From the NCBI GenBank assembly GCA_963771275.1, contig CAVYSW010000005.1, positions 96,001 to 160,000 of the forward strand: DNA of 64,000 bases, written 5' to 3'. Shown one piece after another: positions 1 through 64,000 of the stretch. The DNA comes from an uncultured Gemmatimonadales bacterium. Its GTDB lineage: Bacteria; Gemmatimonadota; Gemmatimonadetes; Gemmatimonadales; GWC2-71-9. The notes under the pieces are model-generated. The model ran no database searches and was not told the origin of the DNA. It worked only from the letters and a program-made list of their open reading frames with translations. The position numbers and the translations under genes were made by a program. How positions within the stretch are numbered: position 1 is the stretch's first letter; each line of letters starts with the position of its first letter.

Positions 1-2559
1 CGCCGTCCGTACAAGAGCGTCCTGAACATCTGGGTCAAGCGGATCTCCGAGCCGTTCGACGCCGCCAAGCCGGTCACGGCCGACACGACGCGGCCGGTGT
101 CCGGGTACTTCTGGTCGCAGGACAGTCGCTCTCTGCTCTACGTGCAGGACAAGGGCGGCAACGAGAACTTCCACATCTACGCCGTGGACCCGTCGGCCAC
201 GCCGGACGCGGCCACCGGGGTCCCGCCGGCGCGCGACCTCACGCCCTACGGCGCCATCCAGGCGCGCATCACGGCGGTCCCCCGCCGGACGCCGAACACG
301 ATCATCGTGAGCCTCAACGATCGCGACCCGCAATATCACGACGTCTACCGGCTCGACATCACGACCGGGCAGCGCACGCTCGTGTTCGAGAACAAGGAAA
401 CCGTCGCGGGGTTCTTCACCGACGAGGACGGCAACCTCAAGCTCGGCGTGCGGGTGCAGCCCGACGGCAGCACCCAGATTCTGCGGGTGGACGGCACGGC
501 GCTCACGCCCGTGTACGAGTGCAGCAACGAGGAGACGTGCGGCCCGGTGCGGATGCACCAGGACGGGCGGCGGGTGTACATGATCACCAACAACGGCGCC
601 GGCATCGATCTCTCCCGGCTCGTCCTGTTCGACCCGCAGACGCAGCGGCTGGAGGTCGTCGAGTCGGATCCGGAGCAACAGGCGGACTTCGGCGGCGCGG
701 TCTTCTCGGACGTGACGGGAGACCTGCTCGCCACTGTGTACGTGGGAGACCGCGTCCGCATCTACCCCAAGACGAGGGATTTCGCGCGGGATCTCGAGAA
801 CATCCGGCAGCAGCTGCCCGACGGCGAGTTGGGCATCGGGGCGCAGACCGCCGACGAGCAGCTGTGGATCGTCTCGGTGTCACGGGACGTCGATCCGGGG
901 TCCGTCTACCTGTACAGCCGGGTCACCGGGAAGGCGACGCTGCTGTACCGTTCGCGGCCCGACTTGCCCAGCGACCAGCTCGCGTTCGAGAAGCCCGTGC
1001 GCTACGCGGCCCGGGACGGCCGCTCGATCCCGGCGTACCTCACGCTGCCGCGCGGAGTGCCGGCGAAGAACCTGCCGACGGTGATCCTGCCGCACGGTGG
1101 CCCGTGGGCCCGCGACGTGTGGGGCTACGACCCGTACGCGCAGTTCCTGGCGAACCGCGGCTACGCCGTGCTCCAGCCCAACTTCCGCGGCTCTACTGGG
1201 TATGGGAAGAAGTTCCTCAACGCCGGGAACAAGCAGTGGGGCACCGGCGCCATGCAGCACGACATCACCGACGGCGTGCGGTACCTGATTCAGGAGGGGA
1301 TCGCGGACCGCGGACGCGTCGGCATCTTCGGGGGCTCGTACGGGGGGTACGCCACGCTGGCCGGGCTGGCGTTCACGCCGGACCTGTATGCCGCGGGCGT
1401 CTCGTACGTGGGACCGTCCAACCTGATCACGCTGCTCAAGTCGATTCCGCCGTACTGGGCGCCGGTCCGGAAGATCTTCAACGTGCGGCTCGGGAACCCC
1501 GACGATTCGGTCGACGTCAAGCACCTCGAGGAGATGTCGCCGCTCAACTCGGCCGACAAGATCCGCGCGCCGCTGCTCGTGATCCAGGGCGCCAACGACC
1601 CGCGCGTCAACAAATCCGAGTCGGAGCAGATCGTCGTCTCGCTGCGCGATCGCGGCCGGCCGGTCGAGTACCTGCTGGCCCCGGACGAGGGCCACGGATT
1701 CGCGGGGCGCGAGAACCGGCTGGCGGTGGCGGCGGCGATGGAGCAGTTCTTCGCCGTGCACCTGCGGGGGCGCTATCAGGAGAGCATGCCGCCCGACGTC
1801 GCGGCGAAGCTCGCCGCGATCACGGTGGACCCGAAGACGGTGACGGTGAGCAAGGCGCCGCCGGGAGGAGCCGCGATGGCGGGCGCCATCCTCACCGCGT
1901 CGCAGGGCGCGACGCTGGTGCCGGTGACGCTGAGCTACAGCAGCACGATCAAGACGATGGGGCAGGAACGCCAGATGAGCGCGACCCGCACGGTCGCGAC
2001 GGCCGCGTTCGCGGGCCGGCCGGTGTGGCGCATCATCGATGCCGCGCAGGTCCAGGGCATGACGGTGGCCGATACGCTGGATCTCGATCGCGTGACGCTG
2101 CGGCCGGTGCGCCGCGATGCGTCGGCCGGGGCGACCGTCACGCTGCGGTTCGCCGCCGACAGTGTGAACGGCGCGATCCAGGTGAGCGGTCAGAAGCTCC
2201 CGATCGGCGCCGCGCTCGCCGGCCCGGTCTTCGCCGAGGGCGCGGGCACCGAGCTGGCCCTGGCGGGCCTCCCGCTCGCGCCCGGCTACCAGGCCACGAT
2301 GCGGGTGTTCGCCCTGCTGTCGCAGCAGGTCCGGCCGATGAAGATCGAGGTCACCGGAGCCGACACCGTGACCTGCGCGGCGGGCACGTTCGCGACCTTC
2401 GTGGTGCAGGTCACGCCGCAGGACGGGGACCAGGGCGGCACCGCGACGTATCACGTCACCCGGGACGCGCCGCATTTCGTCGTGCAGAGCTCGACCCAGC
2501 TCCCCGCCATGACCGGCGGAGGCACGAGCGAGGCCGTGCTGACCGCGGTGAAGCGGTAG
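1..2559 (+). CDS. S9 family (prolyl oligopeptidase/acylaminoacyl peptidase) serine peptidase with an extra C-terminal beta-rich domain; 5' end outside the window
   Basis: Frame 1 is open from base 1 (RRPYKSVLNIWV...). Motifs HGGP, GGSYGG nucleophile elbow, DPRV and EGHG; beta-propeller-like N-terminal part. Confidence 0.92.
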   Translation, partial: RRPYKSVLNIWVKRISEPFDAAKPVTADTTRPVSGYFWSQDSRSLLYVQDKGGNENFHIYAVDPSATPDAATGVPPARDLTPYGAIQARITAVPRRTPNTIIVSLNDRDPQYHDVYRLDITTGQRTLVFENKETVAGFFTDEDGNLKLGVRVQPDGSTQILRVDGTALTPVYECSNEETCGPVRMHQDGRRVYMITNNGAGIDLSRLVLFDPQTQRLEVVESDPEQQADFGGAVFSDVTGDLLATVYVGDRVRIYPKTRDFARDLENIRQQLPDGELGIGAQTADEQLWIVSVSRDVDPGSVYLYSRVTGKATLLYRSRPDLPSDQLAFEKPVRYAARDGRSIPAYLTLPRGVPAKNLPTVILPHGGPWARDVWGYDPYAQFLANRGYAVLQPNFRGSTGYGKKFLNAGNKQWGTGAMQHDITDGVRYLIQEGIADRGRVGIFGGSYGGYATLAGLAFTPDLYAAGVSYVGPSNLITLLKSIPPYWAPVRKIFNVRLGNPDDSVDVKHLEEMSPLNSADKIRAPLLVIQGANDPRVNKSESEQIVVSLRDRGRPVEYLLAPDEGHGFAGRENRLAVAAAMEQFFAVHLRGRYQESMPPDVAAKLAAITVDPKTVTVSKAPPGGAAMAGAILTASQGATLVPVTLSYSSTIKTMGQERQMSATRTVATAAFAGRPVWRIIDAAQVQGMTVADTLDLDRVTLRPVRRDASAGATVTLRFAADSVNGAIQVSGQKLPIGAALAGPVFAEGAGTELALAGLPLAPGYQATMRVFALLSQQVRPMKIEVTGADTVTCAAGTFATFVVQVTPQDGDQGGTATYHVTRDAPHFVVQSSTQLPAMTGGGTSEAVLTAVKR

Positions 2560-2624
2560 CGCATGCCCGCGTCGTCGCTCGGGGAGATCGTCGAAGAACG
2601 CGTTAGCCCGGGAGGCAAGGAGCG

Positions 2625-3104
2625 ATGAAGGACACCATTCGGTTCAGGGTGAACGGCCGTCCGGTGACGCTGGAGACCGACGCTACCCGCATGCTGCTCT
2701 GGGTGCTGCGCACGGATCTCGAGCTGACCGGGACCAAGTACGGCTGTGGGGTGGGCCTGTGCGGGTCCTGCACCGTGATCGTGGACGGACACGTGGCGCG
2801 AGCCTGTCAGACGAGCCTCGGGTCCGTCCAGGGGAAGGCCGTCACCACGATCGAGGGGCTCGCCCAGAACGGGAAGCTCGACCCGCTGCAGCAGGCGTTT
2901 CTCGAGCACGGGGGCTACCAGTGCGGGTACTGCACGCCCGGCATGATCATGAACGCGTACGGGCTGCTGCTGCGAAACCCGAAACCCACGCGCGACGAGA
3001 TCCTGCAAGGCATGGAGAGCAACCTGTGTCGCTGTGGCGCGCACACGCGGATTCTCGCGGCGATCGCCGCGGTCGCGGGCCGGGGGGAGGCCAGCCATGA
3101 CTGA
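2625..3104 (+). CDS. (2Fe-2S)-binding small subunit, CoxS/IorA family
   Basis: GTKYGCGVGLCGSC, QCGYC and NLCRC motifs; AAGGAG RBS. Confidence 0.95.
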   Translation: MKDTIRFRVNGRPVTLETDATRMLLWVLRTDLELTGTKYGCGVGLCGSCTVIVDGHVARACQTSLGSVQGKAVTTIEGLAQNGKLDPLQQAFLEHGGYQCGYCTPGMIMNAYGLLLRNPKPTRDEILQGMESNLCRCGAHTRILAAIAAVAGRGEASHD

Positions 3105-5220
3105 CGCGACGCGGCTGGACCGGCGCGACTTCGTCAAGCTGCTGGGCGGCGGCATCCTGGTCGTGGTGCATTGGCCGCGCTCGGCGATCCCCGGGCTGGA
3201 CGAGCTGCAGCAGCGCCGCGGCTACCCCGAGGACATCAACGCCTACCTGCACATCGCCGCCGACGGGAAGGTGACCCTGTTCTCGGGCAAGATCGAGATG
3301 GGGCAGGGCGTGATGACGTCGCTCACGCAGATGGCCGCGGAGGACCTCGGCGTGGCACTCGACGCCATCCACATCGTGATGGGCGACACCGCCCTGTGCC
3401 CGTGGGACATGGGCACGTTCGGCTCGATGACCACGCGGATGTTCGGGCCGGCCGTGCGCGCCGCCGCAGCGCAGGCGCGGCTGGTCCTCACCGATCTCGC
3501 CGCCCAGCGCCTCGGCGTGCCGCGGACGGCGCTGACCGTCGAGCACGGCGTGGTCTACGTGGCGGCCGACCGCGGCCGCCGGCTGTCGTACGGGGAGCTG
3601 GCCAAGGGCCAGCAGATCACCCATACCGTGGACGAAAAGGCGGTGCTCCGCGCGGTCAAGGACTTCAGCGTGATGGGCCGGTCGCCGCAGCGGCTTGACG
3701 GGAAGGAGAAGGTCACCGGGACGGCCAAGTACGCGGGCGACATCCGGCTGCCGGGAATGCTCTATGCCCGGATCGTCCGCCCGCCCGCGCACGGCGCCAC
3801 GCTGACGCGCGTCGACACCGCGGCGGCGGCGGCGATGCCCGGCGTCATGGTGGTGCAGCAGGACGACATGGTGGCGGTGCTCGCGGCCGATCCGGAGGCG
3901 GCCGGCAGGGCGCTCGCGGCCGTGCGGGCCGACTTCGATGTTCCCGCGGCGGCGGTGGACACCGAGAGCATCTTCGCGCACCTGGTGGAGGCGGCACCGG
4001 CTCCCAACACCCGCGAGTCGGCGGGCGATCTGTCCGCAGGCCGGGCGCGGGCGGCGAAGACGTTCAGCGCCACGTACTACAACAGTTACGTGGCCCACGC
4101 GCCGATGGAGCCGCACACGGCGGTGGCGGAGGTCAAGGACGGCAAGGCGACCGTGTGGTCGTCGGCGCAGACCCCGTTCCCGCAGCAGGCGACGATCGCA
4201 CGCGCACTCGGGCTCGCCGAGGGGGACGTCCGCGTGCTGACGCCGTACGTGGGCGGCGGGTTCGGCGGGAAGTCGGAGGGGCGGCAGGCGGTCGAGGCCG
4301 CGCAGCTCGCCAAGATCACCGGCAAGCCGGTGCAGGTCGCCTGGACCCGGGCGGAGGAGTTCTTCTACGACACCTTCCGGCCCGCGGCGGTGGTCCGGGT
4401 GGACTCCGCGGTCGACGCGGCCGGGAAGCTCACCCTGTGGGACTACCAGGTGTACGGAGCGGGCTCGCGCGGCTCCGACGTGTTCTACGACGTGCCGAAC
4501 CGGAGCGTCAAGGTGTACGGCGAGTGGGGCCGCGCGCCCGAGGGCTTCCACCCGTTCGCGATCGGTCCGTGGCGGGCCCCTGCGGCGAACACCAACCGGT
4601 TCGCGGCCGAGCAGCAGATCGACCTCATGGCGGCGGCCGCGGGGATCGATCCGCTGGCGTTCCGACTGCGGAATACCAGCGATAAGCGGATGGTCACCGT
4701 CCTGAAGGCGGTGGCCGAAGCGGCCCGGTGGACCGCCGCCGTCGCGCCCCGGAAGGGCGGCCGGGGTCGGGGCCTGGCTTGCGGCATCGACGCGGGGGCC
4801 TACGTGGCTCTGGTCGCCGACGTCACCGTCGACGCCACGACCGGCGCGGTCAAGGTGGACCGGGTGGTGGGCGCCCAGGAGATGGGCGTCGTGGTGAACC
4901 CCGACGGCGCGCGGATGCAGGTCGAGGGATGCATCACGATGGGGCTGGGCTACGCGCTCAGCGAGGAGGTCCGGTTCGAGGGCGGCAAGATCCTCGACGC
5001 CAACTTCGGCACCTACGGGCTGCCGCGGTTCTCCTGGGTGCCGACGATCGAGACGGTCCTGGTCGCCAACGACGACCTCCCGCCGCAGGGCGGGGGCGAG
5101 CCCGCGATCATCAACATGGGCGCCGTCGTTGCCAACGCGATCTTCGATGCGACGGGCGCCAGGCTGTACCGCCTGCCGATGACGCCGGAGCGGGTGCTGG
5201 CCGAGATCAGGAAGGGATGA
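3097..5220 (+). CDS. Molybdopterin-binding large subunit, isoquinoline 1-oxidoreductase beta/aldehyde oxidoreductase family, Tat-exported
   Basis: N-terminal DRRDFVK twin-arginine motif; EMGQG, HAPMEP, GGGFGG and GGGEP motifs; overlaps the small-subunit stop. Confidence 0.92.
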   Translation: MTDATRLDRRDFVKLLGGGILVVVHWPRSAIPGLDELQQRRGYPEDINAYLHIAADGKVTLFSGKIEMGQGVMTSLTQMAAEDLGVALDAIHIVMGDTALCPWDMGTFGSMTTRMFGPAVRAAAAQARLVLTDLAAQRLGVPRTALTVEHGVVYVAADRGRRLSYGELAKGQQITHTVDEKAVLRAVKDFSVMGRSPQRLDGKEKVTGTAKYAGDIRLPGMLYARIVRPPAHGATLTRVDTAAAAAMPGVMVVQQDDMVAVLAADPEAAGRALAAVRADFDVPAAAVDTESIFAHLVEAAPAPNTRESAGDLSAGRARAAKTFSATYYNSYVAHAPMEPHTAVAEVKDGKATVWSSAQTPFPQQATIARALGLAEGDVRVLTPYVGGGFGGKSEGRQAVEAAQLAKITGKPVQVAWTRAEEFFYDTFRPAAVVRVDSAVDAAGKLTLWDYQVYGAGSRGSDVFYDVPNRSVKVYGEWGRAPEGFHPFAIGPWRAPAANTNRFAAEQQIDLMAAAAGIDPLAFRLRNTSDKRMVTVLKAVAEAARWTAAVAPRKGGRGRGLACGIDAGAYVALVADVTVDATTGAVKVDRVVGAQEMGVVVNPDGARMQVEGCITMGLGYALSEEVRFEGGKILDANFGTYGLPRFSWVPTIETVLVANDDLPPQGGGEPAIINMGAVVANAIFDATGARLYRLPMTPERVLAEIRKG

Positions 5221-5275
5221 CAGACCGCCGCCGCCCGCGGGGAGTGCACGCAGAGACGCCTCAAGGAGGCTGCAC

Positions 5276-6391
5276 GTGCCGACTGCCTGGACCATGACCC
5301 GTCTGCTGGCTCCCGCCACCCTGGGAGTGGCGCTGCTCGCGGCCGCGGCGCCGCGTTCCGGCCCGGCCGTCGCGCGCGTCGCGCCCGACTCGCTCGACGA
5401 CGGGCCGCACGTCTACTGGGTCGATTCCTCCCGTGCCGTCGTGCTCTACGTGTGCCACGGCGCCGTGAAGCTCGAGCGCGTTCAGGTGGCGGACACGCTG
5501 CGGTTCCACGGGCTGTGCGCGGACTCGCTGGAAGAGTATCGCCTCGCGGCCCGACCGCCCCGGATCGAGCCCGACGCGTTTGGCGGCGTTCCGCGGATCC
5601 TCGCGGTCAGCGACGTCCACGGGGACTACGACCGGCTCGTGACGTTCCTCCAGCGGGCGGGCGTCGTCGATCGGCGACTCCGCTGGGCGTGGGGCGACGG
5701 CCACCTGGTCGTGGATGGCGACGTGTTCGATCGGGGTGCCGGCGTCACCCAGGCCCTCTGGCTGATCCGTCGGCTCGAGGACGAGGCCCGGGCCTCCGGC
5801 GGCCGGGTACACTACCTGCTCGGCAACCATGAGCTCATGGCCCTGCGCGGTGACACCCGCTACGTGAACCCGAAGTACCTCGGCGGCATCGTCCGTCTGA
5901 GCCGCGTCAGCTACGAGGATCTGGTGGGCCCGGACATGGAGCTGGGGCGCTGGCTGCGGACCAAGCACGTCGCGATCCGGCTGAACGACATCCTGTTCGT
6001 GCACGGCGGGCTGAGCCCGGCGATGGCGGCCCGCGGCCTCGCGCTCGCGGACCTCAACGCGGCGGTCCGCGGCATGATCGACCTCAAGTCCTACGAGCTG
6101 GCGCTGGGGGACCATCCGGCGTTCCTGCTGGGGACCGGTGGGCCGCTGTGGTACCGCGGATACCACTACGCCATGGACGGCGCCTACCCGCAGATCTCCG
6201 CGCCGCAGCTCGACAGCGTGCTGGCGTTCTACGGCGCGCGGGCCGTGGTCGTCGGTCACACGGAGCTGCCGGGGGTGCGGCGCCTCTACGACGGCCGGGC
6301 GTGGGGGGTCGACGTGCCGGTCGACTCGCTGGGTGGATTCCAGGGACTCCTGTGGGAGGGCGGCACGTTCACTCAAGTCCCCAAGGAGTGA
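5276..6391 (+). CDS. Secreted calcineurin-like metallophosphoesterase (Shewanella-like phosphatase type)
   Basis: SDVHG, GDVFDRG, LGNHE, VHGG and GHT motifs; signal-peptide-like N-terminus; AAGGAGG before GTG 5276 (alternative ATG 5294). Confidence 0.88.
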   Translation: MPTAWTMTRLLAPATLGVALLAAAAPRSGPAVARVAPDSLDDGPHVYWVDSSRAVVLYVCHGAVKLERVQVADTLRFHGLCADSLEEYRLAARPPRIEPDAFGGVPRILAVSDVHGDYDRLVTFLQRAGVVDRRLRWAWGDGHLVVDGDVFDRGAGVTQALWLIRRLEDEARASGGRVHYLLGNHELMALRGDTRYVNPKYLGGIVRLSRVSYEDLVGPDMELGRWLRTKHVAIRLNDILFVHGGLSPAMAARGLALADLNAAVRGMIDLKSYELALGDHPAFLLGTGGPLWYRGYHYAMDGAYPQISAPQLDSVLAFYGARAVVVGHTELPGVRRLYDGRAWGVDVPVDSLGGFQGLLWEGGTFTQVPKE

Positions 6392-6408
6392 GCGCGAGAG
6401 CGAGCGGA

Positions 6409-6693
6409 TCAGCTCAGCAGGGCGAAGCCCGCCGCGCGGAAGTGCTCGTCGTACGCGAACGCCACCGAGAACCGCCGCACCCGCATCAGTTCGAAGCTCA
6501 CCGCGTCCGTGAGGGAGAAGCGCTGGTCGCCGAATCGCTCGAGCCACCGGCTCACTGCCGAGCCGATCAAGTCCGTGGTCACACCTTCCCACGCGTAGGC
6601 CGGATCCTCCAGCAAGGCCGCGTCGTGGTACTGGTCTCTCGGGCTGGCGACCGCGAGCAGCGCGCTGGTGTCGACCAGGACGGATGCGCTCAC
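6409..6693 (-). pseudogene. PIN-domain (VapC-like) toxin, apparently with an internal deletion
   Basis: VDTSAL N-terminal motif and SLTDAVSF...AFAYDEHF...GF C-terminal motif, but only 94 aa; the central segment with the second acidic residue is missing. Confidence 0.7.
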
Positions 6694-6904
6694 TTGGCGC
6701 GCTTCTTAAGAAGGGGCGCCGCTCCGTACAAGTAGTCGTCGTGCCGGGCCGCGAGGTCCGCGGGGAGATCGGGGTCGTCACCGAGCGCCCCGCTCAGCGC
6801 GGCGAGCGACCATCCGGGCGCCCGGTCCCCGAGCAGGCGGTCGGCAAGCTGCCGCAATCCCCGGCGCAGCAGCTCCGCCCGGGCGAGGCCGGTGCGCCGC
6901 GCAT
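6690..6904 (-). pseudogene. CopG/ribbon-helix-helix antitoxin remnant (VapB-like), 5' end disrupted
   Basis: ARRTGLARAELLRRGL helix pair and a C-terminal DLAARHDDYLY typical of these antitoxins; GTGA overlap with the PIN gene; the nearest ATG (6904) is out of frame. Confidence 0.55.
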
Positions 6905-6974
6905 GTACCCCGATCTGGCGGGCGGGCCCGGGGCGGCGCACCTTAGCTGCTTCCACACTTCGGGAGCGACTCCC

Positions 6975-7412
6975 ATGGCAGCCATCAACACCGGTCGTGT
7001 GATCGTCGGCGGTCTCGTCGCCGGACTCATCATCAACGTCGTCGAGTTCGTGATGAACATGTTCGTGCTCGCCGGCGACATGAAGGCGGTGTACGAGAAG
7101 ATGGGAGTCGCCGAGCCGGGCGGCGCGGCGATCGGCGGGTACGTGGCGCTCGCGTTCGTGCTCGGCCTGCTGCTCGCGTGGCTCTACGCGGCCATCCGGC
7201 CGCGCTTTGGCGCGGGCCCGAAGACGGCGGCCATCGCGGCGCTGGTTCTGTGGATCGGTGCGGCGCTGGTCCCCATGGTCGCCTGGGTGATGATGGGGAC
7301 GTATCCGATGCGGCTCGTGATCATCGGGCTGGTTTACGGCTTCGTCGAGTACCTGATCGGCGCGCTGGCCGCCGGCGCGATCTATCGGGAGGGTGGGGCG
7401 ACGGCCGTGTAG
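6975..7412 (+). CDS. Small integral membrane protein, about 4 TM helices, unknown function
   Basis: GGAG RBS, ATG 6975, four hydrophobic segments, GC3-biased codons. Confidence 0.82.
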   Translation: MAAINTGRVIVGGLVAGLIINVVEFVMNMFVLAGDMKAVYEKMGVAEPGGAAIGGYVALAFVLGLLLAWLYAAIRPRFGAGPKTAAIAALVLWIGAALVPMVAWVMMGTYPMRLVIIGLVYGFVEYLIGALAAGAIYREGGATAV

Positions 7413-7454
7413 GCGGCAGCCGCACTCAGGGGTGCGGTGGCGTCGGAGGGACTG

Positions 7455-7489
7455 GCGAGTGGCCCGGAGGCGGACCACTCGCTTTTTTT
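7455..7489 (+). terminator. Intrinsic (Rho-independent) terminator
   Basis: GCGAGTGG(c)CCG-gagg-CGG(a)CCACTCGC stem-loop followed by T7. Confidence 0.75.
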
Positions 7490-7560
7490 CGTGGTGCGCG
7501 GCCCCCTGGATCCGGCGGCGATGAACCGGATGAGCGGGCACTTTCCGTGGGAGGAAGTCG

Positions 7561-9093
7561 ATGATCCGTATTGGCACCGGCAAACCGCTGGCCATCGAGG
7601 ACGTGGTCCGCGTGGCGCGGGACGGCGAGCAGATCGAGCTTGCCCCCGCGGCGATCGCGCGGATCGGGCGCTGCCGCACCGTGCTCGAGCGCAAGCTCGC
7701 CGCCCACGAGGTGATGTACGGCGTCAATACCGGGATCGGCGAGCTCGCGGAGGTGGCGCTCGATGACGAGCAGGTCAGGCAGTTCCAGCGCTATCTGATC
7801 TACAACCATGCCGCGGGCATCGGGCGGCCCGCCGCCGTCGAGCACGTCCGGGCCGCCATGCTGTCGCGCGTCGCCGTCCACGCCAATGGCTTCTCGGGCT
7901 GCCGCCCCGAGATTCCGCTCACCTACGTGGCCTTGCTCAACCACGGCGTGACCCCGATCGCCTGCGAGAAGGGCAGCGTCGGCGCCTGCGGCGACCTCGC
8001 GCCCATGAGCCAGATCGCGCTCTCCCTGATGGGAGAGGGTGAGTGCTTCCATCAGGGAGAGCGCATCGCCACGAAGACCGCCATGGAGCGGGCGGGCATC
8101 CCGATCCCCGGTCTGCGGGCGCGCGACGGCCTGGCGGCGATCAACGGGTCGAACCTGATCACCGGGATGGCGTGCCTCATGCTCCACGACGTCGAGCGCT
8201 GGATCAAGCAGGCGGAGATCGCCGCCGCGATGAGCTTGGAGGCGCTGCTCGCCAACCCGCGACCCTATCAGCCCCGGCTCCACGAGCTCCGCGGGTTCCG
8301 CGGTGCCATGACGAGCGCGGCCAACCTGCGGAAGGCGATGGAGGGATCCGACCTGGTGAGCGGCACGCTCAAGGTCAAGGTGCAGGACGCCTACTCGATG
8401 CGCTCCACGCCGCAGGTGATCGGCGCGCTGCGCGACGCCATGGCCTATGCCCGCCGCCAGATCGAGACGGAGCTCAACGGCGTGGCCGACAACCCGATCT
8501 TCCTCGCGGACGAAGACCTGGTCCTGACGGGCGCCAACTTCCAGGGAACGCCGGTGTCGCTGCCGCTCGATCTCATCGGGGCCGGCGTCACGATGGTGAG
8601 CGTGCTGTCCGAGCGCCGGCTCAACCGGCTGCTGAATCCGGCCCTGTCGGTCGGCCTCCCCGCGTTCCTCACGAAGGGTGCCGGCATGTTCTCGGGCCAC
8701 ATGCTCTCCCAGTACACCGCCGATGCGCTGATCGCGGAGCAGCGCATCCTCTCGGCCCCGGCCTGCGTGCAGTCCATTCCCGCGGCGGCCGACCAGGAGG
8801 ACTTCGTGAGCATGGGGATGAACACGGCGCTCAAGACGAAGCAGATCCTGGAGAACGCCCGTGGCGTGCTGGGCATCGAGCTGATCGCGGCGGCCCAGGC
8901 ACTCGACTTCCGGGACTTCACGCCTGGCCGGGGCGTGGACGCCGGCCACCGCGCCGTCCGACGGGTCGTGGCGCACCTCGAGGAGGACCGTCCCCTGTTC
9001 ACCGACCACAACGCCATGGCCGCCGCCGTGGAACGGGGTGACGTGCTCGACGCGGTGGAGCGGGAAGTGGGCGCGCTCGGCAGCTCCTGGTGA
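7561..9093 (+). CDS. Aromatic amino-acid ammonia-lyase (HAL/PAL family) with Ala-Cys-Gly at the MIO site
   Basis: YGVNTG, GSVGACGDLAP, QDAYSMR, DNP, NF and QEDFVSMG motifs; GGAGG RBS. Confidence 0.92.
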   Translation: MIRIGTGKPLAIEDVVRVARDGEQIELAPAAIARIGRCRTVLERKLAAHEVMYGVNTGIGELAEVALDDEQVRQFQRYLIYNHAAGIGRPAAVEHVRAAMLSRVAVHANGFSGCRPEIPLTYVALLNHGVTPIACEKGSVGACGDLAPMSQIALSLMGEGECFHQGERIATKTAMERAGIPIPGLRARDGLAAINGSNLITGMACLMLHDVERWIKQAEIAAAMSLEALLANPRPYQPRLHELRGFRGAMTSAANLRKAMEGSDLVSGTLKVKVQDAYSMRSTPQVIGALRDAMAYARRQIETELNGVADNPIFLADEDLVLTGANFQGTPVSLPLDLIGAGVTMVSVLSERRLNRLLNPALSVGLPAFLTKGAGMFSGHMLSQYTADALIAEQRILSAPACVQSIPAAADQEDFVSMGMNTALKTKQILENARGVLGIELIAAAQALDFRDFTPGRGVDAGHRAVRRVVAHLEEDRPLFTDHNAMAAAVERGDVLDAVEREVGALGSSW

Positions 9094-9316
9094 GGGGAAC
9101 GGGCTGTGAAGTCCCCGTGAAGGCCGCCCGGGAGGTGTGAAGGGGGAGGCCGCCGGCTCGCGCCGGAACCTGCAGCCCTGGCGGACGTAGTATGCGGCGT
9201 CCACCGGGACGACCGAACGGCTGAGCGGCGTGCGTGCGGCGCGACCGGGTGGCCCCGACCACGCGGGCCGATCGCGTCGGCGGTGGGAGCGTCCCATCGG
9301 CGTGAGGTTGGTCCCG

Positions 9317-10423
9317 GTGCGCATCGCGCTCGTCACGGAGTTCTTCTATCCGCACCTCGGCGGGGTGACGGAGCACGTCGCCAATCTGCAGCGCCAGTTC
9401 CGGCAGGCCGGGCACATCGCCCTCATCGTCACCGCGACCATGATCGGGCAGCCCGCCGCCGAGCAGGACGTCGTGCGGGTGGGGCGGAGCCAGGTCGTGT
9501 ACAGCAACGGCTCGTTCGCGCGCGTCACGCTGGGGATGCGGCTGGAGGCGCGCCTGCGCGACGTGTGGCGCCGCGAGCGCATCGACCTGGTGCACCTGCA
9601 CGGACCGCTGGTCCCGACCCTGGGGCTCGTTGCGGCCGAGGCCGCGACCGCGCTCGGCATTCCGATCGTCGGCACCTTCCACAGCTGGTTCCCCCGGTCC
9701 TTCGGGAATCGGCTGTTCCGGGCACCGCTGCAGCGGCGGCTCGACCGGATGGCCGCGACGATCGCCGTGAGCCAGCCGGTCGTGGACGCGAACTCCCGCT
9801 ACTTCGCGGCCGACTGGGAGATCATCCCGAACGGCGTGAACGTCGAGTACTTCCATCCCAACGGCCGGAGCCCGTTCTCCGCCCTTGCCGAAGAGCCGCG
9901 GGTGCTGTTCCTCGGGAGGCTCGACCCCCGGAACGGCCTCGACACGATGCTGGCCGCGATGCCGGCGATCCTGGCCCGGTTCCCGCGCACCCAGCTCACG
10001 GTCGTCGGTGACGGCCCGCTGCGCGCCCGCTACGAAGGGCGGGCGCGGCCGCTCGGTCCCCACGTGCGGTTCGTGGGCTCGGTGTACGAGGAACGCAACG
10101 AGTTCTACGGGGCGACCGACGTCTACGTCTGCCCCACGACGCGGGCCTCGTTCGGGATCACGCTGCTCGAAGCGATGGCCGCCGGCCGGCCGATGGTCGT
10201 GTCGGATATCACGGGATTCCGCGAGCTGGTCGACGGCACCGACGCCGCCGTGCGGGTGCCGGCGGGCGAGCCGGCGGCTTGGGCGGATGCGGTCACGGCC
10301 ATGCTGGGAGACCCCGCGCGGCGGGTCGCCATGGGGGACGCGGGCCGCCGGGCGGCGTTGACGTACGCGTGGCCCGCGGTCGCGCGCCGGGTGCTCGACG
10401 TCTACGAGCGGGTGGCCCGGTGA
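9317..10423 (+). CDS. GT4 family glycosyltransferase (PimA-like)
   Basis: MRIALVTEFFYPHLGGV start, IPNGV, FLGRL and SFGITLLEAMAAG motifs. Confidence 0.92.
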   Translation: MRIALVTEFFYPHLGGVTEHVANLQRQFRQAGHIALIVTATMIGQPAAEQDVVRVGRSQVVYSNGSFARVTLGMRLEARLRDVWRRERIDLVHLHGPLVPTLGLVAAEAATALGIPIVGTFHSWFPRSFGNRLFRAPLQRRLDRMAATIAVSQPVVDANSRYFAADWEIIPNGVNVEYFHPNGRSPFSALAEEPRVLFLGRLDPRNGLDTMLAAMPAILARFPRTQLTVVGDGPLRARYEGRARPLGPHVRFVGSVYEERNEFYGATDVYVCPTTRASFGITLLEAMAAGRPMVVSDITGFRELVDGTDAAVRVPAGEPAAWADAVTAMLGDPARRVAMGDAGRRAALTYAWPAVARRVLDVYERVAR

Positions 10424-11124
10424 TGCCGGCGCTGGTCGCGACGGCCGCCGGGCTCGGCGCCGGCACCCTGGCATGGGGTGTGTACCATCCCAACAGCCCA
10501 CTGTTCGGCCGCGTGGTGGCGCGCGGACCGCGCACGGGGCGATCGCTCTACCTCACGTTCGACGACGGCCCGAACCCGACCGCCACCGCGCGGATCCTGG
10601 ACGTGCTTGCCGCGGAAGGTGTGCCGGCCACGTTCTTCCTGGTCGGCGAGCATGTGCGCCGGTTCCCCGGGCTGGCCCGCGCCGTGACGGACGCCGGTCA
10701 TGCGGTGGGCAATCACACCAGTACTCATGTGAAGCTGCATCGCTGCGGACCGCGCCGGGTGCGGCGCGAGCTGGAAGCGGCCCACGCCGCGATCGTGGAG
10801 GCGACCGGCACCGCGCCGCGCCTGTTCCGCGCACCGCATGGCTATCGCAATCCGTTCGTGGCGCGCACCGTCCGGCGGCTGGGCTACACGGTCGTGGGCT
10901 GGTCCTACGGGGTGTGGGACTCGGCACGCCCGGGTGCCGCGGCGATTCGCGCACGCGTGTGCCGCCGCCTGAGTCCCGGCGCGATCGTCCTGCTGCACGA
11001 CGGCGACGGGTACGATCCGCAGGGCGACCGCCGCCAGACCGCCGACGCGCTGCCCGGCATCGTGCACGATGCCCGGGCGGCGGGCTTTCAGTTCCGCCCC
11101 CTGTCCGACTTGCTCCCGGCGTGA
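10423..11124 (+). CDS. Polysaccharide deacetylase (CE4/NodB) with N-terminal membrane anchor
   Basis: LTFDDGP, NHTSTH, FRAPHG and LLHD motifs; TGATG coupling to the GT4 gene. Confidence 0.93.
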   Translation: MPALVATAAGLGAGTLAWGVYHPNSPLFGRVVARGPRTGRSLYLTFDDGPNPTATARILDVLAAEGVPATFFLVGEHVRRFPGLARAVTDAGHAVGNHTSTHVKLHRCGPRRVRRELEAAHAAIVEATGTAPRLFRAPHGYRNPFVARTVRRLGYTVVGWSYGVWDSARPGAAAIRARVCRRLSPGAIVLLHDGDGYDPQGDRRQTADALPGIVHDARAAGFQFRPLSDLLPA

Positions 11125-12083
11125 CGCGCGCGACGCGGCAGCTCGTCTGGTGGGGTGCGGCCATCGCGCTGGCGCTGGTGGCGCTCCACATGCTGCGCGG
11201 GTTCGCCTGGGCGGAGACCCACCGTGCGCTGCTGAGCACCGACCTCGGCCTGCTCGCCGTGGCCCTTGCCGTCAACCTCGTCTCGCTGGTCAGCAAGGGC
11301 TGGGGCTGGTATCTCGTGCTGGCGCCCACGACGCCGGTCCGATGGTGGACGGCGCAGGAGGCGACGATCACCGGCGCGGCGCTCACGAGCCTGTCGGGCT
11401 CGGTGGTGGGCGAAGCAGCCCGGGCCCGGTTCCTGACCCGCCGGAACGGCGTCCCGTGGGGGCCCGCCATCGCGTCGATCCTCTACCTGCGGGTGGTGGA
11501 GGGCCTGGGGCTCGCCCTGTTCCTGGTGGCCGCGCCGCTGCTGTTCCCGGTGCCCGGGCCCGTGCGCGTCGCCCAGACCGTTGCCGGCGCCGCCCTGGTG
11601 GCCGTGCTGGTGCTGAGCCGGGTGCGGTGGTGGCGCTTCGTCGAAGCGCGACTCCCGGAGCGGCTCCGCGCCGCGGCCCGCGTGGTCGGCGCGATCGGCT
11701 CACTCCGCCGGCTCCCCGGCCCGCTGCTCACGGCGGTGGTGAACTGGGGCACCCAGTGGGCCACCTACTACCTCACCTTCCGGGCGACGCATCTTGCTAT
11801 CGGGTCCGACGCCGCGTTCGTGGCGCTCTTCGCCGTGAACCTCGTGGGGCTGATGCAGCTCCCGGCGGGAAACCTCGGCGTGTTCCAGGCGTCGATCGTC
11901 GTCGGCCTGCTGCCGTTCGGCGTTCCGGCCGAGAGCGCGGTCGCCGCCGGCATCGTGCTGCAGGCGCTGCAGGTCCTGCCGGTGCTCGCGCTGGCGGTGG
12001 CGCTGCTGGGCTGGCGCGGCTTCCTCCAGCTGCGGCGCGGGGCGCGGCCGGCGACCGAGCCGGTCGCGGAGCGTCCCGGCTAG
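11121..12083 (+). CDS. Lysylphosphatidylglycerol-synthase TM / MprF-like flippase domain protein
   Basis: Multi-TM protein with GEAAR and PAGNLGVFQ motifs; GTGA coupling. Confidence 0.82.
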   Translation: MTRATRQLVWWGAAIALALVALHMLRGFAWAETHRALLSTDLGLLAVALAVNLVSLVSKGWGWYLVLAPTTPVRWWTAQEATITGAALTSLSGSVVGEAARARFLTRRNGVPWGPAIASILYLRVVEGLGLALFLVAAPLLFPVPGPVRVAQTVAGAALVAVLVLSRVRWWRFVEARLPERLRAAARVVGAIGSLRRLPGPLLTAVVNWGTQWATYYLTFRATHLAIGSDAAFVALFAVNLVGLMQLPAGNLGVFQASIVVGLLPFGVPAESAVAAGIVLQALQVLPVLALAVALLGWRGFLQLRRGARPATEPVAERPG

Positions 12084-12169
12084 CCGGCGACGGACGGCTG
12101 ACGCGCCGCGTCTTGCGGGCCCGGGTCCCGGTCGTCACTGTTGCAACGGAAACCGGCTCAGGAGGCCGC

Positions 12170-13507
12170 TTGGCGCGACTCGGTCTGCTCACGCTTCTGC
12201 TCGGCCTGGTCGCCGCACCACCGCCCGCCCTGGCGCAGAGTCCCCGGCCGTCCGGCCAGGATCGGTCGCGCGGGCACCGCATGCTCCGCCACGTCCGCGA
12301 GCAGCTCGAGAAGCACTACTACGACACCACGTATCACGGTGTCGATCTCGCGAAGACGTACGCGCAAGCCGACAGCGCGATCGATGTGGCCGGGTCCCTG
12401 CCGGAGATGGTGGTCACCATCGCCCAGTTCCTCGCCAACCTCAAGGACTCTCACACCTCGTTCTACCCACCCGGCTACACGACGAGAGTCGTGTACGGCT
12501 GGACTCTGCAAGCGATCGGCGATGCCTGTTACCTCGTCTCGGTGAAGGCGGGCAGCGATGCGGAGCGCAAAGGCCTACGGCCCGGCGATCGGGTCCTCGA
12601 GCTGGACGGCCTTCGCCCCGCGCGCGCGAACCTCCCCATGATCACCTACGTCTACTACCGCCTCAGCCCGCGGCCGGGCGCGCGGTTGGTCGTGGAGCAC
12701 CCGAATGGGCAGCAGGAGGAGGTCACGGCGCAGGCCGAGGTGCAGCGGGGTCCGGCGGTGGTGGACATCTGGGACGTGGAGCAGCGCCGGTTCCTGGAGG
12801 AACAGTGGCGGCGCGAGGGGAGTCATCCGAATCACCATCGGAAGAGCTTCGGGGACTCTGTGATGGTGTGGCGGATGCACGAATTCGCGCCCGGGAACGG
12901 GGTCGATTACTACGACGAGACGATCGACCGGTACATGGCCGAGGCGCGGAAGAACCGCCATCTGATTCTCGATCTGCGCGGAAATTCCGGGGGTGTCCTG
13001 GTGACCCTCGTGCGTCTCCTGGGACACTTCTTCGGCGACAGCATCCCGCTGGGTACCGATGTGCGGCGCGATACCGTGGTCGGGCTCGCGGTGCAGCCGG
13101 TTGGAGGCGCGCCGTATCAGGGTGACGTCATGATCCTGATCGACAGCTGGTCGGCGTCCGCGGCGGAGATCACCGCGCGGACCCTGCAGCTCAACGGGCG
13201 CGCGACGGTCATCGGCGACCGCTCGGCGGGGGCGGTCATGACCAGCATCTTCCTCCCGCTCGAGGTCGGGGGCGCCACACGAGTGGTGCCGTTCGGCATG
13301 TCTGTCACGGTGTCGGACTTGATCATGCCCGACGGCAAGAGCCTGGAGGGCACCGGAGTGATCCCCAACATCGCCGTGCTGCCGACGGCGGCGGACCTCG
13401 CGGCGGAGCGGGATCCGGCGCTCGCCTTCGCGCTGGAGCTGGCGGGGGTGAAGATCGATCCGCGCGACGCGGCGAAGATCTTCAGCGAGAGGCGGCCGGG
13501 AGGCTGA
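12170..13507 (+). CDS. S41 family (tail-specific protease-like) peptidase with PDZ domain, secreted
   Basis: AGGAGG then TTG start; signal peptide ending ALAQ; DSHT, GLRPGD, DLRGNSGG, SASAAE and EGTGVIP motifs. Confidence 0.88.
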   Translation: MARLGLLTLLLGLVAAPPPALAQSPRPSGQDRSRGHRMLRHVREQLEKHYYDTTYHGVDLAKTYAQADSAIDVAGSLPEMVVTIAQFLANLKDSHTSFYPPGYTTRVVYGWTLQAIGDACYLVSVKAGSDAERKGLRPGDRVLELDGLRPARANLPMITYVYYRLSPRPGARLVVEHPNGQQEEVTAQAEVQRGPAVVDIWDVEQRRFLEEQWRREGSHPNHHRKSFGDSVMVWRMHEFAPGNGVDYYDETIDRYMAEARKNRHLILDLRGNSGGVLVTLVRLLGHFFGDSIPLGTDVRRDTVVGLAVQPVGGAPYQGDVMILIDSWSASAAEITARTLQLNGRATVIGDRSAGAVMTSIFLPLEVGGATRVVPFGMSVTVSDLIMPDGKSLEGTGVIPNIAVLPTAADLAAERDPALAFALELAGVKIDPRDAAKIFSERRPGG

Positions 13508-13622
13508 GCCTCGCGGGACGGGGAGGGAGCGACCGGCCCGCCGCCGTGCCGCCGGCGGCCCCGCTCCCCAAAGCGGCCGGACCCGGGTATGTTGCTACCT
13601 CCCCCAGCATCGAAGGTGACCC

Positions 13623-14177
13623 ATGAAGCGCACCGTGACCCTCGCGGTGGCTGCCCTGCTTGCCGGCCCGACCGTCGGGTGGGCGCAGATGCAGCCGAAC
13701 ACCCCACCTCCCGCCGGGCCGATTGCCGCGGCCCTGCAGGTCGCGTTCCGCCGGGCGAGCCAGAACATGGTGGCGGCGGCCGATGACATGCCCGTGGCGA
13801 AGCTCGGCTTCAAGCCCACACCCGAGCAGATGACGTTTGGCGAGATCCTGGCCCACGAGGCCGAGTCGAATGAGACGCTGTGCGCCGCGCTCGCAGGCGG
13901 GGCGCAGACGCCCACCGAGTCGGCGGGCGGTGCCGACGCGTCGAAGGACGCGCTGATCGCGCGACTCCGCACCTCGTTCGAGACCTGCGGCGGCATCGTG
14001 GCGAAGCTCAGCGAGAGCGCGCTCGGCGACTCGGTGCCGTTCTTCGGCGGGCGGAAGGTGACCAAGGCCCGCGCGGCGATCGCGCTGGCGCAGGACTGGG
14101 CCGATCACTACGCCCAGGCGGCGATGTATCTGCGGCTCAACGGTATCCTGCCCCCCTCCGCGCGACGGCGGATGTAG
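13623..14177 (+). CDS. Secreted DinB-like four-helix-bundle protein
   Basis: Signal peptide; FKPTPEQMTFGEILAH and HYAQAAMYLRLNGILPP DinB-type motifs. Confidence 0.82.
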   Translation: MKRTVTLAVAALLAGPTVGWAQMQPNTPPPAGPIAAALQVAFRRASQNMVAAADDMPVAKLGFKPTPEQMTFGEILAHEAESNETLCAALAGGAQTPTESAGGADASKDALIARLRTSFETCGGIVAKLSESALGDSVPFFGGRKVTKARAAIALAQDWADHYAQAAMYLRLNGILPPSARRRM

Positions 14178-14205
14178 GCCGCTCCGCCGCATCGCAGGAA
14201 ACAGC

Positions 14206-14240
14206 CGAAGCCCGACGGACCATGGTGCCGTCGGGCTTCG
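14206..14240. terminator. 13-bp perfect hairpin between convergent genes, probable bidirectional terminator
   Basis: CGAAGCCCGACGG-N9-CCGTCGGGCTTCG. Confidence 0.65.
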
Positions 14241-14263
14241 TGTCGTTTTGTCCACCAGGGGCG

Positions 14264-15265
14264 TCACGGCAGCGGCGGCTCGCCGCGCCGGGCGACGGTG
14301 ACGCCGCTCGCCCGCCAGCCCTCCACCCAGCCCGCGAATTCCTGCGCGATCTGGGCGAGATCCACCGAGGCCGCCAGGGGATCGTCCGCCAGCCCATCAA
14401 CCCGGGCGAGATTCGCGCTGGCCTTCACGTACGTGCTATCCACGCCCACCGCGCGCCGGTACGTCTCCGCGGCGAGGGTGAAGTGGCCCGTGCGCTCGAG
14501 CACCATCCCCAGGTTGTTGAGGAAGGTGACGACCGTGCTGTCGAGCGCCACGGCCCGCGCCAGCGGGTACAGCGCCTCCTCCGGCCAGCCCTCCTGGAGA
14601 TAGAGCAGGCCCAGGTTGTTCATCGACCAGGCGTCACGCTCGTCCAGCGTAATGGCGTGGCGGTAGGCCTCGACGGCCTCGTCGAACCGGCCGAGCGCGC
14701 CGAGCGCCCGCCCCCGCAGCCGGAAGGCCACGTTGGACAGGGAGTCGAGCGTCAGCGCGGTATCGACGCGCGCGAGCGCATCGGCGGGTCGCGCCGTCTC
14801 GAGCAGCACGCGCGCCAGGTTGAGATAGCTCTTCACGTGCGTGGGATCGAGCGCCAGCGCCCGGTCGAACGCCTGCTCGGCCCGCTGGTGATCGCCGCTC
14901 TTCCAGGCCGAGAGGCCGAGCATGTAGTGACCCCAGGGATTCTCGGGCCTGATCTCCACGTACGAGCCGAACAGCCCGGTGGCCTCGGCGTAGCGTCCCG
15001 AGCGGAACGCCGCCTCGGCCTCGTCGTACGTCACGATCCGGGGTGTGACCCGTGCCGTGGAAGCCGGAACGATCGCGGGTGTGCCGGGGTCCACGCTGGC
15101 CGCCGCGACGGCGGCCGCGTCGCCGTCGGACGCCCGGGCGTTCTTGCGCCACGACTGCGGGACGTCGCAGCCGGCGAGCGCCATCGCGCCGAGGAGAATG
15201 GTGCCGACCACGACGTTCGCCGTCAGCTGCTTGACGTGTTCCGTGTGCCTGTGTGTCCACCGCAT
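14264..15265 (-). CDS. Tetratricopeptide-repeat lipoprotein
   Basis: AAGGAGG RBS, LAGC lipobox, about 7 TPR units (NLA/NNLG motifs at 34-aa spacing). Confidence 0.88.
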   Translation of the reverse strand: MRWTHRHTEHVKQLTANVVVGTILLGAMALAGCDVPQSWRKNARASDGDAAAVAAASVDPGTPAIVPASTARVTPRIVTYDEAEAAFRSGRYAEATGLFGSYVEIRPENPWGHYMLGLSAWKSGDHQRAEQAFDRALALDPTHVKSYLNLARVLLETARPADALARVDTALTLDSLSNVAFRLRGRALGALGRFDEAVEAYRHAITLDERDAWSMNNLGLLYLQEGWPEEALYPLARAVALDSTVVTFLNNLGMVLERTGHFTLAAETYRRAVGVDSTYVKASANLARVDGLADDPLAASVDLAQIAQEFAGWVEGWRASGVTVARRGEPPLP

Positions 15266-15327
15266 AGCCCCCTCCTTGTTGTGGCGCATCGAGCGCCGGT
15301 GACGGTGCGTGTCCGTCCGCGGAGAAG

Positions 15328-15342
15328 GCAGCGTGCGTACCA
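15328..15342 (-). promoter_or_regulatory. Sigma-54 -24/-12 promoter of the TPR lipoprotein gene
   Basis: Minus strand reads TGGTACGCACGCTGC (GG-N10-GC; consensus TGGCACG-N4-TTGC), about 60 nt upstream of the ATG. Confidence 0.7.
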
Positions 15343-15438
15343 CGGGGAGGCGCGCCGGCGTGTGACGGCGTAGCTCACGTGATGACAACGCGTTGGTGGG
15401 TCGAGCGGCGTGGCGGGGCGCGCTGGCGCGTTGCGCTT

Positions 15439-15490
15439 CGTGTTCGGGTGGACACGGGCCCGCGGGGGGCGCCGTGTCCGCTGGGACACG
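15439..15490. promoter_or_regulatory. Tandem palindromic upstream activator sites
   Basis: CGTGTTC-gggt-GGACACG (15439-15456) and CGTGTCC-gctg-GGACACG (15473-15490), 34 bp apart. Confidence 0.68.
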
Positions 15491-16846
15491 TCAGTCGCGC
15501 GAGAGGCTGAGGCGTCGCATGATCTTGAGCAGGCTCGCGTGGTCGGCGAGCCCGAGGTCCGCGGCGGTGCGCGTGATGTGCCAGTCGTTCCGCTCGAGCG
15601 CCTCGACCACGATCTGCCGCTCCGCCTCGACCTTGCGCTCGTGGTACGTGCGGGGTGCGGCCGCCGGCGTGGCGTCGAGTGGCCCGCCGATCTCGGGCGG
15701 GATGTCGCCGGGAGCGATGACCGCGTCGTCGGCGGCGAGCACGAGCCGCTCCACGATGTTCCGCAGCTCGCGCACGTTGTTGCGGCGCCAGTCGTGGGCC
15801 ATCAACGCGCGCAGCGCGCCGTCGCTCAGCCGCTTGGGCTTGAGGCCGAACCGCTCGCTCGTCGTCGCCAGCAGGTGTGCCACGAGCTCGGGAATGTCCG
15901 ACTGCCGGTCCCGGAGCGGCGGCACCGCGAGCACGTGCACGTTGAGGCGATACAGCAGGTCCTGGCGGAAGCGCCCCGCCGCGCTCTCGGTGTCGAGGTC
16001 CCGGTTCGTCGCGGCCACGACCCGCACGTCCACCGCGATGGTCCGCGTGCCACCGACGCGGGTCACCTCGCGCTGCTCCAGCACGCGGAGCAGCTTGGCC
16101 TGGGCCGCGAGCGGCAGCTCGCCCACCTCGTCGAGGAACAGCGTCCCGCCCGACGCCGCCTCGAACGCCCCGCGCCGCAGCGTGGCGGCGCCGGTGAACG
16201 CGCCGCGCTCGTGGCCGAACAGCTCCGATTCGACCAGGTGCTCGGGCAGGGCGGCGCTGTTGATCGCCACGAACGGCCCCTTCGGCCGGCGGCCCAGCCG
16301 GTGGAGCTCGGCGGCCACCAGCTCCTTGCCCGTTCCGCTTTCCCCGACCACCAGAACGGGGCTCGGGATCGGCGCCAGCTTCGCGATCGTGGCCCGCAGC
16401 CGCTCCATCACGGGGCTCGCGCCGATCAGCGGCGAGTCCGTGCCGAGACGGCGGCGCAGCGCCGCCACGTCGCCGGTCAGCCGCTGGCGCTCGAGCGCGC
16501 GCGCCACCTCCTGGACCACCCGCTCCATCGGCTCCTGCTTGTCGATGAAGCCGTACGCTCCCAGCCGCACGGCCTGCACACAGCGGTCGAAGTTGCCGGT
16601 CCCGGTATACACGATCACCGGCACGCGCAGGCGACTCTCGTCCATCGCGCGCAGCACGTCGAACCCGTCGAGGCCGGGCATCTCGAGATCGAGGATCATG
16701 CAGTCGACGGGCTCACCCGCGAGCAGGTCGAGCGCGGCGCGGCCGCCGCCCGCCACGAGCGTGTCATATCCGCCGAGGCGCTTGAGATCGTAGGCATACT
16801 GTTCCGCCAGCGCCAGGACGTCGTCGACGACAAGGACCAGGGTCAT
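15491..16846 (-). CDS. NtrC-family sigma-54-dependent response regulator (REC-AAA+-HTH)
   Basis: VVDD and LDLEMP receiver motifs, GESGTGKE Walker A, GAFTGA, FLDE Walker B, C-terminal HTH. Confidence 0.96.
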   Translation of the reverse strand: MTLVLVVDDVLALAEQYAYDLKRLGGYDTLVAGGGRAALDLLAGEPVDCMILDLEMPGLDGFDVLRAMDESRLRVPVIVYTGTGNFDRCVQAVRLGAYGFIDKQEPMERVVQEVARALERQRLTGDVAALRRRLGTDSPLIGASPVMERLRATIAKLAPIPSPVLVVGESGTGKELVAAELHRLGRRPKGPFVAINSAALPEHLVESELFGHERGAFTGAATLRRGAFEAASGGTLFLDEVGELPLAAQAKLLRVLEQREVTRVGGTRTIAVDVRVVAATNRDLDTESAAGRFRQDLLYRLNVHVLAVPPLRDRQSDIPELVAHLLATTSERFGLKPKRLSDGALRALMAHDWRRNNVRELRNIVERLVLAADDAVIAPGDIPPEIGGPLDATPAAAPRTYHERKVEAERQIVVEALERNDWHITRTAADLGLADHASLLKIMRRLSLSRD

Positions 16847-18522
16847 GGACTGCCGCCCTCCGCCGGAGCGTCCGGCAGCTCGATCACGAACGTGGTCCCG
16901 CGGCCGGGCGCCGTCTCGACCTTGAGCGCCCCGCCGAGGTCGGCGACGAGCCGCCGCACGATGGCGAGCCCGAGTCCGGTGCCGACGGGCTTGGTGGTGT
17001 AGAACGCCTCGAACGCGCGGTCCAGCTGCTCGCGGGTCATCCCGGGACCGGTGTCGGTGACGCGCAGCCGCACCCCGCCGGCCGCGGCCTCGACGCCGAG
17101 GGTGACCTGGCCGCCCGCGGGCCCGAGGCTCTCCACCGCGTTCCGCGCGAGGTTCTCCAGGATGCGGCGCACCACCAGCGGATCGGCGCGCAGCGCCAGC
17201 GGCTCGGCGGGCGCGGCGAGGGTCATGGCGGCGGCCCCGGCGGGAACGCTCGCCGCGACCTCGCGCACGATGGCGGCGACGTCGCAGCGCCGGATGTCGA
17301 GCTTGGGGTGGAGCCGCGCGTAGTTGCCCGCGAGGTCTTCGAGGTATGCGATCCCCGACTCCACCGTTGCCCGCCGCTCGGCGAAGACGGTGGGGAGCGC
17401 CCCGGGTTCCTGCTCCGCCACCTGCGTCAGATGGCGGAACACGTTGCGGATCGGCGCGAGGCCGTTCCGGATGTCGTGATTCACCTGCCGGGCCAGCTCG
17501 CCCAGGGTCGCCCGCCGCTCCACGTCCCGCAGCCGCGCGGCATCGCTCCGGAGCCGGCCGACCATCCGATCGAGCAGCCGGGCGAGCGTGCCGATCTCGT
17601 CGCGCCGCTCGCTCGCGAACGCCGTGTCGCCCCGCTCGAGATCCATCGCCTCGGCGGCGCCGGCCAGATCCTTGATCGGGCGGCTGATCCGGGCCGCGAG
17701 CCAGGCGGCAAGCGCCAGGACCGCGACGGCGGTGACGCCGAGCGCCGTGAGGAACCAGCGGTCCACGCTCGCCCGCAGCGCCGCGAGCGGCGCCAGCGGG
17801 TAGGCGACGAGCAGGCGCGCGGCCAGGACGCCGTCTGCGGCGTCGACGAACGGCACGAGCAGGGTGTCCAGCAGCGCGGGGCCCGCGGCCGCGGTGCTCC
17901 CGGTGAGTGCCGTGTCGGGCAGCTCGAGCATCACCCCGACCGCCGGATCGCGCGCGAGACCGGCGAGGAACACCGAATCCACGCGCACGCCGCCCACGAG
18001 CACGAAGCGCCGCGCCCCGACCGCGACGGAGTCCTCGCGCGCGAGGGCGAGGAACGTCCCTTCGGGCGCCCGGCCGCGCACCAGCGCGACACGGGCGCCC
18101 GTGGTCGCGAGGCCCTGGGCAATCGCCGGGTCGAGCCGGTCGAACTCATTGCGGAAGTGTCCGGAGCTGACGATACGGCCCGCGCTGTCCTGAATCTGCA
18201 GCAGGGCGAGGCCGGCGAGCCGCATGGCGCTTCCCGCGTAGTCCAGCACGTAGGCTCGCTCGGCCGCGATGCCTTGCACGGCGCCAAGGCGAAAGCGGTT
18301 GTCGTCGGGAATCGTCATCCGAAGCGCGGCGAGCCGCGCGGCCACGGCGTCGCTCTGGCGCTGGAGATCCCCCGCGATGATCTCCGCCAGCGAGGTCACG
18401 CGCCGCTGATACTGCGCGGTGAGCCGGGCCCCCACCTCCCGGCGGATCCCCACCGCGAGAATCACCAGGGGAATGGCCGCCGTCGCTGCGAACGCGAGCA
18501 GCAGGCGCGTGCGGAACGTCAT
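16843..18522 (-). CDS. HAMP-domain sensor histidine kinase
   Basis: Two TM segments around an extracytoplasmic domain; RRDEIG HAMP; HDIRNGL H-box; ENLARNA, DTGPG and GTGLGL boxes; ATGA coupling on both sides. Confidence 0.94.
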   Translation of the reverse strand: MTFRTRLLLAFAATAAIPLVILAVGIRREVGARLTAQYQRRVTSLAEIIAGDLQRQSDAVAARLAALRMTIPDDNRFRLGAVQGIAAERAYVLDYAGSAMRLAGLALLQIQDSAGRIVSSGHFRNEFDRLDPAIAQGLATTGARVALVRGRAPEGTFLALAREDSVAVGARRFVLVGGVRVDSVFLAGLARDPAVGVMLELPDTALTGSTAAAGPALLDTLLVPFVDAADGVLAARLLVAYPLAPLAALRASVDRWFLTALGVTAVAVLALAAWLAARISRPIKDLAGAAEAMDLERGDTAFASERRDEIGTLARLLDRMVGRLRSDAARLRDVERRATLGELARQVNHDIRNGLAPIRNVFRHLTQVAEQEPGALPTVFAERRATVESGIAYLEDLAGNYARLHPKLDIRRCDVAAIVREVAASVPAGAAAMTLAAPAEPLALRADPLVVRRILENLARNAVESLGPAGGQVTLGVEAAAGGVRLRVTDTGPGMTREQLDRAFEAFYTTKPVGTGLGLAIVRRLVADLGGALKVETAPGRGTTFVIELPDAPAEGGSP

Positions 18523-19886
18523 CGGCCGCCGCCGTCGAGCTGGGGCACGAGCCGGATGCCGCCGTCGCGGTCGGCCTGGGCGGATACCGTCCCGCGCAGC
18601 AGCAAGGAGCCGCGGGTCTCGACCAGCGGCACCGGGGCACCGGGCGGCAGCGCCCCCTCCGGCGCGGCGAGCCACGGGGCGCGCAGCAGCAGCGCCGCCA
18701 CGGCGCGACACGGGTCCGGCGGCGCGCTCGGCAGCGACACGATGAACGCGAGGTCGCGGCCCGCCACGAGCGCGGCGGCAAACGCCGCGGGATCGAGACC
18801 GGCCGTGCGCGGCGCGAGGGGCGGGCTCGCGCCGACCAATGCCGCGAGCTCGACGTCGGCCCGCGCCACCAGCCGGTCGGCGAGATCGCGGGCCACGGCG
18901 TCGTCGCGCGAGAACACCACGCGCGGGACGAGCGGCCCCGATCGCGGCGCGGCGGGGGGCGCAGCGCATCCCGGGACCGCCCACCAGGCCGGCTCCTCCG
19001 GCGCGCGCGCGTCCACCCGGACGGCGTCCCGCGCCAGCGCGAGGCGGTCCTGGCGCTCGAGCTGGGCCGTGACGCCCAGCGCCAGGCGGGCCGGGGAGAG
19101 GAGCACCGCGACGCGGTCCCAGGGCAGGGGCACGGCGCGCCAGTCCCCCCGGCCTGCCGCGTAGCGCTGCACGGCGGGATCCCGCGCGACGAGCACGTCC
19201 GCGTCGCCGTCCAGCAGATCCCGCGGATCGGCGCCGAGGGCGGCCCGGAACTCGAGCACCGGCGTGCCCGCGGGCGCCGCGGGAACGGGCTGGGCGCGCA
19301 GCACCGAGTCCGATCCGCTCCGGGTCCACTCGCGGAGCCAGACGGCGCCGGTGCCGATTGGCCACGCGGACTCGGGGATCCGCTTGACGACGCTCCAGGC
19401 GGCGTCGGCGAAGCTCTCGATGGTGCGCGGCGCGACGAGCGAGACGACGACGGTGCCGGCGTCGGTTGCGCGCACGTCGCGCAGCGGGAGCGTGGTGTCG
19501 TTGCGCCAGCTCGCGAGCAGCGCGGCGGCCTCCACGGGCGTGCCGTCCCAGAACTTCGCGCCGGGTCGCAGCGCGAATGTCCAACGCGTGCCCCCGTCGT
19601 CCGACTGCCATCGTGCGGCGAGTCCGGGCCGAGGAACCCCCGCGCAGTCCACGCGCACGGGCGTCTCGTACAGCTGGCGGAACACGAGGCGCTCGGCGTC
19701 GTTGGTCGGGACGGGCGCATGATCGGGCGCGACCGGATCGCGCAAGGCCACCCGGACCGTATCGTGGTCGCTGTGGGGACCGCCCAGCGTGCACGGGTCT
19801 GCCGGCGCGGGCGTGACAGGGGAGGGTGCCGTCCGCGCACAGCTCGCCAGCACGAGGGCGTAGAGCGCGCCGCGGCTCCATGACAT
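18519..19886 (-). CDS. Family 5 (oligopeptide/nickel-type) solute-binding-protein-like lipoprotein, divergent
   Basis: LASC lipobox; LYETPV...PGLAARW...WTFALRPGAKFWDG and PIGTG SBP5 signature. Confidence 0.78.
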   Translation of the reverse strand: MSWSRGALYALVLASCARTAPSPVTPAPADPCTLGGPHSDHDTVRVALRDPVAPDHAPVPTNDAERLVFRQLYETPVRVDCAGVPRPGLAARWQSDDGGTRWTFALRPGAKFWDGTPVEAAALLASWRNDTTLPLRDVRATDAGTVVVSLVAPRTIESFADAAWSVVKRIPESAWPIGTGAVWLREWTRSGSDSVLRAQPVPAAPAGTPVLEFRAALGADPRDLLDGDADVLVARDPAVQRYAAGRGDWRAVPLPWDRVAVLLSPARLALGVTAQLERQDRLALARDAVRVDARAPEEPAWWAVPGCAAPPAAPRSGPLVPRVVFSRDDAVARDLADRLVARADVELAALVGASPPLAPRTAGLDPAAFAAALVAGRDLAFIVSLPSAPPDPCRAVAALLLRAPWLAAPEGALPPGAPVPLVETRGSLLLRGTVSAQADRDGGIRLVPQLDGGGR

Positions 19887-20009
19887 TCGCGTTCGCACGC
19901 CATCAATCTACCCGCGGGCGGCGCCGGTGGGCGGCACGCCGCGATTGCGACCGCGTGGCCGCGACGCTACCGTTTGGGACTTCGCACCCCACCATTCCGG
20001 AGGAGATCC

Positions 20010-21581
20010 ATGCGGACCGGACGAATTGTCACGACGCTGACGGCCATTGGAGCCCTGATGTTGCACGTGCCTCCCGTGGCGGCGCAGGGAGCCCGCGGCG
20101 CCCCTCCAGGTGCCGCCGCTGCCGCCCCGGCCGCCCCCGCCCTCAGCAAGGCGGGCAAGGAAGCGGACCTGCTGCCGAACGACCCCGTCGTGACCCAGCA
20201 CAGCGCGCGGATCAACGGGCAGGCGGTGAGCTACACGGCCGAGGCCGGCTGGCTCCCGATCCGGGAGGACGGGAAGGTCACCGCGAAGATGTTCTATGTG
20301 GCCTACACCAAGAACGGGGTCCAGGACCCGAGCACGCGGCCGCTGCTCTTCTCGTTCAACGGCGGGCCCGGCACGGCCTCGGTCTGGATGCACATGGGGT
20401 ACACGGGCCCAAGGCGCGTGGTGTACGACGACGACGGCTTCGCGCTGCGGCCGCCGGGCGGGCTGGAGGACAACCCGCACTCGGTGCTCGACGCGGCGGA
20501 CATCGTGTACATCGATCCCGTCGCCACGGGATTCAGCCGGATGGTGGAGGGCGAGGATCTCCACAAGTATCACGGCACGCTCAGCGACATTCAGTCGGTG
20601 GCCGAGTTCATCCGGCTGTATCTCCTGAAGAAGGACCGGTGGGCGTCGCCCAAGTTCGTGATCGGCGAGAGCTATGGAACGACTCGGGCATCGGGGCTCG
20701 CCGGCTATCTGCTCAGTCGGCACCAGATCTACCTGAACGGCGTCATTCTGGTCTCGATGACCGACTTGAACGTGGAGCGCGGTCCCGACGTCGCCTTCGC
20801 CATGGCATTGCCGCAGCGCACCGCGACGGCGTGGTACCATCACCAGCTCCCCGCCGACCTCCAGGCGCGTCCGCTGCGGGAGGTGCTGAATGACGTCGAG
20901 CCGTTCGCGATGGGCGACTACCTCGAGGCGCTCGTCAAGGGCGACCGGCTGACCGATGCCGAGCGTGCCACCATGGCGCAGCGGGTCGCGCGGTACACGG
21001 GACTCACCGCGGAGTACGTGCTCTCCGCCAACCTGCGGATCGACGCGCGGCGCTTCTGGAAAGAGCTGCTGCGGGATCAGCGGCTCACCGTCGGGCGGCT
21101 CGACAGCCGCTACCTCGGCGTGGACCAGGACGCCGCCGGCGAGAACCCCGAGTACGATCCCGCGATGGCGGACTGGAACGGCCCGTTCTCCAACGCGGTG
21201 AACCGCTATTTCCGGGAAGAGCTGCGCTACAATCCCGACCTCGAGTACAACGTGTGGGGCCCGGTCCGGCCGTGGAACCGCGACGCCACGACCAACGTCG
21301 GCGACATGTTGCGGCAGGCGATGCAGGGGAACCCGTATCTCAAGGTCATGGTCCAGGGCGGCTACTTCGACGCCGCTACGGACTACTTCAGCGCGATGTA
21401 CACCATCTCGCACCTCCAGCCCGGCGGCGAGTTCCGGGACCGCTTCCGATTCCGGTTCTACGAGAGCGGGCACATGATGTATCTCCGCAGGCCCGATCTC
21501 GGCGCCGCGAACGGCGACCTGCGCGACTTCATCCGCTGGTGTCTGGAGGATCTGCCCGTCCATCCGCTGCACGCGAAGTAG
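20010..21581 (+). CDS. S10 family serine carboxypeptidase, secreted
   Basis: GGAGGA RBS, signal peptide, FNGGPG, IDPVATGFS, GESYG, GYFD and GHMMY motifs. Confidence 0.92.
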   Translation: MRTGRIVTTLTAIGALMLHVPPVAAQGARGAPPGAAAAAPAAPALSKAGKEADLLPNDPVVTQHSARINGQAVSYTAEAGWLPIREDGKVTAKMFYVAYTKNGVQDPSTRPLLFSFNGGPGTASVWMHMGYTGPRRVVYDDDGFALRPPGGLEDNPHSVLDAADIVYIDPVATGFSRMVEGEDLHKYHGTLSDIQSVAEFIRLYLLKKDRWASPKFVIGESYGTTRASGLAGYLLSRHQIYLNGVILVSMTDLNVERGPDVAFAMALPQRTATAWYHHQLPADLQARPLREVLNDVEPFAMGDYLEALVKGDRLTDAERATMAQRVARYTGLTAEYVLSANLRIDARRFWKELLRDQRLTVGRLDSRYLGVDQDAAGENPEYDPAMADWNGPFSNAVNRYFREELRYNPDLEYNVWGPVRPWNRDATTNVGDMLRQAMQGNPYLKVMVQGGYFDAATDYFSAMYTISHLQPGGEFRDRFRFRFYESGHMMYLRRPDLGAANGDLRDFIRWCLEDLPVHPLHAK

Positions 21582-21630
21582 ACGGCACGGCGTGGCGAGT
21601 GGGGGGCGGGTCGTGCCGCCGCCCCCCCCG

Positions 21631-22737
21631 TCATTGCGCGGCTGGCACCACCCCGTTCACGATCACGTCGAGCACGGCGGTTTCAAGCGCGTCGACCGCC
21701 GCCGGATCGCCGATCCCCGGCCAATCGGTGGTGGCCACCACGACGAGGTCCAGCGCCGGGGCCACGTAGATGAACTGGCCGCCGTAGCCCCACGCGAAGT
21801 AGGCGCCGTCACCCGGCGTGTCCAACACCCACCAGAGGTATCCGTAGGTCAGCTCGCTCACGGGGCCGAAGCTCCGGCGCCAGGCGTAGTACGGCTCCGT
21901 GGCGCGCGTCACCCAAGCGGTCGGCACGATCTGGCGGTCGCCGCTCCGGCCCCGCTGCAGGAACAGTTGTCCCAACCGCAGCAGGTCCTGCGCGGGCAGA
22001 TCGATCCCCGCACCCCCGTTCACCGTCCCGGGATCGAGTGGCTCCCACTGGACCGCGTGAATGCCGAGCGGCGTGAACAGGTAACGGTCCGCGAACACCG
22101 GCAGGCTCAAACCGGTGGCGTGCTCCAGGAGCACGCCGAGCATGTGCACGGCGCCTGAATTGTAGGCGAAGGTGGTCCCTGGGGGAGCGGCGTTGGGCAG
22201 ATCCAGCACGAACTGCACGTGGTCGCCGGTCGTCGAGAGCCAGCGATTGTACTCCGTACTGGTCTCGTTCCATTGGTACCCGGACGACATGGTCAGCAGG
22301 TCTCGGACGGTGACCGCGCTGTCGGACGCGTCGAGCCGGTAGTCGGCACCGAGGTAGGCGGCGATCGTGGTGTCGAGATTCGGCAGGGAGCCGCGCAGCT
22401 GGGCGATGCCCGCGAGCGTCGACACGATGCTCTTGGTCACCGAGCGCACGTCGTTCAGCGTCCCCCGATCGACACCCGAGAAGTACCGCTCCAGCACCAG
22501 GCCTCCCCGGCGCGCGACGAGCAACGCATGGAACCTGGGAAGCGCCGCCGCCTGGGCCGCGGCCTGGTCGAGCTGGGCACTGTCCATGGCGACGTCGGCG
22601 GGGCTGACGTCCGTCCATGGGTCCGAGATGTCGATCGTGCCCCCGGGCGCAGACGCATCGGAGCACGCTGCGAGCGCGACGAGAAGCAGCGCCTCAGCCG
22701 CGGCGCAGGCGGCGCGATTCAGTTGGTGCGAGCGCAT
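21631..22737 (-). CDS. Beta-lactamase-family serine hydrolase (class C/NylB-like), lipoprotein
   Basis: LAAC lipobox, SVTK (SxxK), LLTMSSG, FAYNS, YGYLWW and GYGGQ motifs. Confidence 0.9.
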   Translation of the reverse strand: MRSHQLNRAACAAAEALLLVALAACSDASAPGGTIDISDPWTDVSPADVAMDSAQLDQAAAQAAALPRFHALLVARRGGLVLERYFSGVDRGTLNDVRSVTKSIVSTLAGIAQLRGSLPNLDTTIAAYLGADYRLDASDSAVTVRDLLTMSSGYQWNETSTEYNRWLSTTGDHVQFVLDLPNAAPPGTTFAYNSGAVHMLGVLLEHATGLSLPVFADRYLFTPLGIHAVQWEPLDPGTVNGGAGIDLPAQDLLRLGQLFLQRGRSGDRQIVPTAWVTRATEPYYAWRRSFGPVSELTYGYLWWVLDTPGDGAYFAWGYGGQFIYVAPALDLVVVATTDWPGIGDPAAVDALETAVLDVIVNGVVPAAQ

Positions 22738-22774
22738 GGTCGGAGCTACCCCCCCCAGCCACCCGGCCGTCCGG

Positions 22775-22796
22775 AAATGTGATCTATCTCACACGC
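22775..22796. promoter_or_regulatory. CRP/FNR-family binding site
   Basis: AAATGTGATCTATCTCACAC: exact TGTGA-N6-TCACA core in a divergent intergenic region. Confidence 0.65.
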
Positions 22797-22898
22797 GACC
22801 GGCATGGTTCGTGCGTTTTGTGCGGTCGGACACAACACCACATCCTAACGGGACAAGGACACGTGCATAACATACTTCGGGCGGTGCCGAATCACCGT

Positions 22899-24170
22899 AT
22901 GCCGTTGCGAGTGCTGCTCTTGGGTGGCGCTCTGGTGGCACTCGGCTGCGCGGACGCCAACGTGGCGGCGCCGCCGGACCTGCCGCAGGCAGGCCGCATC
23001 CGCGTACAGAACGACGAGTCGGTGTTGCGCGGGCGGGTGCGCGTGGTGGCGGAGCCGCTGACCATCAGCCCGGTGGGCCCGGCGGCGAGTGTGATGGCGG
23101 GAGGCCCGGCAGGTGGCTCCGACGATAGCTTCTCGCTCGCGCTCATCGCCGAGGTCGCGCCGCCGGAGCTGGACGGCATCCGGCTGCAGGCGTCCCACAG
23201 CCTGATTCAGGGCTCGCGGGCGTACGTCACTTACAATGTGCAGGGGCCGGTGCGCAAGGGCGGCGTGGACGTGTTCGACGTCAGCCATCCCGAGTCGGTG
23301 GAGCTGGTCTCGTCGGCGCTGTTCACCGATACGGACGTGAGCGCCGCCGACCTGCACGGCGCGTCGGACCTGTACCTCGCGACCGCGACCGACGACCCTG
23401 CGTTCGCGGAGCCCGCGGTGCTGGAGGTCGTGGAGCTGCACGGCGGGCAGCTCACCACCTCGTCACGCCGCGTGGGTCTTCCGTCGTACGCCGGGACCGG
23501 GGTGCGGGTGCAGGGTGGTACCGTGTACGTCACGTCCGGGACCGGGGGCGATCCGGTGGGCGGGCTGTCGGTGTTCGACCGCACGACCCTGGAACTCGCG
23601 GCGTTCGATCCGTTCGAGGACGCGCGCGCGGTCGACGTGCAGGGCGGGCTCGTGGTGGCGTTGCGCGGGACACCGGGCGAGCTGCGGGTGTACGATGGGC
23701 CGGGCACGACCTTCGTGCGGAGCTTCGCGTCCGGCGGCGCAAACGTCCCCGAATCGAAGGGCACGGTATCGATCGCCAAGCCGTGTGTGTTCTACGCGGC
23801 CGGCGACGCGGGGCTGCGGGTGGTGGATCTCGAGACCGGGAGCACGGTGGTGACGCTGCCGGTGCCGGACGTCGAGGGCGTCGCGCTGGAAGACGAGGTC
23901 ACTAATGGCGCGTCGATCAGCGGCGACCTCGTGTTCATCGCCAACGGCGGGGCAGGCCTGTTCGTCGCTCGGGCGTCCCGCAGCTTCGACGACGGCTCCG
24001 GTGACGCCAGCGGCGGTGCCCAGTGCAACTCGTGTGACGTCACGCTCGAGCTGCTGGGGCAGGTCCGGTTCCCCGGAGACGAGTCCGCCAACTACGTCGC
24101 GAGCCGTGGCAATCTGCTCTTCGTGGCCCACGGGCTGGGTGGGCTGAGCATCCTCAAGATTCAGCGGTAG
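22899..24170 (+). CDS. LVIVD-repeat-like beta-propeller lipoprotein
   Basis: ALGC lipobox; repeats such as VDVFDVSHP, AGDAGLRVVD, ANGGAGLFV and AHGLGGLSIL; alternative GTG start at 22863. Confidence 0.75.
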   Translation: MPLRVLLLGGALVALGCADANVAAPPDLPQAGRIRVQNDESVLRGRVRVVAEPLTISPVGPAASVMAGGPAGGSDDSFSLALIAEVAPPELDGIRLQASHSLIQGSRAYVTYNVQGPVRKGGVDVFDVSHPESVELVSSALFTDTDVSAADLHGASDLYLATATDDPAFAEPAVLEVVELHGGQLTTSSRRVGLPSYAGTGVRVQGGTVYVTSGTGGDPVGGLSVFDRTTLELAAFDPFEDARAVDVQGGLVVALRGTPGELRVYDGPGTTFVRSFASGGANVPESKGTVSIAKPCVFYAAGDAGLRVVDLETGSTVVTLPVPDVEGVALEDEVTNGASISGDLVFIANGGAGLFVARASRSFDDGSGDASGGAQCNSCDVTLELLGQVRFPGDESANYVASRGNLLFVAHGLGGLSILKIQR

Positions 24171-24200
24171 ACCGGGAGCGGAGTCGCGTCGACGTAGGGC

Positions 24201-24259
24201 ACCGCAGAGACCGCAGCGTTTGCGGGTAGTACCTCTGCGAGCTCCGCGTGCTCTGCGGT
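24201..24259. repeat. Intergenic imperfect inverted repeat built from CGCAG(AG)/CTCTGCG units (REP-like)
   Basis: ACCGCAGAG (24201) pairs with CTCTGCGGT (24251); internal CTCTGCG/CTCCGCG units at 9-nt period. Confidence 0.5.
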
Positions 24260-24341
24260 CCGCGTTGGCCGACGCAGTCACCGACCACCGCGGTGCGCGT
24301 CCGCCGTGCGTCCGCTCCTTTCGCGCGGCATATTCGTTCGC

Positions 24342-25382
24342 ATGTCCTCCCATGACCAGACCGCGCCCCGGACCGATGCGGAGCTCGACGAGCTCCTGTC
24401 GCGGCCGACGCCGGCGGACGTCGCGGCCCTCGCCGGGCTCGACGGTGACCTCCTCATTCTCGGTGCCGGTGGGAAGATGGGGCCGAGCCTCGCGCGGCTC
24501 GCGCGGCGCGCGAGCGACGAGGCGGGTGTGCGTCGCCGAGTCGTCGCCGTCTCGCGGTTCCAGACACCCGGGCTCGCCGAGGCGCTGATCGCACACGGGG
24601 TCGAGACGATCGCCTGCGATCTCCTCGATGCCCACGCGTTGGCGGGCCTGCCGGACACGCCGAACGTCGTGTTGCTGGCCGGCCAGAAGTTCGGCACCGC
24701 CGGCGACCCCGGCTCGACCTGGGCCCTGAACGCGTTCCTGCCCGCGGCGGTGATCCGACGCTTTCCGGCCGCGCGAATCGCGGTCTTCTCGACCGGGAAC
24801 GTCTACCCGCTCGTTCCCGTCACGGGAGCCGGCGCGACCGAGGATGATCCCGTGGGCCCGATCGGCGAGTACGCGCAATCGGCGCTCGCGCGGGAGCGGC
24901 TGGTGACGTTCTTCGGCACGCGACAGCGGACGCGGGTCGCGCTGCTCCGGCTCAACTACGCGGTGGAGCTGCGCTACGGTGTGCTGCGGGACCTGGCGGA
25001 CCGGGTCGCGGGCCGGCAGCCGATCGATCTCACCATGGGCTGGGTGAACGTGATCTGGCAGCGTGACGCCAACGCGGTGGCGCTCCGCGTCCTCGCGCGC
25101 GCTGCCGTCCCGCCGCTCGTGCTCAACGTCACGGGTCCGGAGAAGCTCGGCGTGCGGGATCTGGCCACGCGGCTCGGCGAGCGGCTCGGCGTGTCGCCGG
25201 TGTTCGCGGGGCGTGAAGCCGAGACGGCGCTGCTGAGTGACGTGTCGCGCTGCCGCGCGATGTTCGGGCCGTCTGTTGTGGATGCTGCGACGGCCCTCGA
25301 GTGGGTTGCCGAGTGGGTGGGCCGCGGCGGTGGCTCGTTCGGCAGGCCCACCCATTTCGACGAGCGCGGGGGACGCTTCTGA
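24342..25382 (+). CDS. NAD(P)-dependent epimerase/dehydratase (extended SDR)
   Basis: ILGAGGKMG Rossmann motif, FSTGNVY, GEYAQS and RLNYA. Confidence 0.88.
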   Translation: MSSHDQTAPRTDAELDELLSRPTPADVAALAGLDGDLLILGAGGKMGPSLARLARRASDEAGVRRRVVAVSRFQTPGLAEALIAHGVETIACDLLDAHALAGLPDTPNVVLLAGQKFGTAGDPGSTWALNAFLPAAVIRRFPAARIAVFSTGNVYPLVPVTGAGATEDDPVGPIGEYAQSALARERLVTFFGTRQRTRVALLRLNYAVELRYGVLRDLADRVAGRQPIDLTMGWVNVIWQRDANAVALRVLARAAVPPLVLNVTGPEKLGVRDLATRLGERLGVSPVFAGREAETALLSDVSRCRAMFGPSVVDAATALEWVAEWVGRGGGSFGRPTHFDERGGRF

Positions 25383-26431
25383 ACGCGGCAGAGGTCCGCG
25401 CCCGGCTGCTCGAGGGGGTGGTGATCCCGGCTCATCCCCTGGCGCTCACCGCGCGGCGGAGGCTCGACGAGCGGCGCCAGCGCGCGCTCACGCGGTACTA
25501 CGTGGACGCCGGGGCGGGGGGCCTCGCCGTCGGCGTCCACACGACGCAGTTCGCGATCCGGGATCCGGCCGTCGGGCTGCTCGAGCCGGTGCTGGCGCTG
25601 GCCCGTGAGACGGGTGACGCCTGGCAGCCGCCGGGCGCAACGCCGCTCGTGTACATCGCGGGGGTCGTAGGCGACACGGGGCAGGCGACCGCGGAGGCGG
25701 CGCTCGCCGCGCGGCTCGGCTATCACGTGGCGCTCGTCTCGCTCGGCGGGCTCGACGACTGGCCGGTGGCCCGCCTGGTCGGTCACATGCGCGCGGTCGG
25801 CGAGGTCCTGCCGGTCATGGGCTTCTACCTCCAGCCTGCAGTGGGCGGCCGCGACCTGCCGTACCGCTTCTGGCGTGCGCTGGCGGAGGTGGAGAGCCTG
25901 GTCGGCATCAAGATCGCGCCGTTCGATCGCGAGCGGACGGCCGAGGTCGTGCGGGCGGTGTGGGACGCGGGTCGCGCGGGCGAGGTGGCGCTCTACACGG
26001 GGAACGACGACCACCTCGTGCTCGATCTCCTGACGCCGTTCCGGTTCGGGGAGGGCCCCCCCGTGTATCTGGTGGGCGGGTTGCTTGGCCAGTGGGCCGT
26101 GTGGACGCGCCGCGCGGTGGCGCTGCACGCCCAGTGCCGACGTGCCGTGCGGAGCGGCAAGTCACTGCCGGCGGCGCTGCTGGCGCTGGCGGCGCACCTC
26201 ACGGATGCCAACGCCGCGATCTTCGACGCGGCGCACCGGTACGCCGGGTGCCTGCCCGGCATTCACGAGGTGCTGCGGCGACAGGGATTGCTGGTCGGAA
26301 CGTGGTGTCTGCGAGAGGCCGAGTCGCTCTCACCCGGCCAGCTGGCCGAGATCGATCGGGTGCGGGCGGCGTACCCGCATCTCGCGGACGATGCGTTCGT
26401 GGCGGAGCACCGGGACCGCTGGCTGGGGTGA
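25379..26431 (+). CDS. Dihydrodipicolinate synthase family (class I aldolase) protein; start uncertain (CTG 25379 or GTG 25418/25421)
   Basis: VIPAHPLAL, VGVHTTQF, GFYLQ, Schiff-base Lys in GIKIAPF, YTGNDD. Confidence 0.85.
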   Translation: MNAAEVRARLLEGVVIPAHPLALTARRRLDERRQRALTRYYVDAGAGGLAVGVHTTQFAIRDPAVGLLEPVLALARETGDAWQPPGATPLVYIAGVVGDTGQATAEAALAARLGYHVALVSLGGLDDWPVARLVGHMRAVGEVLPVMGFYLQPAVGGRDLPYRFWRALAEVESLVGIKIAPFDRERTAEVVRAVWDAGRAGEVALYTGNDDHLVLDLLTPFRFGEGPPVYLVGGLLGQWAVWTRRAVALHAQCRRAVRSGKSLPAALLALAAHLTDANAAIFDAAHRYAGCLPGIHEVLRRQGLLVGTWCLREAESLSPGQLAEIDRVRAAYPHLADDAFVAEHRDRWLG

Positions 26432-26633
26432 GGATGAGATCAATGCCCGGCCTTGGCGACGAGGGTGTGCCTAGGGGGCACCTCGGTTGTTCTGGTTGGG
26501 GAGGGGGATTGGTCCCAGGCTAAAGCCCACGCTCGACAGCGGAAGCGCGTCTTGCCGGACGCCGCCCGGCGCGCGTCTGGCGAATGGGACCTTCGGGGTG
26601 CAGGTTACCGGTGAGTGAATCCCTGAGGATCTC

Positions 26634-27347
26634 ATGATGCTGTGCAAGGCCGCGTTCGTGGGGTTGGGCGCCATCGCGTGCGGCCTCGCCTGCGGAGCCG
26701 CGCACGCGCAGGACCCACTCTGCTGGCGCGCGCGGCCCATGCCGGCGTGCACATCCTACCTCGTCACGGATCTCACCGTCGCGGCCCGTCTCGATCCGGC
26801 CCCGGGGGACGAGCGTCGCTACCTCATCACGGCCGAGCTCGGTTGGATGCGAAACGTCGGGTCCCGCAACGGCGTGGGGGCGACACTCAGCATCGTCGCC
26901 CACGGCGCGCGCGATCAGTATGCCTCGATCGAGAACCTGTACCCCTACCTTGGCACCGCCGTCATGGTTCGCTACCGGCGCTGGCTGTCGCCGCGCGCCG
27001 GGATCGAGCTGGGTCTCGGCACGCCGTTCTCGGCCGAGCGCGCGCTGGGCACGGTGCAGCTCCCGTCGCTGCTCGGGGAGGTGAGCTTCACCTACGCCGG
27101 GCTGGTTGCGCTCACGGCGCGCGTCGAGCGCACCAGCTACGAGCAGCGCCACGTTGGGCCCACCGGGACGCCCGGCGTGGGGTTCACCTACCCGCTGGGG
27201 AGCCTGCCGGCCTCCTTCCAGGTGAGCAGCCCTGACGTCGACACGGCGTGGTACTTCGGCGCGAAGGTGAGTGCGCTCCCGGGCGCCCTGGGCATCGTGG
27301 CGGCGGGCCTGCTCGTCGCCGTGAGTCGGATCGCCTACTCGAGCTGA
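26634..27347 (+). CDS. Secreted hypothetical protein, possible small outer-membrane beta-barrel
   Basis: Signal peptide ending AHA-Q, amphipathic beta-strand pattern, hydrophobic C-terminus. Confidence 0.65.
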   Translation: MMLCKAAFVGLGAIACGLACGAAHAQDPLCWRARPMPACTSYLVTDLTVAARLDPAPGDERRYLITAELGWMRNVGSRNGVGATLSIVAHGARDQYASIENLYPYLGTAVMVRYRRWLSPRAGIELGLGTPFSAERALGTVQLPSLLGEVSFTYAGLVALTARVERTSYEQRHVGPTGTPGVGFTYPLGSLPASFQVSSPDVDTAWYFGAKVSALPGALGIVAAGLLVAVSRIAYSS

Positions 27348-27353
27348 CAGCGA

Positions 27354-28400
27354 ATGCCGCGCCGACCCTCCCACGTCCCCGCCGTGTCGCGCAGCCTCGC
27401 GCCGCATGCGCTGCTCGTCGCGCTGCTCGCGCTCTCCTGCCTGGACGTTGGCTCTCCCGTGCCGCCCGGGTACGAAGCGGTTGACGTGGGCCGGCTGCTG
27501 GGCTGCGGCGACAAGCGCACTTGCTGGAGTCGGGCGACTGACGTCAACGAGCGCGGTGTGGTGGTGGGCGACGGACTCCAGGCATCGGGGGAGCTGGCGG
27601 TGTATGCCGTCGAAGGCGAGCAGCGCACGGTGCTCTGGACCCGCCGGTACGGAGGTACCGACTACCCGCTCGCCCTGAACGACGCGGGAACGGTCGTGGG
27701 CATGGCGCTGCGCGACGAGCCGCCGGTCGTGCCGTACGACATCGGGGTGCGCTGGGAGAACGGCGTCGTCACCCCGCTCGGGGTCTGGCCGTCGGACGTG
27801 AACGGCGCGGGCGCCGTCGCCGGAACCGAGGGCTACCGGGGGGCGGCCTTATGGCAGGGGGACACGCTTGTCCGACTCGGCACGCTGGCCGATCCGGACT
27901 CCGAGCCGCGGCAGCGCGTGAGCGGCGCGCTGGGGATCAATGACGGGGGCGTGGTGGTGGGGTGGAGCGAGACCGCGGACTTCACTACCCGGGCGTTCGT
28001 CTGGCAAAGCGGCGTGATGACTGAGCTTCCCACCCTGGGCGGCAGCGCGTTCGCGGCCGACGTCAACGCCGCCGGACAGATCGTGGGATGGAGCGTCGCG
28101 CCCGACGGGAGGTCCCACGCCGTCCTCTGGGAGGGCGGCGCGATCACGGATCTCGGCACACTTGGCGGCGACGAGAGCTACGCGAACGGCATCAACGACC
28201 GTGGCGACGTCGTGGGTGGGGCGCAGACCGCGGCGGGTGACTTCCACGCCGCGCTCTGGCGCGGTGGCGAGGTGATCGATCTCGGCACGCTGCCCGGGTA
28301 CGCCGCGAGCCACGCCTACCGGATCAACGAGTCGGGTGTCATTGTGGGCTACAGCGCGTTCCCCACGGCGCTGCGGGCGACGGTGTGGGTGCCGCGATGA
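27354..28400 (+). CDS. HAF-family extracellular repeat lipoprotein
   Basis: ALSC lipobox; repeats of DLGTLGG..S.A.GIND.G.VVG....HA.LW. Confidence 0.88.
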   Translation: MPRRPSHVPAVSRSLAPHALLVALLALSCLDVGSPVPPGYEAVDVGRLLGCGDKRTCWSRATDVNERGVVVGDGLQASGELAVYAVEGEQRTVLWTRRYGGTDYPLALNDAGTVVGMALRDEPPVVPYDIGVRWENGVVTPLGVWPSDVNGAGAVAGTEGYRGAALWQGDTLVRLGTLADPDSEPRQRVSGALGINDGGVVVGWSETADFTTRAFVWQSGVMTELPTLGGSAFAADVNAAGQIVGWSVAPDGRSHAVLWEGGAITDLGTLGGDESYANGINDRGDVVGGAQTAAGDFHAALWRGGEVIDLGTLPGYAASHAYRINESGVIVGYSAFPTALRATVWVPR

Positions 28401-29832
28401 GCTCCGGAGCGACCCCGCCCGGAGCCGTTCGTCCCTCCGAGCCGTTCCAGCAGAAGGTGCAGAGCTTCTCGCGCGGGAGCCCGATGGCCGCGACGAGGTC
28501 GTCCAGCCGCTGGTAGCGCAGCGACGTGAGGCCCAGTCGCTGGCGGATGCGCTCGACCATCGCGCCGTGGCGGGTGGAATCCGGATCCGCAAACTCGGCG
28601 AGGTGGGTGGTCTCGTCACCCTCCAGCTCGTGCACGGCCCTCCGGCCGGCGAGATCCAGCTCCGAGCTGGACCGCGAGAAGTTGAGGAACTTGCAGCCGA
28701 ACACCAGCGGCGGGCACGCCGGGCGCATGTGCACTTCGCGCGCTCCGTAGTCGAAGACGCGCGTGATGATATCCTTGAGCTGGGTCCCCCGCACGATCGA
28801 GTCCTCGCAGAACAGCAGGCGCTTTCCCTCGATGATCTCGCGGATCGGGATCAGCTTCATGCGTGCCACGAGGTCCCTGACCCGCTGGTCCTGCGGCATG
28901 AAGCTCCGGGGCCACGTGGGCGTGTACTTGACGAACGGGCGGCCGTACGGAATGCCGGCGGCGTTGGAATAGCCGATGGCGTGGCCGGTGCCCGAGTCGG
29001 GGATGCCGGCCACCATGTCCACCGTGACGTCGTCGCGTCGCGCCAGGCACTCGCCGCAACGGTACCGCGCGGCCTCCACGTTGATTCCCTCGTAACTCGA
29101 CGCGGGGTAGCCGTAATAGACCCAGAGAAAGGCGCAGATCTGCGTGCGGTCGCCCGGTGCCGCGACCGCCTCGATGCCGTCGTGCCTGATCCGGACCACC
29201 TCGCCGGGACCGAGATCCCGCACGGTCTGATACCCGAGGTTGGGCAGGGCGCAGGACTCCAGCGCCACCGCCCGCGCCCCGTCCTTCTCCCCGATCACCA
29301 CCGGCGTGCGGCCCAGACGATCGCGCGCCGCGTAGATCCCTCCCTCGCTGAGCAGCAGCAGCGAGCACGACCCCTCGATCCGCTCCTGGGCGTAGCGGAT
29401 GCCCTCCTCGAACGTCCGTCCCTGATCGATCAAGTGGGCGACGAGCTGGGTGGGATTCACCTGACTCCCGGTCATCTCGGAGAAGTGCATCCCCCGCTCG
29501 TGGAGGGCCGCGGCGGCGAGGGCCTCGAGGTTGTGCACCCTGCCCACCGTGACGATTGCGTAGGTGCCGTGGTGCGAGCTGATGATGAGCGGCTGGTCGT
29601 CGTAATCGCTGATGACGCCGATCCCCATGCCGCCCTGCAGCTTCGGCAGGTCGTCCTCGAACTTGCTGCGGAACTGGGCGTTGGTGATGTCGTGAATGAC
29701 GCGGCGGAATCCCGCCCCGTTCCGCACCGCCATGCCGCCCCGCATGGTGCCGAGATGCGAGTGATAGTCCGTGCCGTAGAACAGGTCCGCGACGCAGTCG
29801 TCGTGCGCCACGACGCCGAACAGTCCGCCCAC
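28339..29832 (-). CDS. purF: Amidophosphoribosyltransferase (PurF-like) lacking the N-terminal catalytic Cys
   Basis: ARDRLGRTP, CAFLWVYYG, GIPDSG, EDSIVRGTQ PRPP loop and CTFCW; N-terminus reads MGGLFG instead of MCG. Confidence 0.85.
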   Translation of the reverse strand: MGGLFGVVAHDDCVADLFYGTDYHSHLGTMRGGMAVRNGAGFRRVIHDITNAQFRSKFEDDLPKLQGGMGIGVISDYDDQPLIISSHHGTYAIVTVGRVHNLEALAAAALHERGMHFSEMTGSQVNPTQLVAHLIDQGRTFEEGIRYAQERIEGSCSLLLLSEGGIYAARDRLGRTPVVIGEKDGARAVALESCALPNLGYQTVRDLGPGEVVRIRHDGIEAVAAPGDRTQICAFLWVYYGYPASSYEGINVEAARYRCGECLARRDDVTVDMVAGIPDSGTGHAIGYSNAAGIPYGRPFVKYTPTWPRSFMPQDQRVRDLVARMKLIPIREIIEGKRLLFCEDSIVRGTQLKDIITRVFDYGAREVHMRPACPPLVFGCKFLNFSRSSSELDLAGRRAVHELEGDETTHLAEFADPDSTRHGAMVERIRQRLGLTSLRYQRLDDLVAAIGLPREKLCTFCWNGSEGRTAPGGVAPELIAAPTPSPAAPWGTRCSPQ

Positions 29833-30042
29833 GAGCGCCCCCGAGATTGCCGCCGAGTGTGAGAGGAGAGCGATGACGATGCGCCCGGAAGCTACCCGGG
29901 CGGCACCACGGCGTCCACGAGTCCCCGTCTCTGGCGTAACGCCGTGCCGCGCTCTAGTTTCGCCCGGCCGGTCGCAGTCGGCGATCGGCTGACCACTTGG
30001 AGCTGCAGGTCGGCAAGGATCGCACGCCCGGAGGCGTCACCC

Positions 30043-32664
30043 ATGACACGCGTCGTCGTCCGCCGAGCCGTATGGCTCATGCTCGCAGTCGTCCTCGTAG
30101 CCGGAAGCGCGCCGGTCCGCGCGCAGGTTCAGGCTCCGGTTGGGATCAGCGCGGTCACGCAGGCGAACTACCGGCTCGCCGGCCGGTGGGCCCCGTACAA
30201 GAGCCGCCGGCTGGTCTACAGCTTGTCGGTTGCCCCACGCTGGATCGCGGGGAGCGAGAAATTCTGGTACCAGTGGGAGACTGCGGCGGGGACGTCCTAC
30301 TACGTCGTCGATCCGGCGGCGGGCACCAAGCGGCCGATCTTCGATAACGACCGCATCGCGGCGGAGTTGACGCGCATCACGAAGGACCCCTGGGACGGCC
30401 AGCATCTCCCCATCCGGTCCATCAAGTTCATCGACGCCAACACGCTGCAGTTCGAGGTGCAGTCGTCGCAGGATGAGGAGGTCAAGGACGCGGAGGCGGA
30501 GCGCGGCCAGCAGCAGGACCAGCAGCGCGGCCAGCGCCCGGCGCGCCCGCGCCCCAAGAAGAAGGTCTTCCATTTCCAGTACGACGTCCGCACGCAGACG
30601 CTGCGCGAGCTGCCCGACTGGCAGGCGCCCGACAACCACCCGTCCTGGGCGAGCGTCTCACCCGACGGCAAGACGGTGGTGTTCGCCCGGCGGAACAATC
30701 TCTACCTGATGACCGGTGACGCCTACACGAAGGTCCTCGACGCGCGGCGCGGCAAGGACAGCACGCAGGCCGACAGTGCGGAGAAGAAGGTCGAGGTGGA
30801 GGAGGTCCAGCTCACCACCGACGGCGAGGAGAACTACGGCTACGGCGGTCGCGACTTCGGCGAGACGGACGTCCAGAAGGAGAAGACCAAGGACGACCGC
30901 AAGGGAGCGCAGATCAGCTGGTCCAAGGACTCGAAGCGCTTCGCGCTGATCCGGAGCGACCAGCGCAAGGTCGGCGACCTGTGGGTGATCCACTCGACCG
31001 GCAACAAGCGCCCCGAGCTCGAGACCTACAAGTACGACATGCCGGGCGAGACGGACGTCGCGCAGCAGGACCTGCTGGTGTTCGACGTCCCGAGCAAGAC
31101 CATGGTGAAGGTCAAGGCCGACCGATTCAAGGACCAGCGCCTCGGGGGCTTCACGGCGCGCCAGTTCATCTACCCCGACAGCGACGCGCCGCGGCGCGCA
31201 CTCTGGCTCGCGGACAACTCGGACCAGGTGCATTTCTGGCGGCGCAGCCGCGACCAGCACGCGGTGGACGTCTGTGTGGCGGACGCCGGGACGGGCGAGG
31301 TGAAGGTGCTGATCGAGGAGCGGCTCAACACCTACGTCGAGCACCAGAACCTCGAGCTGCTCAAGTCCGGCGACATGCTGTGGTGGTCGGAGCGGGACGG
31401 CTGGGCGCACCTCTACCGGTTCGGGCCCGACGGGGCCCTCAAGAACCGCCTCACCGAGGGCCCGTTCTCGGTGCGCGAGATCGAAGGGATCGACGAAGCC
31501 CGCGGGGTGGTGTACTTCAGCGCCAACGCGCGCGAGGCGGGCGAGGATCCGTACTATCAACACCTGTACCGGGTGGGCCTCGACGGCCGCGGGCTGCAGC
31601 TGCTCGACCCCGGCAACTTCGACCACCAGGTCGGGGGCGGGTTCGGCGGGTTCGGCTTCGGCGGGCTGTCCGGGATGAGCGAGTCCAACCGCTTCTTCGT
31701 GGACAACTATTCCCGCGTGAACACCGTCCCGGCCTCGGCCCTGTTCGACGCCACGACGGGCCGGAAGATCATGGACCTCGCCGAGGCCGACTTCTCCAAG
31801 CTGCTCGCGGCCGGCTGGCGGTTTCCCGAGCCGTACACGGTGAAGGCGGCCGACGGCGTCACAGACCTCTTCGGGGTGATGTACAAGCCGTTCGACTTCG
31901 ACTCGACGAAGCGCTATCCGATCATCGCGTACGTCTACCCCGGTCCCCAGACGGAATCGGTCGCCAAGGCGTTCAACATGGCCCCCAACGAGGTGGGCCT
32001 GGCGCAGTTCGGCTTCCTCGTGATCACCGTGGGAAACCGCGGCGGCAATCCGGCGCGCTCCAAGTGGTACCACAACTACGGCTACGGCAACCTGCGGGAC
32101 TACGGCCTGGCCGACAAGAAGACGGCGATCGAGCAGCTGGCCGACCGGTACCGCTGGGTGGACATCGACCGGGTGGGGATCTACGGCCACTCGGGCGGGG
32201 GGTTCATGTCCACCGCCGCGATGCTCGTGTACCCGGACTTCTTCAAGGTGGCGGTGTCGTCCTCGGGCAACCACGAGAACGACATCTACAACCTGAACTG
32301 GTCGGAGAAGCACCACGGCATCAAGGAAGTGACGAAGGGGGACAGCACCACCTTCGAGTACAGCATCGAGAAGAACTCCCAGCTGGCGCGGAACCTGAAA
32401 GGGCACCTGCTGCTCACGACCGGTGACGAGGACAACAACGTCCACCCGGCCAACACGCTCCGCATGGCCGACGCGCTGATCAAGGCGAACAAGCGGTTCG
32501 ACTTCTTCGTGTTCCCGGGTCAGCGGCACGGCTACGGCACCATGAGCGACTACTGGTTCTGGCTGCGCTCGGAGTATTTCGTGCGGCACTTGCTGGGCGA
32601 CGATCGCTGGAACGCCAACATCACCGAGCTGGACTTGGAGCGGGAGCAGACGGGAAGTCGTTAG
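30043..32664 (+). CDS. S9B dipeptidyl-peptidase IV-like peptidase, secreted
   Basis: GGAGG RBS, signal peptide, DPP IV N-terminal propeller, YPGPQ, GHSGGG, DNNVH and RHGY motifs. Confidence 0.93.
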   Translation: MTRVVVRRAVWLMLAVVLVAGSAPVRAQVQAPVGISAVTQANYRLAGRWAPYKSRRLVYSLSVAPRWIAGSEKFWYQWETAAGTSYYVVDPAAGTKRPIFDNDRIAAELTRITKDPWDGQHLPIRSIKFIDANTLQFEVQSSQDEEVKDAEAERGQQQDQQRGQRPARPRPKKKVFHFQYDVRTQTLRELPDWQAPDNHPSWASVSPDGKTVVFARRNNLYLMTGDAYTKVLDARRGKDSTQADSAEKKVEVEEVQLTTDGEENYGYGGRDFGETDVQKEKTKDDRKGAQISWSKDSKRFALIRSDQRKVGDLWVIHSTGNKRPELETYKYDMPGETDVAQQDLLVFDVPSKTMVKVKADRFKDQRLGGFTARQFIYPDSDAPRRALWLADNSDQVHFWRRSRDQHAVDVCVADAGTGEVKVLIEERLNTYVEHQNLELLKSGDMLWWSERDGWAHLYRFGPDGALKNRLTEGPFSVREIEGIDEARGVVYFSANAREAGEDPYYQHLYRVGLDGRGLQLLDPGNFDHQVGGGFGGFGFGGLSGMSESNRFFVDNYSRVNTVPASALFDATTGRKIMDLAEADFSKLLAAGWRFPEPYTVKAADGVTDLFGVMYKPFDFDSTKRYPIIAYVYPGPQTESVAKAFNMAPNEVGLAQFGFLVITVGNRGGNPARSKWYHNYGYGNLRDYGLADKKTAIEQLADRYRWVDIDRVGIYGHSGGGFMSTAAMLVYPDFFKVAVSSSGNHENDIYNLNWSEKHHGIKEVTKGDSTTFEYSIEKNSQLARNLKGHLLLTTGDEDNNVHPANTLRMADALIKANKRFDFFVFPGQRHGYGTMSDYWFWLRSEYFVRHLLGDDRWNANITELDLEREQTGSR

Positions 32665-32696
32665 CCGATAGCCGATAGCCGATGGCCGATGGCCGA
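32662..32696 (+). repeat. Heptamer tandem repeat (TRGCCGA)x5
   Basis: TAGCCGA x3 then TGGCCGA x2, starting at the peptidase stop codon. Confidence 0.85.
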
Positions 32697-32772
32697 CGCC
32701 GTTCCGCTGCACGCTGCACGAGGGGGGCGGGGGCGGGGTTAACGCCACCGGCCCCTCTTGCGTAGAACTGGC

Positions 32773-35700
32773 ATGCGGACGCGTCCTTCCGGGCCCCGGT
32801 GGTACCGGCTGTCGCTGGCGCTGGGCGCCTGCCTGACCCTGCGGCTCGCGGCGCCGGCCCCGGCCCACGCCCAAGCCAACGAAACCACCGATATCCTCAC
32901 CGGCATCGTCGTGGGGTCGAACGGCCTGCCGCTCGCCGGCGTGATCATCGAAGCGCTGTCGCTCGAGACCCAGGTAACCCGGACCACGGTCACGGACGCC
33001 CGGGGCCGGTACGTGATCCTGTTCCCCAGCGGCGGCGGCCAGTTCCGCATGGCGGCGCGCAGGGTGGGGTACGCCCCGCAGGCGACCGTGCTGCAACGCC
33101 ACGCCGACGAAGACCGGCTGGTCTGGGACCTGCAGATGCAGGAAGCGGCGTTCATGCTGGACCCGATCACGGTGACCGGCGAGGTCATGCGGGCGGTGCG
33201 GGCGCCGGATCAGCCGACTCCCGGGTCCGTCCAGCGCGTGTTCACGCCCGAGATGCTCGCCAACCTGCCGCTCGACGCGTCCGACATCGCCCTGCTGGCC
33301 GCGCTGGTTCCAGGCGCGCTGGTCATCGATGCCACCGACAGCACCTCGGCCGCGTACTCGGTGGCGGGCCAGCGCCCGGACGCCAATCAGCTCACGGTCG
33401 ACGGACTGAGCTTCGGCTCGGGGCAGATGCCGCAGGAGGGCCTGCGGAACACCCGGGTCGTCACCAACACCTATGACGTCTCTCGCGGCCGGTTCAGCGG
33501 CGGCGTGATGGCGTCGACCACCCGCGGCGGGGCGAATGCCCTCCAGGGCTCGCTCAACTACTCGCTGCGCGATCACAATCTGGCGGTCGAAGGCGACTCG
33601 GCCACAGCGTTCACTTCCGGATTCACCCAGCACGCGGTCGGGGGCGGTGTCGGCGGCCCGCTCGTGCGGAACCGGCTGTTCGCCTACTTCTCGGGACAGG
33701 TGCGGCTGCGCGCCGATCCCCAACCGTCGCTGACGTCGGCGACGCCCTCGGATCTCGAACGCCTCGGCGTCGCCCCCGATTCGGTGAGCCGGTTCGTGGC
33801 GATCGTCGACAGCCTCGGCGCCGCGCCCGCCAGCCGGTTCGAAGGGCGGCGGTCGAACAACAGCCTCTCCGGCATGCTGCGGGTCGACTACCTGCTGACC
33901 CCCAACCACACGCTGATGCTGCGCGGCGACCTGCAGGACCAGGGGCAGGACCCGGTGCGCCTCGGCGCGTCCGCGCTGCCGGAAACGGGCGGCGAGAGCC
34001 GGGGGAGCGGCGGCGGGCTGATGGCCGGTCTCTCGTCCCGGATCGGCGGGCGGATCATCAACGAGGGCCGGGCGTACGCGTCGACCACCACCCGGGGGAG
34101 CGATCCGTTCTGGAACATGCCGCAGGGGCGGGTCCAGGTGGCCTCGGAGCTGGCGGACGGGTCCGTCGGGATCACGACCCTGCTCATGGGAGGGAGCGCG
34201 GGGATGCCGTCGCGATCGCTGACCAGGTCGCTCGAGGTGAGTGACGAGCTGTCCTGGCTGCCGGGGGCGGCTCGGCACCGCCTGAAGCTGGGGGCCCTGT
34301 TCCACGCCGACCGGACCGAGGATCTGTCGGCCTCCAATCAGCTCGGCACGTTCGTCTACAACTCGCTCGCCAGCTTCGCGGCTGGCCAGCCGGCGCAGTT
34401 CCGGCGCGTGCTCGACCCGAGCGAGCGGGCCAGCACGGCGCTCGAGTTCGCCGTGTACGGCGGTGACGTATGGCTGCCAAGTCGCGCGCTGCAGCTCAAC
34501 TACGGGCTACGGCTCGAGCGGGGGCTCGTCAGCAATCCTCCGGCGTACAATCCCGGCCTCGACTCGAGCCTCGGGCTCCGCACCGATCGGCTGCCCGCGG
34601 AGCTCGATCTCAGCCCGCGGGCCGGCTTCACCTGGATGATCGGCGGGACGCCCGGCGCTCCACCCCGCTTCGTGGTGCGCGGCGGCGTTGGCCGGTTCCG
34701 CAGCCCTATCCCGCTCGGGCTCGTGGCGCAGGCCCAGTCCTCCACCGGACTGAACGACACGGAATCGCTGCTCGACTGCATCGGCCCCGCGGTGCCGAGT
34801 CCCGACTGGGCGGACTACCGGACCAATCCCGCGATGATCCCCACGGCCTGCGCCGGTCCCTCCCCCGGCATCGCGCAGCGGGCACCCGCGGCCGCCGTGT
34901 TCGCGCCCGACTACGGGGCGCCCAAGGCCTGGCGGACATCGCTCGGCGTGCAGCGCAACCTCACCACGCTGCTGCGCCTGTCCGTGGACCTGGGCTACGC
35001 CCGCGGGATCAGCCAGTACGGCTTCCGTGATCTCAACCTCGACACGGCCGGCGGATTCCGGCTGGGCGCCGAGGCCGGCCGGCCGGTGTTCGTCGACCCC
35101 GGCCAGATCGTGCCCGAGACGGGGGCGATCACGTCACGCGCGTCGCGGATCGATACGTCGTACGCGCAGGTGCTGGAGATGAACTCGGCCCTGCAGTCGG
35201 ACACGAAGCAGCTCACGGTGTCGCTCGGGGGGATCACGCGGAAGGGCATCGTGCTCCAGACGTCCTACACCTGGTCCCACGTGCGGGACCAGTCGTCGCA
35301 GAGCGTGCGATTCGGGTCCGGGCGGCTGGGCGGCACCACGACGTCGGGCAACCCCAACGTGCCGGAGTGGGGGCGCAGCGGCCTCGAGCGCCGCCACTCC
35401 TTCCTCACGACCGTGAGCTATCCGTTCGGGGCCGGCCTCGACATCACGGCGATCGGTCAGGTGCGGTCCGGCACGCCGTTCACGCCGATGGTCGCGGCGG
35501 ACATCAACGGCGACGGCGTGGCGAACGATCAGGCGTTCGTGTTCCAGCCGACCGATCTGGCGGGCATGGATCAGTTGCTGCGCAGCGCGCCGGCGGGCGT
35601 GCGCCGCTGCCTCGAGCGACAGCTCGGCGCCGTCGCCGAGCGCAACAGCTGCCTGGGTCCGTGGGAAGGCTCGTTCGACCTGCAGATCAACATGCGGCCG

Positions 35701-36471
35701 AGCTTCTGGGGCCTGCGCGGTCGCCTGACGGCGTCGATCACGACCGTGAACCTGCTGCACGGTGTGGACCAGCTGCTCCACGGGAGCGACGGGTTGAAGG
35801 GCTGGGGGATGCGCGCGCGGCCCGACGACAACCTGCTGTTCGTGACCGGCTTCGACTCCACCGCGCTGCATTACCAGTACGCGGTGAATCAGCGGTTCGG
35901 AGCGAGCAGCGCGCAGGGCACGGCGCTGCGCCAGCCGTTCCAGATCGGCATCCAGGTGCGGATGACGTTCGGGCCGGACCGGACGCGCGACGCCCTCGCC
36001 GCCCTGCGCGGCGGCGGCCGCGGAATGGGTGGCGGGTTCGGCGGTGGCGTCGGGGGCGGCATGGGGGCCGGTGGGCGGGGTGGCGCTGGACGGGTGGCGC
36101 CCGCCGACTTCCGCGACCGGCTCCGGACCCTGCTCGTGAATCCGGCGACGATCGTGCTCGAGCGCGCGGACTCGCTCGCGCTCACGCGGGAGCAGGTGAC
36201 CCGCCTCACCGCCGTACGCGACTCGCTCAGCGTGGTGAACGACAGCCTCGCCGCGACCCTGGAGCGGGAGATCGAAGAGGTCGGTGCCGGCGATCCGCGC
36301 GCGCTGCTCCAGGCGATCCGCCCGCGGATGCAGCAGGCTCAGGAGAACGCCCGCCGCAGCCTCGAGGCGGTGCGGGCGATTCTCACCTCGGCGCAATGGG
36401 ACAAACTGCCGGAACGGCTGCGGAATCCCCGCCCGGCGGGGCTGGACCGGCGTCCGCCGGGTGGCGGGTGA
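32773..36471 (+). CDS. Oar-like TonB-dependent outer-membrane receptor with N-terminal carboxypeptidase-regulatory-like domain and C-terminal helical extension
   Basis: Signal peptide; TDARGRY domain; plug motif YDVSRGRFSGG...TRGG; YGLRLE and LSPRAGF barrel motifs; barrel ends IQVRMTF followed by 166 aa. Confidence 0.85.
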   Translation: MRTRPSGPRWYRLSLALGACLTLRLAAPAPAHAQANETTDILTGIVVGSNGLPLAGVIIEALSLETQVTRTTVTDARGRYVILFPSGGGQFRMAARRVGYAPQATVLQRHADEDRLVWDLQMQEAAFMLDPITVTGEVMRAVRAPDQPTPGSVQRVFTPEMLANLPLDASDIALLAALVPGALVIDATDSTSAAYSVAGQRPDANQLTVDGLSFGSGQMPQEGLRNTRVVTNTYDVSRGRFSGGVMASTTRGGANALQGSLNYSLRDHNLAVEGDSATAFTSGFTQHAVGGGVGGPLVRNRLFAYFSGQVRLRADPQPSLTSATPSDLERLGVAPDSVSRFVAIVDSLGAAPASRFEGRRSNNSLSGMLRVDYLLTPNHTLMLRGDLQDQGQDPVRLGASALPETGGESRGSGGGLMAGLSSRIGGRIINEGRAYASTTTRGSDPFWNMPQGRVQVASELADGSVGITTLLMGGSAGMPSRSLTRSLEVSDELSWLPGAARHRLKLGALFHADRTEDLSASNQLGTFVYNSLASFAAGQPAQFRRVLDPSERASTALEFAVYGGDVWLPSRALQLNYGLRLERGLVSNPPAYNPGLDSSLGLRTDRLPAELDLSPRAGFTWMIGGTPGAPPRFVVRGGVGRFRSPIPLGLVAQAQSSTGLNDTESLLDCIGPAVPSPDWADYRTNPAMIPTACAGPSPGIAQRAPAAAVFAPDYGAPKAWRTSLGVQRNLTTLLRLSVDLGYARGISQYGFRDLNLDTAGGFRLGAEAGRPVFVDPGQIVPETGAITSRASRIDTSYAQVLEMNSALQSDTKQLTVSLGGITRKGIVLQTSYTWSHVRDQSSQSVRFGSGRLGGTTTSGNPNVPEWGRSGLERRHSFLTTVSYPFGAGLDITAIGQVRSGTPFTPMVAADINGDGVANDQAFVFQPTDLAGMDQLLRSAPAGVRRCLERQLGAVAERNSCLGPWEGSFDLQINMRPSFWGLRGRLTASITTVNLLHGVDQLLHGSDGLKGWGMRARPDDNLLFVTGFDSTALHYQYAVNQRFGASSAQGTALRQPFQIGIQVRMTFGPDRTRDALAALRGGGRGMGGGFGGGVGGGMGAGGRGGAGRVAPADFRDRLRTLLVNPATIVLERADSLALTREQVTRLTAVRDSLSVVNDSLAATLEREIEEVGAGDPRALLQAIRPRMQQAQENARRSLEAVRAILTSAQWDKLPERLRNPRPAGLDRRPPGGG

Positions 36472-36514
36472 GCGCCGGCACAGCCGGCGGCGCGCCCCAC
36501 CTTCGAGGATAGGC

Positions 36515-37810
36515 ATGCGGATCATCCCCACCATCCGACTCGTCGCGCTGCTCACGCTGGCGACCGCGGCCGCGGTCGTCGCGCAGGGGCTGCCGCCGGA
36601 TCGGCCCGAACGGCTCGGCTTCTCCGCGGAGCGGCTCGCGCGGATCGACCGCGTGATGCAGGAGGCGGTGGATCAGGGTCGAGTGGCGGGCCTCGTGACG
36701 CTCGTCGCACGGCACGGCCGGGTGGCGCAGGCGGGTGCCTACGGCTGGGCCGATCGCGAGGCCGGGCGCCGCATGACCACGGACGCGCTGTTCCGCATCG
36801 CGTCACAGACCAAGGCCGTGACCAGCGTCGCGGTGATGCTGCTGGTCGAGGAGGGGCGGCTGCGGCTGGCGGATCCGGTCGCCCGGTACGTGCCGAGCTT
36901 CGCGCGCGCCACGGTCGCCGTCGCGACCGACACCGGGCGGGTATGGGTGCCGGTCCGCCGGCCCATCACGCTCCGCGACCTGCTCACCCACACGGCCGGC
37001 ATCTCCTACGGCACCGACTCGCTGGTGCAGGACCTCTATCGGCCCGTCGGGCTGGGACCGGCGGCCGGCTACGGGTGGTACTTCGCCGACAAGAAAGAGC
37101 CCGTGTGCGACGACGTCGATCGCCTGGGGACGCTGCCGTTCGTCGCGCAGCCGGGTGAACGATTCGTCTACGGCTACGCCACGGACGTTCTGGGCTGCGT
37201 CGTGGAGCGCGCCTCGGGGCAGTCACTCGCCGACTTCTTCGCTTCCCGCGTCTTCCGGCCGCTCCGCATGACGGACACCCATTTCTTCGTTCCGTCGGAC
37301 GATCGGGGAAGGCTCACGGCGGTCTACACCGTTTCGGACGGGGGCCTGGCGCGCGCGGGGGAGGGGTCGCGCGGGCAGGGGGCCTACGGGGACGGCCCGC
37401 GCGCCAGCTACTCGGGGGGTGCGGGACTCGTGTCGACGGCGGGCGACTACCTGCGCTTCCTGGAGATGCTCCTCGAAGGCGGCGTGCTCGACGGGGCGCG
37501 CGTGCTCGGATCCAGGACCGTGGCGCTGATGACCGCGGACCAGCTCGGCGCGCTCTACGGCAGCACAGGCTACGGGTTCGGATTGGGGTTCCAGGTGCTG
37601 GTGGATCCGGGCCGCGCCGGTCAGTTCGGCTCCCCTGGCCTGTACGGGTGGGGTGGCGCGTACGCCACGAGCTACTGGGTGGATCCGCAGGAAGACCTGG
37701 TCGGGGTCTTCATGGTGCAGCTGCTGCCGAACCCGGGGCTCGATCTCGCCGACCGGTTCCGCGCGCTGGTCTATCAGGCGATCGTCGCCCCATCGCCGCG
37801 ACGCCCCTGA
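36515..37810 (+). CDS. Beta-lactamase-family serine hydrolase (esterase-like), secreted
   Basis: FRIASQTK (SxxK), LLTHTAG, FVYG, SGGAGL and WGGAYAT motifs. Confidence 0.92.
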   Translation: MRIIPTIRLVALLTLATAAAVVAQGLPPDRPERLGFSAERLARIDRVMQEAVDQGRVAGLVTLVARHGRVAQAGAYGWADREAGRRMTTDALFRIASQTKAVTSVAVMLLVEEGRLRLADPVARYVPSFARATVAVATDTGRVWVPVRRPITLRDLLTHTAGISYGTDSLVQDLYRPVGLGPAAGYGWYFADKKEPVCDDVDRLGTLPFVAQPGERFVYGYATDVLGCVVERASGQSLADFFASRVFRPLRMTDTHFFVPSDDRGRLTAVYTVSDGGLARAGEGSRGQGAYGDGPRASYSGGAGLVSTAGDYLRFLEMLLEGGVLDGARVLGSRTVALMTADQLGALYGSTGYGFGLGFQVLVDPGRAGQFGSPGLYGWGGAYATSYWVDPQEDLVGVFMVQLLPNPGLDLADRFRALVYQAIVAPSPRRP

Positions 37811-37821
37811 CCCCGGGTGGG

Positions 37822-38547
37822 TCAGTCCCTGCCGTCCTTGAGGGCGAGCGCGATGTAGCGCTCGAGCTCCTCCGCCGACTTGGCGCCGCGGAGCCGCCGG
37901 CCGTTGATGAACAGCGTTGGGGTGCCGTTCACGCCCAGCTCCCAGCCGTCCAGCAGATCGCGCGCCACCGCGGTCCGCGTCTCCTCCGCTTGCAGGCACG
38001 ACTCGAACGCCGCGAGGTCGAGACCGGCCGCGGCCGCATGGGCGCGGAGTACGGCGTCCGAAAGCGGCCCGGTGTCCCGCAGTAGCGCGTCGTGGTACTC
38101 CCAGAAGCGCCCCTGGCGGTAGGCGCACTCCGCCGCCTGGGCGGCCGCGATCGCGAACGGGTGGAGCGCGGCGAGCGGGAAGTTGCGCACCACGTAGCGG
38201 ACGCTGTCGCCGTAGCGGGTCAGCACGACGGGCAGGATCTCCGTCGCATGCCGGCGGCAGAACGGGCACTCGTAATCGGTGAACTCGACGATCGTGACGG
38301 GCGCATCAACCGGGCCGCGGGACGGGCGGTCGGTGATCGGCACCGCGGCCGGCACCGCGTCGGCGTAGTCGGCCGCGTCACCCGCGAGGCGCGCGGCTGC
38401 CGCGCTGCTGCGGATGCGCTGGACCGTGCGGACGCCGAGGAACAGCCCGGCGCCGCCCAGCAGCCCCGCCAGGACGGCGGCTACCACCATCGCATGATTG
38501 GCATTCAGGGCGATCGCGATCCGGTCGCCCTTGCGGTGGATTTCCAT
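37822..38547 (-). CDS. Membrane-anchored DsbA/thioredoxin-fold oxidoreductase
   Basis: N-terminal TM segment, EFTDYECPFC active site, FPL and GVNGTPT cis-Pro loop. Confidence 0.92.
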   Translation of the reverse strand: MEIHRKGDRIAIALNANHAMVVAAVLAGLLGGAGLFLGVRTVQRIRSSAAAARLAGDAADYADAVPAAVPITDRPSRGPVDAPVTIVEFTDYECPFCRRHATEILPVVLTRYGDSVRYVVRNFPLAALHPFAIAAAQAAECAYRQGRFWEYHDALLRDTGPLSDAVLRAHAAAAGLDLAAFESCLQAEETRTAVARDLLDGWELGVNGTPTLFINGRRLRGAKSAEELERYIALALKDGRD

Positions 38548-38734
38548 GCGGAGAATGTGCGGCTCAGGCGCACGTGGTGCCAGGGTTTGCGCGCCGGCTG
38601 CGGCGGGGGTTGCGGGGCAGCGTCCCGTCTCCGATATTGGCCGCGGTCGCGCCTCCGCGGCACCGCGGCCGACGGGGTGCGCGCAACCACTGCGCCGGAA
38701 CCGATTCCACCTCCAGGAAGGAGAGGACGCCCCA

Positions 38735-38962
38735 ATGCGCAAGTCCGGATTCCTGTTGTTGGCAGCCGGAGTGGCAGTGGGCACGGCAGCGATCGGGCTC
38801 GCCTGCGGCGGCGATGAAGGGTGCCCCGGCATCGTCTGCTCCGACTGCGGTGCGTTCGGCGACTGCAACATCTCGTGTACCGCCCCGGAGGTGCAGTACT
38901 GCGGCAACTTCGGGCTCTCCACCGACCCGACGTATCGGTGTACCTACTGCGGACCGCCATGA
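38735..38962 (+). CDS. Small cysteine-rich lipoprotein (75 aa)
   Basis: Purine-rich RBS (AAGGAGAGG), signal peptide with GLAC lipobox, 8 further Cys in 51 residues. Confidence 0.75.
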   Translation: MRKSGFLLLAAGVAVGTAAIGLACGGDEGCPGIVCSDCGAFGDCNISCTAPEVQYCGNFGLSTDPTYRCTYCGPP

Positions 38963-39128
38963 TCGGCGGCACCGCGGAGCCGCTCCGCCGCGTGACGCGC
39001 CAACGCCCGACCCGCCCCGCGGGTCGGGCGTTCGCCTTCATCCGGGGTGGCGGAAGGCGGTACCGCGGGACAACTTCGCGTGCGTGAGCCGAGCCCACCG
39101 TTCCGGTGTGCGGCTCGCCTCCGGCACC

Positions 39129-40058
39129 ATGACCGACACCCTCTCTCGTCGAGCATTCGTGGAAGCTACGGGCGCCGTGCTGCCCGCGGCGTTCCCGTGG
39201 GTTACGGGAGGTCGCTGTGCGGCACCGCGGCCGGATGAGCCGCTGTTTCGCATCTCCCTCGCCGAGTGGTCGCTCCACCGGGCGCTCGGCAGCGGGACCC
39301 TCGATCACCTCGACTTCCCGCTGGTGGCGCGGCGCGACTACGGGATCGAGGCCGTCGAGTACGTCAACACGTTTTTCCGGGGCAGGGGGACCGACGAGCG
39401 CTATCTCGCGGCGCTGAAGGCCCGGGCGGCCGATCACGGGGTGAAGAACGTCCTCGTCATGTGCGACGGCGAGGGTGCGATCGGCGATCCGGATCCCGCC
39501 GCGCGCACCCGGACGATCGAGAACCACTTCAAGTGGCTCGATGCCGCCGCGGTCCTCGGTTGTCACTCGATTCGCGTGAATGCGCAGTCGCAGGGAAGCG
39601 ACGCCGAGCAGCACGACCTGGTGGTGGACGGGCTGCGCCGGCTGACGGAGGTGGCGACCCTGCGCGACCTCAGCGTCATCGTGGAGAACCACGGTGGGCT
39701 TTCGTCCAACGGCGCGTGGCTCGCGGCAGTTATCCGGGCAGTGGGACACCCGCGGTGCGGCACGCTGCCCGACTTCGGGAATTTCCAACTTGGCGGGAAT
39801 GAGTGGTACGACCGCTACCGGGGCGTCGCCGAGATGATGCCGTTCGCCCGGGCGGTGAGCGCCAAGTCCCACGACTTCGATGCCGAGGGCAACGAGCAGC
39901 ACACGGACTTCCGCCGGATGCTGCGGATCGTGCTCGATGCCGGCTACCACGGTCACGTCGGGATCGAATACGAGGGAAGCGGGTTGAGCGAGCCCGACGG
40001 CATTCGCGCTACCAAAGCGCTGCTCGAGCGCGTCCGCGCCGAGCTCACCGGGGCATAG
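39129..40058 (+). CDS. Sugar phosphate isomerase/epimerase (xylose-isomerase-like TIM barrel), Tat signal
   Basis: SRRAFV twin-arginine motif; ISLAEWS, ENHGG, PDFGNF and IEYEG metal-binding motifs. Confidence 0.9.
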   Translation: MTDTLSRRAFVEATGAVLPAAFPWVTGGRCAAPRPDEPLFRISLAEWSLHRALGSGTLDHLDFPLVARRDYGIEAVEYVNTFFRGRGTDERYLAALKARAADHGVKNVLVMCDGEGAIGDPDPAARTRTIENHFKWLDAAAVLGCHSIRVNAQSQGSDAEQHDLVVDGLRRLTEVATLRDLSVIVENHGGLSSNGAWLAAVIRAVGHPRCGTLPDFGNFQLGGNEWYDRYRGVAEMMPFARAVSAKSHDFDAEGNEQHTDFRRMLRIVLDAGYHGHVGIEYEGSGLSEPDGIRATKALLERVRAELTGA

Positions 40059-40063
40059 CCCAC

Positions 40064-41116
40064 ATGCGGGAGGCCGCGCGGATCGCCCGGAGGTTCGCGA
40101 CCCTGGTCGAGATGGGGTTCGAGCGGGCGGACCACGCGCCCGTCGCCACCGACGTCATCCGGCTCGACCCGGCGACCGCGCAGGTCGTGGGCGGGCGCCC
40201 CGCGATGGGCACGCTGGTGTCCGTCTCGGCCGTGGGCGAATCGCCGGACCGGCTGGAGGAGGCGATCGGGCGGGCGTTCGCAGAGATGGACCGCCTGATC
40301 GGGCTGCTCACCCGGTTCGAGCCTGCCTCCGCCGTGAGCCAGCTCAACGCGACCGGCCGGCTCGAGGGGGCACCGCCCGAGGTCGTGCGCGTCGTGCGGC
40401 GCGCGCTCGAGCACCACGCGCTGAGCGGCGGGGCGTTCGACGTCACGGTCGCGCCGCTCGTGGATCTGTTCGCCGACCGGTTCGGCCGCGACACGCCTAC
40501 CGAGCCCACGGCGGCGGAGATCCGCGACGCCCTCGAGCGCGTGGGGTCGCGGCACGTCGCGGTTGCGCGGCGGCGGATCAGCTTCGCGCGCGAGGGCGTC
40601 GCCGTCACGCTCGACGGCATCGCCAAGGGCTACATCGTGGACGGGATGGCGCGGGCGCTCGACCGGCGCGGGGTCACGCGCTATCTGATCAACGCGGGCG
40701 GCGACATCCGGACGCGAGGGATGAAGCAGCGCGGGCGCCCGTGGACGATCGCGGTGCGGCATCCGTCGCGGAGCGGCGCGTTCGCGGACGCGATCCACGT
40801 GACCGACGCGGCGGTCGCCACGTCCGGGAGCTACGAGGTCTGGTTCGACGACGACCGCGCGTTCCACCATATCGTGAGCGCGCAAACCGGGCGGTCCCCA
40901 AACGGCGTGGCGAGCGTGTCGGTGGTCGCCCCCACGGCGATGGCGGCCGACGCGCTGGCCACGGGCACGTTCGTGCTGGGGCCGCGCGACGGGGTCGCGC
41001 TGATCGAGCGGCTGCGCGGGTGCGCATGTCTGATCATCGATCGGGACGGGCGGCAGTGGAGATCGCGGGGCTGGAGGAGTGCACCACGCACTGAGGGAGA
41101 CGAGGTGGCGTCATGA
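40064..41116 (+). CDS. apbE: FAD:protein FMN transferase
   Basis: AMGT, GAFDVTV, LDGIAKGY, INAGGD, ATSGSYE, HHI and ADALAT motifs. Confidence 0.94.
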   Translation: MREAARIARRFATLVEMGFERADHAPVATDVIRLDPATAQVVGGRPAMGTLVSVSAVGESPDRLEEAIGRAFAEMDRLIGLLTRFEPASAVSQLNATGRLEGAPPEVVRVVRRALEHHALSGGAFDVTVAPLVDLFADRFGRDTPTEPTAAEIRDALERVGSRHVAVARRRISFAREGVAVTLDGIAKGYIVDGMARALDRRGVTRYLINAGGDIRTRGMKQRGRPWTIAVRHPSRSGAFADAIHVTDAAVATSGSYEVWFDDDRAFHHIVSAQTGRSPNGVASVSVVAPTAMAADALATGTFVLGPRDGVALIERLRGCACLIIDRDGRQWRSRGWRSAPRTEGDEVAS

Positions 41117-41628
41117 CCCAAGGATCATCCCGTACCGGCGTTCAAACGGCGGCTCTGGTCACACTCCGCATCCTGATCGGCTGGCACTTTCTGTATGAGG
41201 GCCTGGCCAAGGTACTGAGTCCGTACTGGACCTCTGCGGAGTACATGGACCAGGCGCGCTGGCTGTTCCGGGGGCTGTTTCACAGCCTCGCGGCGAGCCC
41301 CACCGCCGTGACGATCGTGGACCTCCTCAACACCTGGGGACTCACGCTGATCGGAGCGGGGCTGCTGGTCGGACTGCTGACGCGCACGGCCACGGCGTCC
41401 GGGCTGCTGCTGCTCGTGTTGTACTACATCGTGGCGCCGCCGTTCGTCGGCTTGCTGTACGCCATGCCGGCGGAGGGGAGCTACCTGGTCGTCAACAAAG
41501 TGCTGGTCGAGGCCGCCGCCCTGCTGGTACTGCTCGCGTTCCCGACGGGCCATCGGTATGGCCTGGACGCACTCGTGTTCCGGAATCGCGGCGCTGCCTA
41601 CCAGGCCCCCGAGCGGGCCGGCGCCTGA
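41113..41628 (+). CDS. DoxX/DoxD-family membrane protein (putative quinone-interacting)
   Basis: LRILIGWHFLYEGLAK, four TM segments, GLLTR and YGLD motifs; ATGA coupling to apbE. Confidence 0.85.
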   Translation: MTQGSSRTGVQTAALVTLRILIGWHFLYEGLAKVLSPYWTSAEYMDQARWLFRGLFHSLAASPTAVTIVDLLNTWGLTLIGAGLLVGLLTRTATASGLLLLVLYYIVAPPFVGLLYAMPAEGSYLVVNKVLVEAAALLVLLAFPTGHRYGLDALVFRNRGAAYQAPERAGA

Positions 41629-41637
41629 GGACACCCG

Positions 41638-43236
41638 ATGACCGACGAAACCAAGCAGCCAAGCGCGACCAAGGCGCCGGCCGATGACTCGACGCGGATC
41701 AGCCGGCGGGGCCTGCTCAAGGCCCTGGTCTCCCTCCCCGTCGTGGGCGTCTTCGTCTACAACTTTCTCAGGAAGAAGGCGGCGGACGACGCCAAGCGGC
41801 GGGCGATCCTCGCCGAGCTCGGCGTGGCCGAGGGTGGGCCGGCCGTCATTCCGAACGCCATCTCGCAGCCACCCAGCAAGAAGCTCCGGGTGGGCATCAT
41901 CGGGTACGGTGGGGAAGGCGAGTCGCTGGTTCGTCACGCCGGGTTCGCGCACCCCGACTGGGTCGACGGCGCGCGCAAGAGCGTGCGGGAGAACCCGCGC
42001 GACAAACAGCTCGAGACGTATCTCAACCAAGACGACCTCAACATCGCGATCACGGCGGTGTGCGATGTGTTCGACGTGCGCGCCGAGCGTGCCATCGCCG
42101 CGTCGCAGGTGGACGTGCGCTCGGGCGGCGGGCCGGCGCTGCCGGCGGCCAAGCGGTACGCGCGCTACACGGACCTGCTCGAGAGCGGCGACGTGGATGC
42201 CGTGATCATCGCGACGCCCGATCACTGGCACGCGCGGATGACGATGGATGCCGCGGCGGCGGGGATCCACGTCTACTGCGAGAAGTGCATGACCCGGACG
42301 GCCGAGGAGGCGGTCGCGGTCCACGACGCCGTGACCAGGTCGGGCATCGTCTTCGAGCTCGGTCATCAGAACCGGCAGTCGGAGGCGCACAACAAGGCGC
42401 GCGAGATCATCGCGGCCAAGATCCTGGGGCCCATCACGCTGGTCGAGTCCACGACGAACCGCAACTCGCCGTGGGGTGCCTGGGTATGGGACATTCACAA
42501 GGACGGGAACCCGAAGACGATCGACTGGGCGCATTTCGAGGAGCCGGCCCCACACAAGGTGCCGTTCAGCCTCGAGCGCTTCTTCCGGTGGCGCTGCTGG
42601 TTCGACTACGGCACCGGCCTCTCCGGCGACCTGCTGTCGCATGAGTACGACGGGGTGAACCAGATCCTCCAGGTCGGGATCCCGCGCTCGTGCGTCGCGT
42701 CCGGGGGGATCTACTACTTCAAGGACGGACGCGACGTACCGGACACGTTCCAGGCCGTGTACGAGTACCCCGACCGGGATCTCACGTTCGTCTACAGCGC
42801 CACGCTGGCCAACGGACGCGATCGCGGCCTCGTATTCATGGGACACGACGCCTCGATGCGCGTGAGCGGCAGCCTCACGATTCAGGCGGACTACGAGTCG
42901 ACGCGCTACGAGCAGAAGATCAAGGACGGCGTGATCGACCCGGGACAGCCGATGTTCACGTACCGTCCGGGCTTCAAGGGGATCGACGCCGTGACGTCGG
43001 CGACGGAGCAGTACTTCGCCAGCCGCGGGCTGCTGTTTACGTATCGGGGTGGGCGGCGGATGTCGGCCTACCATCTGCTCATCGCGGAGTGGCTCGACGT
43101 GATCCGGAACGGCGGCACGACGAGCTGCAGTGTGGACCGCGGCTTCGAAGAAGCGATCACGTGCCACATGGCCACGCGGTCGTATCTGGAGGGCAGGAAG
43201 GTGACCTGGGACGCTCGGCGCAGGGTGATCGTGTAG
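41638..43236 (+). CDS. Gfo/Idh/MocA family oxidoreductase with twin-arginine leader and putative flavinylation motif
   Basis: SRRGLLK plus hydrophobic segment; GIIGYG, ATPDHWH, CEKC and GDLLSH motifs; DAVTSAT at residues 450-456. Confidence 0.9.
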   Translation: MTDETKQPSATKAPADDSTRISRRGLLKALVSLPVVGVFVYNFLRKKAADDAKRRAILAELGVAEGGPAVIPNAISQPPSKKLRVGIIGYGGEGESLVRHAGFAHPDWVDGARKSVRENPRDKQLETYLNQDDLNIAITAVCDVFDVRAERAIAASQVDVRSGGGPALPAAKRYARYTDLLESGDVDAVIIATPDHWHARMTMDAAAAGIHVYCEKCMTRTAEEAVAVHDAVTRSGIVFELGHQNRQSEAHNKAREIIAAKILGPITLVESTTNRNSPWGAWVWDIHKDGNPKTIDWAHFEEPAPHKVPFSLERFFRWRCWFDYGTGLSGDLLSHEYDGVNQILQVGIPRSCVASGGIYYFKDGRDVPDTFQAVYEYPDRDLTFVYSATLANGRDRGLVFMGHDASMRVSGSLTIQADYESTRYEQKIKDGVIDPGQPMFTYRPGFKGIDAVTSATEQYFASRGLLFTYRGGRRMSAYHLLIAEWLDVIRNGGTTSCSVDRGFEEAITCHMATRSYLEGRKVTWDARRRVIV

Positions 43237-43262
43237 GGGAGACGCGAGACGGAGGAGATGAC

Positions 43263-44483
43263 GTGAGCACAACGGTCCGCCTGTGCGCGATGATGTTCCT
43301 GCAGTACGCGATCTGGGGCGCGTGGGCTCCCGTGCTCTCGGCGCACCTCATCGGCAACCTGGGGTTCAGCGGCGGGCAGGTCGGCTGGATCTACGCCCTG
43401 CTTCCCCTGGCCACGATCGTCTCGCCGTTCATCGGGGGCCAGGTCGCGGATCGGTACTTCGCGTCGGAGAAGGTGATCGGCTGCCTCGCCCTGACCGGCG
43501 GCGCGCTCCTGGTCGTGGTATCGCGCACGACGGATTTCACAGTCATGAGCGGGCTGATGCTGCTCTACTGCCTGCTCTACGCCCCCACCCTCGCGCTCAC
43601 CAACTCGATCGCGATGATCAACCTGAAGGACTCCGAGGAGGAGTTCGGGCGGATCCGCGTGTGGGGCACGCTCGGCTGGATCGCCGCGGGCCTGACGCTC
43701 AGCGGGTGGCGCTGGCTGGCGCGGGACGGCGTGATGCCCGTGGTCGCCGGGGACACGCTGCTGCTCGCCGGGGTGCTCTCGATCGTGATGGGCATCCAGT
43801 CGTTCACGCTGCCGCATACGCCCCCCCGCACGGAGGGTGTGAAGCCGTGGGCCTTCGTCGAATCGCTGAAGATGCTGCGGGTCAGGGACTTCGCGATCTT
43901 CGTCGGGATCACGTTCGTCGTCGCGACCGAGCTCGAGTTCTACTACATCCTGACGGCCCCGTTCCTCGAGGCGAAGATCGGCGTATCGAGCGCCAACGTG
44001 CCCGCGGTGATGACGGTGGGTCAGCTCGCCGAGATCTTCGTCATGGCGTTCTTCCTGTCGCGGGCGCTGAAACGCTACGGCATGCGGAGGACGCTCGCGA
44101 TCGGGGTGATCGCGTGGCCGCTGCGCTACATCGTGTTCGCCGTCGGGAGCCCGGGGTGGCTGGTGATCGCGTCGCTCGCGCTCCACGGCTTCTGCTACGT
44201 GTTCTTCTTCGTCGCCGCGTTCATCTACGTGGACAAGGTGGCGCCGCCGGACGTCCGGGCCTCGGCGCAGAGCCTCATCGCGATCGTGGCGCTGGGATTC
44301 GGACGGTTCCTGGGCAGCCTGTTTGCCGGCCGTATTCGGGACGTGTTCACGACGGACGCGGGGACGAACTGGACCCATGTGTTCCTCGTCCCGTGCGCGC
44401 TCACCGTGCTGTGCGCGGTGGCGTTTCTGCTGTTCTTCCGGGAGAAGACGCCGCCGCGGCCACTGGAGCAAGTCCATGGGTAA
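43263..44483 (+). CDS. MFS transporter, nucleoside:H+ symporter (NupG/XapB/YegT) family
   Basis: MMFLQYAIWGAW, GQVADRY, IRVWGTLGW and LHGFCY motifs; about 12 TM segments. Confidence 0.92.
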   Translation: MSTTVRLCAMMFLQYAIWGAWAPVLSAHLIGNLGFSGGQVGWIYALLPLATIVSPFIGGQVADRYFASEKVIGCLALTGGALLVVVSRTTDFTVMSGLMLLYCLLYAPTLALTNSIAMINLKDSEEEFGRIRVWGTLGWIAAGLTLSGWRWLARDGVMPVVAGDTLLLAGVLSIVMGIQSFTLPHTPPRTEGVKPWAFVESLKMLRVRDFAIFVGITFVVATELEFYYILTAPFLEAKIGVSSANVPAVMTVGQLAEIFVMAFFLSRALKRYGMRRTLAIGVIAWPLRYIVFAVGSPGWLVIASLALHGFCYVFFFVAAFIYVDKVAPPDVRASAQSLIAIVALGFGRFLGSLFAGRIRDVFTTDAGTNWTHVFLVPCALTVLCAVAFLLFFREKTPPRPLEQVHG

Positions 44484-45738
44484 CCTCGCAGGCAAGCGGC
44501 TGGGGGTCGGTCTGATCGGCGGCGGGTTCGTCGCCAGGTTCCACATCCGGTCCTGGGTGGGTGTGCGGGACGCGGACATCCGGGGGAGCGTGAGCCGGAA
44601 CGACGGCACGGCGGAAGAGGCGGCGGTCCTGGCGCGGCGACTCGGCGTCGGGGACGCCAAGGTCTACCGCACGATCACGGACATGGTAGCGGACCCCGCG
44701 ATCCACGCGCTCTGGATCTGCGCGCCGAACTTCACCCGCATCGAGGTCATGGAGGAGATCGTCCACGCGATCGAGTCGGGGAAAGGCACGCTCGTCGGGG
44801 TAGCGTGCGAGAAGCCGCTCGGCCGGAACGCGGCGGAAGCGCGCCGCATGCTCGAGCTGGCGCGCCGCGTAGGGCTGCTCGACGGCTACCTCGAAAACCA
44901 GCTCTTCTCGCCGGGCGTGGTCCGGGGCAAAGACATCGTGTGGAGCCGGGGCGCGGCGCTCACGGGGCCACCCTTCCTGGCGCGCGCCGCGGAGGAGCAC
45001 AGCGGCCCGCACATGCCGTGGTTCTGGGAGGGAGCCCTGCAGGGAGGAGGGGTCCTCAACGACATGATGTGCCACTCGGTCGAGGTCGCCCGGTTCCTGC
45101 TCACGCCCCCCGGCGCGACGCGCGACGCGCTCACGCCGGTCAAGGTCACGGCCCATACGGCGTGCCTCAAGTGGCAGCAACCCCGCTACGCCGATCGTCT
45201 CGCGCGGGACAGTGCAGGAAAGACGGACTACCGGAACCGGCCCGCCGAGGATTTCGCCCGCGCCCTGGTGGAGTTCCGGGCGGCGGACGGAAGCCGGCGG
45301 CTCGTCGAGGCCACGACGTCCTGGTGCTTCGTCGGCGCGGGTCTCCGGCTCAGCATGGAGCTGCTGGGCCCGGAGTACTCGCTGGCCGTGAACTCGCTGG
45401 ATGCCGGGCCGAAGATCTTCTTCAGCCGGGAGGTGCGCGGCGCGGCCGGCGAGGACCTCGTGGAGAAACAGAACGCGGAGATGGGGCTCATGCCGGTCGT
45501 GAGCGACGAAGAGGCCGAGTACGGATATGTGGGGGAGAACCGGCACATGGTGCAGGCGTTCCGGGAGGGGCGACGCCCCGCGGAGAGCTTCACGGACGGG
45601 GTCGCCGTGACCGAACTCCTGATGACGGCGTACATGAGCGCGGAGCAGGAGCGCACGATCGCGTTCCCGCCGCCCGATCTAGCGGCGTTCGTGCCGGCCG
45701 TGGCGAGGGGGCAATGGAATCCGGGCCAGCCCGCGTAG
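44476..45738 (+). CDS. Cytoplasmic Gfo/Idh/MocA family oxidoreductase
   Basis: GLIGGGFVA, CEKPL and GGGVLNDMMCH motifs; no signal peptide. Confidence 0.92.
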   Translation: MGNLAGKRLGVGLIGGGFVARFHIRSWVGVRDADIRGSVSRNDGTAEEAAVLARRLGVGDAKVYRTITDMVADPAIHALWICAPNFTRIEVMEEIVHAIESGKGTLVGVACEKPLGRNAAEARRMLELARRVGLLDGYLENQLFSPGVVRGKDIVWSRGAALTGPPFLARAAEEHSGPHMPWFWEGALQGGGVLNDMMCHSVEVARFLLTPPGATRDALTPVKVTAHTACLKWQQPRYADRLARDSAGKTDYRNRPAEDFARALVEFRAADGSRRLVEATTSWCFVGAGLRLSMELLGPEYSLAVNSLDAGPKIFFSREVRGAAGEDLVEKQNAEMGLMPVVSDEEAEYGYVGENRHMVQAFREGRRPAESFTDGVAVTELLMTAYMSAEQERTIAFPPPDLAAFVPAVARGQWNPGQPA

Positions 45739-45753
45739 GGCGGAGGAGGCAGC

Positions 45754-46419
45754 ATGCGGTGTGTCGGAGGCGTGTGGTGGGGGAGCGTGCTCGGGGCGGT
45801 CGCCGTGGGGGCCCAGGCGCCGATGCGTGAGGCGTCAGCCCAGGACCCGGGCGCGACGCCGGGGTTCGAGCAGCTCCTCAAGACGCCCGACGGCGGATAC
45901 TCCAAGGCTGGGTGGAACCACTACGGTCCGGGCTACTTCGATCTCGATCCGCAGACCGGGATGCTGACGTCGCACGGCGGCATGGGTCTGTTCTGGTACG
46001 CGGTCCGAGAGTACGCCGACTTCGTGCTCGAGCTGGATTTCAGGTGCACGGACGGGGCGACCAACTCCGGCGTGTTCCTGCGGGTGCCCGGTGTGCCGTC
46101 GAGCGACGACTACATCTATCACAGCTTCGAGATCCAGATCGACGACGCGAGCGCAGGGATTCACCACACCGGTGCGGTGTACGACGCGGAGGCGCCAAGC
46201 GCGCTCGCGTCGAAGCCGCCGGGCGAGTGGAATCACTACGCGATCACCTTTCGGGGCGGCCACGTCACCGTCGAGCTCAACGGCACGAAGGTGATCGACT
46301 GGGAAGCCGAGCCGCGGGGCAAGGTGCGGGACTGGGCACGGCGGGGCTACATCGGGCTCCAGAACCACGACAACCAGAGCCCCGTGTCCTTCCGCAACAT
46401 CTTCGTCAAGCAGCTCTAG
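45754..46419 (+). CDS. DUF1080 / 3-keto-disaccharide hydrolase family protein, secreted
   Basis: DFVLELDF, NSGVFLR, FEIQI, TGAVYD, GEWN and GYIGLQNH...FRNI motifs; signal peptide. Confidence 0.92.
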   Translation: MRCVGGVWWGSVLGAVAVGAQAPMREASAQDPGATPGFEQLLKTPDGGYSKAGWNHYGPGYFDLDPQTGMLTSHGGMGLFWYAVREYADFVLELDFRCTDGATNSGVFLRVPGVPSSDDYIYHSFEIQIDDASAGIHHTGAVYDAEAPSALASKPPGEWNHYAITFRGGHVTVELNGTKVIDWEAEPRGKVRDWARRGYIGLQNHDNQSPVSFRNIFVKQL

Positions 46420-47083
46420 CCGGCGTGGTGGATCGGGTGGGCGCCGGCACGAGGCGCCCGCTCCACCACCACGCGAGCCCCGCGAGCACCACCCCGCAGC
46501 CGACGTCCGCCACGTAATGCTGCTTGACGAACACGGTCGAGACCGAGATGCCCACGAGGAGCGCCAGCAGCAAGTGCGGCCGTCGCAGGGCGGGACGACA
46601 CGCGAAATAGAACAGCCAGGCGGTCGCCACATGAAGGCTCGGGAAGTGGTTGTACGACGGGTCGTGGTACTCGAGCCAGAGCAGGAACGTCGCGACCGAG
46701 CGGATCTCGAGCCGCGGCCGCTCAAGGTACACCGGGAAGGCGAGGTACGTGGCGTACGCCGCCGCGAGCGTGACGCCGATCGCCACGAGCAGCCGCGCGA
46801 ACGCGCGCGCGTCGGGCAGCCGGAACAGCGCCACGAGCGGCACGAAGTAGGCGAGCACGTAGAGGAACTCGAACTCGGGCACGAACGGGATTGCCTGCTC
46901 GCGGGGCAGCCAGAGCGCGTGCGCGGGCCGGCCAATGCTGAGCGCGTTGACGGCGCTGTACGTGACGGCGAAGATCGCGTAGGTCACGAGCAGCACCACG
47001 ACGAGGCGGCGCCGTTGGAGGCGCCCCTCGGGGGCGACCCACCGGGAGAGGCCGGCGAGCGTGGTGGGGCGAGGCTGAGGCAT
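46406..47083 (-). CDS. PAP2 superfamily membrane protein, inositol-phosphorylceramide-synthase (AUR1)-like
   Basis: IPFVP, D..YNHFPSLHVA and STVFVKQHYVAD motifs; about 6 TM segments. Confidence 0.85.
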   Translation of the reverse strand: MPQPRPTTLAGLSRWVAPEGRLQRRRLVVVLLVTYAIFAVTYSAVNALSIGRPAHALWLPREQAIPFVPEFEFLYVLAYFVPLVALFRLPDARAFARLLVAIGVTLAAAYATYLAFPVYLERPRLEIRSVATFLLWLEYHDPSYNHFPSLHVATAWLFYFACRPALRRPHLLLALLVGISVSTVFVKQHYVADVGCGVVLAGLAWWWSGRLVPAPTRSTTPARAA

Positions 47084-47130
47084 CGCGCTGCAAACTGCGC
47101 CGCGGGCCACCCGGAGACAACGGGGGTGTG

Positions 47131-47922
47131 ATGACGCCCTTCCGCCTGGAGAAGTGGTACCTCGACGTCGTGGGCGACGACGGGACGCTGCTGATCGTCA
47201 CGCTCGGGGAGCTCCGGCTCGGGGGGCTGCGACGCGCACGCCTGGCGGCGGAGCTGCATCGCCCGGATGGGACCACGGTCCGGGACACGCTGTCGCTGGC
47301 CCATTTCCGACGCACCAGCGGCGGCTGCACTTTCGCGGCGGGTGGGCTGGAGCCGGACGGGCTCGCGTGGCGCGCGCCTGGTCTGTCCGGGTCGGTCCGC
47401 CTGGTGCCCAGATTCCCGGCCTTCACGCCCGCCGATCCGCTGCTCGCGACCCGCCGCCGGTCGCTCCGCTGGACGGTCGAGATCCCCGACGCCGATGCGG
47501 CGGTCGACCTGACTTGGCCCACGGGCCGGCTCGCGCTGGGCGGCCGTGCCTACTGCGATCGCGTGCTGCTGGACGCGATGCCCTGGCGGCTTGGGCTGCG
47601 CCGGCTCGCCTGGGGCCACGCGGTATTCCCGACCGGGGCCACCTGGTGGCTCGAGCTCGTGACGCGCCGCCACACCATTGCCGCCACGTGGCGTGACGGC
47701 GTGCTCTCCGCCGGCTGCGCCCCGCCGGCGCTGGAGCCGGCGCGCACCCTGGGGGATTACCGCGTAGTGGATCTCCCCGTCTTGCGGATCCCGCCGCTCG
47801 GCACGGTGGTCCGGTGGCTGGCGGGCGATCCGCACCAGCAGCGCTGGCTCGCCCGGGCAGTCGGCGCGGAGCGCGGCTGGTCGGTTCACGAGCTGGTACG
47901 CTGGCGCGCGGGCGACGCTTGA
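47131..47922 (+). CDS. Hypothetical protein, possible CrtC/tocopherol-cyclase-like beta fold
   Basis: KWYLDVV N-terminal motif and G.AYCDRV...PW...WG motif; Trp-rich beta pattern. The fold call is tentative. Confidence 0.6.
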   Translation: MTPFRLEKWYLDVVGDDGTLLIVTLGELRLGGLRRARLAAELHRPDGTTVRDTLSLAHFRRTSGGCTFAAGGLEPDGLAWRAPGLSGSVRLVPRFPAFTPADPLLATRRRSLRWTVEIPDADAAVDLTWPTGRLALGGRAYCDRVLLDAMPWRLGLRRLAWGHAVFPTGATWWLELVTRRHTIAATWRDGVLSAGCAPPALEPARTLGDYRVVDLPVLRIPPLGTVVRWLAGDPHQQRWLARAVGAERGWSVHELVRWRAGDA

Positions 47923-47972
47923 CGGGCGCTTGACACCCGGCCCGTACGCTCCCCGCGACTCAAGGAGGCTTC

Positions 47973-49355
47973 ATGCGCGAGATGCCGGACCCGGGGGCCT
48001 GGGGCCTCGAGCGCCGCGAGGGCCGTCTCCGGCTCGACGGGTGCGATCTCCCGGCGCTCGCCGCCGAGCATGGCACGCCGCTCCACGTCGTGTCGGCGCG
48101 GACGCTGCGCGAGCGCGTGGCCGCGTTCCGCGCGGCGTTCGCTGCCTACCCCGGGCCGGTGCGGGTCTGTTTCTCCTACAAGACCAATCGGCTGCTTGGG
48201 GTGCTGCGGGTGCTGCACGACGCCGGCTGCGGTGCCGAGGTCGTGGATGAGCTGGAGCTCCGACTTGCCCGCGCGCTCGGGGTGCCGCCCGCCGACACCG
48301 TGCTCAACGGACCGTGCAAGACCGACGACGAGCTGGCGCTGGCCGTCGCGTCGGGCACCGGCCTGGTGGTGGTGGACGGCCTGGGGGAGATCGCCCGGTT
48401 GGCGCGTCGGGCGGAGGTGGCGGGGGTCCGCGTGCCGGTCGCGCTGCGCGTCTGTCCCGGCGTGCGCCCGCGCGGCATGAACGTCTCGTCGGCCACCGGG
48501 GCGCGGCGGGCGCAGTTCGGGTTCGATCGGCGGTCGGGGGAGCTGCGGGACGCGATCCGCGCCGCGCTCGCCGAGCCCGCGCTGGAGCTGCGCGGCGTGA
48601 TGGCCCACATCGGCTCGGGGATCCGTGACCTCCGTGCCGTCGCGCGGGGCATCGAGCGGCTGCTCGACGTGCAGCAGGCGATCGCCGCGGCCGGCGCCCG
48701 GGCGGACGTGCTCGACGTGGGTGGCGGCCTCGGCGCCCGGCTGTCACGCGAGCTCACGACGTTCGAGATGCTGCGCTATTTCGCCGTCGGGCGGCTGCCG
48801 GCGCGGTGGCGCCCGGGTCCGGCCGATCTGGTGCGGCGCTACGCGACCACGGTGATCGCGACCGTCGCAGCCGGGTGCGCCCACCGCGGACTCGCGATTC
48901 CCGCGCTCGTGCTCGAGCCGGGCCGGACCCTGGTGAGCGACGCGCAGGTCCTGCTGCTGCGCGTGGGCGCGGTCCGGGAGCGCCCCGGGATCGGTCGGTT
49001 CGCGCTCACCGACGGCGGGGCGATGACCGTCTCGATGATGTTCCTCTCAGAGCAGCACGCCCTGCTGCTCGCCAACCGCGACGCGCCGGTCGCCGGCCGG
49101 ACCAACGTGTTCGGGCGCCTGCCCAGCCCGATGGACGTGGTGTACCGCGGCGCCGCGCTGCCGCGACTCGAAGTGGGCGACCTGCTCGCCGTCATGGATG
49201 CGGGCGCGTACTTCACCGCCACGGAGACCTGCTTTGGCGGCGCGCGGCCGGCGGTGGTGCTGGTCGACGACGGCGCGCCGCGCCTGATTCGCCGGCGCGA
49301 GTCCCTCGCCGACCGAGTGGCGCTCGAGGTGGACGGCGATGCGATCCCGCAGTAG
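47973..49355 (+). CDS. Fold-type III PLP-dependent decarboxylase (diaminopimelate/ornithine decarboxylase family), atypical
   Basis: AAGGAGG RBS; GTPL, FSYKTN (PLP Lys), NGP.K, HIGS, DVGGG, EPGR and GAY motifs; usual GP.CE..D replaced by GRLPSPMD. Confidence 0.88.
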   Translation: MREMPDPGAWGLERREGRLRLDGCDLPALAAEHGTPLHVVSARTLRERVAAFRAAFAAYPGPVRVCFSYKTNRLLGVLRVLHDAGCGAEVVDELELRLARALGVPPADTVLNGPCKTDDELALAVASGTGLVVVDGLGEIARLARRAEVAGVRVPVALRVCPGVRPRGMNVSSATGARRAQFGFDRRSGELRDAIRAALAEPALELRGVMAHIGSGIRDLRAVARGIERLLDVQQAIAAAGARADVLDVGGGLGARLSRELTTFEMLRYFAVGRLPARWRPGPADLVRRYATTVIATVAAGCAHRGLAIPALVLEPGRTLVSDAQVLLLRVGAVRERPGIGRFALTDGGAMTVSMMFLSEQHALLLANRDAPVAGRTNVFGRLPSPMDVVYRGAALPRLEVGDLLAVMDAGAYFTATETCFGGARPAVVLVDDGAPRLIRRRESLADRVALEVDGDAIPQ

Positions 49356-50916
49356 CGAAGCCCGCCGGCGGGCCCTCGTAGTCACCGCCTACGTGCTCGT
49401 GTTCTGGGTGGCGCTCCCGGTGCTGCTGTGGATGGCGGGGCGCGCGATCGACCGGCTTGCCGGCTGGTTGCCGGCTCCATGGGCCGGTGGTTGGGTAGTA
49501 GGCGCGGCGGGGCTGGCGTACATGGCTTGGGCCATCGCCGCGCTGTGGCGCCATGGCGGCGGGGTCCCGGTGAGCGCGCTGCCGCCGCCTCGGCTGACGC
49601 GTCGCGGACCGTATGCCCGCGCGCGCCATCCGATCTACCTCGGCGCTACCCTGGTGGTGTTCGGCGCCGGCCTCGCGCTTGGCTCGCGCGGCCTCGCCTG
49701 GGTCGTGGCGCCGCTGTTCGTCCCGCTGTGGATCGGCTACGCGCTGCTGGAGGAGCGGGGCCTCGTACGCCGCTTCGGCGGGGAGTACCGGCGCTACCGG
49801 CGGGAGGTGGGCCTGTGCCCGCGGCCCGGGCTCTACCGCCTGAGCCAGGCGGTGCAGGTCTGCCGGGTGCTGGACGTGCGGATCGAGGGACGCGAGCATC
49901 TGCCGCGCCGCGGTCCGGTCGTCCTCGTGTACAATCACGCCTGCTATCTCGACGCGGGGTTCGCGGGGACGGCCACCGGGCGTCCGGTCCACCACCTGAC
50001 GACGGCGGAGGTGTATCGACGCGGCACAATGCGCTGGCTCGTGAGCCACTTCGTCAACGTGCCCGTCCGGCGCTACCGGCCCGATCCCACCGCCATGCGC
50101 GCGGTGCTGCGGCTGCTGGACGAGGGCGCCGTGGTGGGCATCGCGGTCGAGGGCGAGCGGTCGCTGCTGGGTGACTACCAGGGAGCGCTGCCCGACGTGG
50201 CCGGCATCGTGGCGCGGCTCGGCGTTGCGGTCGTTCCGGTCGGTCTGAGCGGTAACTACGATGCCGGACCACGCTGGGCCGATGTCGTGCGGCGGCGCCC
50301 CGTGCGGGTGCGGGTGGGCCCGCCCATCGCCTTTGGCGGTGATCCGGCCGCCGTGATCGACGACGCGCTGCGCCGGTTGCTGGATGCGGATCCGCAGCCC
50401 CTACGACTCACCGGTCTGCCGATGGCCAAGCTGGGCCGCGTGCTGTGGCGCTGTCCGCGCTGCGGCGACGTGGGGCGCTGGCGCGCGGCCGCGCTCGGCT
50501 GCGACGGGTGCGGCGCGCGCTTCACGGGCACCGCCGAGGGCTGGCTGAGGGACGAACGAGGTGCGCGCACGACCATCGCCGCACTCGGCACGAGCGTCGC
50601 CGCGTTTCCCGAGGAGGACCGGCTCGCCGTCGTGGGCTCGGTGTGGCGCGAGGGTTCGATGTACGGGCCCATCAAGCCCCTCCTCCCCGTGGCGCGCGGG
50701 CAGGTCGCGGTGACACCCGATGCGATCGCGTTCGACGGCGGGCAGGTGCCGCTGCGCGTGGTGCGGCGTGTGTCGACGGAGCGGGCGGACACGCTGCAGA
50801 TCGCCACGCTTGCCGCCATGTGGCAGGTGCGCGTGGCCGAGGGCTCGGCCTTTCGGCTGGCGCGGGCGGTGCGGCGGTGGTGCGGGACCCGCCTCCCGGC
50901 CGGGAGCGTCGCGTGA
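49339..50916 (+). CDS. Fusion protein: ICMT/PEMT-type membrane methyltransferase, PlsC-type acyltransferase, CxxC/CxxC module and C-terminal domain
   Basis: GPYARARHPIYLG and EERGLVRRFGGEY (ICMT/PEMT); NHACYLD and EGERS (acyltransferase); CPRC...CDGC. Confidence 0.85.
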   Translation: MRSRSSEARRRALVVTAYVLVFWVALPVLLWMAGRAIDRLAGWLPAPWAGGWVVGAAGLAYMAWAIAALWRHGGGVPVSALPPPRLTRRGPYARARHPIYLGATLVVFGAGLALGSRGLAWVVAPLFVPLWIGYALLEERGLVRRFGGEYRRYRREVGLCPRPGLYRLSQAVQVCRVLDVRIEGREHLPRRGPVVLVYNHACYLDAGFAGTATGRPVHHLTTAEVYRRGTMRWLVSHFVNVPVRRYRPDPTAMRAVLRLLDEGAVVGIAVEGERSLLGDYQGALPDVAGIVARLGVAVVPVGLSGNYDAGPRWADVVRRRPVRVRVGPPIAFGGDPAAVIDDALRRLLDADPQPLRLTGLPMAKLGRVLWRCPRCGDVGRWRAAALGCDGCGARFTGTAEGWLRDERGARTTIAALGTSVAAFPEEDRLAVVGSVWREGSMYGPIKPLLPVARGQVAVTPDAIAFDGGQVPLRVVRRVSTERADTLQIATLAAMWQVRVAEGSAFRLARAVRRWCGTRLPAGSVA

Positions 50917-51163
50917 CGAACGACTCCCTGCTCGACGTGCGCACGTCGCCCGGTGGTTCGGGCGCCTGGGCTCCTGCCAGCTCCGTCCCGCGCATCGCGG
51001 CGGTGGAGTGATCTCCGGCACGACGGCGGCCTGGGCGGCCAGCACCCGCCCGCCCCCGCGGTCGAGATGGTCGTGAGCAGGGAGCCACAGAGCCGGGCTG
51101 GCCGGCGTCTACCCAAGCCAGCGCATCGCCCCCGACCGGAGGAGCGCCCGGAGCCGTGCCGGC

Positions 51164-51192
51164 TTGACCGCACGGGGCCCTCGCTTCACTAT
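51164..51192 (+). promoter_or_regulatory. Candidate sigma-70 promoter of the OmpA-family gene
   Basis: TTGACC-N17-CACTAT, 45 nt upstream of the ATG. Confidence 0.45.
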
Positions 51193-51236
51193 GGGGGTGG
51201 AAGAAGGCAAGCTCACCGGGAAGCAAGGGGGTCCAC

Positions 51237-52682
51237 ATGTGGAAGCGCGGTATGCTGCCCGTCTCGGCGGCGCTCGCGATCCTGTGCCTGTCACAGCCAG
51301 CGGCGGCCCAGAAACTGGGCTCGATCGAGATCGGCGCGTTCGGCCGGTATACCATCTTCGACAACGGGATCAACCTCAAGAACGCCATCGGGGGAGGCGG
51401 TCAGCTCGGCTTCTACCTCATGCCGCGGCTCTCGCTGGAGTTCTCGGGGGCGTACGTCCCCACGAAGGACAAGGCAACCGAGGCGGTGAACGTCAAGCAC
51501 ATCCCCGCGTTTGCCCGATTGCTGGTCAACGTCCCGGTGGGCGAGAAGTTCTCGATCCTCGTGGGAGGCGGGTACCTGCGCTCCTTCTACATGTATGGCG
51601 TCCCCGACAGCACCCAGCACCATGGCGCGCACGGCCTGCTCGGGTTCCGCGCCTGGCTCACGGACGCCGTGAGCGTGCGGGCCGAGGGGATCCTGCAGTA
51701 CACGCCCACGCAGTATCACGTCGACCCGGCGCAGAAGACCTACGCCGTCCAGCTCGGCGTGAGCTACGTGATGGGCCGGGCCGGCAAGGACACCGACGCC
51801 GACGGCGTGCCGGACAACAAGGATGCATGCGCCGCGACGCCGGCGGGCGTGCGGGTCGATGCGGCGGGCTGCCCGCTGGATACCGACAAGGACCACGTTG
51901 CGGACTACCAGGATCGCTGCCCCAATACGCCGGCCGGGGCCCAGGTAGACGGTAGCGGCTGCCCGACGGATGCGGACAAGGACGGTGTGTTCGATGGGCT
52001 CGACAAGTGCCCCAATACCCCCGTGGGAGCGCAGGTCGATGCGTCGGGCTGCCCGACCGACGCCGACAAGGACGGCGTGTTCGACGGCCTCGACAAGTGC
52101 GCCAACACGCCGGCCGGCACTCCGGTGGGCGCGACCGGCTGCCCGCGCGACTCCGACGCCGACGGCGTGAACGACGCGCTGGACAAGTGCCCCAACACGC
52201 CGGCCGGGGCGCAGGTGGATGGCACCGGCTGCCCGACGGACGCGGACAAGGACGGTGTGTTCGACGGTCTCGACAAGTGCCCCAACACGCCGGCCGGCCG
52301 GCAGGTGGATGCGAACGGCTGCCCGGTGCTGTTCGAGGAGAACAAGCCGCTCATTCTGCAGGGCGTCACGTTCGCGACCGGCAAGGCCGACCTGACCGGG
52401 AACTCGCGCACGGTGCTGGATCTGGTGGCCCAGTCGCTGATCGGCTGGCCCGATCTCAAGGTGGAAGTCGCCGGATTCACCGACAACACCGGCTCGGCGG
52501 CCGTGAACTCGCGGCTGTCGCAGGCCCGGGCGGAGGCGGTGCGCGCGTACCTGATCTCCAAGGGTGTGCCGGCCGCTCGGCTCACGGCCAAGGGCTACGG
52601 GCCCGCGCAGCCGATTGCCCCGAACACCACGCCGGCAGGGCGGGAGAAGAACCGTCGGGTGGAGCTGCGCAAGACCAGCTGA
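51237..52682 (+). CDS. OmpA family outer-membrane protein with thrombospondin type 3 repeats
   Basis: Signal peptide, beta-barrel N-terminus, six DxDxDG..D..D.CP repeats, C-terminal GFTDNTG...LSQARAEAV...NRRVE. Confidence 0.94.
   Translation: MWKRGMLPVSAALAILCLSQPAAAQKLGSIEIGAFGRYTIFDNGINLKNAIGGGGQLGFYLMPRLSLEFSGAYVPTKDKATEAVNVKHIPAFARLLVNVPVGEKFSILVGGGYLRSFYMYGVPDSTQHHGAHGLLGFRAWLTDAVSVRAEGILQYTPTQYHVDPAQKTYAVQLGVSYVMGRAGKDTDADGVPDNKDACAATPAGVRVDAAGCPLDTDKDHVADYQDRCPNTPAGAQVDGSGCPTDADKDGVFDGLDKCPNTPVGAQVDASGCPTDADKDGVFDGLDKCANTPAGTPVGATGCPRDSDADGVNDALDKCPNTPAGAQVDGTGCPTDADKDGVFDGLDKCPNTPAGRQVDANGCPVLFEENKPLILQGVTFATGKADLTGNSRTVLDLVAQSLIGWPDLKVEVAGFTDNTGSAAVNSRLSQARAEAVRAYLISKGVPAARLTAKGYGPAQPIAPNTTPAGREKNRRVELRKTS
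51789..52328 (+). repeat. Six intragenic 90-bp (30-aa) TSP3-type repeats
   Basis: Units like DADKDGVFDGLDKCPNTPAGAQVD..GCPT. Confidence 0.88.
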
Positions 52683-52701
52683 CCTGAACGGCGGGGATCG
52701 C

Positions 52702-52739
52702 AGGCCGGTGGGGACGCCGCAAGGTGTCTTCACCGGCCT
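52702..52739. terminator. 17-bp hairpin with GCAA tetraloop between convergent genes
   Basis: AGGCCGGTGGGGACGCC-gcaa-GGTGTCTTCACCGGCCT, with G-U pairs on the + transcript. Confidence 0.6.
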
Positions 52740-52756
52740 TCGCCTGCCCGGGCCGA

Positions 52757-53284
52757 TCACACCTCCGCGAAGTCGAGCAGGAGGGGCGGATGACCCTCGG
52801 CTTCGAGGAAGCGGATCAGATCGGCGGCGGCGATCGCCGTGGTCATGGTGTTGTCGAGCGGGTGGAGGTTCACCGGGTCGCGCGTGAGCACCGCCTGATC
52901 AAGTACCACGCGGACGGTACGCGCGCGATCGTTGATGACGGCGAAGGGACTTACGGCTCCGGGTATCACCCCCAGGTGGCGCATCAGGCGCGCGGGGCTG
53001 CCGAAGGAGAGGCGCCGAGCACCCAGGCGCTCGGCGAGGCGCCGCAAGTCCACCGGCCGGTCCTCGAGACACACCACGAGCCACATGGCCTCCCTGGGGT
53101 CCCGCAGAAACAGGCTCTTGGTGTGGACACCGGGCAGGTCGCCCCGCAGGCGCCGGGCCTCGTCCACCGTGAACACCGGCGGGTGCGCCACCGTCCGCTC
53201 GGCGATGCCGAGCGCGCGCAGGCGCGCGAGCAGCTGCGTCGCGGTTGTGGGGGGATCGTCTGACGGTGGGCTCGGGTCGGTCAT
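52757..53284 (-). CDS. YbaK/ProX family aminoacyl-tRNA deacylase (PrdX/ProXp-ala-like)
   Basis: HPPVFTV, TKSLFL, LSFG, GVIPGAVSPF and HPLDN motifs. Confidence 0.92.
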   Translation of the reverse strand: MTDPSPPSDDPPTTATQLLARLRALGIAERTVAHPPVFTVDEARRLRGDLPGVHTKSLFLRDPREAMWLVVCLEDRPVDLRRLAERLGARRLSFGSPARLMRHLGVIPGAVSPFAVINDRARTVRVVLDQAVLTRDPVNLHPLDNTMTTAIAAADLIRFLEAEGHPPLLLDFAEV

Positions 53285-53430
53285 GGCGTGGCGCTCGGCG
53301 CTCGGGAACGCAAAGATCGTGGCGCGGGGCGGGCGCGACCAGGGGGCGGCTGCGCGGCGCGGTGGCGGCGCGCGCTCTCGCGCGCTTTCCAGGGCGCGCG
53401 TATCTTGCAGGCACTCGTCTCGGAGGTTTC

Positions 53431-53873
53431 ATGGGCTTGTTACGGACTCTCAGCGCCGCGGTCGCGGTGTCATCCGCCGCCCTCGCGCTCGGCGCCTGCG
53501 GCAGTAGCAGCGGGCCGAGCGGCACGGCGCAGGATTTCAGCGGCAGCTATACGCTGGTGTCGTTCGCGCAGGGGACGCCGGCGGGCGTCATCGATGTCCC
53601 GGGCACGACGGGCACCGTGACGCTCACCGCGACTCACTACGACGTCTCGCTCTCGATACCGCTCCCTGGGGCCTTCCCCCGCTCGACCTCACCGACCAGG
53701 GCACCTATTCGGCGATCGGCACGGCGACCAGCGGTACGTTCACGCAGCAGTCCACGGTGGATCCGTCGTTGCAGTACACGGGTACCTACAGCGTCGATGC
53801 GGCCACCAACCAGCTCACCATGGACACGACCGCACAGGGCGTGCGGACGGTCATCGTCCTCCAGAAGACCTGA
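53431..53873 (+). pseudogene. Lipocalin-like lipoprotein interrupted by a single frameshift near 53668-53681
   Basis: GGAGG RBS, LGAC lipobox and FSGSYTLVS; a protein-like continuation (LDLTDQGTYS...VIVLQKT*) lies in the -1 frame after GGGGCCTTCCCCC. Confidence 0.7.
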
Positions 53874-53903
53874 CGTGTCACGTCGGGACGGGCTCTGGTG
53901 CTG

Positions 53904-56072
53904 ATGGCGCGTCGGCAGGGCGTCACGCTGCGGGGGCTCGTCGCGCCCGGTGTCGTGGTGGCCCTGGCCTGGGCGGTCACCCCCGCCCGCGCCCAGACGG
54001 CCGCGATCACCGGGACGGTGCAGAATGCCGAGACGGGCACCCCGGTCGTCGGGGCCACGGTGTTGCTGCCGGGAACGCCCTTCAGCGCCACCACGGACGA
54101 GCGGGGCGAGTTCACGCTCGAGCGCCTGGCGGCTGGGCGGTACCGGTTGCAGGCTGTGGCGATCGGCTACTCGCCCGACAGCGTGCCCGCCATCCAGCTG
54201 GCGGAGGGTGAGCGCCGCTCGGTCACGATGACCCTGCACCGCGTGCCGCTGCTGCTCCAGGACATCGTCGTCACCGCCAGCCGGATCGCGGAGAAGAGCG
54301 AGGAGTCGATCGTCAGCATCGCGGCGCTCCCGGCCCGGGACATCGTCGCGCGGAACATCTCGACGCTCGATCAGGCGCTGGTGTACGTGCCGGGCGTGAC
54401 GTTCAACAACAACGAGCAACTCGACATCCGTGGCGCCGCCGGCATGTCGCGGGGGGTCGGGAGCCGCGTGCTGATGCTGCTCGACGGGCACCCGATTCTG
54501 AGCGGCGACGGCGGCGAGATCGACTTCGGCAGCCTCCCGCTGCTGGATCTCGACCGCGTCGAGGTGGTGAAGGGGGCCTACTCCGCCGCCTACGGCAGCA
54601 ACGCGCTGGGGGGGGTGGTCAACCTCGTGACAAAGCCCGTGGGGCTCTCTCCCGAGACGATCTTCCGCGCGCGCGGCGAGACCTACAACTACCAGTCGCA
54701 GTACAAGTGGGCCGATGGCCGGCAGGGCGCGATCAGCCTGGGCGTTCAGCATTCCCGCCGTCTGGGCTCGCTCGGCGCCCGCGTCTACGTCGGGTACGAC
54801 GATACCGACGGCTTCGCGCAGAACGGCGAGGCGCAGCGCTGGCTCGGACGGTTGAAGCTCGATGCGCCGAACGACCGGCACCCGTGGGATCTGTATGCGG
54901 TCGTGACCCGGGAGCGGGCCGGCGAATCGTTCGTCTGGCGGTCCCCCGACCAGCCGTATGAAGTCCCCGCCGACGCGGTCGGCGACTACACGATCTTCTA
55001 CCAGGCGCTCACCGGCGCGACGGTGACGCCGGTGGCGCGCGGCGCGACCCTGTTCCGCCTGAGTCCCTACTTCAACGTCAGCACGATCACCAACTACTTC
55101 CACGACAACAGCGACTGGCACACCGCCGTGAAGCCGGGTCTCCTCGCCCAGCTCTCGTGGAACCAGGGTGAGCACCACGCGCTCAGCGTGGGCCTCGACG
55201 GCGCCCGCACCTGGGTGCGCTCCAATTTCCTCGGCCAGCCCAGGCTGCTCGATGTGGCCGCGTTCGCGCAGGACGAGGTGCAGCTCACGCCGGCGCTGAA
55301 GACCTCGCTGGGATTGCGGCTCGACCGTCACAGCGTGGATAGCAGCCGGACCGAGCTGACCCTGAGCCCCAAGATCGGCGCCGCACTCCGCGTGGCGCCG
55401 CGCGCCACGATTCGTGCGTCGGTCGGCGCCGGCTACCGCGCCCCGAGCGCGATCGAGCAGTTTGTCTCGTCCGTCCAGTTCGGGTTTGAGGTCGTGCCGA
55501 ACCCCGCGCTGCGCGGCGAGCACGCATGGTCGGGCGAGGTGGGCACCACGGTCACCGTGCTCGATCAAGTGCGGCTGGACGCGGCCCTGTTCGGCAGCGT
55601 CTACCACGATCTCATCGGGCCGGGTCCGGCGCCCGGGCGGCCGTTCGTCTTCCAGTTCCAGAACATCGCGCGGGCGCGCATCGCCGGTGCGGATGTGGGA
55701 ATCGACGCACAGGTCATCCCCAAGCGCCTCGAGGTACAGGGCACCTACATGTATCTCGATACGCAGGACCGCGACACGGGACTGCCGCTCCCCTACCGGT
55801 CCCGCCACAACTTCACCGGCACCCTCACCGCCTTTGAGGGCCTCGCAGGCCTCGATCTGCGGTATCGCAGCCGCGTGGAGCAGGTGCTGGCCTACCCCCT
55901 CGACCAGCGGTCTGCCATGGCGGTCGTGGACCTGCGCTTCGGCTACCGGGTACTCGGCATGCTGTGGCAGCTCAAGGTGGCGAACGTCTTCAACCGATTC
56001 TACGTCGACGTCCAGGAGCGCAAAGCGGGGGCGCCGCGCAGCTTCGCGGTCACCGCGATGCACGGCTTCTAG
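53904..56072 (+). CDS. TonB-dependent receptor
   Basis: Signal peptide, carboxypeptidase-regulatory-like domain, IVVTASR, VEVVKGAYSAAYGSNALGGVVNL plug motif, terminal Phe. Confidence 0.94.
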   Translation: MARRQGVTLRGLVAPGVVVALAWAVTPARAQTAAITGTVQNAETGTPVVGATVLLPGTPFSATTDERGEFTLERLAAGRYRLQAVAIGYSPDSVPAIQLAEGERRSVTMTLHRVPLLLQDIVVTASRIAEKSEESIVSIAALPARDIVARNISTLDQALVYVPGVTFNNNEQLDIRGAAGMSRGVGSRVLMLLDGHPILSGDGGEIDFGSLPLLDLDRVEVVKGAYSAAYGSNALGGVVNLVTKPVGLSPETIFRARGETYNYQSQYKWADGRQGAISLGVQHSRRLGSLGARVYVGYDDTDGFAQNGEAQRWLGRLKLDAPNDRHPWDLYAVVTRERAGESFVWRSPDQPYEVPADAVGDYTIFYQALTGATVTPVARGATLFRLSPYFNVSTITNYFHDNSDWHTAVKPGLLAQLSWNQGEHHALSVGLDGARTWVRSNFLGQPRLLDVAAFAQDEVQLTPALKTSLGLRLDRHSVDSSRTELTLSPKIGAALRVAPRATIRASVGAGYRAPSAIEQFVSSVQFGFEVVPNPALRGEHAWSGEVGTTVTVLDQVRLDAALFGSVYHDLIGPGPAPGRPFVFQFQNIARARIAGADVGIDAQVIPKRLEVQGTYMYLDTQDRDTGLPLPYRSRHNFTGTLTAFEGLAGLDLRYRSRVEQVLAYPLDQRSAMAVVDLRFGYRVLGMLWQLKVANVFNRFYVDVQERKAGAPRSFAVTAMHGF

Positions 56073-56197
56073 TCGTCGACGCGACGTCGCCACCCACGCG
56101 CGGCTCCCGGACCCTGCCGTCCGGCGGCCCCCCTAGCGACATTAGGTGGTCGCGACGACCGGGGTCCGGTCGCGCCCGTCCCTCACCTGAGATACCC

Positions 56198-58375
56198 ATG
56201 CGTCTCCGAATTCCCGTCTGGTCTTCGCTCGCCGCCGCGACCCTGAGCGCCGCGACCGGCTGCGCGCCCGCCTCGGTCCCGCCCCAGGCGCCGCGTCCGG
56301 CCGTTGCCCGCGTGGACACGGTCCGCGTGGTCGACACCACCACGCCGCGGCCCGCGGTTCCCGATACCGCGCTGCAGGCCGGGCGGTTCGATAACGGCAA
56401 GATGTGGACGTTCGAGTATCCCCCGATGGGCTACTTCCGGGAGACGTACGGGTTTGCGCCCGACTCCGTGTGGTTCCGCACGGCTCGCCTCGGCGCGCTG
56501 CGCCTCCCCAACTGCACCGCCTCGTTCGTGTCGTCCACGGGCCTGGTGCTCACGAATCACCACTGCGCGCGCGAGAGCGTGGTGGAGGTGACGAAGCCGG
56601 GCGAGAAGCTCCAGGACGACGGGTTCTACGCGGCGACGCTCGCCGACGAGCGGCCGGTGCAAGGGCTGTTCGCCGACCAGTTGATCGCGATCCGGGACAT
56701 CTCGGCGGAGCTCGACACCGTGTCGGACGCCGGACGCGAGGCCGCGATGCAGGCGATCGCCGAGCGCATGACGCAGGAGCTCGGCGGGGACTCCGCGGGG
56801 ATCGTCGTGGAGCCGGTGGCGCTGTGGAATGGCGCCCGGACGTCGGCGTATGTGTTTCGCCGGTTCAAGGACCTGCGGCTCGTCATGACCCCCGAGATCC
56901 AGGTCGGGTTCTTCGGCGGCGACCCGGACAACTTCACGTACCCGCGCTACGACGTGGACATGTCGTTCTTCCGGGTGTACGTGGACGGCAAGCCGTACCA
57001 CCCCGACGTGTTCTTCCCGTGGAGTGCCACAGGGGTGGGGGACGGCGATCCGATCTTCGTGATCGGCAACCCGGGGTCCACCAGCCGCCTGCAGACGGTG
57101 GCGCAGCTGGCGTTCCGCCGCGACCTGGGCGACAAGGCGCTGCTCGAGTTCCTCACCAGCCGGATCGCCGTACTGCAGCGCTTCGCGGAGGCAAACCCGG
57201 CCCAGGCGGAATCGATCGACGTCCGCAACCGGCTTTTCGACCTGTCGAACTCGCAGAAGTCGTACGCCGGCATGTGGCGCGGGCTGCAAGACCCCGTGAT
57301 CATGGCGCGCCGGGCGGATGCGGAGCGCAAGTTCCAGGCGGCGATCGACGCCGATTCCGCGCTCAAGGCGCGCTACGGCGACCTCATCGCCCGCATGGCC
57401 ACGGTGCAGCAGGACAAGCGCCAGTACGCCTCGGACGTCGCGGCGCTGGCGGCGTTCGGCGCGCCCAACTGGATGGGCGCGGCCCTGATGCGGGGCATCT
57501 TCGCGTTCCAGTACCTCAACGGGCGGAAGGGCGGTGCCGCGCCGCAGATGCTGAGTCAGGTCGCCGAGCGGCTGAAGGGCGTCGGGCAGGAGCCCGCGGG
57601 GCTGCAGGAGGGCTTCCTGGCCGCGCGCCTCGCCGATCTCCAGCGGGCGTGGGGCGATACCAGCGCGACGGTGCGGCAGCTGCTTGCCGGGGCGACGCCG
57701 GCGGCACGCGCGCACGCGATCATCGCGGGGTCGGTGCTCGCCGATTCCGCGGCCGCGGTGGCCGCGCTCGAGGCCGGCACCGTGGCGGATACGGACCCGG
57801 CCGTCGTGGCGGCGGGGGTCATGCTGCAGCGGTATTTCGCCTACCAGGGCGCGTTCGGCCGGCTCAATCAACAGGAGGAGACGATCGCGCGGGAGCTGGG
57901 CCGCGCCCATTTCGCGGTCTACGGCACCACCGAGCCGCCGGACGCCACGTTTTCGCTGCGCCTCGCCGACGGTTTCGTGCGCGGGTACGAGTACAACGGG
58001 ACTCTGGCGCCGACCTACACGACGTTCTACGGCATGTACGATCGCTATCACTCCTTCGGCAGCGGCAGCGACTGGGACCTGCCTGCCCGCTGGCGGAAGC
58101 CACCGGCGGCGTTCGACCTCGGCACCCCGCTCAACTTCGTTTCCACGGCGGACATCATCGGTGGCAACTCGGGGTCGCCGGTGCTCAACCGCAAGCTGGA
58201 GCTGGTCGGGCTCATCTTCGACGGCAACATCGAGAGCCTGCCGGGCGACTACATCTATCTGCCCGAGAAGAACCGGGCCGTCGCGGTGGACGCGCGTGGC
58301 ATCATGGAGGTCCTGCGGGATCTCTACGGCGCGAAGCGGCTCGTGGACGAGCTCGCGGGTGGCGCCAAGCGCTAG
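56198..58375 (+). CDS. S46 family dipeptidyl peptidase (DPP7/DAP BII-like)
   Basis: GKMW, CTASFVS, TNHHC, DNFTYPR, PDATFSLR and IIGGNSGS motifs. Confidence 0.94.
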   Translation: MRLRIPVWSSLAAATLSAATGCAPASVPPQAPRPAVARVDTVRVVDTTTPRPAVPDTALQAGRFDNGKMWTFEYPPMGYFRETYGFAPDSVWFRTARLGALRLPNCTASFVSSTGLVLTNHHCARESVVEVTKPGEKLQDDGFYAATLADERPVQGLFADQLIAIRDISAELDTVSDAGREAAMQAIAERMTQELGGDSAGIVVEPVALWNGARTSAYVFRRFKDLRLVMTPEIQVGFFGGDPDNFTYPRYDVDMSFFRVYVDGKPYHPDVFFPWSATGVGDGDPIFVIGNPGSTSRLQTVAQLAFRRDLGDKALLEFLTSRIAVLQRFAEANPAQAESIDVRNRLFDLSNSQKSYAGMWRGLQDPVIMARRADAERKFQAAIDADSALKARYGDLIARMATVQQDKRQYASDVAALAAFGAPNWMGAALMRGIFAFQYLNGRKGGAAPQMLSQVAERLKGVGQEPAGLQEGFLAARLADLQRAWGDTSATVRQLLAGATPAARAHAIIAGSVLADSAAAVAALEAGTVADTDPAVVAAGVMLQRYFAYQGAFGRLNQQEETIARELGRAHFAVYGTTEPPDATFSLRLADGFVRGYEYNGTLAPTYTTFYGMYDRYHSFGSGSDWDLPARWRKPPAAFDLGTPLNFVSTADIIGGNSGSPVLNRKLELVGLIFDGNIESLPGDYIYLPEKNRAVAVDARGIMEVLRDLYGAKRLVDELAGGAKR

Positions 58376-58387
58376 CCCGGAGGACCG

Positions 58388-59524
58388 ATGCGACCATTGC
58401 GAACCCGCACGCCGTGGGCACTGCTGCTCGCCCTCGGGTGCCACACCGCCCGGCATCCAGCCATGCCCATGACGTCCGAGCAACCCTGGGGACATCTGCC
58501 CGACGGCACCGCGGTCACGCTCTACACGCTGCGGAACGCCCACGGCCTGCGTGCGGACATCAGCAACTACGGCGGCATCGTCACGCGCCTCCTGGTGCCG
58601 GATCGGGGAGGCACGGTCGCCGACGTGGTGCTGGGGTACGACTCGCTCGCGGACTACCTCAGGGGCTCGCCCTACTTCGGCGCGATCGTGGGCCGCTACG
58701 GCAACCGGATCGCGCAGGGGACCTTCACGCTGGACGGGGTGCGGTACACGCTCGCCGTGAACAACGGACCGAACGCGTTGCACGGCGGCCTCAAGGGCTT
58801 CGACAAGGTGGTGTGGCAGGCCGAGCCGTACGCGGACTCGACGGAATCCGGGTTGCGCCTGCACTACGTGAGCCCCGATGGCGAGGAAGGCTACCCGGGC
58901 CGCCTCGACGTCCGGGTGACCTACGCGCTGACCAACGACAACGCCCTGCGCATCGACTATCACCTCACCACCGATCGGCCGACGATCCACAACGTCACCC
59001 ACCACGGCTACTTCAACCTCGCCGGCCACGCGTCGGGCGACATCCTGGGCCAGGAGCTGATGCTGAACGCGGACCGCTTCACGCCGGTGGACTCGACCCT
59101 GATCCCCACGGGCGCGCTGCGGGAGGTGGCGGGCACGCCGTTCGATTTCCGGGCTCCGACGGCGATCGGCGCCAGGATCGCGGCGGATGACGAGCAGATC
59201 CGGTATGGCGGCGGCTACGATCACAACTTCGTGCTGAACGGCGCGGCCGGCACGCTGCGCCTCGTCGGCCGCGTGCGGGACCCGCAGAGCGGCCGCGTGA
59301 TGGAGGTCTCCACGACCGAGCCGGGCGTGCAGTTCTACTCGGGCAACTTCCTCGACGGCAGCAACGTGGGGAAGGGTGGTGCGCGCTACGAGCATCGTGC
59401 CGGCTTCTGCCTCGAGACGCAGCACTTTCCAGACTCCCCAAATCACGCCGAGTTCCCGTCCACCGTGCTCCGGCCCGGTGAGGAGTATCGCTCGACCACG
59501 GTGTACACGTTCCTGGCCCGGTGA
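58388..59524 (+). CDS. galM: Aldose 1-epimerase (galactose mutarotase) with lipoprotein-type signal
   Basis: GRYGNRI, LHGG, EEGYPG, HGYFNL, GYDHNF and CLETQ motifs; ALGC lipobox. Confidence 0.94.
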   Translation: MRPLRTRTPWALLLALGCHTARHPAMPMTSEQPWGHLPDGTAVTLYTLRNAHGLRADISNYGGIVTRLLVPDRGGTVADVVLGYDSLADYLRGSPYFGAIVGRYGNRIAQGTFTLDGVRYTLAVNNGPNALHGGLKGFDKVVWQAEPYADSTESGLRLHYVSPDGEEGYPGRLDVRVTYALTNDNALRIDYHLTTDRPTIHNVTHHGYFNLAGHASGDILGQELMLNADRFTPVDSTLIPTGALREVAGTPFDFRAPTAIGARIAADDEQIRYGGGYDHNFVLNGAAGTLRLVGRVRDPQSGRVMEVSTTEPGVQFYSGNFLDGSNVGKGGARYEHRAGFCLETQHFPDSPNHAEFPSTVLRPGEEYRSTTVYTFLAR

Positions 59525-59585
59525 GGCGACCCGTGGCGCGGTGCGGCCCTACGCCCCCCTCGTCCATGGCGCCCGGTCTCCGCTC

Positions 59586-62051
59586 ATGAGACGCTTCGTC
59601 ACCGTCCTGGCCATCGTGGCCATCGGCGCCTGTGCGCCGACGCCGGCCTGGCAGCCCGCACGCGCCCCGCTCATGACCCGCTGGGCGGTCGAGGTGTCGC
59701 CCACGAATGCGCATCCCGAGTACCCGCGGCCGCTGATGCGCCGCGACGTGTGGCAGAACCTGAACGGGCTCTGGGAGTACGCCGTGACGCCGCGCGACAG
59801 CCAGCCGGCGTCCTACACCGGTTGGCTGCTGGTGCCGTACCCGATCGAGTCGGCGCTCTCGGGCGTGCGGGATTCGGTGGGACCGTCGCGCACGCTGTGG
59901 TACCGCCGGACGTTCGCCGTACCGGCGTCGTGGCGCGGCCAGCGCGTTTTGCTCCATTTCGGCGCCGTGGACTGGGAGACGCGCGTCTGGGTGAACGGCA
60001 CGGAGATCGGCAGCCACCAGGGCGGCTACGACCCGTTCACGCTCGACATCACCGCGGCGCTGCGCGGCGGTGGGCGGGGGGATCTGGTCGTCGCCGTCTG
60101 GGATCCCACCGACGCGGGTACCCAGGCGCGTGGCAAGCAGGTGCGCGAGCCGCGGAGCATCTTCTACACGTCCGTCACCGGCATCTGGCAGACGGTGTGG
60201 CTGGAGCCGGTCCCCCCGGCCGCTATTTTCGACTACGTCGCGACCCCGGATGTCGACCGCGCGCGTGTGCTCGTGACGGTGCGGGCACAAGGGGCGGACC
60301 CCGGCGATCGCGTGGTGGCCATCCTCGCGGCGAGCGCCACGGAGGTCGCGCGCGAGCTGGGCGAGCCCGGGAAGGCCATCACGCTCCGCGTGCCCGATCC
60401 GCGCCTGTGGTCGCCGGACGATCCGTTCCTCTACGATCTCGATCTGCGGCTCGTGCGTGGCGATACCGTGCTGGATCGGGTCACGGGCTACGTCGGGCTG
60501 CGCAAGATCGCCGTGGGCCACGACGCGCGCGGGGTCACACGGCTGCTGCTCAACGACCGATTCGTGTTCCAGAGCGGTCCGCTCGACCAGGGATACTGGC
60601 CCGATGGGCTGTACACGGCGCCGACCGAGGAGGCGATGGTCTCCGACCTCCGGACCCTGAAGGCCATGGGCTTCAACATGCTGCGAAAGCACGTGAAGGT
60701 GGAGCCGCAGACCTACTACGCCTGGTGCGATCGGTTGGGGATCCTCGTCTGGCAGGACATGCCGAGTGCGTCGATTCCGCTCGCGGGCGAGGACGCGGAC
60801 CGGGCCACCGACACGGCGGCGACGCGCCAATTCGAGGCCGAGCTGGTGCGCATGATCCGGACGCACGTGAACCATCCGAGCATCGTCATGTGGGTCCCGT
60901 TCAACGAGGGCTGGGGCCAGTACGATACGCGACGGATCGCCGCCCTCGTGCGCGCCACGGACCCCACCCGCCTGGTGGACGCGGCGAGCGGCTGGTACGA
61001 TCGTGGCACGGGGGACGTGGTGGACATCCACACCTATCCCGATCCGCGGCCCCCGCGGCCGGAGCGATCGCGGGCCGCGGTGCTCGGCGAGTACGGCGGG
61101 CTCGGCTTCAATGCGTCGGGCCACATGTGGCGCGCCACTGGGTGGGGCTACGCGCTGTTCGCCGACCGCGAAGCGCTCACCGAGCGGTTCGAGGACTTCT
61201 TCCGGGTGCTGCGCGCCGCGGCGGCGGACAGTGGGCTCAGCGCCGCCGTGTACACGCAGACGAGCGACATCGAGACCGAGAACAACGGGTTGCTCACCTA
61301 TGACCGCGCCGAGGCCAAGATCGATCTGACAGCCGTGTCGCTGGCGCAGCGCGGCTACGCCGCGCCGCGCGCGCAGTCACGCGCCCCGATCTTCGTCGAC
61401 CGGATGGCGGTGGAGCTGCGCACGTTCCGGCCCGGGGCGCAGATCCGCTACACGGCGGACTCGGCCGCCGACATGGAGACGTGGGCCGCGTACCGCGGCC
61501 CGATCGACCTGAGCGAGACCACGGCGATCCGGGCGCAGGCGTTCTGGGCGGAAGGGGCCGCGAGCCGGGTGAGCACGTTCCACTTCGCGAAGGTGACGCC
61601 GCATCCCGCGACCGCGGTGGCCGGCGGCGAGCCGGGCCTGGCCGTGGACGCCTACGAGCAGGACGGAAGCTGGCGCGCCCTGCCGGACTTCGGCGCGCTC
61701 ACGCCGGTGCGCACCGGTGTCGCGCGACGCATCGATCTTGCGGCGGCGCCGCGTCACGACAACGTGGGGCTCCGGTTCCGCGGCCACCTCCGCGTGCCGC
61801 GGACCGGCGTCTACGGCTTCCACCTCACGTCGGACGACGGCAGCCGGCTGATCGTGGACGACAGCGTGGTGGTGGACCACGATGGGGTGCACGGCGCCTC
61901 CGAGCGCTCCGGCTGGGTCGCCCTCGAGGCCGGTTTCCATTCGATCGAGCTGCGGTTCTTCCAGGGGCGCGGTGGCGTGGCGCTCGATGTGAAGCTCGAA
62001 GGGCCCGACCTGTCGCCGCGCGAGATCCCAGCCGGCTGGTTGTTCCGGTAG
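59586..62051 (+). CDS. GH2 family glycoside hydrolase with C-terminal Fn3-like and PA14 domains, lipoprotein
   Basis: HFGAVD, TGIWQTVWLE, LDQGYWPDG, NHPSIVMWVPFNEG and GEYGG motifs; SDDGS PA14 motif. Confidence 0.92.
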   Translation: MRRFVTVLAIVAIGACAPTPAWQPARAPLMTRWAVEVSPTNAHPEYPRPLMRRDVWQNLNGLWEYAVTPRDSQPASYTGWLLVPYPIESALSGVRDSVGPSRTLWYRRTFAVPASWRGQRVLLHFGAVDWETRVWVNGTEIGSHQGGYDPFTLDITAALRGGGRGDLVVAVWDPTDAGTQARGKQVREPRSIFYTSVTGIWQTVWLEPVPPAAIFDYVATPDVDRARVLVTVRAQGADPGDRVVAILAASATEVARELGEPGKAITLRVPDPRLWSPDDPFLYDLDLRLVRGDTVLDRVTGYVGLRKIAVGHDARGVTRLLLNDRFVFQSGPLDQGYWPDGLYTAPTEEAMVSDLRTLKAMGFNMLRKHVKVEPQTYYAWCDRLGILVWQDMPSASIPLAGEDADRATDTAATRQFEAELVRMIRTHVNHPSIVMWVPFNEGWGQYDTRRIAALVRATDPTRLVDAASGWYDRGTGDVVDIHTYPDPRPPRPERSRAAVLGEYGGLGFNASGHMWRATGWGYALFADREALTERFEDFFRVLRAAAADSGLSAAVYTQTSDIETENNGLLTYDRAEAKIDLTAVSLAQRGYAAPRAQSRAPIFVDRMAVELRTFRPGAQIRYTADSAADMETWAAYRGPIDLSETTAIRAQAFWAEGAASRVSTFHFAKVTPHPATAVAGGEPGLAVDAYEQDGSWRALPDFGALTPVRTGVARRIDLAAAPRHDNVGLRFRGHLRVPRTGVYGFHLTSDDGSRLIVDDSVVVDHDGVHGASERSGWVALEAGFHSIELRFFQGRGGVALDVKLEGPDLSPREIPAGWLFR

Positions 62052-62196
62052 TCCTCGCGCCGCCAACCCCGGCTCATCCAGCCGGTCAGCCCGCATCGCG
62101 CGCGGGTCGCCGCCGGGCCGAGGCTGCCATCTCCGGCTCGCGGGCTCGTGCCGGCCCGCCCATCTTCCTGCATCACGACAGACCGCGGAGCATCCG

Positions 62197-64000
62197 ATGA
62201 AGCAGCGGGGCGGGCGACCGGGCGGCATGGCGGGGTGGTGGAGGGCTGTGGGGTGGCACGGCGTCGTGCCGGCGGCCGCCGTGTGGATGGCGGTGGGGGC
62301 CCCGCTGGCGGCGCAAACCACTCGCGTCGACCTCCCCACGTCCTACCTCGCGGGGTACGTGGCTCCCGTCTCCGGCGAGGTGCTGGCCTACCACTCACCG
62401 ATCCCCAGCGTTGGCCACTCCCTGCTGGTCCGTTCGGAGGACAGTACCCGCGCGATCACGTGGGTGACGGCCCCGGTGCCGACCGCGTTCGCCGGCGATA
62501 CGGCCGTGTTCGTGCTGATGGCCGGGATCGACGTCAACGAGGACCGCAGGGCGTTCACGCTCACGATCGACGGCCGGCTGGCGCTCACGTTCTTCACGCC
62601 GCCCAGCGCGGGGCTCGGAACCATGGCGTGGACCGGACCGGCGGGGGTGCGCGCCGACTTTCGCGTGACGCTGATGGACAAGTACGGCGACGCGATGGGC
62701 TACCTGTTCCTGCGCGTCCCCCGCCGCCTGCTGCGGCCGGGCGCGCCCCTCCGGCTCGCGGTGGCGGGCGAGAGCGCGGGTCGCCGCACTTGGTTCATGG
62801 TGTTCATGGAGCCGATCACGCCACGCGTCGAGTTCCGCAACGCGCCGGCCGTGGTGCGTGCCCCGGAGGGCGAGCGCCAGGCGCTGCGGGTGGACGTGCT
62901 CTACCTCGGCGAGCGAGGGCGCCTGCACGTCGCGAGCCCGGGCGGGACGCGCGATACGACCCTCGGCCTCGGGTTCACCCGACTCCAGCTCGTCGTGCCC
63001 GCGGTGCGGGAGCCGACCGCCATGCCGCTCGACCTGACCGTGGACGGGCGGCCGGCCGCCGCGCAATACGTCGTGCAGCCGGTGCGCCGCCTCGACCTCT
63101 ACCTCATCCACCACACGCATCTGGACATTGGCTACACCAACCGGCAGGACGAAGTCGAGCGGATGCACTGGCAGCACCTCGAGCACGCGCTCGCGTACGG
63201 GGCGGCGAGCGACACCTTCCCCGCGGGCGAGCGGTTCGTGTGGCATCCCGAGGGCCTGTGGGCGGTAGAGTCGTATCTGGCGACGCACGGCCCGGCCGAG
63301 CAGGCGCGGCTGATCGCGGGAATCCAACGCGGGTGGATCCATCTGGACGGGCTGTTCGCCAACCTGCTCACCGGGCTCGCCACCGAGGAAGGACTCGACC
63401 GTGCGCTGGAGGCCGGGCGTCGCCTGGCGGCGCGGACGGGCGTGCCGATCGTCTCCGCGATGACGAGCGACATTCCCGGGTTCAGCTGGGGGCTGGTGCC
63501 CGCGCTGGCGCGCTCGGGCATCCGCTACCTCTCGATCGGCCCGAATCAGGGGCACCGCATCGGGTCGTTCCTCAGGGTGTGGGGCGACCGCCCGTTCTAC
63601 TGGGAGTCGGCGTCCGGCCGAGAACGCGTGCTCACCTGGGTGCACGGCGCGGGCTATTCCTGGTTCCACACCGGGCTCGGCTACGAGCGCCTCACCACCA
63701 TTCTCGATGAGGAGAGTGTCTTCCGCTACCTCGACCAGCTCGACGAGACGCAGTACCCGTACGCCATCGCCGCGCTGCGCTACAACATCGGCTCGGACAA
63801 CGGCCCGCCGGACTCCACCCTGGCCAACGCCGTGCGCTCGTGGAACGAGCGGTACGCGTCGCCGCGGCTCGTCATCGGGACGACGACGGGCCTGTTCGAG
63901 GCGTTTGAGCGCCGCTACGGGGCCGGCCTGCCGGTGGTACGCGGCGACCTCACCGGCTACTGGGAGGACGGCGCCGCGTCATCCGCCCGGGAGACCGGGC
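62197..64000 (+). CDS. GH38 (alpha-mannosidase-like) family protein, secreted; 3' end outside the window and absent from the ORF track
   Basis: Frame 1 is open from ATG 62197 to the window end; HHTHLDIGYT, SDIPGFSW, PFYWES and YWEDG motifs. Confidence 0.85.
   Translation, partial: MKQRGGRPGGMAGWWRAVGWHGVVPAAAVWMAVGAPLAAQTTRVDLPTSYLAGYVAPVSGEVLAYHSPIPSVGHSLLVRSEDSTRAITWVTAPVPTAFAGDTAVFVLMAGIDVNEDRRAFTLTIDGRLALTFFTPPSAGLGTMAWTGPAGVRADFRVTLMDKYGDAMGYLFLRVPRRLLRPGAPLRLAVAGESAGRRTWFMVFMEPITPRVEFRNAPAVVRAPEGERQALRVDVLYLGERGRLHVASPGGTRDTTLGLGFTRLQLVVPAVREPTAMPLDLTVDGRPAAAQYVVQPVRRLDLYLIHHTHLDIGYTNRQDEVERMHWQHLEHALAYGAASDTFPAGERFVWHPEGLWAVESYLATHGPAEQARLIAGIQRGWIHLDGLFANLLTGLATEEGLDRALEAGRRLAARTGVPIVSAMTSDIPGFSWGLVPALARSGIRYLSIGPNQGHRIGSFLRVWGDRPFYWESASGRERVLTWVHGAGYSWFHTGLGYERLTTILDEESVFRYLDQLDETQYPYAIAALRYNIGSDNGPPDSTLANAVRSWNERYASPRLVIGTTTGLFEAFERRYGAGLPVVRGDLTGYWEDGAASSARETG

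Follow-up and report, generated by a model that had tools for sequence, protein, structure and literature searches.

The closest described relatives of the system analyzed here are AL3 and BT2158, the Tat-exported glycoside 3-dehydrogenases of the 3-keto-glycoside pathway clusters of Alistipes (AL1-AL5) and Bacteroides (BT2156-BT2159). Like the dehydrogenase considered below, these proteins carry a twin-arginine signal together with the NAD-binding and catalytic motifs of the Gfo/Idh/MocA family, and their clusters likewise include a TIM barrel protein, a DUF1080 hydrolase and a second, cytoplasmic Gfo protein. The NAD bound by these Tat-exported enzymes cannot exchange, and its re-oxidation has so far been only a matter of conjecture. 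Recycling is thought to occur by reduction of a keto-sugar (PMC8121099; bioRxiv 10.1101/2024.03.25.586180); PMC8121099 proposes another, still unidentified sugar as the oxidant for BT2158-type NAD, and bioRxiv 10.1101/2024.03.25.586180 proposes the reduction of 3-ketoglucose. The glucose-fructose oxidoreductase (GFOR) of Zymomonas is also exported by the Tat system, folded before export and with a tightly bound, non-exchangeable NADP (as cited in PMC8121099); it is a soluble protein whose cofactor is re-oxidized by a second sugar in a ping-pong cycle. LacABC and ThuAB are FAD-dependent periplasmic glucoside 3-dehydrogenases that oxidize at C3 and pass electrons to the respiratory chain (PMC8121099). 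Their folds are unrelated to that of Gfo enzymes (GMC-type and others), their electron acceptor is cytochrome c, and they involve neither NAD nor an ApbE-type flavin linkage.

A second body of work concerns the proteins to which ApbE attaches FMN. NqrC, RnfG and NosR contain FMN_bind domains with the motif D-x-x-[ST]-G-A-[ST], in which Thr accepts an extracytoplasmic, electron-transferring flavin. DUF2271 and DUF3570 proteins are also ApbE substrates (Meheust et al. 2021, PMC8238504), and the newest proven substrates, Flavodoxin_4 and FMN_red, carry the motif on an insertion or extension, as reported by Huang et al. (2024, PMC11334425). The logic by which these four were discovered is the one followed here, namely an orphan apbE beside a conserved [ST]GA[ST]-like motif. 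Those substrates, however, have experimental proof of flavinylation and were either flavoproteins beforehand or small dedicated domains, whereas the present protein is a candidate substrate, a NAD(P) dehydrogenase of the Rossmann fold for which no flavin site is known. We found no description of a flavinylated Gfo/Idh/MocA enzyme in the literature.

The candidate lies in a stretch of 64,000 nucleotides from an uncultured Gemmatimonadales bacterium (the window), in which open reading frames and Pfam matches define one tightly packed plus-strand cluster at 39129-46419. The cluster begins with a TIM barrel protein (39129..40058; xylose-isomerase-like, AP_endonuc_2; PF01261, 90 bits), whose translation bears a twin-arginine signal, S-R-R-A-F-V. 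It continues with ApbE, an FAD:protein FMN transferase (40064..41116; PF02424, 253 bits), a DoxX-like four-helix membrane protein (41113..41628; PF07681) and Gfo1, a Tat Gfo/Idh/MocA dehydrogenase of 532 amino acids (41638..43236; PF01408 plus C-terminal domains). The original prediction described these last three genes as tightly coupled, and the spacing of the reading frames bears this out: the apbE stop and the doxX start overlap by 4 bases, and the gap between doxX and gfo1 is only 9 bases long. Downstream, on the same strand, are an MFS transporter of the nucleoside:H+ symporter family (43263..44483; PF03825, 336 bits), which probably imports the sugar or keto-sugar product; a second Gfo/Idh/MocA oxidoreductase, Gfo2 (44476..45738; PF01408, 55 bits), which lacks the motif discussed below and is predicted to be cytoplasmic because it has no signal; and a DUF1080/3-keto-disaccharide hydrolase with a signal peptide (45754..46419; PF06439, 132 bits). 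The MFS, Gfo2 and DUF1080 genes are kept in the cluster across orthologue loci, and the TIM barrel gene recurs in those of Gemmatimonadota. In terms of the 3-keto-glycoside pathway, the Tat TIM barrel protein, the DUF1080 hydrolase and Gfo2 are the counterparts of AL1/BT2156, AL2/BT2157 and AL4/BT2159, respectively.

As judged from its sequence, Gfo1 is a member of a distinct Gfo/Idh/MocA subfamily related to the glycoside 3-dehydrogenases. Its Foldseek matches are C3-oxidizing Gfo enzymes, and among solved structures the nearest in sequence is that of Alistipes AL3 (8tdf, E 1.5e-42), in an alignment covering only residues about 149-336; GFOR (1ofg, E 4.8e-19) is also among the PDB matches, and the NCBIfam model BT_2158_fam scores 115 bits against a cut-off of 750. 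The twin-arginine signal/anchor reads S-R-R-G-L-L-K, and its two arginines (R23 R24, codons at 41704..41709) are nearly invariant, being kept in at least 90% of homologues in two alignments. What sets Gfo1 apart from AL3 and BT2158 is its C-terminal insert with the motif, its DoxX partner and, in a number of lineages, an ApbE of its own; GFOR, too, differs in having no flavin, membrane partner or motif. The original prediction placed the candidate flavinylation site, DAVTSAT, at 42985..43005, with Thr456 as its last residue and Ser where Gly is usual, and the translation agrees on each point (residues 450-456, Thr456 being the putative acceptor). In the AF2 model (pLDDT 86) the motif falls on a low-confidence loop (pLDDT below 50 for residues 447-452) that opens helix 455-462, with Thr456 at the helix N-terminus, a placement like that of the motif on the flexible insertions of Flavodoxin_4 and FMN_red. 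The motif is comparable to that of NqrC, RnfG and NosR, with no homology outside it: Gfo1 has no PF04205 match in Pfam, hhalign aligned the insert with the NqrC FMN_bind domain over 11 motif columns only (probability 1.9%), and by these comparisons the insert is not an FMN_bind domain.

We lean toward the view that Gfo1 is a new ApbE substrate, with an FMN that re-oxidizes the bound NAD(H) and feeds quinone, probably via DoxX. Gfo1 would be a Tat-exported glycoside or sugar dehydrogenase with a bound NAD(P) cofactor, held at the membrane next to the DoxX-like protein by a twin-arginine signal-anchor that stays uncleaved. The product of apbE, two genes upstream, would join FMN through a phosphoester bond to Thr456, in a loop that is specific to the subfamily and directly precedes the C-terminal helix. 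The window ApbE has neither a signal peptide nor a lipobox and is for that reason predicted to be cytoplasmic (its N-terminus is conserved and non-hydrophobic in nine orthologues), so that attachment would precede Tat export. Each time a sugar is oxidized, the tethered flavin would then re-oxidize the NAD(P)H, which cannot exchange, and deliver the electrons to a further acceptor, of which quinone at DoxX is the most probable; the TIM barrel protein, DUF1080 hydrolase, MFS transporter and Gfo2 would complete a 3-keto-glycoside pathway of the AL1-AL5/BT2156-2159 type. We regard covalent FMN on Thr456 as likely; for its service as an NADH-to-quinone relay we judge the chances to be about even.

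The motif is retained throughout the Gfo1 subfamily. All 120 homologues of at least 72% identity have DA[VIM][TS]SAT, and in a more distant set (the 85 that reach 400 amino acids among 150 listed 50%-cluster representatives) the full-length representatives from 61% down to 39% identity keep [IV]-[DE]-[AG]-[VI]-[ST]-[STG]-[AP]-[ST], two of them as canonical DAVSGAT; in more distant representatives the motif or the entire insert is missing. Overall, the motif persists in the subfamily to 36-39% identity. It is present in 25/25 orthologue loci of reference genomes, with the insert absent from 55/55 distant Gfo loci of the same comparison, in all 36 metagenome orthologues with the C-terminus present, and, as a variant with Glu in place of Asp, in 8/8 proteins of family f10. 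Within the last 130 residues, the looser core [STA][GST][AP][ST] occurs in 58/58 orthologue reading frames of at least 450 amino acids, and [ST][GS]A[ST] in none of 94 distant Gfo reading frames of at least 350. A six-frame count over the whole genome gives 77 instances of the loose motif D..[ST][GSA]A[ST] among 4.59 million residues of open reading frames, which corresponds to a chance of about 1% for a protein of 532 amino acids; a single occurrence is therefore not significant by itself, and it is the conservation that carries weight. About ten ordinary proteins of this genome have a canonical-looking chance motif, for example a cytochrome-b-like frame, their types being judged from the flanking residues.

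Gfo1 is closely coupled to its DoxX-like neighbor. A DoxX-like reading frame adjoins the orthologue in 25/25 reference-genome loci, 7/7 assessable Gemmatimonadota loci, 6/6 loci of family f10 and 32/38 metagenome loci (contig ends truncate five of the six exceptions), a coupling that spans at least three phyla as labelled in the records; no such neighbor occurs in the two sets of distant Gfo loci (0/55 and 0/42). The partner protein matches DoxX clusters of the ESM Atlas (score 0.96) that are auto-named 'thiosulfate dehydrogenase [quinone] large subunit'. In thiosulfate:quinone oxidoreductase it is the DoxD subunit that reduces quinone, the DoxX-like proteins MhqP and CatD are linked to quinone and catechol chemistry, and quinone binding by DoxX proteins is knowledge at the level of the family. 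Unlike in the DoxDA system, however, there is no DoxA, and the proposed electron donor is a sugar dehydrogenase instead of thiosulfate; the DoxD equivalog scores 16.3 bits against the window protein, with a cut-off of 300. The original prediction had called for a model of the Gfo1-DoxX complex, and the result lends it weak support: the pair scored 0.52 and the best of three controls 0.00, with partner pLDDT of at least 77 and runs agreeing in at least 64% of contacts. In the calibration set, 116 of 157 solved complexes passed, as did 2 of 215 mismatched pairs; passes at 0.60 or less came from only 18 of the 157 solved complexes and from both of those mismatches. This calibration is only rough here because self-made alignments and ride-along ligands were used. 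We consider it quite likely that Gfo1 and DoxX are in physical contact.

In a rival reading, Gfo1 is flavinylated and DoxX does no more than anchor it in the membrane or assist its assembly; the FMN would then pass electrons to a cytochrome, O2 or another periplasmic oxidoreductase, or the flow would be reversed, from quinol to FMN to bound NAD, so as to reduce 3-keto-sugars. Around one orthologue with the canonical form DGISGAT (L165), no DoxX is encoded in the 2.5 kb upstream and the 3.2 kb downstream, and a flavin, if present, therefore need not always act via DoxX; members of a second motif-bearing subfamily described below (L227, L229) also have no DoxX-like reading frame nearby. The Pfam assignment of the window protein is marginal (24.6 bits against a cut-off of 23.6), and the partner in locus L024 has no DoxX match in Pfam at E <= 0.001. 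In structural comparison the DoxX model comes closest to the assembly factor NACHO/TMEM35A (Z 12.0, rmsd 3.0 over 118 aligned residues); the model also resembles the membrane region of vitamin-K carboxylase (Z 6.5-8.9), which may be a mere common helical arrangement. Nonetheless, we regard this reading as unlikely. The DoxX-like gene stands beside the orthologue in every flank-assessable locus but L165, the invariant charged and aromatic residues of its first helix (R19, E29, K33, W39) suggest a role beyond anchoring, and the quinone links of DoxD and of MhqP and CatD point the same way.

ApbE, DoxX and Gfo1 are contiguous in 7/7 assessable Gemmatimonadota orthologue loci and in a Bacteroidetes MAG (L024) with no nqr genes nearby; two further loci (L142 and L168) have the order doxX-gfo1-gfo-DUF1080-TIM-apbE, with ApbE last. 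The window ApbE falls in its own clade (100/100), separate from Nqr-linked ApbEs. The cluster ApbEs as a whole form two well-supported separate clades, neither within the Nqr-linked one, with Bacteroidota-type clusters containing ApbEs of another lineage than those of Gemmatimonadota; on these trees, Gfo1 clusters have drawn their ApbE genes from at least two lineages, in different gene orders. Within the available flanks, ApbE is found at 11/63 orthologue loci versus 2/97 distant loci (Fisher p = 7e-4, the relatives not being independent). No apbE lies near 23/25 reference-genome and 29/38 metagenome orthologue loci, and the nearby ApbEs of L140 and L145 may be part of a neighboring NusG_II/RseC/ferredoxin operon. 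Orthologues of the Bacteroidota type mostly retain the motif and have apbE at some other place in the genome. In the phylum sample, ApbE is encoded by 22/22 Gfo1-bearing genomes versus 69/129 others; it is also found in 22/24 genomes of the other orthologue loci, the two module-bearing MAGs without it being G157 (1.8 Mb) and G158 (3.3 Mb), for which completeness is not given. The original prediction, that the dehydrogenase is itself flavinylated, had proposed testing whether the motif is conserved specifically where apbE and doxX are neighbors. Conservation held across the subfamily and follows DoxX adjacency, but it does not depend on apbE adjacency. The motif, the DoxX coupling, the recruitment of ApbE and the relative described next largely favor the prediction, which is partly supported; the want of a tie between motif and apbE neighborhood departs from it.

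Other targets for these ApbEs have been sought in two genomes. The original prediction saw no other obvious ApbE target, and indeed no cluster protein other than Gfo1 contains the core [ST][GSA]A[ST]. Genome-wide, FMN_bind and NqrB/RnfD have one match each, and these two lie on a different contig beside a second ApbE, which has a Tat signal and adjoins nqrB/nqrC; the NqrC reads DMVTGAT, and neither DUF2271 nor DUF3570 has a match in the genome. In a relative, G046, whose genome of 8 contigs is 100% complete, the sole full ApbE is located in the Gfo1 module. This genome has no FMN_bind or DUF3570 match, and its RnfD-like and DUF2271-like matches reach only 28 and 23.8 bits, in proteins without the motif, leaving none of the four classic ApbE target families that were searched. 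Of the seven genomes from its genus, Gfo1 occurs in one, and a full ApbE occurs in that one alone. In addition, a second, distant Tat-Gfo subfamily, 30% identical to Gfo1 and in the N-terminal part only, lies directly beside ApbE in G108 and G111, and T-[SGTK]-[APS]-[TS] is kept in 113/113 of its aligned homologues (those of at least 395 amino acids among 120 listed), in some as TGAT.

Could the loop instead be a structural element that is not flavinylated, such as a surface that docks DoxX, a lid over the active site or an equivalent of the inter-subunit 'regulatory arm' of AL3, with ApbE having another substrate or role? AL3 has a loop described as reaching the active site of the partner subunit (bioRxiv 10.1101/2024.03.25.586180), the Gfo1 insert has no homology to FMN_bind, and the motif follows DoxX adjacency (L165 excepted) and apbE adjacency only partly. 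ApbE also adjoins motif-less Tat-Gfo genes (L178, L187 and a 404-amino-acid protein of family f10), so that adjacency alone does not mark a Gfo protein as a substrate. The motif deviates from the canonical form at several positions, with Ala at the fourth position in some orthologues (DGVASAT, DTVATAT, DSVATAT, DGFATAT) and Pro at the sixth in others (TSPT, TTPT); the review PMC12052999 reports that a G-to-A change in the motif leaves about 50% flavinylation and that D-to-A has only a minor effect. The loop found in every orthologue examined, D/E-x-x-[TSA]-[STG]-[AP]-[TS], nevertheless never varies where flavinylation makes its demands: the last residue is Thr or Ser, the first is acidic, and positions 5 and 6 are small. 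Canonical SGAT or TGAT forms recur within the family (P0135, P0139, L008, L068, L165), the second subfamily has the same core beside ApbE without DoxX, ApbEs of two lineages have been recruited in differing gene orders, and in G046 a full ApbE is present while the four classic target families searched are all missing. We consider a purely structural loop quite improbable. That the cluster ApbE transfers no FMN to protein, acting as an Ftp-like FAD pyrophosphatase, a flavin-trafficking protein or a Tat-Gfo maturation factor, seems very improbable indeed: one ApbE clade (97/90) does lie beside Tat-Gfo genes that are motif-less in three of four contexts (L178, L187, f10), several cluster ApbEs lack signal peptides, and Ftp-type FAD pyrophosphatase activity is described in the family (PMC4767422), but the window ApbE covers positions 1-265 of the 266 in the Pfam profile, a cytoplasmic ApbE of K. 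pneumoniae is reported to flavinylate protein (PMC12052999), and the conservation of the motif would be left without explanation.

If Gfo1 is a flavinylated dehydrogenase that feeds quinone, periplasmic oxidation of glycosides at C3 would feed respiration, with no second sugar needed as oxidant, and the Gfo1 flavin may explain how Tat-exported Gfo enzymes pass their electrons to the respiratory chain.

The seven genes at 39129-46419 all lie on the plus strand and are separated only by overlaps or by gaps of at most 27 bases. They encode a xylose-isomerase-like TIM barrel protein with a Tat signal (39129-40058), an ApbE protein (40064-41116; PF02424), a DoxX-like membrane protein (41113-41628; PF07681) whose gene shares its first 4 bases with the end of apbE, the 532-residue Gfo/Idh/MocA dehydrogenase Gfo1 (41638-43236; PF01408, PF22725 and PF02894), an MFS transporter of the nucleoside:H+-symporter type (43263-44483), the signal-less Gfo/Idh/MocA protein Gfo2 (44476-45738), and a DUF1080 3-keto-disaccharide hydrolase (45754-46419). 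Near its N-terminus Gfo1 has S-R-R-G-L-L-K and then a hydrophobic helix, and it carries D-A-V-T-S-A-T at residues 450-456 (nucleotides 42985-43005); none of the remaining cluster proteins contains the [ST][GSA]A[ST] core. The original prediction held that ApbE attaches FMN to Thr456 of Gfo1 and that the flavin relays electrons from NAD(P)H to quinone via DoxX, and the observations from which it started (gene content, packing, place of the motif and Tat signal) are thus correct in every particular. The window has a G+C content of about 71%, and the labels of its nearest protein relatives read Gemmatimonadota. The cluster is immediately preceded by a beta-lactamase-family serine hydrolase gene (36515-37810, plus strand) and a membrane-anchored DsbA/thioredoxin-like gene (37822-38547, minus strand); in related loci no link of these two genes (36515-38547) to the cluster was seen. 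In genome G023 (locus L120, G023:C9:178244-195828, 5480-9618), Gfo1, the MFS gene and Gfo2 each appear to be split over 2-3 frames, which suggests frameshifts arising from cluster decay or from assembly errors.

Gfo1 matches PF01408, PF22725 and PF02894 at 53, 33 and 25 bits, as a Gfo/Idh/MocA protein does, and the G-x-G-x-x-G, E-K and D-x-x-x-H positions are invariant (G89, G91, E215, K216, H335). Its AlphaFold model has a mean pLDDT of 86, with low confidence confined to the N-terminal signal-anchor region and residues 447-452, and Thr456 begins the helix 455-462. Foldseek matches the model with a probability of 1.00 to many Gfo/Idh/MocA structures, and the fold resembles those of the C3-oxidising Gfo enzymes RgNanOx, levoglucosan dehydrogenase, Alistipes AL3, glucuronide-3-dehydrogenase and DgpA. 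By sequence, the nearest solved protein is AL3 (8tdf; E 1.5e-42), the Tat-exported glycoside 3-dehydrogenase of the Alistipes 3-keto-glycoside pathway, with profile positions 149-336 alone aligning. Gfo1 scores 115.3 bits over residues 145-381 against NCBIfam NF058561, the BT_2158 family of glycoside 3-dehydrogenases, for which the cut-off is 750, and by this score it is a relative of that family rather than a member.

A single occurrence of the motif would by itself be no more than chance, and conservation is what counts. The six-frame ORFs of the window genome, 4.59 million residues in all, contain a loose form of the pattern 77 times; judged from flanking residues, some of the chance frames resemble ordinary proteins such as cytochrome b and peptidases. 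DA[VIM][TS]SAT is kept in 120/120 homologues among the matches listed, all at least 72% identical to Gfo1. When representatives of 50%-identity clusters were aligned (85 of the 150 listed, those of at least 400 residues), the full-length proteins kept [IV]-[DE]-[AG]-[VI]-[ST]-[STG]-[AP]-[ST] from 61% down to 39% identity, two of them with the textbook DAVSGAT. Among remoter relatives the motif is degraded first, and then the entire insert of about 45 residues is absent. As a control, [ST][GS]A[ST] was sought in the last 130 residues of distant Gfo ORFs (at least 350 residues, from the fetched loci) and was found in 0/94, and the slightly looser core [STA][GST][AP][ST] is present in the same region of all 58 orthologue ORFs of at least 450 residues.

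Compared with the canonical D-x-x-[ST]-G-A-[ST], the window motif fits at D, T(4), A(6) and T(7), and S replaces G(5). Canonical SGAT and TGAT occur among the orthologues, alongside deviant forms with S, T or A for G at position 5, A(4) in a few, P(6), or E(1), the last being the form in f10, another family of the phylum sample. These departures count against flavinylation. In a model ApbE substrate, according to the text available from PMC12052999, changing the G of the motif to A left about 50% of flavinylation.

The DoxX-like gene is a near-constant companion of Gfo1. A scan of reference genomes, one per species, returned 80 loci, 25 of which hold members of the Gfo1 subfamily (36-62% identity, 24 genomes; by record title mostly Bacteroidota, with one Gemmatimonadota and one Nitrospinales). 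A DoxX-like ORF lies directly beside Gfo1 in 25/25 of these orthologue loci and the motif is present in 25/25; neither the adjacent ORF (0/55) nor the motif (0/55) was found at the 55 loci of more distant Gfo genes. Within the window's phylum, 22 of 151 sampled genomes encode a Gfo1-type protein, and 9 of the 22, the window's own genome included, have true orthologues. The order apbE-doxX-gfo1 recurs in 7/7 other Gemmatimonadota orthologue loci with an upstream flank, usually followed by MFS, Gfo2 and DUF1080 genes. The f10 genomes (13) carry DoxX-Gfo1-like pairs with the loop G-[IV]-E-A-[IVL]-T-[SA]-A-T, in which Glu replaces Asp, and these pairs have no neighbouring apbE. A metagenome scan added 38 orthologue loci, 32 with DoxX adjacent; five of the other six end at a contig edge and the sixth is L165. 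The motif is present in 36/36 metagenome orthologues that have their C-terminus on the contig. Across the reference, phylum and metagenome loci the motif therefore follows DoxX adjacency almost perfectly. The expectation that the motif would be conserved specifically where apbE and doxX are neighbours was thus borne out for the subfamily and for doxX, but most orthologue loci have no apbE nearby, which speaks against flavinylation.

Several individual loci depart from the common arrangement. The L165 gene (L165:2583-4073, on a marine metagenome contig) is a twin-arginine Gfo1 orthologue with a canonical DGISGAT, located between two sulfatase genes and a gene for a PF12831 FAD-dependent oxidoreductase; no DoxX gene was found in 2.5 kb upstream or 3.2 kb downstream, which hints at a different electron partner. 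In loci L025-L028, DoxX follows Gfo1 instead of preceding it, and one Bacteroidales MAG has two modules on two contigs (L025 and L068), in the orders Gfo1-DoxX and DoxX-Gfo1. An order-level search around G170, a Bacteroidetes MAG with apbE-doxX-gfo1, found the module in 1/151 genomes, G170 itself. Fused ApbE-Gfo or DoxX-Gfo proteins longer than 931 residues were found in 0/913 candidates at E <= 1e-10, which is weak evidence.

The window ApbE is a full-length match to PF02424 (253 bits, cut-off 25.6; profile positions 1-265 of 266) and scores 143.5 bits against the E. coli-type equivalog PRK10461 of NCBIfam, whose cut-off is 498. No export signal or lipoprotein anchor was found, a hydrophobic N-terminus being absent from it and from 8 Gemmatimonadota orthologues; cytoplasmic ApbEs are on record (PMC12052999). 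The window genome encodes ApbE exactly twice. The second copy, on another contig (L002, G000:C3:1149049-1152873, ORF 1201-2349), lies beside nqrB and nqrC, which are the sole NqrB/RnfD and FMN_bind matches of that genome, and it has a Tat-type signal (T-R-R-Q-F-L plus a hydrophobic stretch) rather than a lipoprotein signal. Because the Nqr-linked copy has this signal and the cluster copy has none, the two paralogues appear to work in different compartments.

ApbE genes occur in the examined flanks of 2/25 reference-genome and 9/38 metagenome orthologue loci, versus 0/55 and 2/42 of the respective distant Gfo loci. Pooled, this is 11/63 versus 2/97 (Fisher p = 7e-4), or 9/63 versus 2/97 (p = 0.007) without the ambiguous loci L140 and L145, with the reservation for both values that related genomes are not independent. 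The ApbEs of L140 and L145 were set aside as cluster members on account of that ambiguity, the L140 gene lying in a convergent NusG_II/RseC/ferredoxin row. The order apbE-doxX-gfo1 is shared by Gemmatimonadota and a single Bacteroidetes MAG (L024), where the module adjoins RibD_C and SnoaL genes, not nqr; L142 (a locus with SusD) and L168 have doxX-gfo1-gfo-DUF1080-TIM-apbE, and in L161 the cluster ends with a convergent apbE. A tree of 32 ApbE domains groups the cluster copies of Gemmatimonadota in one clade (100/100) and those of L024, L142 and L168 in another (100/99), both separate from the Nqr-linked clade (100/100). Gfo1 clusters thus house ApbEs of at least two lineages. The cluster ApbEs of L142 and L168 lack a signal peptide, as do the Gemmatimonadota copies, and those of L024 and L161 have a lipobox. 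At L168:5161-5991 (minus strand), tatC immediately follows the signal-less cluster ApbE and is convergent to it. On the genome scale, ApbE is present in 22/22 Gfo1-bearing genomes of the phylum sample versus 69/129 others (the unpublished G057 among the latter), and in 22/24 genomes behind the other orthologue loci. ApbE was not found in two MAGs with a Gfo1 module (1.8 and 3.3 Mb, completeness not given), and this also counts against flavinylation. A conserved motif and recurrent co-localisation with apbE, the combination that points to an ApbE substrate, are both found for Gfo1.

A loop that follows DoxX so closely might instead serve as a DoxX-docking loop, and a second group of Tat-exported Gfo proteins bears on this alternative. 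The third ApbE of genome G108 heads a minus-strand row (L227, G108:C12:62800-72627, 1696-7019) consisting of ApbE, a 414-residue Tat-Gfo (P0271), a DUF1080-like protein, a second Tat-Gfo, a TIM barrel and a GHMP kinase; the same ApbE-Gfo pair occurs in G111 of the same genus (L229, G111:C110). The 414-residue protein shares 30% identity with Gfo1, confined to the N-terminal part. It carries G-V-H-T-S-A-T about 80 residues from its C-terminus and directly before the C-terminal helix, a placement that corresponds to that of the motif in Gfo1. The core T-[SGTK]-[APS]-[TS], in some cases TGAT, is kept in 113/113 aligned homologues (59-100% identity; those of at least 395 residues among the 120 listed). 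No DoxX-like ORF was found at the L227 and L229 loci. Since this second subfamily keeps the core without DoxX, it provides an independent case that favours a flavinylation site over a DoxX-docking loop.

The same survey also turned up evidence against flavinylation, namely ApbE homologues that directly adjoin Tat-Gfo genes without an SGAT-like motif (L178:829-4636, L187:3580-7962, L215:4972-7295 and L217:3462-5880). Together with the G108 copy, these ApbEs form one clade (97/90). In f10, a signal-less ApbE and a 404-residue motif-less Tat-Gfo form a divergent pair conserved in two genera. Such ApbEs may act in trans (the f10 genomes carry motif-bearing DoxX-Gfo1-like pairs), may recognise an undetected feature, or may have another role.

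A further alternative is that the cluster ApbE serves some canonical target elsewhere in the genome, an outcome that the original prediction had named as fatal to it. In the window genome, Nqr is accounted for by the second ApbE. In G046 (100% complete, 8 contigs), the one full ApbE lies within apbE-doxX-gfo1, and no FMN_bind or DUF3570 match was found. Its RnfD-like membrane protein (28 bits) and its DUF2271-like protein (23.8 bits, under the cut-off) were considered as targets and rejected, both proteins lacking the motif. No rival target thus emerged in G046 among FMN_bind, RnfD, DUF2271 and DUF3570. None of the other six genomes in the genus encodes Gfo1, and their ApbE-like matches are only partial. 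Partial matches of this kind, in all 7 genomes of the genus, resemble a 225-residue lipoprotein of G046 with a truncated, weak ApbE-like match (L128, G046:C2:347000-350500, ORF 1332-2009). Finally, the notion that the Gfo1 insert is a hidden FMN_bind domain can be dismissed: Gfo1 has no PF04205 match, and hhalign against NqrC aligned 11 motif columns at a probability of 1.9%. When the insert profile and residues 380-532 were searched by sequence against solved structures, the matches were at chance level only, so that the insert has no detectable relative there.

The DoxX-like protein matches PF07681 marginally (24.6 bits, cut-off 23.6) and the ESM Atlas DoxX clusters at a score of 0.96, with 221-222 of 256 features shared; its L024 orthologue has no Pfam match at E <= 0.001. 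It scores 16.3 bits against NF041179, the DoxD equivalog of thiosulfate:quinone oxidoreductase, far from the cut-off of 300. The protein is strongly conserved, with invariant R19, E29, K33 and W39. Its model (pLDDT 87) has no Foldseek match in the PDB at E <= 0.001. By VIA-align it is most like NACHO/TMEM35A (Z 12.0, rmsd 3.0, 118 residues) and next most like the membrane region 52-189 of the vitamin-K-dependent carboxylase (Z 6.5-8.9, rmsd 3.2-3.5, 123-133 residues), the latter Z values being below the safe level for helical bundles and perhaps mirroring a common helical arrangement only. This modelled likeness to the carboxylase is the only pointer to possible quinone binding by the DoxX-like protein. 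Prediction of a Gfo1-DoxX complex gave weak support (score 0.52, best of 3 controls 0.00), with a partner pLDDT of at least 77 and at least 64% of contacts agreeing between runs. The mark applied is passed by 116/157 solved complexes and 2/215 mismatches, with 18/157 and both passing mismatches at scores of 0.60 or less, counts that are only roughly valid for a run with its own alignments and with ride-along NAD and FMN.

The proposed interpretation, well supported by comparative evidence although not proven, is the best available reading of these data. FMN would be tethered through a phosphoester on the loop of Gfo1, loaded by the cytoplasmic cluster ApbE ahead of Tat export. The tethered flavin would re-oxidise the non-exchangeable NAD(P)H and hand the electrons on, most probably to quinone at the DoxX partner. 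Thr456 is probably flavinylated, and the route from NADH through FMN and DoxX to quinone is an evenly balanced proposition. With the two parts so placed, the combined statement of a flavinylated Gfo1 and this electron route, as worded here, leans modestly towards being right. The broadest version is offered tentatively, with the balance slightly against it: that ApbE flavinylation reaches Rossmann-fold NAD(P) dehydrogenases, that at least two unrelated Tat-exported Gfo/Idh/MocA subfamilies carry phosphoester-tethered FMN on a flexible loop, and that cytoplasmic ApbE paralogues serve to load it ahead of Tat export. On this version the FMN would be an in-built "swinging arm" that re-oxidises the bound NAD(P)H and hands the electrons to the membrane, in the Gfo1 subfamily to quinone at DoxX. 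Such enzymes would form a respiratory dehydrogenase type not recognised before, with DoxX proteins as quinone-reducing subunits for periplasmic sugar oxidation.

The ApbE substrates named in the available portions of the 2025 ApbE review PMC12052999, of Meheust et al. 2021 (PMC8238504) and of Huang et al. 2024 (PMC11334425) are FMN_bind, NqrB/RnfD, DUF2271, DUF3570, Flavodoxin_4, FMN_red and fumarate/urocanate reductases, and a literature search found no paper linking ApbE or DoxX to a Gfo/Idh/MocA enzyme. The main text of PMC8238504 contains neither "gfo" nor "doxx", and its supplementary cluster tables could list such clusters. If Gfo1 is flavinylated, a known modification would gain a new class of substrates, the first among ApbE targets to consist of NAD(P)-dependent enzymes, and periplasmic dehydrogenases would gain a new architecture.

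The subfamily concerned is widespread: Gfo1 has more than 4,800 homologues at E <= 1e-10 among the candidates examined, and record titles place the subfamily in Gemmatimonadota, Bacteroidota and Nitrospinales, among others. In gut and soil bacteria, a glycan-degrading route of broad specificity, recognised only recently, begins with periplasmic Gfo-type glycoside 3-dehydrogenases; the NAD of these enzymes is non-exchangeable, with an unsettled route of re-oxidation. For the Tat-exported BT2158/AL3 enzyme, the available text of PMC8121099 and bioRxiv 10.1101/2024.03.25.586180 describes tightly bound NAD and treats its re-oxidation as conjectural. A covalently flavinylated, DoxX-coupled form would be a direct answer to NAD re-oxidation in a widespread subfamily, and would assign the DoxX family, which is poorly understood, a definite redox partner. 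If the interpretation is correct, glycoside oxidation in these bacteria would be tied to respiration.

Follow-up and report, generated by a model that had tools for sequence, protein, structure and literature searches.

A conserved gene module with lipid-handling partners in Gemmatimonadales, and its fold-III PLP enzyme without the catalytic cysteine

Four Genes at One Locus

The window, a 64,000-nucleotide stretch of DNA from an uncultured Gemmatimonadales bacterium, carries four neighboring genes in which a sequence-only reading saw a membrane-lipid cluster. On the minus strand, positions 46406..47083 encode P0001, a predicted membrane phosphatase or phosphotransferase of the PAP2_3 (AUR1/IPC-synthase-like) type (225 aa; ATG at 47083). 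Across a 47-bp intergenic gap (47084..47130), three plus-strand genes diverge from it: P0002 (47131..47922; 263 aa), a soluble protein with a predicted double β-barrel fold; P0003 (47973..49355; 460 aa), a fold-III PLP enzyme that belongs to the DAP/Orn decarboxylase family but lacks the catalytic Cys, with a ribosome-binding site, AAGGAGG, just upstream of its gene; and P0004 (49339..50916; 525 aa), a PEMT-acyltransferase fusion whose gene start overlaps the P0003 gene end by 17 bp. The coordinates bear out this layout as first described, gap and overlap included, and the assignments to PAP2, fold-III decarboxylase, PEMT and acyltransferase families stand, each with a Pfam match above the curated cut-off. 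A promoter scan of the divergent gap gave no sigma-70-type match, and the promoter/terminator scan returned a single terminator-like site, at chance level. The cluster is flanked by genes for a 3-keto-disaccharide hydrolase (upstream) and an OmpA-like protein (downstream), neither of which recurs as a neighbor of the homologous clusters examined.

Partners of the PLP Enzyme

P0001 scores 36.3 bits against Pfam PAP2 and 34.1 bits against PAP2_3 (PF14378; cut-off 27), has four hydrophobic segments and contains both catalytic His motifs, with H151, H189 and D193 invariant among 13 aligned sequences; the profile score and the motifs place it among AUR1/IPC-synthase-type PAP2_3 enzymes. As a phosphoinositol dihydroceramide synthase it does not qualify, reaching 17.5 bits against NF052609 (cut-off 480).

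P0004 joins two enzymes. Its PEMT domain (PF04191; 28.8 bits vs a cut-off of 25) has the RHP-x-Y and EE motifs that bind SAM in PEMT/ICMT enzymes, and its Acyltransferase domain (PF01553; 57.7 bits, above cut-off) has the H-x4-D motif of the PlsC/LPLAT family (H200, D205); it is not a housekeeping PlsC (TIGR00530; 36.8 bits vs 102.95). Invariant in 16 homologs are R96-H97-P98-Y100, E138-E139, H200-x4-D205, E271/E273/R274 and C372/C375/C388/C391. NCBIfam matches to MddA, ICMT and LmtA are weak.

The fold of P0002 is named by structure search, not by sequence: no Pfam model matches the protein or 24 aligned members (the CrtC, Svf1 and DA_N models included), a sequence search for solved relatives found none, and CrtC or Svf1_C matches appear only in more distant homologs. 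The AlphaFold model (pLDDT 92.2) is almost entirely β, and the chain has no hydrophobic segments. Foldseek pairs this model with CghA (E 1.5e-10) and with the AttH protein NE1406 (E 9.4e-10); VIA-align gives CghA (Z 21.6, rmsd 3.0, 240 aligned), NE1406 (Z 18.9), 25-phosphosteroid lyase (Z 16.8) and kievitone hydratase (Z 16.4), the next entry being at 8.2; Atlas feature matches are to CrtC_C/DA_N/Svf1 (0.94–0.96). By the model, then, P0002 is predicted to adopt the AttH/CrtC/Diels-Alderase fold, a duplicated calycin-like β-barrel common to AttH/NE1406, CrtC, Svf1, fungal Diels-Alderases, kievitone hydratase and 25-phosphosteroid lyase; it differs from these in length (263 aa vs 320–380), in sequence (9–19% identity) and in its link with a PEMT/PAP2/Lgt module. 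It may bind a lipid or act as a hydratase/lyase. For NE1406 a role in lipid metabolism has been proposed, and its homologs associate with ABC transporters (PMC2954199, excerpt). Targeted searches found no literature linking AttH, CrtC, Svf1 and lipocalin.

A Module With an Optional PLP Step

Do these genes belong together? The sequence-only reading staked its case on synteny in other genomes, and there the genes do stay linked, recurring in reshuffled order in Gemmatimonadota, Myxococcota and Acidobacteriota. At least one partner gene accompanies the PLP gene at 34 of 41 loci of the Pro/Ala clade described below (several of them near-duplicates, many on short contigs) vs 4 of 102 loci outside it, all four of which are PEMT-BtaA fusions. 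The 102 include L080, with Ser at the Cys column, and the tally leaves out L031 and L085, in which the decarboxylase ends before that column, as well as L001-L022 and L168-L172, which are either loci of the window genome itself or have flanks of 1.5 kb. The β protein, PEMT and PlsC occur together at 23 of the 41 clade loci, and all four genes at 13. The grouping is more than chance, and these counts support one conserved module. The PAP2 gene, divergently oriented in the window cluster, is absent from 25 of the 41 loci; in two genomes (G070, G073) the PLP and PEMT-PlsC genes lie far apart or on separate contigs. Distribution among relatives is patchy: with P0003 as query, no window-type decarboxylase was found in any of 60 relatives, including six of the same genus (71–89% complete), and the best match (43%) was BtaA-type.

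A two-gene core, an AttH-fold protein plus a PEMT-PAP2-Lgt fusion, is found in about 25 of the 401 genomes that were sampled from the window’s phylum. Homologs of the fusion number 1780 among 8000 candidates scored; in 19 of the 20 regions retrieved it adjoins the β protein, and a plasmid search with the trifusion gave no match. Since 19 of 20 core regions have no PLP gene nearby, the PLP step is optional. Across these loci the core is the AttH/CrtC-fold protein with the PEMT/ICMT methyltransferase, to which the Cys-less PLP enzyme has been added; the usual further partners are PAP2 and an enzyme of lipid transfer, which most versions have as an Lgt-like protein and the window cluster as a PlsC-like one. 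With its single Lgt match, the window genome cannot supply the Lgt-like step that other versions have. Several members are fused in nature: AttH-PEMT-Lgt forms one 848-aa chain, an ABC permease is joined to PAP2, and the PLP enzyme, always with Pro, occurs as PAP2-PLP (P0164), PLP-ALDH (P0168) and PEMT-Lgt-PLP (P0200, P0218). Targeted searches found neither a description of this cluster nor any literature on an Lgt + PAP2 + PEMT methyltransferase fusion.

Because the conserved partners all come from families that handle lipids, the earlier proposal that the cluster acts on lipids is likely to be right. But does it build them? Recurring α/β hydrolases, aldehyde dehydrogenases (ALDH) and MMPL or ABC transporters around the loci would also suit a module that degrades or recycles lipidated amino acids, such as the S-diacylglyceryl-cysteine of lipoproteins or prey lipids, by way of a hydrolase, a phosphatase, deamination to an aldehyde and oxidation; the β-barrel fold includes the degradative 25-phosphosteroid lyase, and CcbF makes an aldehyde from a cysteine S-conjugate (PMC7497351, excerpt). 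Yet the partners that vary least, a SAM-type methyltransferase and transferases of acyl or diacylglyceryl groups, have their motifs intact and are building enzymes, which makes degradation an improbable function.

A Decarboxylase Without Its Cysteine

P0003 has both Pfam domains of its family, Orn_Arg_deC_N (PF02784) and Orn_DAP_Arg_deC (PF00278), above cut-off, and the Lys, His, Gly loop, EPGR, Asp and Tyr of fold-III PLP decarboxylases: K70, H212, G250-G252, E315-R318, D347, D388 and Y413 are invariant in 17 clade members. It shares these domains and the PLP-binding residues with LysA, ODC, DokD, FslC and BtrK, and its closest solved structure is the DAP decarboxylase 1twi (E 1.4e-48). It scores under every NCBIfam cut-off, and its identity as LysA can be rejected (TIGR01048; 252.7 bits vs 297.9). 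The worry that P0003 might be the genome’s only LysA is likewise dispelled, the true LysA lying on contig C10 (448.1 bits); the database label “diaminopimelate decarboxylase” on some clade members (P0192) is probably wrong. A PLP-dependent stand-in for PS decarboxylase, which P0003 might still be, is not needed, because the genome has a normal Psd.

What sets P0003 apart lies in the active site. Pro384 (codon 49122..49124, plus strand) aligns with the catalytic Cys of 1twi and of the own-genome LysA; the G-x-x-C-E/D motif of LysA and canonical fold-III decarboxylases is thus missing, the following Glu is Ser, and the specificity helix has hydrophobic character (mean 0.62 vs -0.20 in LysA-like enzymes and 0.09 in Cys-bearing relatives). 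LysA-like sequences also have 33 residues from GGG to EPG vs about 62 in P0003, an insertion common to the Cys-bearing relatives. Among the best 150 representatives, the Cys column holds Cys in 105 and Pro in 31. The replacement marks one clade (support 98), in which no sequence has Cys and to which the Pro enzymes contribute 31 or more clusters at 50% identity; K70, E315, R318, D388 and Y413 are retained in every covered sequence of the Cys-less clade. Cys161, found in 11 of the 31 Pro representatives, might serve as a replacement acid.

Is P0003 an enzyme at all? It could be a pseudo-enzyme, a binder of PLP or another ligand or a regulator, with the other three proteins doing the chemistry: ODC activity requires Cys360 (PMC9520691, excerpt), and the core module exists without a PLP gene. 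We regard this as very improbable, given that the PLP lysine and other site residues are retained across 31 clusters (50% identity), that the slot has been refilled by another, apparently intact PLP enzyme, and that the protein is also fused to ALDH.

Amine or Aldehyde?

If P0003 is active, what would it make? Cys360 mutants of ODC are said, in work of Jackson and co-workers from 2000, to switch to transamination. To our knowledge no natural fold-III aldehyde-forming decarboxylase has been described, and our literature search for one returned nothing relevant. Neighbors offer a hint: besides the PLP-ALDH fusion, an ALDH gene lies immediately 3′ of the PLP gene at five loci (L045, L046, L057, L109, L113); none lies beside the window-type cluster itself.

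A second hint comes from three related genomes (G659, G1046, G1047), in which the decarboxylase slot is filled by P0159, an enzyme whose closest solved relative is dialkylglycine decarboxylase (DGD; E 1.8e-80, next family 2.1e-54). Of the six DGD site residues Q52, W138, M141, S215, K272 and R406 (PMC10169451, excerpt), P0159 keeps Q52, S215, K272 and R406 (4/6), with W138Y and M141A changed. In these three genomes the best fold-III match is a Cys-bearing enzyme; five Pro-enzyme genomes lack a close DGD-like gene, their best matches being 32–33% identical, and the three DGD-like genes share 70% identity. DGD performs decarboxylation-dependent transamination (PMC6411801, excerpt), and dopa decarboxylase becomes an aldehyde-forming enzyme when the Y332F exchange removes an acid (PMC7497351, excerpt). 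Counting against the analogy, the swap is one event in three kin genomes, two of the DGD site residues differ, and lyases too are found among class III relatives (PMC8154272, excerpt). DGD and the fold-I aldehyde synthases (DHPAAS/PAAS, CcbF, DDC Y332F) resemble the chemistry proposed for P0003 in that decarboxylation ends in a carbonyl, but they are unrelated in sequence to this fold-III protein.

Together, the loss of Cys, the fusion to or succession by ALDH in one subclade and the DGD-like swap in another point to a carbonyl-forming or transaminating step; judged from sequence, P0003 probably yields an aldehyde and not an amine. Of the original view of the decarboxylase, the fold-III family assignment survives, and simple supply of an amine head group finds no support.

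An amine product has its own advocates. The PLP step could yield an amine in one of two ways: a different acid might allow ordinary decarboxylation, or decarboxylation might drive the DGD-style amination of a lipid aldehyde or ketone, ALDH supplying the aldehyde. Acylation and N-methylation of this amine would then give a lipid with an amine- or betaine-like head group. PEMT-family enzymes methylate amine head groups, the second half-reaction of DGD produces an amine, and the ALDH of L045 weakly matches LuxC (1.4e-7). Moreover, the neighboring Cys-bearing clade sits in operons of DAG kinase, PEMT-BtaA(DUF3419), GNAT, decarboxylase, aldolase-II and ABC genes (L004, L041-L044), in which a free α-amino-acid lipid could undergo decarboxylation and N-methylation. 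However, the Cys is lost clade-wide; the best NCBIfam matches of the ALDH are oxidizing aminobutyraldehyde and succinic-semialdehyde dehydrogenases; a sister position to the BtaA clade is supported at only 90 in one tree and is not recovered as such in another; and the genome has its normal PS decarboxylase and no BtaA match. Amine formation is thus unlikely, if still to be reckoned with.

Comparison With Known Lipid Pathways

The same BtaA-linked operons invite comparison with the BtaA/BtaB route to betaine lipids (DGTS), which likewise combines head-group transfer and methylation and whose PEMT-BtaA fusions lie beside a related decarboxylase in the neighboring clade. The window cluster differs: it has no BtaA (PF11899), its methyltransferase is PEMT/ICMT-type, and its partners are PAP2, PlsC/Lgt-like and AttH-fold proteins. 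A search of the window genome (G000) gave no BtaA match, with controls that also matched nowhere, and a local genome search with the BtaA seed came back blank. The ornithine and acyloxyacyl aminolipid pathways (OlsB/OlsA/OlsF, OlsG) share a PlsC-type acyltransferase and a methylation step with the cluster, in which, by contrast, an N-acyltransferase is not a conserved member; none of the OlsB/OlsF type occurs in the four genes or their conserved neighbors, as seen in the locus neighborhoods. A word search for “decarboxyl” in two reviews (PMC12971839, PMC11631085) found no occurrence.

Could the product be sphingolipid-like, as also suggested earlier? The bacterial pathway (Spt, bCerS, CerR and IPC-synthase-type enzymes) resembles the cluster in the PAP2_3/AUR1-like P0001, and candidate backbone genes lie on contig C6, where an operon holds an Spt-like candidate (537 bits vs a cut-off of 640), a GNAT, an epimerase/reductase and a PAP2_3. 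More broadly, the module might tailor a non-glycerolipid scaffold, be it ceramide, lipid A or an isoprenoid such as a carotenoid, in keeping with the IPC-synthase-like PAP2_3, with CrtC and Svf1 among the relatives of the P0002 fold, and with the weak LmtA match of P0004 (E 0.0039). But the backbone genes are absent from the cluster, P0001 falls far under the NF052609 cut-off, the C6 operon has its own PAP2_3 with no significant blastp match to P0001, and no carotenoid or lipid A gene is present among the scanned neighbors. The ceramide-synthase-like GNAT, a putative bCerS whose alignment yields no solved relative and no NCBIfam match, occurs in 21 of 24 cluster genomes and also in 50 of 61 relatives, almost none of which have the cluster; this is background, the co-occurrence is uninformative about a ceramide link, and the sphingolipid-like product is left with no specific support. 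A non-glycerolipid scaffold is a poor prospect.

A Working Model

Our leading reading, to which we give slightly less than an even chance, is that a modular, membrane-bound pathway makes or modifies a lipid whose head group derives from an amino acid, that the four genes encode one version of it, and that it includes a carbonyl-forming PLP step. In this pathway, (i) acylation by the PlsC domain, together with removal or transfer of a phospho group by the PAP2 enzyme, would produce the lipid scaffold; (ii) the PLP enzyme would take a hydrophobic α-amino-acid substrate and decarboxylate it; (iii) because the Cys acid is missing, Cα would not be protonated, and an aldehyde or ketone would leave through decarboxylation-dependent transamination or oxidative deamination; (iv) ALDH, where present, would oxidize this carbonyl product to an acid; and (v) the ICMT/PEMT domain would add a methyl to the head group, either at a carboxyl oxygen or at a nitrogen. 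The β-barrel protein may carry the lipid or perform a hydration or elimination, and the ABC or MMPL transporter found at many loci may export the product.

A bolder version, doubtful but worth stating, is that the Pro clade consists of natural fold-III enzymes, aldehyde synthases or decarboxylating transaminases, whose substrate is a lipid-linked amino acid, and that the AttH+ICMT+PAP2+Lgt/PlsC module produces membrane lipids of a new class. The two-gene core could, for example, give an amino acid that is methyl-esterified and joined to diacylglyceryl as a thioether or ether, and extended versions might first trim the amino acid to an aldehyde or acid.

If this is true, three abundant and mostly uncultured phyla with poorly known lipids would gain an extra lipid pathway, made accessible by a two-gene core small enough for direct expression. 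Second-copy Lgt-like, ICMT-like and AttH-fold proteins, today annotated by domain only, would acquire functions, and for fold-III decarboxylases a new outcome of the reaction could be traced to a single residue.

The cluster and its genome

The sequence confirms the four ORFs, 47-bp divergent gap and 17-bp overlap of the sequence-only reading. Pfam identifies PAP2/PAP2_3 in P0001, both fold-III decarboxylase domains in P0003 and PEMT plus Acyltransferase in P0004; it finds no family in P0002 (263 aa). The PAP2 motifs of P0001 and the PlsC and PEMT motifs of P0004 are intact. P0003 is not the LysA of the genome (G000; completeness 96.7%): a separate LysA is present on contig C10. G000 also encodes PS decarboxylase and one Lgt match; a search for BtaA gave no match. 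A 3-keto-disaccharide hydrolase gene (window 45754-46419) is convergent with the PAP2 gene, overlapping its 3′ end by 14 bp, and the downstream gene (window 51237-52682), for an OmpA-like outer-membrane protein that carries thrombospondin type 3 repeats, shows no conservation alongside the cluster.

The proposal that the product is sphingolipid-like gained no specific support: the GNAT marker occurs at similar frequency in relatives (50/61) and in cluster genomes (21/24). G000 has a candidate sphingolipid operon with its own PAP2_3 on contig C6 (L173:7629-11795), where Spt-like, GNAT, NAD-dependent epimerase/reductase and PAP2_3 genes form one run, repeated in L182, L187, L189 and L202.

Conservation, fusions and the wider module

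P0003 as query retrieved 65 loci from genomes, and its clade alignment retrieved 178 from metagenomes, of which the best 80 were used; the diagnostic catalytic-Cys column is absent in 2/145. It holds Pro in 39 and Ala in 2 of 41 loci, of which 34 have a partner gene: the beta protein (31), PEMT (30), PlsC (24), PAP2 (16) or an Lgt-like gene (5). All four window genes occur together in 13 of the 41. These counts are not independent, because many contigs are short and several loci are near-duplicates. Gene order and strand vary. Partners appear in only four of the remaining 102 loci, all as PEMT-BtaA fusions; many of the 102 have ATP-grasp and glycosyltransferase neighbors. The distribution is patchy: there is no window-type match among 60 relatives, and the cluster occurs in 2/401 genomes of the phylum, counting G000. 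The Enterobacterales/Rickettsiales labels of L028 and L034 are unreliable, as these loci share a phylum with a Myxococcales record.

A P0002-type profile matches 27/401 genomes of the window's phylum, and a PEMT fusion directly adjoins the P0002-type gene in 25/28 loci. In 19/20 wider regions the next gene encodes a ~650-aa PEMT-PAP2-Lgt protein (one truncated), and these regions contain no fold-III gene. PEMT-PAP2-Lgt has 1780 homologs among 8000 candidates scored; its pairing with an AttH-fold protein extends to the phylum of an Acidobacteriota record (7/301 genomes hit), and L287 encodes AttH-PEMT-Lgt as a single chain beside an ABC-permease-PAP2 fusion. Other fusions include PAP2-PLP (P0164) and PLP-ALDH (P0168), each a single-member cluster, and PEMT-Lgt-PLP (P0200, three full-length members; P0218, two). 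Because each window gene is fused somewhere within the same small set, the fusions are strong evidence that all would serve a single pathway. Genes for ABC-2 and MMPL/HpnN-like transporters, alpha/beta hydrolases and a radical SAM enzyme also recur.

In L235-L254 and L322-L325, the AttH-fold protein and PEMT-PAP2-Lgt form a stand-alone two-gene module; a Cys-rich motif is conserved in its Lgt-like domain, whose consensus has Ser in place of the Glu of the Lgt motif H-P-S-Q-L-Y-E.

An alignment-based model of P0002 (pLDDT 92.2) resembles the duplicated beta-barrel of CghA, Fsa2, Phm7, AttH NE1406, 25-phosphosteroid lyase and kievitone hydratase (Z 21.6-16.4; 8.2 in the next row). The study of NE1406 proposes a role in lipid metabolism and notes an ABC-transporter association (PMC2954199). 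P0002 may be a carrier, hydratase or lyase, the common fold not fixing function.

A PLP enzyme without the catalytic Cys

P0003 keeps K70, H212, the glycine loop, E315-R318, D347, D388 and Y413; its Pro384 aligns with the cysteine of a solved DAP decarboxylase. In the top 150 representatives from a search of 1.84 billion proteins, this column is Pro in 31 and Cys in 105. All Pro rows group in a single clade that contains no Cys row (support 98, quick FastTree); in a second tree, support is 99 for the core and 81 for the whole clade. The hydrophobic specificity helix suggests a lipid-like substrate. Outside the Pro clade, fold-III homologs P0267, P0284, P0311 and P0270 have Leu, Ala or Ser at this column; thus, Cys was lost more than once. 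A D-cysteine desulfhydrase/cysteate sulfo-lyase-like PLP gene diverges from the Pro-type enzyme in two near-identical loci only (L033:4623-5993 and L092).

With the catalytic Cys gone, what might the enzyme do? In ornithine decarboxylase, loss of Cys360 reportedly leads to decarboxylation-dependent transamination. That the protein is a pseudo-enzyme seems the remotest of the readings. Ornithine decarboxylase activity requires Cys360 (PMC9520691).

Two genomic lines agree with a carbonyl-forming PLP step. First, five loci have an aldehyde dehydrogenase (ALDH) gene directly after the PLP gene, and in P0168 the two are fused. Second, of six genomes with the PEMT-PlsC fusion among 25 of one order, three have the Pro enzyme (G071, G075 and G072, the last split across contig ends), while G659, G1046 and G1047 have, between the same neighbors, a class III enzyme nearest dialkylglycine decarboxylase (DGD); these three are kin, representing one replacement event. 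The two enzymes are mutually exclusive in the genomes checked, and the replacement keeps 4/6 listed site residues. DGD is a known decarboxylation-dependent transaminase (PMC6411801).

We favor, at a little short of an even chance, a scheme in which the module would assemble a lipid scaffold (by PlsC here and an Lgt-like enzyme elsewhere, with PAP2), the PLP enzyme would convert an alpha-amino-acid head into a carbonyl, ALDH, where present, would oxidize it, and the ICMT/PEMT domain would methylate. Against it, neither ALDH nor an Lgt-like gene adjoins the window cluster, PAP2 is frequently missing, the PLP gene is optional (unlinked in two genomes), and Cys161, found in part of the Pro clade, could substitute there. 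The amine lipid of the sequence-only reading is unlikely but stays in play, because DGD-type chemistry could also aminate a lipid carbonyl and PEMT-BtaA operons house a neighboring Cys-bearing clade. Weaker than both are lipid catabolism, which is improbable, and ceramide, lipid A or carotenoid tailoring, which we rate just as low.

Related Cys-bearing loci

The conserved operon of L041-L044 and L004/L176 combines YegS/DAG-kinase, PEMT-BtaA (DUF3419), a GNAT presumably resembling bacterial ceramide synthase, a Cys-bearing fold-III decarboxylase, an aldolase-II domain (in L004 and P0177 part of the decarboxylase chain) and FtsX/ABC; on DAG or ceramide, it could build a homoserine-type lipid that is decarboxylated and methylated. 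A large Cys-bearing LysA-like clade (L047-L087, L118-L167) occupies polysaccharide loci with ATP-grasp ligases, glycosyltransferases and asparagine synthases. One related Cys-bearing decarboxylase has a CarS-like gene (CDP-archaeol synthase family; L108:80-670) upstream of it.

Novelty

Every single domain can be assigned to a known family, but in the tests applied the combination fits neither LysA nor Ols, and apparently neither Bta nor Spt/bCerS/CerR. Targeted literature searching, which reached a minority of subscription papers, found no description of the cluster, and a word search of two aminolipid reviews (PMC12971839, PMC11631085) found no mention of decarboxylation. There is a real chance that this putative lipid head-group pathway holds both a new lipid class and a new fold-III reaction.
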